A stretch of DNA of 64,000 bases from Schmidtea polychroa. Taxonomy: Eukaryota. Of the stretch, positions 1 to 64,000 are shown piece after piece. The position numbers and the translations under genes are program-made. Below the pieces are notes generated by a model. The model did no database searches. It was not told where the DNA came from and was given only the letters and a program-made list of their open reading frames with translations. Location: NCBI GenBank assembly GCA_044892525.1, contig CM097886.1, positions 65,782,001 through 65,846,000 on the forward strand, in the 5' to 3' direction. How positions within the stretch are numbered: position 1 is the stretch's first letter; each line of letters begins with the position of its first letter.

Positions 1-98
1 TCTTCATGGATATTGTTGGCAGCTTTCTTTCTGAGCAATTCGGGATTCTCGTATTTCTCAAGAATTGTTCTCTTGGAGATTGTTCTCGACGACCATGG

Positions 99-800
99 TT
101 ATTTCCTTCGTATTGTATTGGTCCGCGTATAGGATGTTCGTCTCTTCTTGATCTGTGGTGACTTAATGGGTCTTCTGATAGTCTTCTTTGTGATGATGTA
201 GACATGGGATCTTGGGTATTCTTTTGAATTCTCATCTGCCCTCCCTGTCACGCTAGCGTATGTTCTTTGACCGATTGCTTTAATAAATTCCATTTTATTG
301 TTTCCATTTTTGTTACTTTCAAATATTTTCGCCAATGATCTCGTTTCTTCAATTTGTTTCTAGTTTCGTCAATAGTATCTCCCTCAGTCTCGCATCGCGT
401 GCTTTATTTGCGATGAGGTCTTGAACAATATCTTCTTCTGATCGTCCTGAATTTACAACTTCAGCTAAAGCTTTTCTTAGCCGTATCTCAAAAGCTGCAA
501 ACCTTTCATCATCTTTCTGTTCCATAGCTGTCAATTCTCTGATTTTGTAATTGTGAACGTATTTAAGAACCACGCTTGGGCTTTCGCTACTGTTGTTTCT
601 GTTTCTCAGACGTTTCCCCACATCGTCTTTGTTTCTGCCACTAATAACACATCGAAAGTGCTTGTCAATCGCTGTCCATTTGTCAGCAATCATTCTTCTA
701 TATCCCTGATCCATTCTTCGGCTTCTTTTAAACCTCGTCCATCATATCGTATGATGTTCAGTGTGAGCATGTCATGGCATGATTTCGGTAGGCATTCCAT
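99..800 (-). pseudogene. Degraded Ty3/Gypsy-type gag remnant
   Basis: Minus strand reads MECLPKSCHDMLTLNIIRYDGRGLKEAEEWIRDIEE*LL...MWGNV*ETETTVAKAQAWFLNTF, then frameshifts into LTAMEQKDDERFAAFEIRLRKALAEV. YDG...EEWI..IE and the Q..DE.F..F..RLR segment resemble retrotransposon capsid motifs. Two in-frame TGA stops and one frameshift. Confidence 0.6.
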
Positions 801-1874
801 TAGCGATTTTGTCGATTTCGAAATGGCGTTGATATTTTTATTTTCGGCGTGGTCGCTAGTTAAATCCATCTTTAAATTTGCAGCAAAAATCTTGAAACTA
901 ACAATATATATTTAATCAAAGAAATTATAAATAACAAGTTTTAATTAATTCACAAAAACCGCCAATTCCAAATTATTTAAACAAAAAGATATCTGATTCA
1001 TTTTTAAAAGTGCCAATAATAATTTGTGAATGGATTAGCCCATCTTTGGAAATTGCCAAAACCAGAGAAATATTTGGACCTCGATTTGTTGGCATAGCGC
1101 TAACTTCGATTGTCTACTCGTGATATACCGAATCTCTTGTTCATCCATGTATTGAAAGAGCATTCATCTATGAATTTCTTGAAATGGAATAGTCGATTCT
1201 GAAGAAGCTTATATCCTTATACATTTTTTTATAAATAATTGTTTTAAAATTGAAAATTTTTAGCTTATTAAATGCCCGTAAGTTTAATCAGTGTCTTATT
1301 GTGTATTTTTTATTATAGAAATTTTGTGAACCATGTTTGGGTGTATTTATATATATTTTCTTTCAACAGCAACTTTTCTCTCTTTCTATAGTGTAATTGC
1401 CAATTTAATGCCACAAATTTAATTCAATGACACACACACTTATTATGGGTAAGTTAATATTTATATTATAAAAAGCCAAATAAATATCCATTAGATGATA
1501 ATCAATTGCCGATTGGTGTATAGTTTACAAGAGAAAAGTTTTTATTTAGTAGTATCAAATTTGTTTAGTTATCTTACCTGTAGTGGTCTTTCACAGGGTT
1601 AATTACCCATAGTCAGGTGAATTATTTTCAATTGTATTGACAGAATTAAAAAGGTTGTAAAGTGTAATATTAATAAAAGTTACTTGTGTTGAATCAATTC
1701 TTTGATAAAGAGCATGTGGAGTTTGATTCTGAAATATCCCAATGAATCATATAAAATAACTCAATAATTTTAACCATTAAAATTTTTACACAATTCTTAA
1801 AAACCGAAGTAAACATTTTTTCCTTTATAAAATATTCAAATCACCAATATATATGTATAAAAAAACTCATAATA

Positions 1875-4800
1875 TTAAGGTAGCTTAATCAAACTATAGT
1901 ATTTTTTTAACGATTGAAATGTTCTATTTTGACGAAATTCACAATATTCGCGACTTGAATAATATAATTTATTTTGTGTTACACAATCCAATTGATGATA
2001 AGACAATCTGACTGAAGGATCAGTTGAACGGAACACCTAAATAATATTGTATAAATTTTAATGCGATGAAAAATATTAAAAGCAATAAAATAGTTTTTAT
2101 TAGAAAAATATCACCTCTTTTTGTAAACGAATTAGTTTATTGAGAAATGAAACGTGAGATTTATCACTAGTTTCATCCTCTGGCAAACCGTTACTTTTCA
2201 CAAACACTTTCTGATGAATGCACAAAATTTCTTGATTTCCATGATCCCAAATGCCTAAATAAACATATTTGTTTACAGATAAAATTTTCATTATCGTGTT
2301 TATATCTGGTCAAAGAATATTTTATAACAAAATTATGGAAATATTCCTCGATATTTATTTATCATGTTCGATTTTTGAGCCCATAAGATCAGTGTAGATA
2401 AAGTAAATTAAAGAATATCTAATCAGGCCCGGTCCGAACAAAAGTGGGGTTTGGTGCAAGAATTCCTAGAGGAGACTTGAAAGAAATTTTATACAAGAAA
2501 TAATAATTTAATGTAATTTGTTATTTATTACGTTCAGAATAGTAAAGAAAACATTCAAACTTTTTTTGAAAAGTGGATAATGAATCAAGAACGTTTAGAG
2601 ATATTTGGACTGAAATGTATTTTTTGGCAATGTATAAAGGCGACTTGGTGTTCCTAATTTGCAAAGAGAAAGTAAGTTACTTGAACGAATATAATCTTCG
2701 ACGGCATTATGAAACAATGCACAGTAATGTGTTTGATACTATAGTAGGCCAAAACATAATAGAAAAAATCGAAGAACTAAAACAAAACTTATCTAAGCAA
2801 CAAAATGTGTTTAAAATCTAAAATGATAATTTTCTTATTAATTATTAAAGAAGTTCCTCGTGCATTTGGATTGACAGAGTTTATGTTTTTATGATAACAT
2901 AGGTAACATAAGATAGGCGTTGGTGGAGTGAAGTAGTAAGTAATCAATTTTAAAAAATTTAATCTCACTCCAGTCTAGAATATAAAACAATTTTGATCTT
3001 TGGCTCGCAAAATATTTGGAAAGTATTGATTTGACTTACAACTTCATAAAGTGTTTTACACCTCTGCAAACTTTATTTTATTATTATTTATTTAAGATTG
3101 TTCACACAGAAACACACTACTTTATTACTACATAAATGGATTTATCATTTTCTTATGTTTTATTACAAATACAGTAATACCCCGTGTTACGTACACTCGT
3201 TTTACGTACACTCGCACATACGTACATCTCATTTTTGTCCCCATTTGCCCATTATACGTACAATGATTCACACTTACGTACAAGTACTTTTTTTACTTAC
3301 ATTTTTTATGGTTTTGCAATTTATGGAAAAAAAATTATGTACTAGGATAATAAATTATGAATGTACTTTTGTAGAAATAAATCAATATAAAAACCTTTGT
3401 AAAATATAAATACATAATATTCATAATTAATTCGACTTTAGAAGAATAAAGACTAATTTTTTCTATTTTGATTTATGTATAGTTTTTTTCTTGGAACAAT
3501 AATTCTATGAAATATTAACTTGCACAGTAAGTAGGAATACGTTTATTTTTTTTAAATTCTTAAAATAATTTTTTTCTCTAAGAAATGGCAGATAAAAAAT
3601 TAAAAAAAACTCGAAATGTTCTTTTGCTAAAAGCCAAAGTTAATATAATTATATATATATATATAGTAAGAGTTAATCCGACAAGATATTTTTCCCCTAG
3701 TAGGTATTGGTCGAAATTGTTCACACTAAACATGTTCCAAGAGTACTAGTCATGCTTATTATTATTTTCTTCAAGTTCTTATTTTATTTACAAAGTATTA
3801 TTTTCAAGGTCATATTTTTAAAATTAATTTTTTAGACTTCCCGACCAAGAACGAGAACTTATTTTAAAGGTTTTTCAAAGGGCTTTTTGATACGCGCGCG
3901 CATGGAATATTATTATTACTAATTTTTACTATTATTTTGATGACCAATGGCTGATTTCAAAATGTTTTACTCAGGGTATCTGAATGTTTATAGTGGTGAT
4001 CAAGGTAAGCAAGGGTTATTTTGAAGGTTTTTATATATGGTCAAAATACAAAAAAAATATTTTTAAAATTAAAGTCATATCGAAATATGACAAAATTGTT
4101 GATGTGTAGATGATAGAGGTGTATGTGTTCTACAATATGGTGCTACTTAGACCTTTGATAGTTCAACCATGGTGTGATTCATGAAAAATAGGACTCCGAA
4201 AGACTACTTATTAATATTTAAAAAATAATAATATATGCTTGGATGAGTCTTTGTTTAAAATTTGACCTTGAAAATTTTTTTTCCAATGGGATGATGGGGT
4301 ATGTGGTCTTGCGGAGTCCTGGTTTTGCGGTACCCAATCCATCTACTATTAATACAAACATTAAAATAATAAAATTACAAACCTATAATAAAAGTACAAA
4401 CAATAATAGTACAAAGAAATTATTAAAAGTACAAATAATAATAGTACGAGGAAATAAATAACAAAAGTACAAATAATAATAGTACAAACCTATAAACAAT
4501 AAATTACAAATATTAATAGTACAAACCTATAAACAATAAATTACAAATAATAATAGTACAAACCTATGAATAATAAAAGTACAAATAATAATAGTACAAA
4601 CCTAAAAATAATAAAAGTACAAATAATAATAGTACAAACCTATAAACAATAGATTACAAATAATAATAGTACAAACCTGTAAATAATAAATTACAAATAT
4701 TAATAGTACAAACCTATAAATAATAAATTACAAATATTAATAGTACAAACCTATAAATAATAAAAGTACAAATAATAATAGTACAAACCTAAAAATAATA

Positions 4801-7800
4801 AAAGTACAAATAATAATAGTACAAACCTATAAATAATAAATTACAAGTCTTAATAGTACAAACCTATAAATAATAAATTACAAATATTAATAGTACAAAC
4901 CTATAAATAATAAATTACAAATATTAATAGTACAAACCTATAAATAATAAATTACAAATATTAATAGTACAAACCTATAAATAATAAATTACAAATATTA
5001 ATAGTACAAATCTATTAATAATAAAAGTACAAATAATAATAATACAAACCTAAAAATAATAAAAGTACAGTAACTACTCTCTTATCCGCCAAAAAACGGG
5101 ACTATGAAAAAGGTGGCGGGTTCTAGAAAATGGTGGCTTGTAGAGTAAAAATAAAAAAAATTATTAAAAAATTCATTTCTTTATTATCCAGTTATCCAAA
5201 ATTATATTTAATACAAAAATAGCAAAAATTAAAAACAAAAATAATTAAAAAAATATATTATTAAACCAAATTACACTTATTTAAATTCATTTGTGCAAAA
5301 ATAAATTGGCGGATAAGAGAGCAGAGTTACTGTACATGTATAAAATATTTTTCATAAAATGTTGTATAAGTCATTCTCCTTGTTGATGTTTAAATCAGTA
5401 AATCTTTAATAAAAGTATTTCACAATATTTATGTTAAATAAAATAAATAATGACTAGATATGAAAATTGAACGAATGGAAATTGTATAAAAATATTTTAA
5501 TAAATCTTTTAAAATCATTAAAAACTAATACCTGATTCTTCATTTAATTGATTGTCATAATTAGGATCTCTGTGAAGAAACTCCACAAAAGGAATAGGAA
5601 CATAAATAACATTGTCAGACAAGATAGAATAACAGCGTTGTAGGAAATGATAAGTTACATTAACGTTGACACCCAAAATTACAAGTCTAGAATCAGTGTT
5701 TCCAAGTAATTTGATGGCTTTATTGACAGAGGATGGAACTTTGAAAACGCATCCCGGTTCAAAGACCAAATGCAATTTGTAAGATTTAACTTTTTCGTGT
5801 TTTTTAGTAAAATTATCAACCATCGCATTTAATTTTTCATTTGATTTTCCCATAGAGCACACATATATTGTAACATTGACAGGCAGGAAATGGATAATAT
5901 TGCTTTCGTGATATTTCAATAGATATTCTATATGGGGGATATTTTGATCACTACATGTGTATAAAACATTTATTGTTCTAGCTTTTGTGACAGTAACGTC
6001 ATTCTGAGAGACAATTTGAGCATAACTAAATGGTTTGACAAGGTTTATCCGATATACTCGTTTGGGTGTATTTAATTTTCTATGCTTTTCTAAAACCAAT
6101 TCCAAATCCATTATGTACTCTTTGCCTCTAATGGGATCAATCCGTTCGAATCCGTTTAAAAGTGATTCAATTTTAAATCTGAAAAAAGTTAATAGTTGAT
6201 TTTTTTAAAAAAGGAAAATGTTAAGAATTAAAGATGAAGTAGATTTTTATCTAAGAACAAAACAGCGATGCAAAGTCAATATAACAAAAAATCAGGTTAG
6301 TCGGATAATCAAAGTATAAGAATGCCACAATAAGCCAATTGGCAAGAGTTCTTATTGGCTAGGAATTTAATACAATGTACGATAAAGGGAAGCATTGTAA
6401 AGGTAGTGATTATGATAAATTGAAATAAAAGTGAGGATGGAAATATCATGATAAAATATCAATTTACTGTTATATTTTTTATGTGAAAATCGAAAACCAA
6501 AACGAAGACAACAAAATAATCAATAAATCATATAGCCTGTCAGTTTAGTTTCACGGGTGTCTTAAAATAGACTGAGATGGTGATTCTTTAATGAATCCCG
6601 AAAACAATATACACTTTCTTGAAAGTGTGATATAATTTTTGAAATGTGAAATATTGATTATAATGTGCTGGTGCAAAGTGCAAATTCTGACTATAGTCAG
6701 AGACACGTCTTTCTTACTAAAGCAAGATCACTCAAAGTTCCAGGAATTCTTTTCACTATAAAAAGTGCAAATATTAATTTAAAAGTGCAAAATTGTGCTA
6801 AAAGAGGATACACTATTTGAAATAAATTTTGAAATATGAAATATTGATTTTTATAGTGGGAATTCAGATTATAGTCATAGGCACGTTTTTTTACTAAAGC
6901 CAGAGCAATCATAGTTCAAGGAATTCTTTTCACCATTAAAAAGTGCTAAAATTGATTTAAAAGTGCAAAATTGTGCTTAAAAGGTTTTTGAAGGTTTGAT
7001 ATAATTTTTTATATGTGAAATATTGATTTTTATGTGCAACTGCATAGTGGGAATTCGGACTATCATAGGCACGTACATTTACTAAAGCCTAAGCAATCTA
7101 AGTTCCAGGAATTCTTTTCACTATAAAAAAGTGCTAAAATTGATTTAAAAGTGCAAAATTATACTAAAGAGAATTTTTCGTGTTACGATTCATTGCACTA
7201 TAGGACGAGGGTTCAAGATTTTTGTTTCGGCAAAAAGATGGAGATTATGAAAATTTTGTGATATCTCCAAGAGAATTGTCTGGCGGAAAATTAAAATTTT
7301 TCAAGGAGAAGATTCTTAAAATGTATTTGTTCAAAATATATTGTCAATAAATCAGATAGCCTATCAGTTAAGGTTCATGGGTGTCATAAAATAGATTTTT
7401 TAACGAATCCCGAAAATAATACAAACTTTTCTGAAGGTTCAATAGGTAATATCAGAATTTGTAAGACATATTCCTTAGGTTTTTAGTGTGTTTTTGCCTA
7501 TTTGAAGCGATCTGTGCTTGAACAGAGGAACAACTATACTTTATATTGATTTTTTTTATTCTCATCCTTCCGTTTACTGATTACCAAACAAATTTGATAT
7601 GAGAACATGGTATTGATTACCACATAATTTGAAGTATCCACAATCATTTTTGAATACAGTTATAAGTGTAAGTTCACATCTGACACTCCAAAAAGAAAGA
7701 GTTCATATCACCTGCTACAATATTGATATTATACAATTGAATTCATTTCTATATTATATGGTTTTACATATTGAAATTGACACCTGTAAAATTTGGGAAA

Positions 7801-8567
7801 ATAAAATATATTCATTCTAATGCTAACGATGGACATAAATCATACATATTGCCAAGATTATTGTCGTCTAAAAAGCTCCTGTTTAATTTGCCGTTATTAG
7901 ATACGTTATTAATACAAATTTTAAAGTGATTTACCAAAATTAATTTAAAATTTCTGTTAAAAACGATTGTAAACCACGATTGGTGGTTTGTCAATGGGTA
8001 ACTTCCACCCTCGCGTCCCCACCCCATCAAATCATATATATGTTCATTCCAGGCGGTTTTAATTTATGGTGTAGCAAGAAAAGGAGCTTGTTAATTTTGC
8101 AAATCATGAATTAACAAAAAAGTTACTTGTAATTTATGGAAACAAGGGACAATTTTGAAAAATATTATAATTCAGAATTTAGTAACCTTGTTATACACAG
8201 AAAAATAAATTTACTTATCTGCTTGTCCATGATTTATGTGAGATTTAACTTGTTGCAATATATCACGAATATCAGATGAATGATAAGGTTTCATTTTGGT
8301 TTCAATTTGACCAAGATGAGTATCGAATACCATTGATAGATTAAAATAACGAAATTCAATAACATCTCTAAGACTTTTTGGTGAATATGGTTGTCTAAGT
8401 TGCTCATGTATATTGTCCAATAACAAATCTGAGTCTACATCTTTAGACGTTACACAATTCTTGTCAGCTTTTGGGACTTTATAAGAATTTTCTAACATAA
8501 TTCTTAAAGTAAATCCAATCGCCACAGAAACAATAAATTTAAATATTTCAACAATCTTTACACGCAT
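1875..8567 (-). CDS. CHPF-like: Chondroitin polymerizing factor / chondroitin synthase family (CHGN) protein, 433 aa, N-terminal GT31 domain absent
   Basis: Hand-spliced GT-AG exons 8567-8215, 6178-5532, 2254-2115, 2036-1875, with all phases matching (1302 nt). Signal anchor VEIFKFIVSVAIGFTL. Motifs PYSPKSLRDVIEFRYF (cf. CHPF P.SRFEVL.WDYF), NGFERIDPIRGKEYIMDL (cf. NGYRRFDP.RGMEYTLDL), FLQRC, GIWDHGNQEILCI, VFRSTDP...DC...YC. Confidence 0.85.
2390..3066 (+). mobile_element. Internally deleted hAT (SPIN/GTF2IRD2-like) element remnant in CHPF intron 2
   Basis: ORF 2573-2821 (RTFRDIWTEMYF...LICKEKVSYLNEYNLRRHYETMH...KIEELKQNLSKQQNVF) matches the N-terminal zinc-finger region of SPIN/GTF2IRD2-type transposases. 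SPIN-like 3' end TGGCTC...CACCTCTG. Boundaries approximate. Confidence 0.7.
4345..5067. repeat. 37-bp minisatellite (about 19 units; itself a dimer of ~18-19-mers)
   Basis: Unit ~AACCTATAAATAATAAATTACAAATATTAATAGTACA; period measured 4861 to 4898. Confidence 0.9.
5068..5332. mobile_element. pogo/Tigger-type MITE
   Basis: TIRs CAGTAACT(A/CTG)CTCTCTTATCCGCCAA at both ends, flanked by TA at 5066-67 and 5333-34. Confidence 0.8.
6630..7170. repeat. Degenerate ~180-bp tandem repeat, about 3 copies
   Basis: Core GGAATTCTTTTCAC.AT.AAAAAGTGC recurs near 6742, 6918 and 7107. Confidence 0.7.
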
Positions 8568-8948
8568 TTAGCACTTAAAGTAGATAAAACATGTTAATTA
8601 ATTTGAATATATATATTTTTTTGTAAAATTATTTATGCATAGGATTTTATATTTACAAATTTAAATAAAAGTTTAAAATAATATGCATCTTTCAAATACT
8701 GTTATTCATGTACTAATTAAATTTACAAAATAAGTAAAGTAATTCTGATTAAATTAATTAAAAGTTTACTTAAAATATATAATATTAAAACAAAGCTTGT
8801 AACTTAAATTTTCTTTTAATATTTTAGCAATGTCAATTATATAAATAATACGTTTCTTTAAACATTGGATACTTATCATTGGTTGAAAACATATATGAAG
8901 ACATATGGTTATTAAAAATTCTGATTTAACTATTTACCACGAAGAAAT

Positions 8949-10638
8949 TGTTGGGCTAGAACCGAGAATTGAGAGTTCTTTTAATGAATCGGAAATACAT
9001 AACAAAAAAAATCGCACCAAGTTGAAATAAAATCCATGGTCATACACCAAATAATACAAAATAAAATACATAAAACAGTGAAGATAAATAAAACACGTAT
9101 AAAAATGAAGGAACGCAAGAAGCTGCAACCACCAACACGGTTCGGAGAAATATCACATTCGAAAAATCTAACAACTGGAGAATAAAATTATAATGAATAA
9201 AATAATCGGTAATAAATTAATTAATAATATGAAAATGTTTTAAATATATAAATTAAAAAATTAAAACTAAAATTCCAGTAAACTGATAAAATGATACAAC
9301 AGTAAAATATAGGTAGTAAAATTAGGTAAATTACAAATTTATAAAACCAAATTGTTTGAATCAATGAAACTAAAATAAAATTAATTAAACTTATTTTAAT
9401 TATAAAATTTATAAAACTAAATTTTTTAAATCAATAAAACTAAATTAGAACTAAAATTAGTTAAATTATAAAATTTATAAAACTAAAACGTAAAATTTAA
9501 TAAAAATTAAAAATTTTGATTAATTAAACTAATTTAATAAAAAATAAAGAATTACACACAATCATGCATGCATGCAAAAGTAATTCGAATTTATCGCATG
9601 CTAATTGGATACAGTAGCAGAGAATGCGTAGGCGTGTAATCAAATCAGTATATATACTGATTGAAAATTCAGTCAAAAACAAACTAGTTTAATCTGAAAT
9701 TAACATTATTTAGCAGACATTGTTAGGCGCTCTCAGTTTTCGGTGTATGCAATCGCCGTAAGTTGGATTTTATTTTGGAAATTTTATGGGAAATATAATT
9801 TTATATAAAGTATAATGTAATTTCATGATTTAATAAAATTTTAAGTTGAATTTAGTTTTAGTTAATTTTGGTGTTTTGCTCATTTCGTTTTTAAAACTTT
9901 GAATAAATATTTATGGTTGAATTTGGTTTTTGTCATAATTTTTATACTTTGATGCCCCCAGGTTTGGGATACGTCTGTAAACCATCGACCGATAGATTGA
10001 TGGACAGCATATGGTTAACCATTCTGGCACATTGTTTAGAGGGTATAATTAGGGAGAATATAGATAGGAGAATATAGATTCATTTTGAACAGTTTGAAGC
10101 TTTGTTTAAATATAGATAGTATAGGACGGGTTCGTTTTAGTAAGACATAGGTTGGAATTGGAAATACAGGCAGATCCCTGCTCAAATATTTTGAAGATTA
10201 AGTTGAATTTTCACCAGGACTGCAGAAAATATGGAATGACATTTATTAACTGGGAAATAAAATATCTACAAATATTACAGACAACACATAATAACTTATA
10301 AATAGAAAAATAAGGGCGGATCCCTGGGCAAAATTTTGGAAGATAACATTAGAAAACATCTAGTAGTGAGGACCACAATTAAATGAATACAGGACAACAA
10401 TCTAACAATAGAAAAGATAACGATTAATGACGTAAGACCTTCTATCGGCAGTCTAGAACCCGAAAAGAAAATACAATGAGGAGTAGTTTTAGCAGTAGAG
10501 CTCACCTGCTTATTGATTTTCAACCATTGTGTACAGTACCAACATGGTCGTCACCATGGGTACACAGATGGTAATAAAACAATAATTATGAAGGCGTTTA
10601 GGAAGGAGTCTATTCAACACACGCGTAAGCGACCAACA
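8949..10638 (+). mobile_element. Solo LTR (family 1, diverged subfamily), 1690 bp
   Basis: TGTTGGGCTAG...GACCAACA termini; TSD AAAT at 8945-48 and 10639-42; homologous along its length to the LTR at 23489-25032 (A-rich U3, ATTGG box, TATA palindrome, U5 hairpins, structured motif). Confidence 0.9.
10428..10572 (+). ncRNA. LTR U5 structured RNA motif 1, copy D
   Basis: ATGACGTAAGACCTTCTATCGGCAGTC followed by two stem-bulge-stem domains; base pairs covary with copies at 21601, 24780, 32657 and 45078. Confidence 0.6.
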
Positions 10639-12671
10639 AAATTCAAAATCCTAATGTGGTTTCAGAAACAACTGTTAGATGACATGGTGAGGTCCATAAA
10701 CACATTTGTCCTAATAAGTGATTATAGGACTGAGCCGAATAAATTCAGAGTGAATATCTATAGTGAGAAACTTCAATGCAATCAGAAGGTCCAATGAAAT
10801 CCGACAATTAATAAACTATATTGATCCTGCAACCCAACAAATTCAGTTTAAACCGACCAGTCCCTCTGATAATTAGCAATTTATGGTAATATTTTTGAAC
10901 ATGAACAATCGAGTGAATAAATCCTCTTGAACTTTTTGTTAATATATTAGGGACTTCTTGTATTTATTTTTGTATTTATTTGTCTGTTGATGTGTCAAAT
11001 TCGAGGCCTCGTGTATTTATCTATTATAATTATATGTTGTGGATTAATCAATAAATTCAAAAATGAAAGGAAAAAATAATTATAAATCAACAAATGTATT
11101 TATTAATAATCTACTCGACATACGAAATTAATAAATAACATATGATATAAAATAAATATTAAAATAGTTTAGCGGTAAACGCATAATATACAAAATAAAT
11201 ATTAATAATGAATGATTCTAATAAGTTTAAAAAATTAGTATTAACATGTGGTATAAAATAAATATTAATAATTGTGAATGAATAAGTTGATATTAGCATA
11301 CATAAATAACGAGGTAGGCGCATATTTACATTAAATTTTAAAATTAATTTAATCTTACATACTGATTTACTATAAAATCATAATTTCGGCTGTTAAAATA
11401 AAATTTTTATTATCGCTAAAAAATTTTGAGAGTTAATCTCCAAAGATTTTTAAAATAATAATTTTGACAGTTCGAGATCCAAAAGAATATCAGTAAAGGA
11501 ATATTTCTTTTTGCACGCATCACACAACATACACCCACAGTCAACCAGTAATTATTTAGCAAGTATTTGAGTAAAAATTCGTAATAAAGACGGTTATATT
11601 TTTAACAAGTAAATTGTCGATTATTAATAGCTAGGAACCAATATACAAAGTTGAGATCTCACGCCCATTTACGGAGACCTCAACACAACTAATTAAACTT
11701 TAGACGATATGATAGGAGAGAATCGAAAGACCTTAAACACAATCAGTGAGACTTTTAGGAATGCTAATTGAAAAATTGGCAACGACATTCGATGTTTTGA
11801 GCAGAGACTGAGTAAAAACTAAAACGATAACACGACAACAGAGAAGGGTAAACAATACAAAACATATCAAAATTAAAAACAATAGGAAGAAGAAAATAAA
11901 TGAAGAATTTAAACAAAATAAAACAATGAATAAAACAAAGTGTAGCGCTTGTCCCTTCATCGTTTTATTATTTATCCTAACTCTTTGTCGCTGATATTTA
12001 TCTCGGAATTTTGTTTTTTGAATCATTTCTTAAAATGAATGAAAATTTTGAAAATAAATACGAGATTTTGTGATTAGTTGCTTTTGTCATAAACATCTAC
12101 AATTATACTTACGGAATATATCGAAGTTGTTCATATTGTACATTCATACATTTTACCGACTCACGTTCAATTTATTGTTTAGATGGATTCATGATAGATT
12201 TAAATTAATTCGAGAAAACAAACTCTCTTTGGCCAGAAGATGATAACGGCACAATATTTTGCTTGATTTGCATTTTTCTCATTATGTTGGGTTAGGAAAT
12301 AAGATTCAAACAAAAAACTAAAATAAAATAGCATAACAATAAAAAAGAGGAGCACAATAAGTAACCACAAAAATACCTAGAATACCAAAAATAATGTAAA
12401 AATAAAATAATAAAAAATAAGAACAGAAAACATAAAAATTAAATAAAAACAAAAAATAAATGATTTTAAAACATCAAAGACGTATAGAAAGACATTAAAG
12501 AAATAGGAAAAACATCAATAAATTAAGAATGAGAGAAATTTAAGTTAATAATAAAAAATAAATTCGAAAAAAGTCAAAAATAAACAAAATACACAAAACT
12601 CGAAATATATCAATTAAAAAAGTAGACGCCTTACACTGATTGGTCCAAAAATTTTTAAAATTACTATAAAA

Positions 12672-13102
12672 CAGTGTTGTCCAAACTTTTTTGAGCCACG
12701 GCACACTTGGCTGAATTAAAAATTTTCGTGGCACACCTAAGTTTTTTTTGCTTTATTTGCAATTTTTTATTGCACTTTTACTAATCTTTTAATAAGAAAT
12801 GAAAAACTTATAAACTAAAAAATAAAATTATTTAATATTTAAGATCCTAAATAAACATAATTATGCTTACGTATTTTAGATAGTCAATATTTCTAGTAAG
12901 AAATATAAATATGTTTGTAAACAAATAAATTTCGCACTTAATTGACTGATTAACATTTAAATTTGAAATAACTGTTAAAATATCCACAATTCAATTTCCT
13001 TTTATTAAGTTGTTTGGAAAAACAGGTTTTTTTGACTTTTTTTAAAAAATATTTTACGGCACACCTGGGCACCCGCTGCGGCACAAAGTTTGGACAACAC
13101 TT
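12672..13102. mobile_element. hAT/Charlie-type MITE inserted at the TATA box of the family 2 LTR
   Basis: TIRs CAGTGTTGTCCAAACTTT / AAAGTTTGGACAACACT(T); subterminal CGGCACAC repeats; 8-bp imperfect TSD CTATAAAA / TTATAATA with central TA. Confidence 0.85.
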
Positions 13103-13579
13103 TTATAATATAAAAGTACCGCATTGAAATGCGAATTTCAATTTTAATTTTAACGAAAAAATAGGAAATAGGTAAAGGGTCAGCTACAGCATCAACGAAT
13201 CACTCAGAACCTACGAACTTAATCAATTCAATATCATTTGGAAACCTCGAACACTCTTAGACGAATTCAATCGGATAGGGAGTAAATTTTTAATTGAAAT
13301 TTTGTATATGAACTTCTAGTTTATTTAAAGTCTGTATTATGTTCCTTAAATTAAAAACTTTATAAATCAAAGGTTCGTTTTTCTCTTTTGTGATAGTAAT
13401 GCATAAATTTTGAATTGATCCTTTTTGTAAATAAATTGTGGTAACAAATCACCTTTCTTTAAATGAATTATTTTAAATAAATTATTCTAAATAAATGATT
13501 TAAAAAGATAGACAATATTATGAAGTCGCCAAAAATAAAACAATTTATTTGATCATGATATGAAAGTTTAATGATGATA

Positions 13580-13722
13580 CTGGGATCCAAAAGGCCACAG
13601 CTTGAGGGGCATCACTTGTTCCTCTGGCCAGTAGGTCGGATGGTATTTCAGCATCATCGCGGATTTGATCGGGTCGATGAGTGGAGGCTTCTCCACCGAC
13701 CTGTCGCCACTAAGAGAGGTTA
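13580..13722 (+). ncRNA. LTR structured RNA motif 2, copy B
   Basis: CGGGUCG-AUGA-GUGGAG-GCUU-CUCCAC-CGACCUG stem-loop plus GGCC-ACAGCUU-GAGGGGC...GUUCCUC-U-GGCC domain; covaries with 42127-42270. Confidence 0.55.
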
Positions 13723-14543
13723 GTAGAGGATTTGAAACAATAAAATGGTAGAAATAATGAACTCGTAGATGTTGAAATGAATCACAATGACTAAAGGATC
13801 CCGAATTCATTTGTACTCGTTATCGTTGGAGCCTCCATTTCATTCTGCTTGACCCAGAAAAGTTCATGAATCCAGTATTCCATCGATCAGCTCGTTTTTC
13901 GTACGTTTGAATCTCCTCCGACTTATGAACACACCAAAATCGAACGAGATAATGACATGCATAACAATTTGAGTGAAATAAGCGAATTATCTGCACATAC
14001 AGAACTTTAACGAGATAATGATATGTCCAACGTTTTTCTGCGTAGTAAGTAAACCAGTTACAGTATTTGCCCGAACCAGAACGAATATCTTACCACTTAG
14101 CCATAGTCCGATGCCACCTGTCGAAGTAGAATTTCCAGTAATCCGTAGTTATCAATATTAACACCAAGTCAGATCATGTAGAAGCATACTCTTTGATTTT
14201 AGACATTATGAGACGGTAATCTGTGTGAAATATCATATGAGAAAGTCTGATCCAAGATATTTTAGGCTATTATCACAACAATCTCACCGATGAAGACCCG
14301 AACATTTGTGAACTAGCTAGTAAATACTAACTAGATTGATTTAATCGGAAGATTGATTTAATTGACCTATCACGGAAGAAGACATTGTTTTCCCATAGCA
14401 CCATCAACCACAAGAAGCCAAGCAAACAACCGGAAGATCCTGCCAAAGCTGTGTGGACACGCTTTTATTACGGTCCACTTCAGATATATGGATGACGGGG
14501 GTCAGTCAGGTGACTTCGAAATCTATTCCGCCTTTAACCAAAG

Positions 14544-15113
14544 TCATGATTTTTCTGTGACCTTCAGCGAATCTACTCTAAAACTTTCTTCCTTCTGCGC
14601 GAGGACCAGATCACCGATTCTGCTAAAATCCGCTTCTAATCGTTTCAGATCTGCCTCAATTTCCTTCGCTTCTTTCTCTCGTCCTAACTTCAGAGCATTA
14701 TTCTTCAGCTCCTCAAATTCGTTCATTACTTCCTCATACTTGTCTTCGTATGCCTCCATTCTCCTTTGTTCTTCCCCAGGGTCTGATCCATCTCCTAAAG
14801 CCCGGTTACGTAGACGCCCTAACGAAATCTTCCACCCTGTTCGTCTTTTGTAACCTGCCTCGAACTCAGCATCTGATACTGGACTTCCCCCTGCCAGACC
14901 CAAGACCAGATGTAACGTGGCTTCTTTCCTAACATTATAATCTAATAAAGTTAAGCCATCTTTTAATATTTTCCCCGCAAAATTAAGTTTTTGTCGACCT
15001 GGGGGTATCCCTTCTTTTTTATAAATCTTCGCTTTCACTTTTTCAATAGTATCGCTCGATTCAACTTCAATCGTGACAGTCTTCCCTGTCAACGTCCTTA
15101 CAAATATTTGCGC
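14544..15113 (-). CDS. Divergent ubiquitin-like domain fused to an acidic coiled-coil tail (start codon unresolved; may be a pseudogene)
   Basis: 15113-14886 encodes [30 protein letters not shown]...[10 protein letters not shown], 55/76 identical to ubiquitin by hand count. The frame continues ~113 aa ([26 protein letters not shown]...) to a stop at 14544. Confidence 0.7.
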
Positions 15114-16189
15114 CAATTTATTTTTAATAGGTTTAGGGAGGGCAGGCCCTAGGGGAAATGTTTCCTTAACCCATAAAAAATTGCATCCAAATAGAAAATT
15201 AACCCATTCAAAATTTAAAATTTCACAGAAATCGATATGAGTTAACATTACATTCTTTAACATTATGAAAAAATACAAAAGGTACATATAACAATTGTCA
15301 ATTACCTTGTTCCGGCTGGCTTGCCGGAACCACGCTCTGCTACCATGAATGAAATCAAGACACAGAATATAATTTTTATTGTCATATGATAATAAGACAA
15401 TTTTGTAAATTTAACAGTTCATGATGTTATGACTTTAATAATTTCGCCATCAGAATAGAATGGATATAATAATGGTTGCTAATAATAGGAAACTGAGATT
15501 GTAGATGGTTATAATTTGGGAATTACAATTATCGGTTTCATGAATTATTCCATTACTCTTTCGTAAATTACAGGTCAAAATTGCGATGATCATCAGTATA
15601 GGTAGATTATAAGCATGAGTAGCCATGGAAATCGTGAGGTCTTGTTTAGATTGTCTAAAATTGTAACTTTAATTTTATAACTGATATCTAGGTGGTGAAA
15701 TAGTGAGAGTTAAGGATATATATGTTGAGGTCCGTAAATTAAAATAAATTTAAATGAAATTTAGGTTGAAAATTTAAAAAAAAAGTAAGTGAAGAAAAAA
15801 GACAAATAAAAGATGGGTCATGTACAGAATTGATAGTAAAGGAAAGTACGATGGAAGCAGTATTAGTAAATGGCAAAAGCAGTAACGAAAGGCAAGAATC
15901 CGGAAATCCGAGAAAAATCAATAAATTGTAAAATCATCGAAATCGAATTGGGAAAAATGGACAAGTATAGATTAGTTAATGGTCAATAAGATGATGATTA
16001 GGGATTTATCAGAAAATGGTTAGGAAGGGTCGAAAAGCTTTCAAATGTGTAAAAACAGAAAACATTAATTAATTAATTAATTGGCTAATAGAAAACCCGA
16101 GCTAGTGGGAAACCCGAGCCAATGGAGAACCCGAGATATGAAGGAAACCCGAGCTGGGTAAACAAGAAGAAAGGTAAACAGAAGGAAGA

Positions 16190-16565
16190 GTTATAGGGGG
16201 TGATTTGAAAAATTTGAATTTATAATTTTTTGTAAGTAGTATATATAGGTAATATTAATATAAAACATCTATACCTAGGTGGTTCATGAAATCTAATTTA
16301 TAAATTTTATAAGTAGTATATACAAGTAATATTAATATACATATCTATACATAGGATGTTATAGGGGGTGATTTGTAAAATTATAATTTATAAATTCTAT
16401 AAGTAGTGTATATGAATAATATTAATATGAATATCTATATATAGGATGTTACAGGGGGGTAATTTGTAAAATTATAATTTATAAATTTTACAAGTAGTAT
16501 ATATGAATAATATTAGTATATGCAAAGAGAACATAAGGGGTGATCCATAAAATTTTTATTCGTAA

Positions 16566-16649
<84 letters not shown>

Positions 16650-16800
16650 TGGGTAATATTAATACAAATATATGTCATGGGGTGATTTATAAAATCTTAC
16701 TTATAAATTTGTATTCATAGATAATATATACAGATAATGTTAATATGAGAGTATAAATATGGGATTTTGTCGAGAGATTTATAAAAATCAATTTGTGAAT
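16190..16800. repeat. Degenerate ~90-bp tandem repeat containing a (TA)n tract at ~16569-16647
   Basis: GGGGTGATTT.TAAAATT.TAATTTATAAA unit recurs; a related inverted copy lies around 21900-22150. Confidence 0.6.
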
Positions 16801-17456
16801 TCAACACCGATTTTCAAACATAAGGACAATATACATATTATAAGTTATAGCTAAGTTATATGGAGCACAAATTTTGATGAATATTTATATGATAAAATTA
16901 TTAAATTTTATAAGTATGATGAATGAATTTTAGCATTATAAAATATTCCAACTTGATAAATACAATTTAAGGAAATTAGAGGTAACCATAATATAATATT
17001 TATAGGTTCTAAACTTATGAGTATGGTAATACAATTATATATAATTATAAGTAAGGTTTAAGGATAAAGTCAAATATGCAACATTTTACCGAATTTATAA
17101 TTTATAAAAAAGTTTACTATATACATTTTTAATATGGGTTTGAATAATTTTATAACTAGCAGGTTAGCTTTACTTGACTAAATGAACGGTGGATCCTGGA
17201 TTGCGCATATGCATTTCGAAATGTTCCAAACCATAGTTGTTCTCCTTTTACGCGATTTTTCGCTTATGAAATTCAGTACTTTTCTTGTGGTACTTCATTT
17301 ATTATTTTCGAATATTGAAATTATCATTGTAGTAACTGTTGATTCGTTCCATCTTCTCTTAACTTCAAATCTTCATTTCGGAATGCATAGGCGCAATGGG
17401 AATTCCGTACATAAATTGATATATTTTGCAATTTAGACCTAGCCGACTACAATTTC

Positions 17457-18691
17457 TGTTCAATATTGTGATTAATTTGAGTCTAGAGCTTTACTCCGTT
17501 TATTGTATCCTAGGGTCATGTATTAGTGTTGACTTTTTGTGTATACATTATATGTATGTTATGCATGTAAAAAAAGGTCGATTTAAAGAAAGTTGCTTGC
17601 TTTCGTGGCCACACTGTGCTCACTACAACAAGCACTAATATGTGTGTGAATCGGTATTGTACTACCGCAATATAGTAACGATAACGAGTTCTACGAACTC
17701 CGCCGTACCAGAGGTAATTTATCAACGAACCCAGTGGCATATACCCCTTAGTCAGTACGACTTCCGAGGACCCCGCAACATATAATACGTGCTAGGCAGC
17801 GGCCTGCATAAGTCAAGGTTGTGTGCACAGTGACGTTGAATTTAATAAATTAGATGCAAGATGGGTCAAAATCGAAAAATACTCAATTCAGTTTTGACTT
17901 CTCTTACATACTAGACAGAAGCAAAATTAATATAAAAAATTAAAATTTGTCTTTAAAATTCATATTATTAGGCATGATATAACAAAAATAAAATTCTCAC
18001 TGTTTCTTTCCAAATCAGTTTAGTAAAATAGTGACAAAGAATTTTTTTGGTATAAAGAGTGTTTTTGTGACTAAAATGCGTTGGTATATATGCCTATTTT
18101 TGTGTGTGCAAGTACACGTGTATGTTTTGATGCATTAAAACAAACTCGGATTTTTTTTATTCTAGAATTTTCTATTTTCTATTTTTGATGATTTTAATGG
18201 CAATTTCAGTGCCATAATTTTTATTTTTATTTTCTAATTATTTTTGTTAAAGTTACCTCCATTATGGATTTGTGCAATTCCAGAACATTCCATATTAAAT
18301 TAAAGTTAATTTTTATTTTAATAATGTTTTTTCTAAATTCTTTTTTTCAAATTTTTATTTCTAAAATTAATTAATTTATTTTTATTAAATTTTGTTGATT
18401 TACTTAGCTTTTATGATGGATGTCGCCATTTTTATGAACTGTTCTGGAATTTCATCTAGAATTTAATATTTTTCTATCTTTCGATGTCATTTGAGTCTGT
18501 TTTTTGTACTTTTATGTTTCTCTGTTATATTTGAGTTAATTTCTTGCAATACTTCTTGCATTTGGAGATTTTATTTAATTTCAGTGTTTTTGTTTTCTGT
18601 TGTGTTTCTCTTAATACATATTGTTTATTTTGTGTTTTGATTTTTATATTTAGCTAAACTTATTGCTAGGTATGCGTGCTATGTACCAACA
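17457..18691 (-). mobile_element. 5' LTR of a further minus-strand LTR element with a degenerate tRNA-Ser-like PBS
   Basis: Minus strand starts TGTTGGTACATAGC, then A-rich U3, a TATA-like CATATATACC, a GC-richer hairpin-rich U5, and end TGAACA. TTGTAGTCGGCTAGG at 17452-17438 resembles the tRNA-Ser PBS TGGCGTAGTCGGCAGG. Confidence 0.55.
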
Positions 18692-19069
18692 AATTTCAGT
18701 CACAAAATAAAGTTTTGGGTCTAGAAATGAGTTCTAGCTTAACATTTGTGTACAGAACCCTACCGAGACTTTGCATTATTTTTTATTTTAGTCGACCAGT
18801 GAAGGTGCTGCTAATTCAACATCTACACTTCTATATCAAAATTTTTGAATTATCACTTGTCTATTTTTAGACATTGATTGTAAAAATACATGAACTTTTT
18901 GCCCTGAGTTTTACTGCTTCCTTGTGTGTAAACTGCTTCTTTTTCTCAGCGATTATTCTCTGTTTGGGTCTCTCCCCTGGTTATCTTACCGGGTTATTTT
19001 CATATTTATTGTCTAACACGTGATATATTTTTAGTTTTTAAGAATGCAATTCTATTAATAAGTGAGCAG

Positions 19070-19210
19070 TTGTTATGACATATGTGGATGACATTTATTC
19101 TATCATCGAAACTTTGTTAATTAATAAATGCATTATTTAAACAGGTTTTATTCATTAACGTGCCATTAAATACAACAATGACTCGTTGATATGTCTTCAG
19201 GTAGATTCTT
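19070..19210 (+). mobile_element. Penelope-like RT remnant
   Basis: TYVDDIYSII motif followed by disrupted sequence. Confidence 0.4.
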
Positions 19211-19239
19211 TCAATGGTTTTTAACATTTTTACAGTTAT

Positions 19240-19560
19240 TGTTGGGGTTAGTACGAAAACCAAAGAAATATATACATAAAAGAAAGGTATAACAAATATT
19301 GTTAAAATCAATAAAATGTTCCAAACAACAAAAGCACAAAATTAATTAAAATTTACTAAAAATCGAAAATCAATACAGAACGGGGGAAACGGGTATGGTT
19401 GAAAAATTCAGAAATTATAATGAAAATTTAATAAGGGATTCACCGGGAAAGTTATAACGAAAAAACAAATTAATTAAAGTTAATTAATCCGTAATGGAAG
19501 TCTGAGCCCACCGGAAAACCGAACGCTAAAAGAAACACGAAACCCGGGAGATCCCCCTGT
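19240..19560 (+). mobile_element. LTR 5' fragment
   Basis: TGTTGGGGTTAG start, A-rich U3-like tract, and AAACCCG-type repeats similar to 16090-16170. Confidence 0.4.
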
Positions 19561-19639
19561 CTATTAAGCTGACTCAACTCGGTTTGGTTATCACTAAGCT
19601 TAGAATCGTTTCCAATAACTTTAAATTTATCAAGCTTCT

Positions 19640-19910
19640 TTTTTTGACAAACTGGCAATTCTGTTGACTTGGGTTATCTTTTATCCTTTTTGATGTTCGC
19701 CTTTATTGTCCGTGCCATTTTTTCTCCCCGCTGATTTTATCCGCGCTGTTTTTGCCACATTTTTATTGGGGTAAACCATCCGAAACCCTCGACTTTCCTT
19801 CTTTGATCTGTTAATGCCCTGTTTGGCATTGCGTACAAATCAGGTCTTCTAGTCTCGACATATATCTGCTTTTTGAATGTTCTTTTCCTTAAAGTTTTGA
19901 AAACAGGGTA
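19640..19910 (-). mobile_element. Tc1/mariner N-terminal HTH remnant
   Basis: Stop-interrupted NIQKADICRD*KT*FVRNAKQGINRSKKE...RG*...RTIKANIKKDKR*PK resembles a mariner DNA-binding region. Confidence 0.3.
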
Positions 19911-20434
19911 AAACTGCTACAATCACATAAAAAATGTCTCACAAAATATTTGTGAATGAAAACATTTTAGAAGAACTTTTGTAAAATCTGTATTTAAATA
20001 AAAATTAAATAAATCATACTGTCTTTGAAAATTAATCATGAATGTCCTGAAAATTCATAAAGAAGTTTAATTTTTAAAAAAATATTATTAACATTAAAAA
20101 GTTTAAAAAATATTTAAAATTCTTTTTTAAAAATGTAAATATAATGAAAAATATAACTTTTAATTTGTCCATGTCTCACATAATTTATGCATTTTGGTGC
20201 AATACATAATAATAAATGCATTTCTAAAGTTCTATATTATAGGCCTTGTTGTCAAAGGACTTTAATTATTGTCATTTTTGTTAGTGACACACATAAATTT
20301 ATTATTGGTTAGTTTTTTTATATTATTATGGTTCTTATTTTTTCTCATTAAGAACCTTACTTATAGCGTTTTGTGTATAAGATTGTATTGATTATTTAAT
20401 ATTTATATTTTAACATTCATATTATTGAATCTTT

Positions 20435-21481
20435 ATGAAAAGTTTTCACATAAATTGTATAATATTTAGCTTTCTAAATCAGTTGGAATATTCTACATGT
20501 TCTACAATATCTGTCAGTTATTCTCCCAGCAATTACGTAACAACAAAGTCTAAAATGATTATTTCTCTTACAAATTCAGTTTTATGGACTTATGAAGACA
20601 GAATAACAATCAATTTAGATTCATCAGTCTTATTTATTTTTATTCCAAATGGAAATAAAACAGTATTTTCACACTTTAAGGTGAAGAATTATATTTTAAT
20701 TGCTAAAATGTTATCAGTTGAAGTCACCTTTAATAGAATTAATGACGGTGAAAAGTATCTTAATGTCTTCTTCACTACTAAAAATACCGCCATGGAAACT
20801 TTATTGAAAGTGTTTATTCTTACCGACTTTTCTCCGCTTCCCTTTCTGTATTGGAAAAATGACGAGAAAGATGCCATTGATTCCGGGAATAAAAAGCTGA
20901 ATGATATTATATGGGTGATTTGTATGCAAATTTACGGACAAATGGAAACGAAAATAAACTTATTATTACCCGAAAAAACGTATATGATGAACTCTTATGT
21001 AAGAGAAGAGTATGAGCAAAGAATAAAAATAAAACTAACAAATGAAATCTACGGTGATAAAGTAAGTTGCGTGATAAACGATGAAAGCATCACGTCTTAT
21101 GAGATTCTTAGATTTAAGCGTACTGATCAAACAGAAAAAGAACAAAGTGCTTTGACCTATGTTCTTATTATCGCTATGCTCGTAGTAATTTTACCTATAG
21201 GGATTTATTTGTTAATGATTAAACAAAAACAAATGTTCACTGAAAGAAGCGTCAAAAAACTTACAGATGCAGTCAAGCGCCAAATGTGCTTATTGAAATA
21301 TGAAAATGAATCTGTTACGAATCGTAATATTTATCAGGAAGCTGGTGTTTCTCATACTTCAAGATTTAACTCAAAAATGAGCATGTTGAGACATGATACT
21401 TATGGAACTTCAAATGCAGAACATCAATTGAAAAGAATAGAGCAACTTCATGAATTAAGCAAATTTGAATATGCAAATTAA
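20435..21481 (+). CDS. Orphan single-pass (type I-like) membrane protein, 348 aa, intronless
   Basis: Long ORF in AT-rich DNA; weakly hydrophobic N-terminus; TM segment ALTYVLIIAMLVVILPIGIYLLMI followed by KQKQ; ~85-aa cytoplasmic tail. No family recognised. Confidence 0.6.
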   Translation: MKSFHINCIIFSFLNQLEYSTCSTISVSYSPSNYVTTKSKMIISLTNSVLWTYEDRITINLDSSVLFIFIPNGNKTVFSHFKVKNYILIAKMLSVEVTFNRINDGEKYLNVFFTTKNTAMETLLKVFILTDFSPLPFLYWKNDEKDAIDSGNKKLNDIIWVICMQIYGQMETKINLLLPEKTYMMNSYVREEYEQRIKIKLTNEIYGDKVSCVINDESITSYEILRFKRTDQTEKEQSALTYVLIIAMLVVILPIGIYLLMIKQKQMFTERSVKKLTDAVKRQMCLLKYENESVTNRNIYQEAGVSHTSRFNSKMSMLRHDTYGTSNAEHQLKRIEQLHELSKFEYAN

Positions 21482-21600
21482 TTTTTATTATTACCTTTTT
21501 CTGTGTTCTTTATTAGTTATAATTATAATTGATTAATAGTTTTTTATCATTTATTTTTATTTTCACCTTTGATTTTTTTATTTACTAGTTCTCACCTTAG

Positions 21601-21650
21601 ACCATCTGTATACCCATGGTGATAGCCATGTTAGTGCTGTATACAATGGT
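21601..21650 (-). ncRNA. Isolated domain 2 of structured RNA motif 1
   Basis: Reverse complement ACCAT-TGTATAC-AGCACTAA-CATGG-CTATCA-CCATG-G-GTATACA-G-ATGGT, with a compensatory G-C to A-U change relative to the LTR copies. Confidence 0.55.
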
Positions 21651-21809
21651 TCGTGTTAACTAATTCTTTTCAATTATATGCCTTCATAAAAATCAAATGA
21701 ACACCAAGATTTTCGCACCAAAAGAGCACGTAGAATTGTCATATATATATATGGTCGAAAACGACATCAATATTAATAATTTAAATTATATACATATATA
21801 GGTATGTGT

Positions 21810-21830
21810 ACGTGTGTGTATGTATGTATG

Positions 21831-21886
<56 letters not shown>
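21810..21886. repeat. (TG)n/(TATG)n/(TA)n microsatellite
   Basis: Directly visible. Confidence 0.9.
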
Positions 21887-21890
<4 letters not shown>

Positions 21891-24025
21891 AACCTTATAA
21901 AAATCACTTATAATTTTCATGAAGACCCCCTTACGATATAGCATAGCAAAATAACGTAACATGACTAATTCAAATCATATGTATAAATCTTTAACTTAAA
22001 AAATATAATTTGTAATTTCCCGAAATACCCCCCCCCCTCTTCAAATTATATACTTGCCAAAATACATGTAATAACACCAATTCAAGTTGTAGATTTAAAT
22101 ATGCATCTTATAGAAACCTAATTTATAATTTTCATAAATATCCCAGTTGTGAGAGAACTTCGACCGTAACTTCCACGGGCAAATCCATGATTGTCGCCCA
22201 CCATTCGAATTTACGGAACCAGTAAACTCATGGCCTTGCTAACACTTAAAATATCCTCGTAATGATAGCATGTAATTAGTTTATTAGTGAGAATCAAAAG
22301 ATAAACCATTTATTTTTTAATTAAAAAAAACATATTACCAGCCTCTGTATGCAATGGTAGAATGATTGTTAAACCCAACTAAATGATACAGAATAGAATA
22401 ACGAGATTGAATTAGAGCGACGGTAGCCAACTGAATAGGTCCAAACTTAAATATTGTCCGTCGAATAATTCTCTCGAATAGTTCTGAAATTTTTAAAACA
22501 AAGCCGGATTCGATAGTGCTAGATTACTATCCCCAACACCAAAGCAAGAAATTGGGGAAATCCGACTGAAGAATTACAACCACCAAGGGTCATGGAGTAC
22601 GGCCAAACATACGACCGAGATTTAATGTAACCCTTAAGATCATAAAATATCTAATTACCTCACTGAGTAATTATAATCCAAGATCGACCATTATGTTGCG
22701 AGTTAATATAAAGAACCTAAAGAGAAAATTAACCGAGGCCAGCTGAGGAATATTCCGGTAGAATCAGACTTGCCAGACGGGTAAGGCGAGAATCCATGTC
22801 GGATTACAACGACTTACCTATGACTGTAAGCCTGATTTACTCGGCTATAGGTAATCTAATAAATTTAATAAATCTAAATATAATAAATCTAATATGTAAC
22901 ATAAATAAATTTGAAACAATTATATTTATTTGTAATCCTGTTGCCATATATAAACACAGGTTAATATTTAATGAATTACCATAATTAATAAATGATTTTT
23001 TTTGGGTTTAATGAAATTCCGAATCTAAACAAGGTAAAAAAATTGAGAATATTTAAATAGAATACCTTTTTTTGTGGAGCATAGATTAAATTAGGAACCA
23101 TCGTTATCATCAGTTTTTAACTTGTATTTTATGTCATAGACAATTAGGTTTTCGTACGGGGACGCGTAGGAAGGTACATAAGTGTATAGTGATTATATAA
23201 GGGTATCAATAAAATTGTTTAATTTCGCGGGTTTGTTTGATGTTAGTCTGATGAGATGGTGAGAGAGTTTCTAGAATTTCGGAAAACAATTAAATTAAGG
23301 GACCAGAGCAAATCGGACACATATCTTCTATCGATAGTCCGTGAACTCAAGGAGTGCCCGATAATTATAATGCAAGTAGTGCGCTCACTTTTTGCGAGCA
23401 CTCACTCTCTTGATACAGTTCCAACGTTGATCACGCAACGGGTATCAAGCGGAGAAGCAAATGTTATTTGTATTCTGGGTTACGCTGGTGTTGGGCTGAA
23501 GCCGAGAACTGAGAGTTTGTTTTAATCGATCGAAAATACCTAACACAAAAACCGCAAAGTTGAAAAATTTATGACCAAGGTTTAATTTAAAATAAATGAA
23601 ATAAATTACATCACACATTAAGAACCAATAAACCCCGTATAATAGAATAAGAGATAAATAAATTTAACAAAAAATTCAACACTTAAAAATTTAAATAGAA
23701 AAATAATAAAATATAAAATAGAATTAGTTGAAAATTATTTAAACAATATAAAAATTAAATCGTCAAAAATAATAAAATTAGTTAGCATTATATAAATTGT
23801 AAAGTTTATAGAATTAAATGGTTATTTAACTTATTAAATTTAAAGAATAAAAATGTTTAAATTAATAAAAATTAATATAACTCCAATTATTTAAATTATA
23901 AAATTTATAAAATTAAAATTAATAAAAATTAAATAAGAAATTAATTAAATTTATTGAATTAAAACAAATAAACAATTGCACACACTCATGCAGGTATGCA
24001 AGACTAATTAAAAATTTCTCGCACT

Positions 24026-24077
24026 CTGATTGGATAGAGTGGCAGCAAATGCATGAAAAATCAGTATAAATACTGAT
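24026..24077 (+). promoter_or_regulatory. LTR promoter: inverted CCAAT (CTGATTGG) plus TATA inside a dyad ATCAGTAT-AA-ATACTGAT
   Basis: Similar ATTGG + TATA arrangement in LTRs at ~9604-9662, ~12636-12671, ~41756-41790 and ~31903-31954. Confidence 0.65.
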
Positions 24078-24779
24078 CACAAATTCATTTAAAACTACTT
24101 TTTCTCTAACATCAAAATTTAGTTGTAGACAGTGAAGCTCTCAGTTTTCGATTTTATGCCCATGTGGATTTGGTAATTTATTTTTTATTGTTGTAGTAAT
24201 TTTATGAGAAGATTAAATTTAATATGCAATAAAATTTTTAGTTAAATTTTCTTTTGTTATTTTCTTTTAATTGTTTAATTTCATTTAGTTGCAGATATTA
24301 AATAATAATTTTTATTGTGTTCAATTTTTATACTAACTGATTACGAACGTTAGTACCGCTGAATTGAGATTCAGCATATCATGGTTTGAGGTACCTTCGG
24401 GATGCTCAGACTGGTGGATATGCTGGTTTTCCAATCGCGCAGCTGGATTGGGCCGGAATGTGGGGGCTTCCTCACGGGTCCTATCGCTGGAAGTACTGTG
24501 GTCAAATGTAGGTTAGGACTGAGAATACAGGCAGATCCCTGCTCAAATTTTTTGAAGTATAACTTAAATATCATGGGAAGCGTGGATTAACTTGAAAATA
24601 AGGGCCAATCCCTGCTCAAATTTTTCAAAGGATAATTTAGATATTGTAGGAAGTGTAGAACAATAATTATTAGCTGGAAAATAAGGGCGGATCCCTGCAC
24701 AAAATTTTATAAGAGAACAATTAGAAATACCCGTAATTGAGGACCAACAACGATTCAAAAATAGCATACACAGTGAATA

Positions 24780-24925
24780 ATGACGTAAGACCTTCTATCG
24801 GCAGTCTACAACCCGAAAAGAAAATACAATGGGGAGTAGTTTTAGCAATAGAGCTCACCTGCTCATTGTTTTTTCGCCTTTGTGTACAGTACCAACATGG
24901 TCGTCGCCATGGGTACACAAATGGT
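24780..24925 (+). ncRNA. LTR U5 structured RNA motif 1, copy E (duplicate at 32657-32802)
   Basis: See findings: conserved ATGAC|GTAAG, GAGCTC palindromic loop, TGTGTAC/GTACACA and CATGG/CCATG stems. Confidence 0.6.
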
Positions 24926-25039
24926 TAAATTGCAATAGTCATGGAGGTGCTTAGGAAAGAGTCGAGTGAATATATATGATTACCCCTAATGCATTTAAAA
25001 ATTTAAAATGACACACCCCTAAGTAACCAACATGATTTT

Positions 25040-25057
25040 TGGGGGCTCAGCCGGGAT
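25040..25057 (+). promoter_or_regulatory. Primer-binding site complementary to tRNA-Pro
   Basis: TGGGGGCTCAGCCGGGAT versus the MLV tRNA-Pro PBS TGGGGGCTCGTCCGGGAT (16/18); 7 nt downstream of the LTR end. Confidence 0.85.
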
Positions 25058-26663
25058 TTCTATATTTCCATTTCTTTGATGGGAAAAAACCACAACCAAA
25101 TAATCATAATGAATTCGTAATAATAAAGTTCGAAAATTTATTGTTTCCGAAAAACCATGCTCAAGTAACAATAAATTGCACTCGGAAAACTTCCGACTTT
25201 AACAACAAAAACGAAAAATTGGGTAGATCGGAAAACTAGAATTTAAAATTTATAAAAATAAGTTAATCCAGAAATAAAATCAATTGGGGTCAAAAGAAAT
25301 TTTAAAATACAAATTATAGTATTAAAAAAAAAAATTAAATAGATTGACATAAAATTTAACTTAACTATAAAAATAGGAATTTAAAATAAAAATTAACTTA
25401 GATAAAATCACAAAAAGTAAATTATAAAAGAATCAAAAGCGAAATCAAAATACAAAAATTAAATTCGAAAAGATTTATTTAAAAACAAATAGGTAATATA
25501 TATCGAACTTACCTGCCAACGAAGTAATCCAAAATGAATCGAAATAACAGAAGCTAATAATAATTCTAAATTCCAAAACACTTGGTAAATTGAAATTGAA
25601 AATAGACAGATTATATTTAACTTATCTTACAACGAAAATAATCCGAAAATAAAATATGACAAATTTCAGAGGTTACCAAAATCTTGATCTCCCTCCGAGG
25701 TACATATTGACGATACTGTGGAGACCATAGAATGGATAGGAAAACTTTTGAACTCCGGTTTCTCGAATCGTTAAATTGATAACGGTTAAGAATACGAAGA
25801 ATTTGAAGTATTGAATAAATGGAGTATTGTCGACATCATAACTCGTAATTAGCAATATCTGCATATACAAAACAATCTGAAGAAATAATTCTGAATAAAT
25901 CTGAAAAATATATTATTTTATTTAGTGTTTCAAAGCTAAGGAAATTTAATACAAATTTAATACAAGGAAATCAAAGCTAAGGAAAATATACAAATACGGA
26001 AGCGGGATAAATTACAAAATTGAGGAGGGATGATTAATAAATAAACCATTGACGAATAGAAGGGTAACGAATAAAATGGATAAACAAATATTAACGAGTG
26101 ATGCGAGAGGGATCTGCCTGAGGAAATAGTGAGCATATTAACGAGAAACAAGGCAACCGAAGCGGTAAGAGTAAAAGCGATAGCAATAAGACGTTAACTA
26201 GACAAGAGACGTGGATATATTTAGAATAATGAAAAAGGACCAAGAGTAATCGAGATAAGTAGATTAAGAGCATGACGTAAAAATGAGAATAAAGTATTAC
26301 GAAAATTGAGAGCAAATGAATAAGGAAATTTTTCTGTTAGGATTTAGGACATCCACAACCTATGAGCTACGCTCAGCGTAGTACGGATAAGACCAGGAAA
26401 GTACCAACTGTCCTGACGAAAGATGTGGAACAGGGCCCATCGCATATACTGGAACATCTCTGCGTGTGACTGATCACCACACGATCGGAGATCGACCAGT
26501 GCGAGTGTTTCACATCCAGAGTCAGGAGAGTGGGGAAAACCTGGAAGAGTAGTAAAAAGAAGCATGCAGGAGAAATAAAAAAGAGACCAAGTAAATGGGA
26601 AAGGACAGAGCGGAGTAAAGGGAAACAATTAGAGCTTAAAGACTCAATTCATAAGATAACCGG

Positions 26664-27191
26664 TAGACGAATAATAGATGCGAATAATAGATGCGAATAA
26701 TAGATGCGAATAATAGATGCGAATAATAGATGCGAATAATAGATGCGAATAATAGATGCGAATAATAGATGCGAATAATAGATGCGAATAATAGATGCGA
26801 ATAATAGATGCGAATAATAGATGCGAATAATAGATGCGAATAATAGATGCGAATAATAGATGCGAATAATAGATGCGAATAATAGATGCGAATAATAGAT
26901 GCGAATAATAGATGCGAATAATCGATGCGAATAATAGATGCGAATAATAGATGCGAATAATAGATGCGAATAATAGATGCGAATAATAGATGCTAATAAT
27001 AGATGCGAATAATAGATGCGAATAATAGATGCGAATAATAGATGCGAATAATAGATGCGAATAATCGATGCGAATAATAGATGCGAATAATAGATGCGAA
27101 TAATAGATGCGAATAATAGATGCGAATAATAGATGCGAATAATAGATGCGAATAATAGATGCAAATAATAGATGCGAATAAGAGATGCGAA
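26664..27191 (+). repeat. 13-bp tandem array (AATAGATGCGAAT)n, about 40 copies, in the element leader
   Basis: Near-perfect units with rare variants (AATCGATG, GCTAAT, GCAAAT). Confidence 0.95.
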
Positions 27192-27774
27192 TATAAATGA
27201 GAATAATGGCTACGAATAGGAACGGAAATAACAGACGTGAATACAGATGAGAAGGTAAAAGGAAAGATAAACGAGAATATAGATGAGTACCTAGAAAGAA
27301 ACATAGACGGGAATATAAATGAGAATACAGCCGAAGTCATTGACAGATATATAACTGAAAATAAATAAGATCGTGAAGGAAAAAGACGAAAAACGAATTG
27401 AAAATAGACAACCGTGTAGGAGAATAGATGAGAATATAGAATGGATAATGGAGAATCGAGTTAAGAATAATTTGAGGACCAATGTGTAAACAAAAATAAC
27501 GACGAAATGAATATTAAGATATGCCGGTACCCAAAGAAACCAAAGTAAAAATATTGCAATTACACTATATAATATATATATTATAATTTATAAATATAAT
27601 AAACGATAGGGAGAAGTGATATTTTTCTATTCAGGTAAATCAATCAATCAAGTCAATAGCCAAGTATCAGCAATCAAATAGAAGTTATTGTCAAATAATT
27701 AAGCCAAGTTCAGAAATATTGAACCAATAACAAAGCATACCAGATCAAAACAGCTAATAATAGAACCAAGTTTA

Positions 27775-30336
27775 TTGAAAGAAGAAGAATTAAAAGTTGC
27801 AAAGAAAGGAAGACGAACTATTAAACCCACGCAAGCACAAGAAATCAAAAAGCAAAATCAAAAAGACATCTCAAAGACCAAAAGTCGATCCATAAAAGGA
27901 AGCAGTGAAAAGGATTTCGAAAACAATAGGCCAAGAAGCGTAATACGCGTATCAGAACCTCAGGAAGGAAAAACTCTATCTGAAAACAGAAATAATAAAA
28001 GTGACATAAACCTAATAAAAGAAAAGACAAACGGAAAAAGAATACAATTAGAGATGGTAGATACAGCAGCCCAAATGGAAGCGATCAACAAGAGACTCAG
28101 TGAAATGGAGATATTCAATTTTCAAGGAAAATACAATGGCGAAAAATTCGATGGAAAACCGAACAAACTATCAAACTTCATCCAACATTTTGAATCTTAT
28201 TGCGATGCTCTAAAATGGACACCCGAAATGATAGTGAGAAGACTCCCACTATATCTAGCAGACGACGCGTTTAATTGGTACGTCGGAATAAAAGAGTGTA
28301 CAACCCCACTAAAAACCTGGAAAGAAATTAAGGAAGCTCTGATAAAAACATTTGGAGAAGCAAAAGATGCGCAATACAAATTTCTAGAATTCTTCAATCG
28401 AGGACAAGCAGTGAATGAATCATATATACTTTACGCAAGCGCACTAAGACGTCTAGCCAAACCGCTGTTCAGTGAAAAGGATATGGAAACACAACTAGTA
28501 ACCCAATTTGTAAAAGGATTGCGACGAGATGACATTAAAGGTGTAGTCGGATGCAAAATCTGCAAGACGCTGGACAAGGCAGTAGAGGCAGCGAATGTAT
28601 GTGAAATGTACAACAAAGTAACACAACCGCCAACTAGGAGGCCTATCGCAGATAATCAACCCCAACACCACAGACATTGGAGTCATAACAACAATAATCA
28701 AAGAAACGAAAATGACAACAAAAGCAAGAGGTTGAATAATAGAAACATTGGAAAATTTTGTGATGACTGCAAGAGACAAGGACACTGGCTCGATGAATGT
28801 CATGGGCAAAGAAGATGTTGGAATTGCGGTAAGAAAGGACATACCGCAGTAAGATGTGGAGTATCCAAAAAATGTTTCTCGTGCGGACAAGGAGACCATC
28901 TAGCAGTTGCATGTACGAATAAAAGAAACCAACAATGGAGTGACAATAGGGATACGTCAGCAAAGCAACTAGCTGAAATACAAAATCAAATAACAATTCT
29001 CACAGGACTGTGCAGTAACATGATCGATTATCAGTTTCAAGCGGAAGGAAAACAACAATCAGGAATAAATGTATTACAATGTGTGGGAGGCACATTACAA
29101 ATTCAAAATATCCGAACAAAACAACAACGAGAATGGAATACCTTACAGATCGCGGAAGCACGAGAAGCGGAAGAAAGATGGAGTAAACGAAAAGAACCTC
29201 AGGCAAGAAGAGAAGAAAAATATTGGAGAACGAGAAAGGAAGAACTTTTAAAAATGGATATAATGAGACTAACCACCAACGACAACCAGAAGGAAAAGAT
29301 AGAAAGAATGTGGGAAAGAGAACAAAAAAGAGTAATACAAATCAATATGATGAGAATGATAACGAGCAACGAAATAGATTTACAAAAAATTCCGGACTCA
29401 AGGATCGAAAGCGAAATAATTGAAAAACTGGAACAGGTAATATTAGACCATCAAAACATCAAACCATTTGAGGACAATCAGAGAGATTATACCGGCATCG
29501 ATAGTCAGGTTGGAATTGTAGTAATCCCGGAAAAGCGCGAATCGGAGAATGGCGAAAATCACGAAAAACGAAATAATGAAAAAACGCAAGAAAAGTACCA
29601 TGACATAAACACGTTAAAAACTGAAAGCGAGTGCGAACCAGATATCGAATGGGACGCAAGTACAAACAATTACGGGAACGAATACCAACCACAAGGACAT
29701 AATGAGCGCTATCGGTTCTTCGATAAGACGCATGGGAATTGTCAGAAAAATGAGCACGGAAAAAATAAATGTCGCCGCATAAAAAGGTGTTACGAATGTA
29801 AAAGAACTGGACATTTGGTCAATAACTGTCCGAATGGGACCAATCCAGTGAGAGATCAGTCACGAGAATACGCCACAGAACAAAACAATAAAAACTATGT
29901 CGAAAACAGAATTTGTCAGCCAGGGATACGAAAACATCAATCTCCAATGTTAATAAAACAACAGTCGACAAATGTACAGAGACGGACAAATGACGTGAAG
30001 GAACAGGTGAAACCCAACGCATACGAGGAATTGAGGAGACAATGTGTGGAACAGTGCAGGTTAATAATGGAACTGGTTGTAAAAGAAACGAGACAGGATG
30101 AATTGATAATGATATGGAGAAAAGTTGCAGAAAATAAAACAAGAGAAAATGAGGTACTTAAGACAACGATACTCCGACTAAAAGAAGAAGCAAGGTCAGC
30201 CGAATTAAGAATCAATGAAATAACGAGTAATCGAAAAAAATGCAAAGATGGGGCAGAAGAGACACAAATGGTGACGGCCAAGGAAAAGAAGAAGGGTAGT
30301 CCAAAGGATGTGGCGGAAATTAAAGAGGAAGTGTAG
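27775..30336 (+). CDS. gag: Gag-like protein: capsid-like domain, three tandem CCHC knuckles, coiled-coil tail and a fourth CCHC
   Basis: KFDG...FIQHFESYCDALKW...LPLYLADDAFNWY capsid region; CDDCKRQGHWLDEC, CWNCGKKGHTAVRC, CFSCGQGDHLAVAC and distal CYECKRTGHLVNNC. Frame is open from 27703; first ATG at 28054. Confidence 0.9.
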   Translation: MKEEELKVAKKGRRTIKPTQAQEIKKQNQKDISKTKSRSIKGSSEKDFENNRPRSVIRVSEPQEGKTLSENRNNKSDINLIKEKTNGKRIQLEMVDTAAQMEAINKRLSEMEIFNFQGKYNGEKFDGKPNKLSNFIQHFESYCDALKWTPEMIVRRLPLYLADDAFNWYVGIKECTTPLKTWKEIKEALIKTFGEAKDAQYKFLEFFNRGQAVNESYILYASALRRLAKPLFSEKDMETQLVTQFVKGLRRDDIKGVVGCKICKTLDKAVEAANVCEMYNKVTQPPTRRPIADNQPQHHRHWSHNNNNQRNENDNKSKRLNNRNIGKFCDDCKRQGHWLDECHGQRRCWNCGKKGHTAVRCGVSKKCFSCGQGDHLAVACTNKRNQQWSDNRDTSAKQLAEIQNQITILTGLCSNMIDYQFQAEGKQQSGINVLQCVGGTLQIQNIRTKQQREWNTLQIAEAREAEERWSKRKEPQARREEKYWRTRKEELLKMDIMRLTTNDNQKEKIERMWEREQKRVIQINMMRMITSNEIDLQKIPDSRIESEIIEKLEQVILDHQNIKPFEDNQRDYTGIDSQVGIVVIPEKRESENGENHEKRNNEKTQEKYHDINTLKTESECEPDIEWDASTNNYGNEYQPQGHNERYRFFDKTHGNCQKNEHGKNKCRRIKRCYECKRTGHLVNNCPNGTNPVRDQSREYATEQNNKNYVENRICQPGIRKHQSPMLIKQQSTNVQRRTNDVKEQVKPNAYEELRRQCVEQCRLIMELVVKETRQDELIMIWRKVAENKTRENEVLKTTILRLKEEARSAELRINEITSNRKKCKDGAEETQMVTAKEKKKGSPKDVAEIKEEV

Positions 30337-31365
30337 ATGAAAATAGTAAAAAGGAAGTGAACATATGTAAAAATTGATGTATAAATAGCAAATTAAATGT
30401 ACTAGATGTATAGGTATAAATTGATGTATAATGTGGCAAAAGATCGATGTATAAATAGAAATGGATCAAGTAACAGTTGGAAAAATACTAAATTTGAACC
30501 CTTACAATGGTAAAGGAGAACAGAGGCTCAAATGAGAAGAAAGAATATAAATCCAGAAGAAAGATAAAAGTGCAAACCCAGAAAGAATGAGTTAAACGAA
30601 TATCGAAAAGTAATATCTAATTTGGAACCCAAAACTAAGGAGAACGGTAAAAGATCCTGATAAATGAGACGAAAGTCACAGCCCCAGTGACATTGGAAAG
30701 TTAGTCAAATAAAGCTAACTAAGACCCAGATCGAAGATAATTTGAGTTACCCATTGGAGAAAGAAAATCCCTTAATAAGAGCAATACCGTAAACAAAAAC
30801 CACCGAGAAAAACCAAAAGAAAAATCTATGTGTCAAATCACCCAGTTAAACAAAAGTCCCGAAGACCCTGGAGCAAGGTCGGTCAACTACCATCAAATGA
30901 TCCAGAAAACCGGAATCCCAGCCTAAAAATTCAAAGAGAATCCGGGAAAACAGTCAAACCCCGATAGGAAGAATCCTATGATCTTCGGTAAGTATTACGA
31001 GCTAATTATGAAAATCAACAACAGGAGTCAAACATGCCTACAAAACCGAGCCGAAAGATCAAAAACCGAGCCCAGAACCGAGGGAAACAACCAACTGATG
31101 AATTTATCCAGAAATAAAACTTTTGCATATGACTCGTACTTGAGTTTGGACACTGTATCAGTATGTATATGTATTATGACCAGTCACTGTATGTGGCAAC
31201 TGCTTGAATTTGAGCTTAGACCTTTTTCTGCTAATTGAATTCTAACATGTCTTAAGCTATTATAGTATGTTTATAGGTTAATGGGAATGTAATAGACTAT
31301 GACCTGGGAAATTCATATGTCTAACAGAATTGCGGGACGCAATTTTAACGGGTCCCGGAGTGATT

Positions 31366-32909
31366 TGTTGGGCTGAAGCCGAGAACTGAGAGTTTGTTTT
31401 AATCGATCGAAAATACCTAACACAAAAACCGCAAAGTTGAAAAATTTATGACCAAGGTTTAATTTAAAATAAATGAAATAAATTACATCACACATTAAGA
31501 ACCAATAAACCCCGTATAATAGAATAAGAGATAAATAAATTTAACAAAAAATTCAACACTTAAAAATTTAAATAGAAAAATAATAAAATATAAAATAGAA
31601 TTAGTTGAAAATTATTTAAACAATATAAAAATTAAATCGTCAAAAATAATAAAATTAGTTAGCATTATATAAATTGTAAAGTTTATAGAATTAAATGGTT
31701 ATTTAACTTATTAAATTTAAAGAATAAAAATGTTTAAATTAATAAAAATTAATATAACTCCAATTATTTAAATTATAAAATTTATAAAATTAAAATTAAT
31801 AAAAATTAAATAAGAAATTAATTAAATTTATTGAATTAAAACAAATAAACAATTGCACACACTCATGCAGGTATGCAAGACTAATTAAAAATTTCTCGCA
31901 CTCTGATTGGATAGAGTGGCAGCAAATGCATGAAAAATCAGTATAAATACTGATCACAAATTCATTTAAAACTACTTTTTCTCTAACATCAAAATTTAGT
32001 TGTAGACAGTGAAGCTCTCAGTTTTCGATTTTATGCCCATGTGGATTTGGTAATTTATTTTTTATTGTTGTAGTAATTTTATGAGAAGATTAAATTTAAT
32101 ATGCAATAAAATTTTTAGTTAAATTTTCTTTTGTTATTTTCTTTTAATTGTTTAATTTCATTTAGTTGCAGATATTAAATAATAATTTTTATTGTGTTCA
32201 ATTTTTATACTAACTGATTACGAACGTTAGTACCGCTGAATTGAGATTCAGCATATCATGGTTTGAGGTACCTTCGGGATGCTCAGACTGGTGGATATGC
32301 TGGTTTTCCAATCGCGCAGCTGGATTGGGCCGGAATGTGGGGGCTTCCTCACGGGTCCTATCGCTGGAAGTACTGTGGTCAAATGTAGGTTAGGACTGAG
32401 AATACAGGCAGATCCCTGCTCAAATTTTTTGAAGTATAACTTAAATATCATGGGAAGCGTGGATTAACTTGAAAATAAGGGCCAATCCCTGCTCAAATTT
32501 TTCAAAGGATAATTTAGATATTGTAGGAAGTGTAGAACAATAATTATTAGCTGGAAAATAAGGGCGGATCCCTGCACAAAATTTTATAAGAGAACAATTA
32601 GAAATACCCGTAATTGAGGACCAACAACGATTCAAAAATAGCATACACAGTGAATAATGACGTAAGACCTTCTATCGGCAGTCTACAACCCGAAAAGAAA
32701 ATACAATGGGGAGTAGTTTTAGCAATAGAGCTCACCTGCTCATTGTTTTTTCGCCTTTGTGTACAGTACCAACATGGTCGTCGCCATGGGTACACAAATG
32801 GTTAAATTGCAATAGTCATGGAGGTGCTTAGGAAAGAGTCGAGTGAATATATATGATTACCCCTAATGCATTTAAAAATTTAAAATGACACACCCCTAAG
32901 TAACCAACA
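31366..32909 (+). repeat. 3' LTR
   Basis: Copy of 23489-25032, followed by TSD CTGG. Confidence 0.95.
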
Positions 32910-33569
32910 CTGGAAACAGCACGAAAGGGTAAAATGTATGTCTAATAGTTTGTTTAATAGAATTTTAAACTTCATATGGTTATTTTGAGTCTATAACTTC
33001 CACGAAGCTCTCATTTTAGAATGGATTTAGAACAGATACTTTACCTTGAAAATTAGCGGTTGACTCAGAATAGAGACTCAAAATCGTAGAGCTGATGAAG
33101 CATGATTAGGGTCAAGGTTAAGAATAATTGATTCTTATAGATCAAGTTTTTATATTCAGGGCTATCTGTTTCAAGTGCCAATTTGAAAGGAAAATAAAGC
33201 AGTACCGAAAATTTGTGTTAAATAGATAAAAATTTATTTATTTTATTTAATTATAATGAAGATAAACGCATTTTTTAATTAAACAAAGGAATTTAAAATA
33301 ATATATTTTTTACTGATTTATTTCTAAAGTTAAAACTTTTCTTTGTAAATTATAAAATAAAATCAATATCATGAAAAAGAATTTATTTAAGTACAATAGA
33401 TCTGAATTAACTCCGTATAATTATTTTGCCACATGTATTTAAATTTCTTTGTTTAAGTTATTTGACCAAGGCTTCCTATTTTAATTTTGACGAAATTTTT
33501 AGAGTAAAATTATTTATTTTCTTTTTTATTTAAGTAATATATCAAATAACAGTATTATTTACTTTTAAT

Positions 33570-36500
33570 ATGGATGTGTGTATTACAACATTAAAAATTC
33601 TTATTATTGGAGAAAGTAATGTTGGAAAGTCAAGTTTATTAATAAGATTTGTGGATGATACTTTTGATCCTGAAATTCCAGCCACTATTGGTAAATTTTT
33701 AAACATTATATTTATGATATTTATAAACAGGTGTGGATTTTCGAGTTAAAGCTTTGACAGTTGATGGTAATAAAGCTAAATTAGCAATTTGGGTGAGTAC
33801 AATTATTTCCTGGATAAGAACTATTTTTAACATAAGAATTATTGAAAATCATGTGAAATAATACTGATTTCATAGTTTTCTCTATTGTAACTTATTATTT
33901 CATCATTTGGCATCCGTCGATTATTGATTATTGTCAGTAAAATGTGAGCTCAGAAAATAAATCAGACTTAGGTTACTTAGTCTTTTATTAAATGAAATAA
34001 TATATTCATAAAAATGATGTTTAAAAATTCAATTCAAATTCAGCATATAGTTGTATTAAATTCCAAATAATAACATGAAAAGAACATCTATTTAATCACA
34101 CTATAAACTCATTTTTAATTTTATAAAACTTGAACTTAATTCAATTTTAAGGATACGGCAGGTCAAGAAAGATTCAGAACATTAACTCCTAGTTATTATC
34201 GAGGTGCTCAGGGGGTAATATTAGGTAATTTTCGAAGCAAGTATATGAAATTCATTTATAAATAATAAGTTTATGATGTCGCGAATCGAGAAACGTTTGC
34301 AAAACTTGAAAATTGGCTAAATGAATTAGACACATTTGCAACGGAAAGAAACTTGATCAAAATGTTAGTAGCTAATAAAATCGATAAGGTAATTAATATT
34401 TACAATCATATTTTAATATTTCCAAGTAATCCAAATTTTTCATTGGTTGACCATTTTTTACTTAAACAAAACATTCAAATCTGTTTTTTTATTTCAAATC
34501 TTTTATCTTTTAAATAGATTATTATATATATTATATTTTTTTTACACATAATATGGAAACGCAAGTTTGAATCATCTAATGGAACTAGGAGAACAAGAAA
34601 ATATATGATTAAAAAATGCTTAAACTGATAAAAGACATGTGAAATGAATTGGATTCTGATTTAAAAGAGAGTAATAGTAATGAAAATTTCTGCCTCTGTA
34701 ATATTTAATGAAATTGGGAATGTGGAATTGGTCAGTTTCTTTAAAATATATGGCCACGAAAAGTTTATTGACAAGAAAACGACTAAAAGCGGTACATAGT
34801 GATGGGTGAAACTGAGCCCGATTTCCCGATAAGCCTCCCACACCTTCATCCTAATCTCAGTGAATTGAGAGAGAAATATTAGTCCAATTGGTATAATCTC
34901 CACAGAAAGGATACTTCACCACAAGATTTAAACTGTTCCGTTTAATACTATAATTTTTATAGCATTTTCACAAGAATATTAAAATTTAAAATTATTTACT
35001 AGTGGGTAAAAGGTAATAGTGGATAATGTTAAATTCTATAAGCCCTTAACTGGTTCTGCACAACTACTTAGGAGCCACTTATAAATGACGTTATACCTCC
35101 ACTCAAATATTACCCCACAAAGCTCTGCACCTCCCAACCCTCCTCCCCCAATTAAAACGATTAGAATCTTAATTATAATAGTGAGCGTAACAAAATGTAA
35201 ATAATCAACAATTAAGAAAGAAATACTTGTGGTGACAATTACCGGTATTAAATTGAGTATAAATGTAATGCCATATGATGTCACATTTCTAAAACATCCC
35301 CTCACTATAGTCTACAACTTAACCCAATCCAGGTGGTATTTACTGCCTTAAAAATAAGTATCACGAGATAAGGCTTCTTGTACGAAATTCTGATGATATT
35401 ATCAATTATATTGAGTGGGCAATCCGAGGAATGAATAATGGAAATAGCGTATGTTTTGGAAATTATTATCATAATATGAAAAGTTTCTTGGATTTAGCGT
35501 TCGCTGACGGAGATTTCAATAGAATTTAAATTACGGAGTATTTATTGTTTTCTTATAAAATTATCAAATAATGATCTATGTTTAATTGTTTATGAATTCT
35601 TTATAATTATACAGTGTTATATTAAATCACAAAGGGGCTATCGCAATAGTTTGCTATAAGTTCATGTTTCTAATAAATATAACTTCCGATGTAACAAACC
35701 AAATTCTTAAATTTTCATTTGGAATTTGTTAAAATTAGTAATAAAAAACTATTTTCGAATATTTTCTTCATGTTTCCAAATTAATACGTTGATATCAAAA
35801 GCAGTAGATAGTCAATGAAAATCGCTTCTGATTGGCTATTTGGTAATGGAATAGAGATTTGAATGTCGCGAAATTTAGTGGACCAATAAGGGGAAGCATT
35901 TGAAATTTTGGAAATAATTGTGCTAATCTAATAGACTTTCTTTGTGGAGAATAAGTTTTCTTTGCCATCTTTTGAGATTTTACTCGGATTGGAAGCTTTT
36001 CTTTATAGCTAGCAATGGTGAGACAAAGTTGCAATTTCTGAAATCTTATCATTCGAACTTTTTATTTTTAGCTTTAATTTATAGTTATTTTAAAATATGA
36101 TGGTGACAAATAATATTCGTTAAAAGAATCTTCTAAACATTTATATTTAACTGGAAGTGTCACTGGTTTTTCAATGAACTTTTTAAAGTTTTCTTCAATT
36201 GAAAATGTTTCGTTTATTGATAAATTAAAATTTACCACCATATAAGATTTATATAGATTTCAATTGGACTGTCTAACAAATCACCGCACTCACCCAAATT
36301 AAACACATATCAGTGCTCATACTTTAATGTAAGTGGTAATTTATAATAAATCTCGTGATTGAAAATTTCTGGAGAAACGTGCTCTTTTACCGACTGTATA
36401 ATAAACGTTATTGAGCTTCTTGTTACAGCTATTCAACCACCTGTCACTAGTATAGAAATAAGAAATATTAAGTTTCCTACAAACTGTTGGTCTTTTCTTT

Positions 36501-39500
36501 AAATAGGTTACTCCAATGTACTTCATCGCTTTTCCGATTTCTTTTCAATCTTTACATTGTATTTCCTTTCGTTTAATTGTTAAACTTTAACACATTCATA
36601 ATTTTTTCTATTGCAAACAATTCCTGGAATTATTGATTTTGAAACTTTGAAATGTGCGCCAATTTGGTCGTAGCTCATATTCTTGCTAAAATGGTTAGTT
36701 TATCTTCGAAGGAAATAGCTGTTCTTTGTAAATTAGTGGTAATAACTCTTAAGGGAAAAACAACTAAAAATTATGGCTTGTATAAACGCTTCTAAGTCCC
36801 GGGTTATATACGTGATGTGATTGACCCATTAGTTGAATTCCAGTTTTTCGTCAGCTTTGTTGGCAAATTCACTCGCTTAGTTTCACAAAAAGTGATTGCA
36901 TTATTAAAATTAAAAGTTTAACTTTTTACAGAAATTGTATTTTTCTATTAAAAACTGAAAATTGGTAAAAGTGAGTTTGTATCGAATTTGGCAATTATTT
37001 CGTTTACGCGTTGCGACATACCGCTGGGTTTGATCAAATGAGTTTCAGTTTTTGTAATCTCTGTTTATGATATTTCTTTTCCAATGACGTCGTTGAAATT
37101 ATATAGAAATAGATAAATAGTTGACTCTTCGTCCCTATTCTTATGTTCGACTATCAATTTGCACTTCAGAACTGCCGCGATCTCTCTTCTAAAATTTCTA
37201 CTTACTTCAACCTGTACAAGCATAGTTCACCATGTTTTGGGTCTCTACATACTCTTGATGCTTGCTATGTTGAGAGATTATGTCGTTTAACTAAATATGC
37301 ACTGAGCTGGTACTGTGATATTTTTTTAACATTTTCAACTACCTCATTTTGACAATCAGACTCATGTTGACTTATGGTTTCCATATCCTCGTACAGTTTA
37401 ATGTCAGAATTGGCAAACATTCCTGGAACGATACTGCACTAAGTTTTTACTAGGAGTAATTGAGTGGTAGACATATATGCATGCTTTCCGGTAGTATATT
37501 CGACGGTCATTTGCAATTTAGTCTGCTTCCTATAAAACACTTTGCTTTCCAAATTCCATCGAACACCGAATATTCTTTTGAGATCTTTCATAAAACTTTC
37601 AATTGTTTTCTTATGAAAGATAGACAAATACCTAAATGTGTACAAAATGATATAAAATAAAGGAAAGTTAAGCCGACGACTGTTTGTATTTCAAAAATTA
37701 AAATCTTATATTTGCTCTATTAGTAGTATAAAGAGCAGTTTCGAAATGGCCTTAATAAATAACGCAAAGGAAATAAAAAAAAGAATTTAAAGGAGAAATC
37801 AAAAAACTTAAGTTTCCGAATAAGTATCACTATCTTTTCAATGAGAACATTTAGATTAATTAAATGTTTTTGTGTTTATGGATATTTAACGCAATTAAGA
37901 AAAATAATCTAGGATAACAGAGAAGTTTCTAAAGAAGAGGGTTTGAAATTCGCAAAAAAACACTCAATGTTGTTTATTGAGGCAAGTGCTCGCACAAACG
38001 AAGGAGTTAAATGTGCCTTTGAAGAGTTAGTTGAAAAAGTATGTTTTATCATAAAGTGAAGTGAAACGCATTTTTAATAATAATTAAACAAATTTTATTA
38101 ATTTTTCTTTAAAAAACTATTGTTAAAGATTTAAAATCTATAAAAAAATTGCGATTTAAAATTATTTAATTCGATACATAAATAACAACAATTTCTAATA
38201 AAAACTATTTAAAAACATTCACAACAAAAGTGTTCATATCATTTTGCACCTTACTTTTCGGATTCATTGATTTTATCAACAAAGCATCATAATTACACGT
38301 TCCCAATAATTTATTGACCAAATTTGTTTATTTTGCTCACTAATAAGTTCACGAGCTTAGGAAATTCATCCAACGCATGTGACATTACACTCATTACATG
38401 TAAATTGATTAACGAGATCAGAACGCAATCCAATCGGATGTTTAGACTTATTGATAAACATATTGTGCGCTTTACATGAATTAGACATAATCTTATAATT
38501 TAGATTTCCCAATTGCTTGCTTATCTTTCTCCTATAATCTGTTAAACCTTTCAAGTGCACCAATACTTATATAAATTTAAGATCATAATCGAACTTACAC
38601 CAAAACATTCTCAATCATTACCGAATTTTTTGTAAATTAAAACAATATATTTGGGGTACAAATAAGATTTGATTTTTATTTTTTGCTACATGACACAGCG
38701 GTCTTCAAATGGTTACTTAAGTAAATAAGATAGTATAGATTATATATTGTACTTTTATATTGTTAAAATGTCCGAAAAATGTGTTGATAATTTTGTTATA
38801 TTTTCGGCCTTATAAATTTAAGCCAATTTCGATTTGTGTAAAATTATCGTTAGTTTACACTTAGAAAATTTTATTTTTATTGATTAATTATTTTTTTCAT
38901 TCGAGCTATATATTATCTGTTGAACAACTTTCATATCTTGGGATTCTTTTTCAAATTAATATTTAAACGACCAATCGTACCTTATGGGACCAAATCGTTA
39001 ATACGCCAAACTAATTCTTTTTTAATACGGTAGATATGTTCCTGAGAAAAACACATGAAAAAGGTCACGGGTTACATTGTATAGATGGTATAAAAATGTA
39101 TAAACGTTCCATAATATTCGAAAAGTTCATAATATCAAATTTTTATTTTAAGTGGAAAATTTTAACCTTCTAATAATAATAGTACTTTACTACTTTACAA
39201 ATGCTTTTTGGAATATTCAAAGAATTTACTTATCAATGAGGGCCTTGGGGCCGATATTTGGAAACATTTACCGTAAAGTTTCATTGTGATCGAATGAATG
39301 GTTTAGTAATGCATAAAGTACAAGCAGACATACTTATAAACCTCACGAATATTGACTTAAAATGAGAGAATAATAATGAGCATTGGTGTTGTGCATTTTG
39401 TAAGAAATATAAATAAAAACTATTAACAACAGGGATCCCCGTAAAAACCACATAAATGTACTCGTAATCATTGTTTTAATACAGTGCTTCTAAAACTTCT

Positions 39501-40491
39501 TCATACTATGAAATTTTTTGAAATATGAAAACAAGATGCCCCTAAAAATGTGTCAAACAAAGTGCACTAGTTTCTTAATTCAAAAATCTATATATAGTGC
39601 ACTCCAAAACAAAGTCATATTGTATAATGATTTCCCAAGAGCCCTCTTTTTTGTGCATACCCCCATAAAAATAATTTTGAATCCATCCATTTTGTAGAGA
39701 ATTAAATTCTGTCTATATATAGTTACACTCAAATCATGTTCAGCCTGTTCAATTTAAGTGAAAATGCGTACAAAAACAAATGAATATTACGTAACAAAGT
39801 CTTTTAAAACTATGAATTCTAAAATAGTACACAATATATCAAAATAGCAAATTCATTAAAAATTGATGATGGAATCGCCGATTAAAACAAAGTTTATGGG
39901 AGAAATATTACATAATATTAATTTGTTCTGGAGTACTAACATAAAAGGCTTTAGGGTGGCAGAATTTTTGATGCAATTTCCTATTAACATAAACTACAAT
40001 AACATGAGACAGTGTTAGAGAATAAAATCGATTAATTAGAGTAAAATTCCCTCGAGAAAATTTTAGAGCTGTTCAAATCTGGCACTGAGAATGGACAATT
40101 TTTGATGGTTTTAATACTATTAAGAATATGTTTAATTTTTCAAAATGGGCCAATGAAATTGCCAGCTTGGTTAATTTTTAAAATGTGTAATAAATCTTCC
40201 TTTTAATATTAATTTTATTATATTTATAATCTATTTTGACCTTACACCGACCTTGGAATGACCTTTGATCTTAAATCAACTTTGATGTTATTATGACGTT
40301 ATCCAAGGCCGGTAAGTGATATGGAGCTGTCATAGCTTCTTATTTGTCTAAATAAATCAAAGATAAATGGATTATTATTCCAGATCATTCAAACTCCCGG
40401 ACTGTGGGAGAAAGATCCCAATCAACCGAACATTGATTTATCAAATAGGAGTTACGATCAGAATCAGTCATTTAGTTCATGTTCATGTTAA
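33570..40491 (+). CDS. RAB18: Ras-related protein Rab18
   Basis: Exons 33570-33690, 33731-33792, 34152-34224, 34270-34388, 37913-38038, 40384-40491 (GT-AG, in phase). [76 protein letters not shown]; C-terminal CSC prenylation motif. Confidence 0.95.
35700..36760 (-). mobile_element. Degraded Tigger/pogo transposase in Rab18 intron 4
   Basis: [13 protein letters not shown] / [16 protein letters not shown] (psq-like HTH), [14 protein letters not shown] (CENP-B HTH) and IPLPNSQS segments, with stops and frameshifts. Confidence 0.6.
38290..38640 (-). mobile_element. Penelope-like GIY-YIG endonuclease remnant
   Basis: [24 protein letters not shown]...[27 protein letters not shown] resembles the PLE pattern PY.KG.SE.I...S.VVY.I.C..C...YIG. 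Confidence 0.6.
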
Positions 40492-41448
40492 ATGAGAATT
40501 AAAAATAAGATTAATTGACATGTTTTGTGGCTATGAAGTTTTTTATTAATTATTATTTGAAATAAATCTGATGATAATACCATTACAATTATAAATTGGA
40601 AGTTCTTCATATGGACTTTATTACTGAATTGTGATATATACATATATATGATGATGCTAATGATGATTGGCCTTTGTGATAAGATTTTTTGTTTGCAGTT
40701 TCGTAAAGAAATTATCCATCAACTCGTATGTTATTGAATAAATAATAATTAGCTCTCCTCTTTTAATGTTGTCTATTCTCTATTGTTTATCATTTTTTCA
40801 ATATTTTCATTATTATTTTTTGCTTTACATTGTAAAATAAACTTAATTGCTGATGTTTCAATTGAATGCTTGTTTTGGGGAAATAAATTATTGCTTAATC
40901 AATGTTTCTGGTGTATAAATGAAACTACAAAGTCTTAAAGATTTTTGTATTTTTTGCAATTTGAAATCACATTTAGACAAGATGGCAAAGACGGGCGAGA
41001 AGAAATTAATGTTCTAAAAATTATGTAAGCTATTCAGAAACAATTAAAAGTATTAATTCAGTTGGAATATTATGTTGAACAAAATAAAAGTTTGTACAAC
41101 ATTACATTTATTAACCACTTTCATGTGATCCACAACAGCTTTTGCATCATGATTCATACAAAAAATCTGTGTGAGGAAATAAAACTCGAAATAACAATTA
41201 GAATTGAATTCCTTAATTTAATTATTCGCATTCCCTCGTAATCAGTTAGAAGAATTCCATTTGTACTAATCAAGATCAGAGGGTTTCCTTCAGTGGCACG
41301 ACGAATGTTTATCTTCCATATTCTTATTATCTGGACATTTATTTGAGTATGGTTTTCACTCATAACGTGATCATTTATCACTAATACATCTCATAAATCT
41401 AAGTTTCTGGCATCGTATCATAGGATGCAATGATCAGTGACAAGCTTC

Positions 41449-42400
41449 TGTTGGGCTAGAAAGTAAAATAATAATTTAAAAAAACCTAAGAAGAAAACAA
41501 TAAGAAATAAAATAAAATTAGGAAACAAAGCGAAAACAAATTAAAAACATAGACAAATAAACAATAGGAATAAATAATAAAAAATTAACCAAAGAGAATT
41601 AAAACAAAAAATGAAAAATTAAGATATAGAAACCGGAAAAAATAGTAAAATAATAGAAATTAAATAAAAAATAAAAAACAGTAAGGAAAACACCAAGAAA
41701 ACTAAGAAAAACAAAGGAAACGAATTAAATTAAAAAATTACGCCGCACTCAATTCTGATTGGCTCGCATAAACACAAAAATTAGTATATAAGGAAAACAC
41801 TGAAATAGAATTTTCAGTGTTAATCAAAAAATTCATTAAGGTACTTCGCAACTACTATACCATACTAACTCAAGGATCAGATAGACAAATCACTCGGAGA
41901 ACCATTCAAATTTGTACGAAGTAAAATTTGTTATTTATTGTAAACCTTTTATTAAGCTAGTAATGATAATAATAACTTTACTTAGATAAATTGTTAGCAG
42001 TTTTTCCTGTTCACCAATAAATCTTAAATTTTTGTAATTCATTCTTATTTAGATTTTATTGAATATTATGAAATTTAACTATTTTAAATTGTGCAATATA
42101 CTATTCAATTTTGATGTCAAGCGACACTGAGGTTCAACTGGCCACAGCTTGAGAGACACGGGTGGTTCCTCACGCCAGCAGGTCAGGTATAACATCAGCG
42201 ACGTGGTGGTTGAGCGGGTCATCGTGGGGGCTTCTTCACTGATCCGTCGCCACGGGAAGAGCGGAGCTAAAAAGTAATAGAGGAGAATAATGTATTGAAA
42301 CGATAAAAAATCTCGTGAAAGTAGTGTGGGAGAATCTTCGCAATGACTAGGGTGATCCAATCCTCATTCATCGGATGTTGTCGGAAAGTTATTATCTCTT
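41449..42400 (+). mobile_element. LTR-like element, family 2 copy A (3' boundary unresolved)
   Basis: TGTTGGGCTAG start, A-rich U3, CTGATTGG plus TATATAAG, and homology to 12285-13800. Confidence 0.6.
42127..42270 (+). ncRNA. LTR structured RNA motif 2, copy A
   Basis: CGGGUCA-UC-GUGGGG-GCUU-CUUCAC-UGAUCCG; G-U pairs indicate the plus strand; compensatory changes relative to copy B. Confidence 0.55.
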
Positions 42401-43555
42401 GATCTTTCATCGTCGTCATCGCAACTCATACAAAATCCATATATCGTGTTAATCTAGACGTTTCATCGTAAATTCGATCGTTGCTCCAGTAGAATCGGCG
42501 CTCTCTCAGAACACTCAGAGTAGTGATGAGAAGTAGAGGCACTATCTTCATCAATGAATCGTAAATCTGAGTCGACCGTGTCACATTAACTAAATCAGCA
42601 ATACGATGAATTTCTACTAACAAAGTCTTAGACTTAGTTGATATATAGTAATTATTTTCAGAATTTCGCGACTTATGACTCTGGTACATTGCGTGAAGAT
42701 CCAGTATATCTATTTATAATTTTAACAAATAAAACGGTCTCCACCATTGATAATAAAATTGGCATGAATTATGAATTAAGCAAGCCGCAGCGAATTTCCA
42801 TCTAACATTGATCGTTTAAAATTAAATAAGAATTGAGTTCAAGTAATCGTAATATTCGCATTTCGCAAACGTATTGCGTTAGGTATAACTACTTCGAGGA
42901 ATCCCACTTGTACTCATTTTATCGTAAACCGAATTTTAGCTGATCGAAATCAAATCATTCCATAAAAATTCCACATTTACTCCAGTACGATGTTGGCGAT
43001 AGAACTACCACAATAATTACAAGCCACTTTAGCTGCTCATTCACAACTGGTAGATTACGGTGATTAAAAAGTGATACCGACACAGACGATCATTCACACG
43101 AGACACTCACTCGTTGAGATAATACTCTGGTACTAAAATCCACATGCATAAAAAATAGCGTTAGTGATAACTACACACGCATGAGCCGGCGAGGAAATTA
43201 GTTAATCGCCACATATGTATCCACACAAGACCCATTCCCACCGTACACGTAAGGCATCAATCGCCGATAAACTATCTGACACTAATAAGAATACACGAAC
43301 ACCAAACTCAGTAGATGGCGAATGCAAAAATTTAATCTCCAAATAAAGTTAACACCTAAGCTGATAATATCTGGAATACCAAAAATTTACAATTCTCTCT
43401 TATCTGATATTAACATTAATTTGATTGATATAGTAAACTCGAAGTAATTAAAGCAATTCTTGAGGGGGGAGGTACCATTTTCATGTAAAGTAAATGAACT
43501 CTGACATTTCTTTTCTCAGTGTATTAGCAGTAGATGGAGGATACCCATGAACTAT

Positions 43556-43706
43556 NNNNNNNNNNNNNNNNNNNNNNNNNNNNNNNNNNNNNNNNNNNNN
43601 NNNNNNNNNNNNNNNNNNNNNNNNNNNNNNNNNNNNNNNNNNNNNNNNNNNNNNNNNNNNNNNNNNNNNNNNNNNNNNNNNNNNNNNNNNNNNNNNNNNN
43701 NNNNNN
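43556..43706. other. Assembly gap, followed by an (AAC/AAT)-type low-complexity tract to ~43860
   Basis: Run of N. Confidence 1.
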
Positions 43707-43985
43707 GTTAGTTATTATGATTGTTGTGGTTGTTACTGTTGTCGTTGATGTGGTGATTGTTACGATTGTTGTTCTTGTCATTATTATTACCATTAGTCTT
43801 ATTATTGTTACTGATGTGGGTGTTATGGTCGATATGAGTGTCATCATTATTATTATTGTTGTGGACATCAGTGTATTACCGATTGATGAATGCTTGGCAT
43901 GATTGGGAAATGATGTAACGAGGTATGATGACGTTTGGATGTAAGGAGGAATGATAGGGTTAATGAAAACATTTACATTTATAGA

Positions 43986-44743
43986 ATGTCAAAAGCTTCA
44001 ACCAATGCCACGATCTTGCGCCCACGTTTTTCTTGTTCGGATAAAAATCAGATGATTCAAACGTTACAAGCACAAATTGGCCTCCTTAAGAAGAAGTCGG
44101 ATCATCTAGAGGGGACATATTTTTCCCCCACTCAAATGAAAGAGGCGAGGACGAGGCTCACCCGAGTGGAGAAATGTCGCGATGATGTACTAGAGGAAAA
44201 TCGCGCTTTGCGTGCCCTCATTAAAGAGCAGTCCGAGGCGTTATACAAAGTGTTCGTCCAAGCGTCGGTCACAAGAAAGATAGTCAATATTGCACTCGCG
44301 GAAGAAGACAATTTATTCCCGTCCCACCACCTCTCAGGTATCTCGTTGGTGAAACCATTGAACCAGGCCAGCTTAAGCCACTCGAGCATTTCTCAGCCGA
44401 CAATTCCAGCCGAAGTCGTCTGTACCGGCACAAGTCGCGCTGAACCCAGAATCGTGGACTTAACAACCCCGGTCACTCTTCCGGAGGTGAAAAGATCAAG
44501 AAGCGTCGCCAGCCATCTAGGGCGGAGCGTACTAAAAGAAGAAGGGCCCTCCAGGCCGAAAGAGAAGCGGCTCTGATCGCCTCTGTTCAGCCGCCAGCTC
44601 CAGTACCTCCGGTAGAATCCACCCTGCATTCTCTCCCTATCTTCAGGGTAATCCCGCCCGTCGATTCCTCATGGGAAGAAAATGCTAAAGACTTTTTCGA
44701 TCTCGATGAGATCTTTGCTGGAGCTTCTCCAAGCACTCTGTGA
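43986..44743 (+). pseudogene. Frameshifted coiled-coil / basic NLS / acidic-tail ORF, probably TE cargo
   Basis: ORF from ATG 43986 to 44576 with heptads (LEENRALRALIKEQ). An overlapping -1 frame, open ~44443-44743, gives EKIKKRRQPSRAERTKRRRAL...PPAPVPP...DFFDLDEIFAG. GC-richer than the host genes. Confidence 0.45.
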
Positions 44744-45077
44744 TTATATCTGCGTTGTTCTACAAAATTGTAGTACCTATCAATGTACTCTTAATGTAAT
44801 AATGCGTTAATACATTTTTCTTTATTGTGACTTGTCAAATTAAATGATGTTGAATGCTTGAGTATGATGAATGGTTGATTAGGGGGTTGGATAACGAGTG
44901 ATGGAATTGAAGTGGGGAAGAGATGTGGTAAGGCTGAATTCAGGAAGGATAGAAATACTGGTAACGTGGAAAAATTTACGGTTGAATGCTAAATAGAGAC
45001 AAAACTAACGAGTTGAGCGTTGCGGTGGAGTTTGATGGCAAATTAAAATGATGCATGAGATCTTAGAATAATGACGA

Positions 45078-45225
45078 TGACGTAAGTCCTTCTATCGGCA
45101 GTCGAGTGATGGTTAAGTCGAGTTGCGATGGGGGAGTAGTCCTAAGGCAGGGGCTCACCTGCTCCATCGTAGCTCGCCGACATGGCACAGCACCAACATG
45201 ATGTGAATCATGGGTGTCATGTTCG
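45078..45225 (+). ncRNA. Structured RNA motif 1, most divergent copy C
   Basis: ATGACGTAAGTCCTTCTATCGGCAGTC retained; stems GAGTTGCGATGG/CCATCGTAGCTC, GGCAG/CTGCT, CATGGCAC/GTGTCATG and CATGA/TCATG replace the AT-rich stems of copies D and E. Confidence 0.6.
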
Positions 45226-46506
45226 GAGTATGATCGTGTGGGTTTTGGTTGAGGGTCCCATGGAATGATAACATATTGCTTGTGTATTTAGGACTATCAA
45301 CCCCTACTGTGGAAAGAGTATTTTTCTGACTCGACCCAAGACCCAGCACTTCGTTTATCTGAATCTTCCGATTCGACGCGAGACATAACTTTAAGCAATC
45401 TTGATTCACATTTCACTTCAGCGAGATCATCCAAGTTTGTGTCATCCGCAATTCTCCTTATGTAACTACAAGTGACACTGCAATTGGATAATGCTCAATA
45501 AGATTTCCATGGATAGAAATTAATATACTCCGAGTAAATTTATCTTCAATTTGATCAACTGCATTGCCTCTAGACCATAGGAAGTTGCTGTATTATTCAA
45601 CTTTCTTCCTAGTAACTTTACCATATGAGTGTCCTTGGCTATTTGGGGTTTTATCCGAATAAATTTTTCTTTAATAATTATTAAATTTTCGTTATTAAAC
45701 TTCTATAAATGAGTGGGACAACCCTGAAAAAGATAGGGCTTCTTCTTCTACCGAAACTCTGAACACCAACTATTATGTAAATATATCGTGTACCATATAA
45801 ATTATTTTGATTTAGTCTTATAAATATTAATATAAAAATTATTGAATTAAATAAGATCACTATGTTTGCATATTTATTCGCTAGATATATGTCTAGCTAG
45901 AATTACCTTTAACAAAATGTTAAACGCAATTCTATTAAATCAATCAAGTAGCATTTTGACATCAAAGTAACAAAAGAAAAAAAATCCAAATTATGGTTGT
46001 GGTGGCCTCACATTTTAATAGAACGACTCTTTAAAACAAATTTGAGACTCACTAGGTTCTACCCAACACATATTTCCCCACCTTGTTACGGAAATTCAAA
46101 AATTAAATTCTGATATTGATAGTTGGAAAGAAGAATCGACAGGGAATAATTTTGATAATGAAGCTTACCTACCATTTTACACATTATCAACATGATAGTA
46201 AAACAAATAATTATTTGTGTACGATTGCATAATAAAAATCATTTTTTTTGGTAAAAGCCAATCGAAAACATAACAATGATATAATAGTATGACGTCGAAA
46301 GTAATGTCTATCATTAGAATGCGATAGCTTGATTTAAATCTAATACATTATTATAAAATATTTAACAGCATTTTTTTCAATTTTTAGATAGAAAATGTAT
46401 ATTAATTTTTTATAAAAATCTCCTAGAACAAGATTCTCAAATTAACATATTTTCTGTTTTTGTTTAACTATCTATAATATTTTTGCATTCCTAAATTTGA
46501 AAAAAA

Positions 46507-47448
46507 ATGATTTTTAATTATGAATATATAGCTTATGTTACTTTACCAAATTTAACTATCATCTTTGTTGGATATTATTTTTTATCATTTTTGAAATTAT
46601 TGTTTAGAAATTTGATTCTACCTTTTGTATTTTCAAGTCGCCAAGAAATCAAAAAATATGGGAACTGGGTAGTTATAACTGGAGCTACCGATGGTATCGG
46701 GAAAGCTTTTGCTGAATTACTCGCTAAAGATAATTTTAATCTTGTATTAATAAGTCGAAGCTTTGAAAAATTGGAAAAAGTGAAAAAAGAAATTTTGGAA
46801 AAGCATGATGTTAACATACTAATAATTTCAGCCGATTTTTCTAAATCGGATATTTATGACAAAATCGAATCCGAAATTAAAGATTTAGAAGTTGGGTTGT
46901 TGATTAACAATGTCGGAATGTCGTCTGAGTATCCAGATTATCTAACTAGTGAAATCAATTCTCCTCATTCTGTTATAAATATTTTAAATTGCAATTGCTT
47001 ATCAACAGTCTTAATGACTAGATTACTTCTGAAAGTCAGAATGGCCGACAAAGGTGGCTTTATTTTAAATATATCATCAGCCTCGAGTATGTTTCCGATT
47101 CCATTTTTATCGGTATATGGATCTTCCAAAGCTTTTATAAATTCATTTACAAGAAATATGATAGCAGAATTTAGAAGTCGAGTTCATTTTCAAAATGTAG
47201 CTCCATTTTTCGTATCAACAAAAATGAGCAAATTAAGACCAAGTTTAACTGCACCCGCCCCTAGAAACTATGCTAACAGCGTACTGAATCGATTAGGAAC
47301 ATCGACATTTACTTATGGGTGTTTTGTACATGAATTGCAAGGCTGGTTAATCGGATTGCTTCCTACTTTTCTAATTGAAAAATTGGTATATAAAGTAAAT
47401 TACGGTACAAGAATTAGAGCGATTCGGAAAGCTACAAAAATTAATTGA
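46507..47448 (+). CDS. HSD17B12: Very-long-chain 3-oxoacyl-CoA reductase / 17beta-HSD12-like SDR, 313 aa, intronless
   Basis: N-terminal TM; YGNWVVITGATDGIGKAFA Rossmann motif; LVLISRS; LINNVGMS.EYP; YGSSK catalytic YxxxK; VAPFFVSTKMSK. Confidence 0.9.
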   Translation: MIFNYEYIAYVTLPNLTIIFVGYYFLSFLKLLFRNLILPFVFSSRQEIKKYGNWVVITGATDGIGKAFAELLAKDNFNLVLISRSFEKLEKVKKEILEKHDVNILIISADFSKSDIYDKIESEIKDLEVGLLINNVGMSSEYPDYLTSEINSPHSVINILNCNCLSTVLMTRLLLKVRMADKGGFILNISSASSMFPIPFLSVYGSSKAFINSFTRNMIAEFRSRVHFQNVAPFFVSTKMSKLRPSLTAPAPRNYANSVLNRLGTSTFTYGCFVHELQGWLIGLLPTFLIEKLVYKVNYGTRIRAIRKATKIN

Positions 47449-47820
47449 TATTTAGTTTTATGAACTTTAGTAAAAATATAATTTTGTTTCTTGTTAAATT
47501 TATAGTATATTCGGTATTTGTGTTATTTACCATCTCTAGCTATTATAATTCTGTATTGCACAATTTTGGTTATGTCTGATGAATACAAGTTGGTAACCTG
47601 TTAGAAATAGAGAAAGAGAAGAGTTGTGTTTCTAAAATTCCCTATTGGTGACCGTTTAAGGATTTTCGACTATCGCCTGTTCGCGTATAACTCGCGTGCG
47701 CATATTATTTAATTCATTTTTCTAACTAAATTCGTTATATTTATTACATTTTGTTATTCAAATTTCAATCTAAAGAAATCTTAACTCATTTTCAAAAATT
47801 TAAATTAATATATATATATA

Positions 47821-48030
47821 TTGAATTTATTAAAAAGAGAGCTTGAAGACTGACTGTAAATCAATCATCATTTTATACTAAACAAATTATATGAAATAAA
47901 TTTATTTTTCCCCAACAATAATTGGTAAAATCAAATTCACTTGAAAAAGCAGTGTCGAAAATTCATGAGTATCAAAAAACATCGATATATTACTGATTTA
48001 TAGTCTTCAAGCTCTCTTTAATAAATTCAA
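47821..48030. mobile_element. Foldback MITE, copy 1
   Basis: TTGAATTTATTAAAAAGAGAGCTTGAAGACT / AGTCTTCAAGCTCTCTTTAATAAATTCAA inverted ends; same family as 58988 and 61845. Confidence 0.7.
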
Positions 48031-48419
48031 TGGAAAAAATAATCAGTGGTGAAATTGGAAAAAAGTTCTTATAATATATATATATATATATATATATAAT
48101 TTTACTAGTTTTTTATTGTAAACGAAAATTCCATCATAATAAAGCAAAGTAAAATATTTTTGATTATCGATTTGCTTCATTTTTTTCGGAATTTCTCAAA
48201 TAACTCGCGCGCGAATAGACGGTAGTATCCTTCATGTTCGTCATTAATTACGAGAAAAATGCAGCTACATGGGAAACAAAATTGATCAATTGTAGTTAAG
48301 GGAGATGATCCAAATTCCTGTGGCCTGGATATCAACAATTTGTTTATTAGATTTTTAAACATGTTAGTCATTTAAAAAATATATAGGAATGAATATGTTA
48401 AATTAAAAATATTTTTTAA

Positions 48420-50850
48420 TACCGGATGGCTCGTCATAATTTTCTAATAAATGACTAATATTTAATAATTCATTTTTACTCATGGCCCGATATCCAAACG
48501 CAATGACTCTTTCTTTATTTCCTTCAGTTTGAGATAATACAGCTCCGATGGGATCAAAGCCTGCATCTGTATCCAATATGAAAGGTTTAGTAAAATCTGA
48601 AAACTTTAAAACAGGTGTAGACGTTAATTTTAGCTTTAAAATTTGAAAAGAACTTTCACAGTGATCTGTCCACTGTAGTTTCTTTTGTTTACTCCCATAT
48701 AGCGCTTCTAATACTTTTGTTCTTTTCTATAAATCTTCGATAAATATTTTGCTGGGTTATTGGGTTGATGATAAAATTAAAATTCTTACTCTGACTCCAA
48801 GCGTGTCTTTGACTGACTCACAATTAACAAGTAACACTGGAAACTTTATTGAATATCACAAATATTTTCACAATGATACAATTGAGTCAATAAGCTGACT
48901 ATCGATTATACAGTGCTTATTACAACCCTATGGTGAAGAACAACATACGCGTATAACCTTGATTTGACAAATCTCTCACAACTGTGGAGAGTAATAATTG
49001 GTAATTTTAACTGATTGTTTTCTGATTTGACTTGGATTTACTCGTCGAACTTGACTCTGTTATCAACTGAATAAGCTCTTGCTGCTTCACTTTATTTCTG
49101 TTTTCTCTTTAATTTTCTCTGCTTCAATTCTCTTCAAATTCTCCAAATAAATTAAATATTATATCTCAAATCTTCCGTCGCAATTCTGTTCCACAATATT
49201 CCACAAAATTCTGACTCAAATGTTTCCTCGCAAATATTCTCCTTTAACTGTTTTCCTCGTAATCGTTCTTCTAACTTGTTCCCCAAATTGTTCTGTAAAT
49301 CGTTCTCTAACTCGATCCCTTAGTTCTCTGACTGCTTCTGCTGTGCTTCCCCTTTTATACATCGTCACTTTGTGGCACTTCAGTTTATCTTTAATTTCCC
49401 ATTTTTTCTCCAATATAATTTCCCAACTTTTCCCTGCAACCGAGTTTTCTTTGACAGTTGTCGAGATATTTTCTAATTTTCCCTTTTGAGGCCCCGGCCT
49501 GTTTTTGTTTTGTTCCCGTTATCTCTGACAAGCTGTCGAGATAAGAATATTGTTGTTTTTTCTATTTTTCCTGATTTTGAAATTCCTTTTCCTTTTTGTA
49601 CTAACTAATTAGTAATGACCTTTGTTTTTGTTTTCATGTCTGATTTCTTTTGTTTCATTCCTCTTTCTCATTTCATTTTACTTCCGTTTTCTTTTCTGAA
49701 TTCCCATAGATCTTCCCGTTTGCCATGACGATCTTCCCACAAGTAATTTTATTTATTTATTTATAAATTTGTTATTTAGGTATCCCCAAGAATTTGCAAA
49801 GTCTAAGAATCCTCTCAAACCTTTTACACATTTAGGTCTATCAAAATGTTTAATAGTTTCTATTTTGCTATTGTTCGTTCGTTATCAATTTTCTTCAATG
49901 ACCTGACCCAAAAACTTTACTTCATTCTTTTTGAATTGATAGGCTTATTTTTATGTTTGCTTATTTAATATTTTGAAATACTTTTTCAACAGTTTTATAA
50001 TGTTCATCTAGTGTTTTGGAGAAGATAAGGATATCATTAAGATAGACAATCGCTCTTTTCCAGTTCAATTCGACAAGAACAAGATTCATAAGTCTTTGAA
50101 ATGTTGCAGGTGCGGCAGATATCCAAAATGGCATTCTATTGAAGTAATATTGCGTGTTTTTCGTCGAAAAAAATTTAGATTCATCTAGTAATTCTTCGGT
50201 ATTTAGAATCGGGAAGATTGGGCGTTCTGTTAAATTATTCAAACCACGATAATCCAAACATATTCTTCTATCACTAATGTTTTTCTTTTTAATGAATACT
50301 TATGGTGAATTTCAAGGTGATGTACATTCTGAAATAATGCTATATTTCAACATTTCTTGAATATTTTCCTCAATCTTTCCTATTAAATGCACTGGTTGTC
50401 GTCTAGGGTTGATTACAATTGGACTACCTTTAGTAAGTATTTCATGCTTTAATAATTCGGTCTTTCTAATTTCCCATTTATGTTTCATAAAAATTTAATC
50501 TTATCTTTACAAATATCGCTTTTAAATAAATTTTCAGTAATTGCATTTATATTATCTTCACATTTCTTTACCTCCAATTTAATACCAATTTTTTTATTGA
50601 TTTTGGATTTATATTTTTGTCTACTAAAAATTCCACTACTTGGATTTGAGAAATCTTATCTATTTTTACTTGTAGAAGAGTTTTACCACAAATTTCAATT
50701 GGACTATCGTTTGCACATCTTATCTTCAAATTACTATTGGTCAATTGAAAATTACCTTTTTTTAAAAATACTATCATCGATAACAATTATGGTGGAAGCA
50801 ATCTGGTTCACTTTTCCCAAGGCCGAAATAGTAATTATATGAAACAGAAA
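48420..50850 (-). pseudogene. pol: Degraded Gypsy pol (protease-RT-RNase H) split by a solo LTR
   Basis: IRCANDSPIEICGKT (protease); ICLDYRGLN, RMPFWISAAPATFQRLMN and IVYLNDILIFS (RT, with YLDD changed to YLND); YRRFIE and KPFILDTDAG..IGAVLSQ..ERVIAFGYR (RNase H) on the far side of the insert. Confidence 0.85.
48750..49791 (-). mobile_element. Solo LTR (family 3), 1042 bp, inserted between the RT and RNase H coding parts
   Basis: Minus-strand ends TCTTGGGGATACC...CCCAGCA; TSD ATTT at 48746-49 and 49792-95; homologous to 54432-55433. Confidence 0.85.
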
Positions 50851-51397
50851 TGTGGACGAGACACTATTTTCAGTTACAGAATGAAATTAGGTGTCTTAAA
50901 ATAATGGTACAAGAACATAGTCAGAATAATCTAAGTGACAATAAATGATTTAACGTATCAGCAATTGATAAACATTTAAAATTTTATATTATACATTAAT
51001 AAATACTATTTGAAAATACTTTTTTTAGATATTTTACAAAATCAATCTTTGAAAGTTTATTTACTTTTATTTATTTATTTTTATAATTTTTAAATATATA
51101 CTTATAATCAGTAGTGAGCTGTGAAAAAAACAACAAAGGGCTCGCAAAAAAAAATTTAGGTGTTTTTCGTTCAAAAAATGCTTTTTTCCGAATTTGCTTT
51201 TTTAGTAAAATATAAAAGCGTCCAGAAAATTATTTTTTGATATACAAATGCGGTAAAATTGTTTTAAAAATGTGTACTACCAAAACAATAGAAATTTTAA
51301 TTTGAAGTGAAGCGCAAAATCACAGTTGAAAGAACAACAAGGGGCTCTGCCGAGCCCCCGCGGGACATGCATAGCTCACCACTGCTTATAATGACTA

Positions 51398-51612
51398 CAG
51401 TCATACCCGGATAACGTCGGTCCACCATTATAGTCATACCCCACTGTAACGTTGCGTGGCTTCGCTGTAACGTTTTTTTTTAATTCTCTTAATCTTTTAA
51501 ATTTATTTAATTGCGAATTTTTTTCTTAATTATAATTAGTTCGTATAACGTTGTTTCGGTTAACATCGCGTTTTTCTGGAACCATTTAACAACGTTAACC
51601 GGGGTATGACTG
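51398..51612. mobile_element. pogo/Tigger-type MITE
   Basis: TIRs CAGTCATACCC(C)GG(A/T)TAACGT; TA at 51396-97 and 51613-14. Confidence 0.8.
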
Positions 51613-52905
51613 TATTATTTTTCTTCATTTTAGGACGAATTTTTAAATTAATTTACAAGCAAAAATCATATTGAGTCGAGTGATTGTATAAAAATTAAAA
51701 ACGATATTGATTGTCTGATTATCATAAAGTGCTTTGATGTTTAATTTAACTTTATTTGAAGGTCTAATATATTTTTTTGTAAATAATACAAATACTAGTG
51801 ACAAATGAGAAAGCAGATACGAACACTAGGTTAAATGTTTTCTGAAACACATGCTAAATTCCATAAGACATTTGCATATCTACATGACCAGAAATGATTC
51901 TAGGATTACACTTGTTTTATTAATAATTTTTAATTTAGATTTTTATGCAAAATATGACTTATATGAATGAAACTCAAAAAAATTGTTTGTTTTTTATTTT
52001 TTAATATTTTTTTAATTTTTTTATCCTCAGAAAAAAGATTACGAAATAAATTCAAATAAATCAGCAAAATATAAAAAATCGAAATGAAGGTGAATATCAG
52101 ATATGAAAATAATGGACATTAAAATTAATATAGAATGGAGTTCATCCGAATTGGACTTTGCTCTTCCACCAAAAATAACGTTTAGCTGATACTTGTTTTA
52201 TCTTATTTTATACTCGTTTAAAATTAATAGACTAATAAACATTGGACGCGAGCCACATGAAAATTTCTTTACAAAATAATACATAAAATTTTAAAATTTA
52301 TTTCCAATTTTGAATAAATTTGAATCAAGGACATCAAAAAACCACAAATAAATCTTTATTTAAATAAATTGAATTCTTCATCAGATTTATAATTTATTTT
52401 ATTATTATCATTATTATTATTATTATTATTATTATTAATTGACGAAATGGATTGACCCATATTAGTGATCATTTTTGCAAGTGTACCAGTAAAAAACTAA
52501 GTATTTATGATTTTAAGATCTTGTTGAAAAAATGAGAAATTTCTGGGAACGAGTAACGTTTGAGGTATTGTTAATTAGATCTTTAAATCCTATAATTGTT
52601 ATTCAAAGTACCCAGTCTACAGGGATTTTGAATGTATTCAAATAATTTAACTTGCATATTTATCATTTGGGATGATTTTATTGTTTGTTAAATTTTTATA
52701 TGAAAATTTTTTTAATTTTTAAATTAATTTTTTATATTAATTTTATAAGTTTTTTTGTATGAGAATGTTGACAACTTTGCTTTTTTTTTAAATTAAAATA
52801 ATTTTTATATGATTAAAAAAATGTTTTTATTTTCAAAATATTTTTTTAGTTTGACACATTTTGATTATGATAATTATTTGTTGATTTTTTTGAATATTCT
52901 TATTT

Positions 52906-53077
52906 NNNNNNNNNNNNNNNNNNNNNNNNNNNNNNNNNNNNNNNNNNNNNNNNNNNNNNNNNNNNNNNNNNNNNNNNNNNNNNNNNNNNNNNNNNNNNNN
53001 NNNNNNNNNNNNNNNNNNNNNNNNNNNNNNNNNNNNNNNNNNNNNNNNNNNNNNNNNNNNNNNNNNNNNNNNNNNNN
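52906..53077. other. Assembly gap
   Basis: Run of N. Confidence 1.
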
Positions 53078-53297
53078 AAGACTACGGGTTTGAAATCTTC
53101 GGTAAGAAGTATTAAAACTTTTCATTATTAATTTATTATAATAAAGACTAAAATTAAATGTTATAGCTGTTTTTGTTTTATTGTTTATTCTTCAGTTTAA
53201 TTGTGATATTTACTTGAATATTTGCTTATCATTTTCTTAAATAATAAATTAAATATCACTTAATCATATTCTTGATTCTTTTTACCAATATTTTAAT

Positions 53298-56200
53298 ATG
53301 CCAATTTCTTCATCTCGGAAAAATATTTTACCCCCAATAAAATCAAAAATAGAAAGTTCGAGATCCCTTCCAATCAAAAACACAAATCATGCGGATTTGT
53401 CAAAAATCTATAAAACTGTGCTGTCAATAATCAATGACATTGAAAAGCAAATATTGGATTTCGGTAATTTATTGATGCATAAACCAAGGTCATCTTCCGA
53501 AAATCTAGAAAACTTTTTAGAATTTTTGGAAGCTCAAAAGGAGAATGAAGAAATTAAATTCCCGAATCATTTACTTGATATTCTTGAAAGAAACTCAAAT
53601 CAACCTCATATGTTAATCTCAGAATTCTATGATCTGAAAGCCATTGGGAAAAAATTGCAATCATTACAAAAAATTATACATAAAATCCCACTAAAAATGG
53701 ACTATATTTTCCTTCACAATTTATTACCTTATTGTGTAAGTTTTATTGACAAAGTTGGCGGGAAAGAAATACCTCCAATTACTAAAGAATACGAAGAGAT
53801 AATAAATAAAAATCTCACGGAAATTGAAAAATTAGCAGAAAATGCTAAACTCAATCCAATTTCAAAAAACTCTCAAGACATTTCAATCCGAAAATATCTC
53901 AACACTCACGATCAAGTCAACTCTCATGTGGTTCAATTCGGGGAGGTTTATCTAGAAATTTGCTCCATTGTCAAAAATTGGATTGAAATCGACAGACAAT
54001 ATCCAGAAAAATTACAGGAAACCATTTTATGGCTAAGAAACAGAAGGTTAATGTTATCAAATCGAATTAAAGCACTCAAAAAACACCAATTTGAATTGAA
54101 AACCAGAATAATTGACATGGAAAAATCAATAAATCTAAAATCAAATCAAATATCCCAAACAAATATTGACGCTATCCACTATACTCAACATGACAAAAAT
54201 GTAATTGCGGCCAGCAACAAAATTAAACAGGATATTCACGAAATGAATTGCATCATTAACACCCATGCCATCGAAAAGCAGCAATGCATTGAACAAAACA
54301 TGATTAGATATCATGATGAACAAATAAATGCTTACAATGTCTTAATAAAAAAGGTAAGAATATATTTAGCTAATTTTATTAATACAACAAATTCTCAACA
54401 AGTGTTTAATACTCATTGATGTCGATGGAACTGTTGAGGATACCTAAATAACAATTTATAAAAAAATAAATAAAATTACCTGGGAAAGATCGCCATGACA
54501 AACGGGACGATCTATTGGAACTCAGAAAAGAAAACGGAAGTAAAAAGAAACTAAAAATGAGAAAGATAAAGGAAATAAAAGGAATCAAAGAGGAAAATGA
54601 AAACCAAGGTCAGTACTAATTAATTAGTACAAAAAGGAAAAGGAATTTTGAAATCGGGGAAAAAGTAAAACAACAATATCCTTATCTCGACAGCTTGCCA
54701 GTGATAATAAAATTGATGGTAGAAGGCGGTCAAACAAAAGAGAGAAAAAGGGAAAATAACTTGACAGCTGTCAGAAATAAAATGGGACAGTCGGGGAAAG
54801 TAGGAGAAGAAAAATGGAAAAACACTTGATTATCTGGAGTGCCACAAGAGAAACGAACTATATAAGGGAAAACTGGTGGACATGAAATGGGAATAAAATT
54901 AGAGACAAAAGTGATGCGAAATTGAGACAATTTGAAAGACAGTTTGAGAGATGATTTGAGAAACGAATTGAGAGACGATTTAAGAGACGATTTGAGAGAT
55001 AAAATTATTGTTGGACAAACGATTGTCAAAAAAATAATTGTAAAGGAAATAATTGTTGAGAATAATTATTGGAGAAGAGTTGAAGAAAAGAATTAGTTGA
55101 AAAATAAAACGAAAAGAAGTTATTTGATTATTTGAATAATGTTGTGAAGAAAGTCAAAGAAAGCAACCAGCTGAAAGTCCCAGTGATAAACCATTCAGTG
55201 ATTTGTGGTCTTTTTATCCGGTGTTATACTTAAGTGCTATTCCTCACCGAGTGTTGTAATAAGCATTTTATAGTCACCAAGCAGAGCGTTGAATTTATTG
55301 TCAGTGTAAAGAGAAAGTTTATTTGTGATTATCAATAAAGATTTCTGTTGTCAAGTGTTATTTGTGAATCGGTTAAAGACACGCTTGGAGTCAGAGTAAC
55401 ATTTAAAATAATCACCTACTCAATAACCCAACAGAACCAAAGACAATATAACTTTCTGTATACTATCATAAATATCAGGATTCATTGTCGAACCTCCAGA
55501 TAACACACTGTTTGAATGTAAATCCTTTCTGAGGTCAACATCGCATTTCATCTTGCTGTTATAAGTCCAATCCTGAATACCAGCAGTTTCTATTCCCAAA
55601 AATGATGACTGTAACAAAACTTCAGGACATCTGAATCTTTCATATCTAATGGTTATAAATTGATCATCTGGTAGTTCATAACTCTTTTGAAGAAACGATT
55701 AAAAATCAGTAGTCTGCATTGCTTGCTCAAAAACAAGACCAATGAAACATAGTTGTTCTTTAATATCTAGAACAAATTCTCTTTCCACTGTGGTTGTAAA
55801 ACTATAACATCGTTCTGTCAGTATTTTCTGTCAGTATAATCTGTCAAATCATTTATTGACCAACAATTAAGAGAAACACATCATCTCCGGCAAATCCAGT
55901 TTTGCACATTCCTGATTTATTATCCCTAACCATTATCACTTTTTAAGAAAAACAAATTCCGATATTCGAATTTTTATTAAACATAAGAAACAAAATAAAG
56001 CTCCAAAATCGAAAAAACCAGAAATGCAAAAAATCAATTCAATTAATTCGACCAAACAAACATAAAACTCTCCTTCCAGAACTCGAAAATTATAATAAAA
56101 TAGCCAACACCAAAACCAATCACAATTACAACTTAACTCGATTAAAAAGTACATTGCCTTGTCTCTGTGTGTGCACCCAACAAATAAACCCAAAAACATC

Positions 56201-59200
56201 AACGCGCACACAGACGCGATACATAAATTAACTCGTTCAGGATTAACCAATAAGTGTAACTCTCAATAGCTATTTTGCTGGATAAATAAAGCTCTCAAAA
56301 AATGAATCAAAAAATTGATTCATTAAAATTCGATAACTTTCACTCTTTATTTTTTATGAGTTTGAAAACTATATTGATTTATTTCTCGTGATATTTATCG
56401 AGAATTTACTGTATAATTTTTATTAGGTTCATTTACCGTTATTTCTTTTCAGAATATCGATTTTTATTTTATGTTTTTCATTTAAATAGATAAATATGAA
56501 ATAAAATATATATCATTGGTTTGAGAAGAAATGAAAATTAAGGAATTTGAAAATGAAAATAGATCAAAACGGAAAGTTTTTTCCAATAAAACAAATAGGA
56601 GATCACAATTTTTTATTACAAATTTTTATTTAACGATACTAATAGAGAACATTTTTATTTTTCAATAAAATTATATGTAACCTTTTACTCTATTAACATT
56701 AATATCTTTCACCCATTTCTTCAAATTTTGTTGTCTTGGTATCTTTAGCAAATGAAATATATTCTTCTAAATTACTTTTCGTGTTGTGTCTTATATATAA
56801 ATAATATTGTTGATCAACTTGTCTACATGTCCGTGATCTTTGAAATAAAAAAATTGTTAAAACAGTTTTTAAGTATCTGAATTTATTAGTTTCAATTTAC
56901 TGGCTGTATTTGGAAACTAAAATATCAACTTAATATCGAATTTGCCTTACAAGTTACTTATCAATAGAAGAATACACTATTTCCAAATTGAATTTGCTAT
57001 AAGTAATTTTTATATCAAATTCACGTGATATTTTTGTTTTTTTATAGAAAATATGTGAACACTCATTTACTTCAAAATTGTATCCTCATTTTTCATTTTA
57101 GGGATAGGATTTAGAATCGGATATATTTTAATAATTCAATATTACAACAATGACCCTTTGGAATGAATAGTACGTTTACAATACAACTTGAAATTGACAA
57201 CCGCTTGACTACTGTTTCTGGTTTCGATGATCAGTAAATTCGATCTAACTGCTTTCTTAGTTTTAACTTGAATTTGCTTGATAGCTTTAATTTGTTTTAA
57301 ATCGCTTCTTTGATAACTTCGTAATTCACTTTGGGTTTCATTTTAATTCTGTTTTTTTCTTTTCTTTACTGTTTCTCTTTTTTATGTTACAATTTTATTT
57401 ATTTTTAGTGTCTCAATGACAGACGTAATTAAAAGAAAGCGTAGATTCCAAAACATTAAACAAAAACTTGTAGAAATTTAAAGGATAGCGGATGGTAAAT
57501 ATATCTTAAACTTGGCCAACGAAGTTGATGTCGTAAGAACTATGATTAAAGAACGAAGGCCTATAAATTTACTAAATCTAAAACGTCAAATTAGTACTAC
57601 TAAGAAGCCTAAAAGCAAATCTCTTAAAAGGCTTTGAAAGGCAAATGACGCAATACATAAAGTGGAAAATTAATAAAGGAAAAGACCCACAGCTCAGTTA
57701 TGAATATATTATGTATATAAGAAAACTTTGAGATGATGCAGTAAAAAAAATATAAATTGTTTTAACTATGTGAGGTGTTTTCAGATGAGAATTAAATATT
57801 TCAATGATTTATTAAGATAATTTTAAATGATAAATAATGGACTATTAAAATAACTTTTAAAATAATTTTTAAATTTTTAAATTGAAAAAATTAAACAAGC
57901 TTTTTAAAAGAAAATGATTTTTAAATAAATATATTTTAAATATCGAAATTTTAATAAATCGTTTTGAAAATATTTTATTCAACGCTGAAAAATTGTTTGA
58001 AAATTATACAATATTTCATTAAATAAATACTTGGAATTATGACGTTAACTTTTGAACCTGATTTAAAAAATAATTTAGAAGATGTATTAGCAACTTCTAA
58101 TAAACTACAAATGAAGATTACTGATTTTTTATTAAAATAAAAATTCCTAAATTTTATATTTGTTAAAAAGTAATTTTCGGCAGTCCGACTTTTTTCGATA
58201 GGCCCCGACATGGTCGGATTACTGAAAGTCTACTGTATTTATAATGACATTATATAATTATACAGCAATTTACTTTAACCCTTTAAACGCGTTAAAGGAA
58301 AAATAAAATTGTATTTGAAAAATGCAAATTTTTCATAACAAGTAAAGAATTCTATAAAATTCCTTTTAATTTTTTTATCAATATCTTGGTTTAATGCACC
58401 ACAAATTCGTTGACAGGTTATATTTTGGAAGGAAGGGGCTCAAAAATTAAGATCAATGCGTCGAAAAGGAAAAATCTTCGGGTGACTTTAATCGATTTAC
58501 GCGTCCAAAGAGTTAATATAAAATATAATTATTATCTCTTTTTAAATTAATGATATGAAATATTAGGCAAAAAAACGTCTGGGTCACATGTCATCAATTT
58601 TGAATGATTTAACTCAAAAACAGTCTGAATGTTTGAACAATGGCAAACAAATAAATCATAACCTCGAATCAGAAAAAGAAAATTGCGAAAAATGCATTTT
58701 GGAATCGAAAAATATAGAAGACGAAATTGTTGAAATTGCGAGAAAAATTTCGGAAATAAATGAGCAAATTATTGTTATTCATCACATCATTTCACAAAAA
58801 TTGGATAAATTTGCCTTTTATCCTACCACCTCGTGTTCACTGAATCGTTTGAATACCCCCCAAATTACAAATGGTATTATTTTCAATTTTACTGTAAATA
58901 ATTATTAAAAATATTATATTTTACATAACAATTCTCACATATTATAAGAACTTTTTTTCCAATTATACCACTGATTTTTTTCCCATTGGATTTATTAAAA
59001 AGAGAGCTTGAAGACTATAAATCAGTAATATATCGATGTTTTTGATACCCATGAATTTTCGGCACTGCCTTTTTCAAGTGAATTTCACTTTTCGCTCTTT
59101 TCGCAGTGAAATTCACTTGAAAAAGGCAATGCAGAAAATTCGTGAGTATCAAAAACATCGATATATTACTGATTTAGAGTCTTCAAACTCTCTTTTTAAT

Positions 59201-61656
59201 AAATTCTTACATAATTTTAACATTTATTCTGACAACTCGACATACAAAAGGTAAATTTGTATATATTTTCAATAAATTTATGTACAAGTAAAAATGATAC
59301 TTTGTTTTGAATGATGAATGCAATCTCTTAATCTCTAAGTTTTAGCGAAATAAAATCTTATCTACGGCCAATAAAGTTTCTGGATCGACCCTTGGTCTTT
59401 CAATAATAAAACATCATCTGATCCGTTTGAGCATTTTACAAGTATTTTTCAATAGTTGAATGAACTCATATTAAAAATTAAATAAAATTGTTAATTTAAA
59501 AAGTTTAAAAATTAATGAATTAAATTTCAGATATCGATCAAATAGAGGCATTTTTCAAAACTGCAGCTCCGGTTATTGGTTCAAAATGGAAGGATGTTTA
59601 CAGAAAATTAAATTTTGATCCACCAAGAGATTGGAAACAAATTGAAATGGATTTGGAAGGTAAGTAATTTTGATTATTTAATTACTAAACATATTATATA
59701 ATAAATTTGACTTTTAAAATTTTTTATTATTTAAAATATACTAAACATTTTTAAATATTTTTAAAACTCAAATGTTAAACGAATAATTATTTTAAAATTA
59801 AAAAATCAAATTTAATTAATTACTCTCTAACAATATACAATATACCCTCGTATAACATGGCACCGAAATTGTAGCATCCCTCATCCGTAAAGTGATCAAA
59901 TATTTTTATTGGAATGCGGGAGATGTACAAATCAAAATCGATTAATCCGGGACGTCTGGTCACTTTATACTAAACCCCTGCATGAATACACACTAATAAT
60001 GTGTGCATTATGAAATACTATAACAAGAACACTATTTTTATTTTTTCACTATAAGAGTGTAAATTGCAAATTTACATTTTTAAAAAGACTGTATACTAAT
60101 TATTTAACCCTGCTGACCATATTCCGCAAAACTTGCAATGTACTATATTCTATTATACAACTATACATTTTATGGAAAAGACGAAAAAAGAAAAAAAATA
60201 CTTGAATTTTTTCTGCTTTCTTTTTTGAAAATGTTTTGAAAAGCGAAAATATTAAAATAAAGGTTGCATGTCTAATGCGGGATACTTTCCGGGACAGTTT
60301 TCAGTGATGTTCAAACAACTCAAAAATTGGACATTCCCGCATAATCCTGGGCATCTTGTAACTTTGCTCATACGGCACGCTTAGGTTATCAGTATAACAC
60401 GATTTAAAATATAAATGTTAAGAGACTTTATTTCACGAAGCAGTCTATAACGCTACCAAATGTTTAAAAGTTTATGTTTCAAATTAAATAAATAAACTTG
60501 TGATTTGCATTTTTATCTCTCTATAAATTGTCATGTAAATAATTAATTAAACCGTAAACTTGTGAATACCTGTCTAGTTTTGAACAAATATAGTCATCAT
60601 CGCGATAAGACTTGTATTAATAAATTTTTGTAACAAAACTTAAATAAAGAGAATTTCCTTTATCGCACATGAATTATTTCCTCTAAGGTTCCTAAAAATA
60701 TTATTGATGTCATTTTAAAACCTTTTGCCTTTTATACTGCTTAAGCATCTAAATGTTTTCTATGATACTTTTGTGGTGATAAGTATACTTACCATTGTTG
60801 AGTAGGTACAAAAACACTAAAACTTCAACTTCTGTATAATTTTTGTGTATTTTACATTTAACCACGGTTTCGGTTTTCATATAAAGTGGTACGCATTATC
60901 AAAATTTATATAGTCAATGAGTTTCACATAGCATGGTGACATTTGAATGTTTTATTATAATTAAAAATTGTCTATACACTTTAAAAGTTGAAGTTATTAT
61001 TAAAAATTAGGCAGGAAACAAATAGTAATCTGACTCCATGTGGCCCTAATATTAGAACACCAAGACCAAACACAATTAAGTTTTATTTTCAATACAGCAA
61101 TTCCAAAAGTTCAATAGTTCAATTGATATTATTAGTTAATTATGTTTTACTATAATTAATTGATATTAATTTGTATTGATTTGTATTAATTTATATTGAT
61201 TTGTATTAATTTGTATTAATTTTTATTAATTTGTATTAATTTGAATATTTCATTTTATTAGTAATTTTAAGTATTATTATAATTATTTTACATTGAATTT
61301 TTACTAAATTTATAAATTACATTAATTTTTCTTATTTGGTAACAAACATTGAATGCAACCAAAAATTACATTTTATATACATAAATTATATATGAATAAT
61401 GTAATTTTGTGGCATTTGTTGATAAATTAATTTAATATTCATTATTTCATAAGGAATAGATATTAATAATAAACGATTGGAACCCGATTTTACAAAACTC
61501 GCTTATTTGTCTTTACAAAAATGGAAGCGATTAAGTCGTCAAGCAACTATTAAGAATCTTATTCATGTTTTAAAGAAGTCGAATCTTGCGAAATATGTTT
61601 CTTCGCAGTATACTTCAGAAGATATTTTTGGAAAAGAACAAAAATTATTTTTGTGA
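53298..61656 (+). CDS. Coiled-coil protein with a C-terminal death domain, 564 aa
   Basis: Hand-spliced exons 53298-54353, 58567-58873, 59531-59659, 61454-61656; phases 0, 1, 1 all match (1695 nt). Exons 3-4: [20 protein letters not shown]...IEMDLE...[29 protein letters not shown] fits the death-domain pattern (G.dW..l.R.L ... L..W....AT...L...L). Confidence 0.75.
54405..55933 (-). pseudogene. actin (pseudo): Internally deleted actin pseudogene in intron 1 of the death-domain gene, split by a solo LTR
   Basis: [18 protein letters not shown] jumps to DLTDY...[50 protein letters not shown]...[22 protein letters not shown]; LV|PSTSMSIK resumes after the LTR. Stops and frameshifts present; no introns seen. 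Confidence 0.9.
54432..55433 (+). mobile_element. Solo LTR (family 3), 1002 bp
   Basis: TGTTGAGGATACC...CCCAACA; TSD GAAC at 54428-31 and 55434-37; AATAAA ~90 nt before the end. Confidence 0.9.
58988..59206. mobile_element. Foldback MITE, copy 2 (near-perfect ~100-bp arms)
   Basis: TTTATTAAAAAGAGAG...GTGAATTTCAC / GTGAAATTCAC...CTCTCTTTTTAATAAA. Confidence 0.85.
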
Positions 61657-61844
61657 CTCCTATAATTAATTTTAGTATAGAAATATAACTTGTTTCTGTT
61701 TTTATTTGGCATTTAAAGTTGGAAATTTAAAAATACAAAATGTTAAAAATAAGTCAAATAAATTTAAAATTTTTGTTGAAGAGTTTTATAATTTCTGTGC
61801 AGATTTGTAGAAATTTATGTATATAAATAAATATTCTACGAGTA

Positions 61845-62049
61845 ATTGTATTTATTAAAAAACTGACTATGAATTAACTATGAAGATATCGATGTTTTTT
61901 ATATTCACAAATTTTCGGCATAGCCTTTTTCAAGTGATTTTGAAAACATTTTGAAAAATCACTTGAAAAAGCCTGTGCCGAAAATTTGTGAATATAATAA
62001 AACATCGATATCTTTACTGATTCATAGTTAATTTTTTAATAAATACAAT
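61845..62049. mobile_element. Foldback MITE, copy 3
   Basis: ATTGTATTTATTAAAAAA...CAAGTGATTTT / AAAATCACTTG...TTTTTTAATAAATACAAT. Confidence 0.8.
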
Positions 62050-62539
62050 GTTAATTGAAAAGAAATCAAAGGTGAAAATTGAAAGAAGTTCTTATAATTC
62101 TACGAGTAATACATATATTTTTTACATACATATATCTAATTCTTTGTATATTAGTGGAATAAAAGTTTATGAAACATTTTCAGAATTAACAAAGCATTTG
62201 TAGTAATTTTGTAATTATTATGTAATGATTGTTGCAGTGTTTAATTATATATGGTAGGACATATCAAAGGAAATGACGTTTGTTATTTCATTACAAATAA
62301 TTAGCATTGAGGCCAAACCAGTGCAAGGTTTGCAAAAAGCTTTTATCGAATGGAAAAATATCAGAAATATCAACCAGAGTCTTTAAAGCGACTAAATAAC
62401 TAAAAATGCCAGTAGAAAAAAGTATAATAAATTTAAAGAAAAACTAAATTTCTTTTAAGTAACAAATTAAAAATTATAACAAACTCTAAAGTTAAAAGTT
62501 ATTCATAATGGCCAGTTACATACACAAAAGCTCAGTGTA

Positions 62540-62960
62540 ACATATATGCAAGGTGACAACTTAGCGACCGTGTCAAAAAATGTAGTGAGTGTTGAGTGAT
62601 GATGATCTGGTGATGGAAAACATATTTAAACAATTTATTCGTTTAATAACAAATAATTGAAACTGAGAACAAACCTGATTGATGTTGTTAAGGCTCAAAC
62701 AAAATTGAAATATTATTGTCAGAAAATTTAACAATAAAAATAAGCAGGATTTACGTTCTTAACTAGTTGTGTTCAAAAGGAATATGGAATATCAAACTGT
62801 AACTATTACATATTTGCAACAGTGGGTCTTATGTATTTAGAAACACAAAATTCCGCTGAAAATTGTATTAACTTCATATATTAATAAATGTTGGAAACTT
62901 GTGTTGAGTATGTACAAAATTGATTCTTGAGCTATCGAGTTCTTATTGGAAAATGGTAAG
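62540..62960 (+). mobile_element. Possible hAT transposase remnant
   Basis: Fragments DVVKAQTKLKYY and LETCVEYVQN in disrupted frames; family assignment weak. Confidence 0.3.
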
Positions 62961-64000
62961 ATTTTTTCAAATTATTCTTGAAACTTAATGAGTCAGGTAC
63001 TGGGACCCTGTACATATTTCTTCAACACCAAAATGTATGTGTTTACATTTTATATAAAATTTGCGCTTAGAAAATAAACATTTTTAAAATTATTAATAAT
63101 AAATAAATCAGAATTTCAATATTTTAAAATTTACTTTTTTAGTGGTTTTTACAATTAAAAAATGAATTATTATTTATGGTCAATCCTGAGGTTAATTATG
63201 TATCGCGTCTGTGTGTACATTGGTTATTGATTGTAATTGCCTGTTGGGGTGCACACACAGGCGTGAGGCAATATATTTTTTTCATTTTTATTTCGATTTT
63301 GAAATAGATTTTTTTTGGATTTTTTTAATTGGAGTTTTCTGGAAGTGAAATGTATTATCTAATAAAAGATTGAGAAAATAACAAAATTTTATTAAATACA
63401 GAATTACATTTAACGTTGTTAATGGTAATGAACATCCGTTTTGTGTTAATTACAGGGATAACTTAGCAAATGAAAGTATGAAATCTGCTAGATAAAAAGA
63501 CATTTGGAAACTAAGCATAAGGAATTTCTAAATAAATCTGAAACATTTAATAATAACTCTTTTAGTCATCATTGAAGCTGAAAGAACTAGCATTACTTGT
63601 TTTCTTTGCGGTTAAATAATCTCAACTTTAACAACTTACAAGAACCGATCCAACATTACCTTCACTTTATAAAATACAGCCAAAAAATGAGATTATTATA
63701 AATTCAGGATAACCCTTTTTCAGCAAAATTGTAATATATGCATTTATTTTGCGTTCGATATGTATAAATATCATAGTCTTGAATTTGGGGACCCGACAAT
63801 TGCGCGCAATAAAAAAAACTAAAAAAAATTACAATTCAAATCTAATATATTTATTTCAATAGTAACTGTTACTAATAAAATTGAAAAGCCGAATAATGGT
63901 AGCATATATTTTTAAATTCAATGTTAAGGTTGTGTGCAATTCCTCAGAGGTAATCTACCACTAAAATTGTTCCATATGTTGAGGCCAAAGTCTGTAGGCG

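Follow-up and report, generated by a model that had tools for sequence, protein, structure and literature searches.

A very young LTR retroelement encoding Gag but no pol in an animal-like genome

CM-gag of Culex is reportedly an element that, in the words of a reference title, 'contains only a gag gene'. Genes of the Arc type are domesticated and have no LTRs. Plant TR-GAGs are defined, in Chaparro et al. 2015 (PMC4350172), as elements of <4 kb with a single gag ORF and two or more genomic copies. Mammalian ERVL-MaLR elements (MLT1, MST, and THE1) are non-autonomous, have no pol or env, and keep gag-related sequence, and one THE1D copy has a 464-aa ORF (excerpts of PMC11359688 and PMC4724089). 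Burro/GYPSM1 elements are planarian giants of >30 kb, in which an ORF1 of ~4,900-5,100 aa includes env, protease, and apoptosis/ubiquitin cargo (excerpt of PMC6431247).

The element described here is 9,421 bp long (23489..32909, + strand) and lies in a window of 64,000 nucleotides, the window being the whole stretch of DNA that was analysed. The window is scaffolded with two N gaps, and its host genes (chondroitin synthase, SDR, and a spliced Rab) give it a eukaryotic, animal-like look. The main parts of the element and a related LTR are as follows.

8949..10638, + strand: solo LTR of 1690 bp, older and from a sister subfamily, with ends TGTTGG...CCAACA and an AAAT target-site duplication on both sides
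23485..23488, + strand: left target-site duplication (TSD) CTGG
23489..25032, + strand: 5' LTR, 1544 bp
24820..24926, + strand: two adjacent stem-loops in the putative U5 (fold z -2.85)
25040..25057, + strand: primer-binding site (PBS), 7 nt after the 5' LTR, its complement ending in CCA
25058..27702, + strand: long leader, stopped in every frame, with patches that are A-rich and resemble decayed coding sequence
26668..27218, + strand: 13-bp unit repeated 42.5 times in a tandem array
27703-30336, + strand: open reading frame of 877 codons, stop to stop
30337..31365, + strand: 3' internal region without pol remnant, stops in all three frames
31366..32909, + strand: 3' LTR, identical to the 5' LTR
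32910..32913, + strand: right target-site duplication CTGG

The two LTRs (23489-25032 and 31366-32909) have the termini TGTTGG...CCAACA and show 0 differences when aligned (1544/1544 bases), with a 95% upper bound on divergence of 0.19%. The TSD, CTGG, is perfect on both flanks. Identical LTRs and a perfect TSD imply recent reverse transcription and integration, for which Pol from elsewhere is needed, unless pol was lost afterwards. A preliminary description of this locus had claimed apparently identical 1544-bp LTRs, a clean 4-bp TSD, an intact PBS, and an uninterrupted gag of at least 853 codons without protease, RT, RNase H, or integrase. The first two claims are thus confirmed, a PBS-like site is indeed found 7 nt past the 5' LTR, gag is one ORF of 877 codons, and no pol domain is detected by Pfam or phmmer. 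It is well supported that the element is a very young, pol-less, Gag-encoding LTR copy needing Pol in trans. That part of the earlier interpretation stands; the novelty that it implied is overstated.

The 5' LTR has an A/T-rich U3 with putative promoter signals (a reverse CCAAT-like box at ~24029 and a TATA at 24065), an AATAAA at 24228 as the putative end of R, and a long putative U5 with 73-nt repeats at 24520-24728. The two U5 stem-loops, with the same helices, are retained in the older solo LTR (fold z -3.18; two sequences compared). They have no match in Rfam and are a candidate packaging or dimerisation signal. The solo LTR is 70-84% identical, in blocks, to the LTR of the element. Being diverged and having its own 4-bp TSD, it indicates that the lineage inserted earlier.

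The PBS-like sequence (25040-25056), putatively that of tRNA-Pro, is the sole match in the window at <=3 mismatches (0.04 expected; at least one in 3/100 shuffles), and no tRNA genes were found in the window. The leader is ~2.6 kb long with an acceptor-like site at 27634, and 89 ATGs lie between the putative transcription start and the gag ATG. In its tandem array 35/42 units are identical and the remainder variant. The 3' internal region terminates in a hairpin extending into the LTR start. A canonical polypurine tract (PPT) is absent: purine runs stay below 11 over the final ~600 nt leading up to the 3' LTR.

The open reading frame is divided as follows.

27703..28053, + strand: 117 open codons before the first ATG (open in 0.4% of 2000 simulations)
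28054..30336, + strand: gag ORF from the first ATG, 760 aa, the Met position being conserved in the clade
28108-28623, + strand: capsid, Arc/Ty3-type fold
28759-28914, + strand: three CCHC knuckles, within the gag ORF
29065..29079, + strand: candidate protease site 1, INV|LQ, kept in P0002
29341..29355, + strand: candidate protease site 2, INM|MR, kept in P0002
29788-29829, + strand: fourth CCHC knuckle, within the gag ORF
30019-30255, + strand: C-terminal coiled coil, within the gag ORF

The longest ORF in 2000 Markov simulations had 252 codons, so that 877 codons were never equalled. Every segment has 0 stops in the gag frame; read in the remaining two frames, a segment has 8-23. Since the leader and the 3' region are stopped in all frames, Gag alone appears to be selected. 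The best Foldseek matches of the capsid are dArc1 (E 2e-4), the human and rat Arc CTD, and the Ty3 capsid; the AlphaFold model of Gag (mean pLDDT 49.9) is reliable for the capsid and the last helices only. A helical segment follows the nucleocapsid (NC). The product belongs to the Ty3/gypsy Gags: its capsid has the Arc/Ty3-type fold, and it bears four CCHC knuckles. The element shares with Ty3/gypsy members the direct LTRs with TG..CA ends, the TSD, and the tRNA PBS, as well as the Ty3/Arc-type capsid and CCHC nucleocapsid, but having no pol it offers neither the order PR-RT-RH-IN nor an RT phylogeny, and it departs from them in its missing polypurine tract. The Ty3/gypsy assignment therefore rests on Gag, and the element is a derivative rather than an autonomous member. 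A [HYN]TR[SA] motif before the ATG is also found upstream of the capsid in 8/12 clade relatives, and the open codons there are possibly an N-terminal extension, reached by non-AUG initiation or by splicing. The last 270 aa of Gag are without relatives beyond the knuckle, and an ESM Atlas search with the Gag tail gave sub-0.9 leads only.

Pfam pol families matched none of the 24 frame translations (stops written as X; coverage of all but the tandem array and minus-strand 27200-30300). Likewise, when the entire window was searched in six frames with phmmer --max, 0/11 pol/cargo protein queries had a match within the element, while 5/11, as a positive control, detected a decayed pol at 48.5-50.5 kb. 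The latter is broken, with another repeat inserted, and is ruled out as a helper. A protease hidden in the gag ORF is also ruled out, there being no D[TS]G, no YxDD, and no match to the protease-region query.

The closest Gags belong to unnamed long polyproteins with a layout resembling the planarian Burro giants, and on this resemblance the Gag of the element may be akin to the Burro clade. In a quick tree of 80/111 capsid matches (those spanning >=130 aa, drawn from 153 proteins), two families, P0005/P0152 and P0001/P0153, fall together with the capsid of the element (SH-aLRT 95). The clade relatives match Retrotrans_gag, and the nearest database relatives bear protease, integrase, and RING pieces; all are gene models without DNA context, possibly mis-spliced. 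Among the gene models of the clade, P0153 has a protease and P0008 an integrase zinc domain, implying that candidate helper types exist. Word-index searches of proteins gave no match to the full Gag (7,998 candidates scored), P0004 alone with a profile, and, as a weak test, no long Gag-Pol polyprotein of the clade among longer proteins (4,243 candidates). Metagenome and viral contig scans were empty. The ~175-195 aa after NC are 43-44% identical to three unnamed proteins, P0002, P0004, and P0151. P0004 and P0151 end ~10 aa past this segment, without protease. The nearest relative, P0152, weakly resembles P0020 in the ubiquitin-like region of the latter (E 0.006) and gave no usable match in an ESM Atlas search.

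The motif I-N-[VM]|[LM], which was defined post hoc from the same data, occurs 23 times across the 15 nearest proteins, which total 9,788 aa with near-duplicates included, and once across 138 others totalling 61,022 aa. It is not matched in P0004, P0151, P0005, or P0006, and no such site is seen between the capsid and NC of the element's Gag. The motif also lies at the N-terminus of the P0153 protease, and a cut there would make the catalytic Asp residue 25. In retroviral proteases the catalytic Asp is at residue 25. The element's Gag retains two copies of this clade-specific motif, at which a borrowed protease likely cuts.

We favour, with modest confidence, the reading that the element inserted very recently and belongs to a family of Ty3/gypsy (Metaviridae-type) LTR retrotransposons that is non-autonomous, has no pol, and has a Gag going with those of the Burro-resembling long-polyprotein elements. 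Its copying enzymes are most likely borrowed from a larger relative. The LTR promoter would produce an RNA of ~8 kb. Gag would probably be translated from a spliced or internally initiated message, which is proposed because so many ATGs precede its own. The knuckles and the U5 stem-loops would let Gag bind its own RNA, and Gag would co-assemble with the Gag-Pol of an autonomous relative having TGTTGG ends. The helper protease would cut Gag at the two retained sites, and helper RT, primed by a tRNA at the PBS, and helper integrase would complete the insertion with its 4-bp TSD. Retention of Gag may secure packaging priority while enzymes are borrowed. It is reported that Ty1 and Ty3 with internal deletions are mobile when proteins are supplied in trans (excerpt of PMC4974528).

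It is possible, if unlikely, that the element is instead a one-off deletion copy. In this case an autonomous, possibly giant Burro-like element would have lost the stretch from mid-ORF1 to the 3' UTR at its last reverse transcription or soon after insertion, leaving the ORF as the stump of a longer polyprotein, read on until a stop is reached. One full-length copy alone is seen in the 64-kb window, and P0152 runs ~800 aa beyond the shared post-NC segment. The Burro ORF1 protease lies thousands of residues after Gag (excerpt of PMC6431247), so that one deletion reaching the 3' UTR would remove pol without trace, and a stump would equally be expected to retain the cleavage-like motifs. The Gag tail after aa 610, however, is unlike the extensions of all relatives beyond the knuckle, the sister proteins P0004 and P0151 likewise end soon after the post-NC segment, and the 3' internal region is stopped in all three frames without cargo or pol match. 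The absence of pol fragments from both sides of the supposed deletion also speaks for a family. A more elaborate version of the family reading, which we hold doubtful, makes the element a satellite that has long accompanied the Burro-type planarian elements, giants that bear env. It would have a processable Gag keeping the cleavage code of the helper protease, possibly a non-AUG N-extended form, capsids mixed with the polyprotein of the giant, and non-purine plus-strand priming, and it may ride in and interfere with helper particles.

An assembly effect is improbable. The LTR identity could result from collapse or polishing, or a real insertion could have kept its flanks but received, in the assembly, the internal region of another copy; the window is scaffolded and has two gaps, and 1.5-kb repeats homogenise easily. 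Against this, the TSD is perfect, the flanks have no second occurrence within the window, the 13-bp array is resolved with variant units present, and the ORF is clean. In addition, the runs of a second study contain 0.60 of the query words while the flank is 0.39 of the query (even word sampling assumed), implying that element sequence is present in more than one study. Least probable of all is a two-component system, in which the element supplies the Gag of two mutually dependent components, the partner having pol but no gag, or has a highly diverged enzyme missed by the searches: Gag alone appears under strong selection and the gag-less BARE-2 of barley, the reverse case, shows that such complementation exists (excerpt of PMC4350172), but no partner is seen, the pol-bearing clade relatives P0153 and P0008 carry a Gag of their own, and the low-confidence model beyond the capsid appears to consist largely of coil and helix and matches no enzyme fold.

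If the element represents a family, as we favour, it is a clean, currently active invertebrate LTR element that supplies Gag and borrows Pol. It would allow direct tests of why Gag is kept (packaging advantage or helper interference) and of whether the giant retroelements dominating planarian genomes are held back by small satellites, and would serve as a model for the state halfway between mobile Gag and domesticated capsids of the Arc kind. Specific, testable predictions follow from the conserved candidate cleavage code and from the lack of a PPT. If the satellite version is true, the element would act in nature as a defective-interfering partner to the largest LTR elements of animals; a single deletion copy would be ordinary.

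The preliminary description had placed gag-only elements mainly in plants, which is overstated, since mammalian MaLR elements are pol-less, gag-bearing animal LTR elements. No report of a gag-only planarian element was found in the literature outside subscription papers, Repbase, and supplements. The gag-only lifestyle is already known from plants and mammals, and this particular version, with its apparent kinship to giant flatworm elements, seems undescribed. Like TR-GAG, the element has LTRs, a PBS, a TSD, a lone gag ORF between the LTRs, no pol, and signs of recent activity, and would be mobilised in trans. It differs in being found in an animal-type genome and, at 9,421 bp, in exceeding the 4 kb of the plant definition, and also in its 760-877-aa Gag with a long extension, its 2.6-kb leader with a tandem array, and its lack of a clear PPT. 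MaLR elements are likewise pol-less animal LTR elements retaining gag, but are analogous in lifestyle only: they derive from class III ERVs and are old, whereas this element is very young, invertebrate, and Ty3/gypsy-type, with an Arc/Ty3-type capsid in place of the ERV-L-related gag in a mammalian genome that defines MaLR. With Burro/GYPSM1 it shares tandem repeats and an N-terminal Gag whose three CCHC knuckles precede a long extension in the same frame, but it is only 9.4 kb long with 877 codons and has no env, protease, or apoptosis/ubiquitin domains. Its capsid fold is common to Arc/dArc and Ty3; unlike Arc, its Gag sits in an intact mobile element.

The element at 23489-32909 (9,421 bp) is a real, young LTR retroelement that lacks pol. 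As claimed in the preliminary description, its two LTRs (23489-25032 and 31366-32909) are identical (1544 of 1544 bases, 0 differences on alignment), a clean 4-bp TSD is present (CTGG abuts the element on either side), and a PBS-like 17-mer lies 7 nt past the 5' LTR. Zero differences place the LTR divergence at 0.19% or less (95% bound). The LTR termini are TGTTGG...CCAACA, and fold analysis gives two stem-loops in U5. The 17-mer, presumably of the tRNA-Pro type, is the sole such match within the window. No polypurine tract was found before the 3' LTR, where the internal region terminates in a hairpin that takes in the start of the LTR. The 5' LTR carries two signals.

24065, TATA box
24228, AATAAA

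One long ORF (27703-30336) has 877 codons from stop to stop, or 760 counted from the first ATG, so that the uninterrupted gag of 853+ codons described earlier stands. The longest ORF in any of 2000 simulations is 252 codons, far below this length. The frame is free of stops in every segment, the last 270 codons included, and the other two frames have 8-23 stops per segment. The reported absence of protease, RT, RNase H, and integrase also holds: the ORF has no protease or RT motif, none of 24 frame translations (stops read as X) matches a Pfam pol family, and 11 pol/cargo queries run against all six frames of the window give no match inside the element. Five of the 11 queries recover a decayed gypsy pol at 48.5-50.5 kb, which is split by the repeat at 48747-49789.

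48400-50800, minus strand, decayed gypsy pol (RT 50464-49940, RNase H 48720-48475)

Pfam detects only zinc knuckles in Gag, which has four CCHC motifs. The capsid region has a weak sequence match to dArc (E about 1e-3), and its predicted fold resembles the capsids of dArc1, Arc CTD, Ty3, and PEG10. Gag proteins rank top in a structure search of a viral library, with a model that is confident only for the capsid and terminal helices. The ATG is preceded by 117 open codons (0.4% by chance in simulations). They include an HTRS motif that 8 of 12 clade relatives also carry ahead of the capsid, a hint of a longer form of Gag. Because the leader contains 89 ATGs, an array of 42 13-bp units, and an acceptor-like site at 27634, Gag is probably made from a spliced message or by internal initiation.

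Searching 1.84 billion representatives with phmmer yielded 786 matches at E<=0.001, of which 12 reached E<=1e-30. One of the 12, the database protein P0003, matches by the knuckle repeat only; the other relatives at this threshold are unnamed gene models without contigs. Two groups are found among the matched proteins. Group 1 (P0002, P0004, and P0151) has in common with the element the knuckles (47-57%) and a post-nucleocapsid segment (43-44% over 173-195 aa), about 10 aa past which P0004 and P0151 terminate. The 12 proteins of group 2 have the capsid in common with it (42-45% in 11 of them), and a quick tree built from 80 of the 111 capsid matches places this group as sister to the element (SH-aLRT 95). 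Among its members, P0153 has a protease, P0008 an integrase zinc domain, P0011 a RING finger, and P0152 an extension of about 800 aa. Unusual cargo is seen in two other Gag matches: a ubiquitin-like domain in P0020, with what we take to be a Bcl-2-like GGW motif, and a viral fusion glycoprotein in P0095.

The lineage had inserted here before, since a solo LTR of a sister subfamily has its own TSD and is 70-84% identical in blocks to the element LTR. It retains the U5 stem-loops. Remnants of this lineage are plentiful in the region.

8949-10638, solo LTR of the sister subfamily (1690 bp, AAAT TSD)
12285, 19240, and 41449, plus strand, LTR-like relics of other subfamilies with TGTTGG(G) ends (a 135-bp block is common to 12285 and 41449, 71%)
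54434-55433, a further relic of this kind, with an inverted copy (about 85%) at 48747-49789
22538 and 10839, further relics of this kind (CCCAACA ends)

We lean towards a non-autonomous Gag-only family. The element RNA would be packaged by the element's own Gag, and protease, RT, and integrase would be borrowed from a relative sharing its ends. For Ty1 and Ty3, it is established that deleted elements can be mobilised in trans (PMC4974528, in the part used here).

A candidate cleavage code, [IV][NHA][VM][LM][QRKA], was set after the data were seen. The 15 nearest proteins (9,788 aa), which do not count as independent, contain it 23 times, against a single occurrence in the 61,022 aa of the 138 other matches. 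In P0153, cleavage after the Met of one copy would put the catalytic Asp at residue 25 of the protease, its position in retroviral proteases. Two copies occur in the Gag of the element (29065 and 29341; shuffles expect 0.02), both kept in P0002 and unmatched in P0004 and P0151. From these motifs, a clade protease may still be able to process Gag. Less likely is an origin by a one-off deletion in a larger element; the truncated stump would then carry the same motifs. An assembly effect is improbable. Sequencing runs from two studies contain at least 0.60 of a query made of 61% element and 39% flank; element sequence therefore exists beyond one study, which has no bearing on copy structure. Scanned metagenome and viral contig collections gave no matches to the element. 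A two-component or hidden-enzyme system is the least plausible explanation. Beyond the Gag-only family, the boldest reading, a doubtful one, would make the element a satellite, with a processable Gag, of the giant Burro-type elements.

Other features lie in the same window.

33570-38040, plus strand, spliced Rab-family gene (Ras/Roc matches)
14547-15410, minus strand, ubiquitin-like domain, then coiled-coil tail, adjoining LTR-like relics; possibly mobile-element cargo or a pseudogene
349-741, minus strand, short ORF with weak Gag_p24_C/PNMA matches (E 0.04-0.06), a possible further gag fragment
58990-59204, 61845-62098, and 47927-48122, MITE-like palindromic family (about 210 bp, at least three copies)
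55500-55940, minus strand, decayed actin-like sequence read by eye, a possible processed pseudogene
4360-5069, 6619-7175, and 16294-16520, tandem arrays (periods 37, 188, and 90, respectively), inside or close to the region of a chondroitin synthase-like gene
43556-43706 and 52906-53077, assembly gaps, given as 151 and 172 Ns

The 3' LTR lies about 660 bp upstream of the ATG of the Rab-family gene, which we take to be Rab18-like. Both have the same orientation, and expression of the gene could therefore be influenced by the LTR.

No gag-only planarian element was found in the literature searched; Repbase and the supplements of Grohme et al. 2018 may describe this element. Burro ORF1 is described, in the part of PMC6431247 used, as a Gag with three CCHC knuckles followed by a long cargo, env, and protease. 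The group 2 layout fits this published description, and a Burro link of the Gag relatives is a lead. The element itself as a Burro element was rejected. The preliminary description placed gag-only elements mainly in plants, with an implied novelty that is overstated: the mammalian MaLR are animal pol-less LTR elements with gag homology that are already known (relevant parts of PMC11359688 and PMC4724089). The plant TR-GAG elements are defined as shorter than 4 kb (PMC4350172, in the part consulted), a size that the element exceeds at 9.4 kb, and its host does not appear plant-like, but their way of working is similar.
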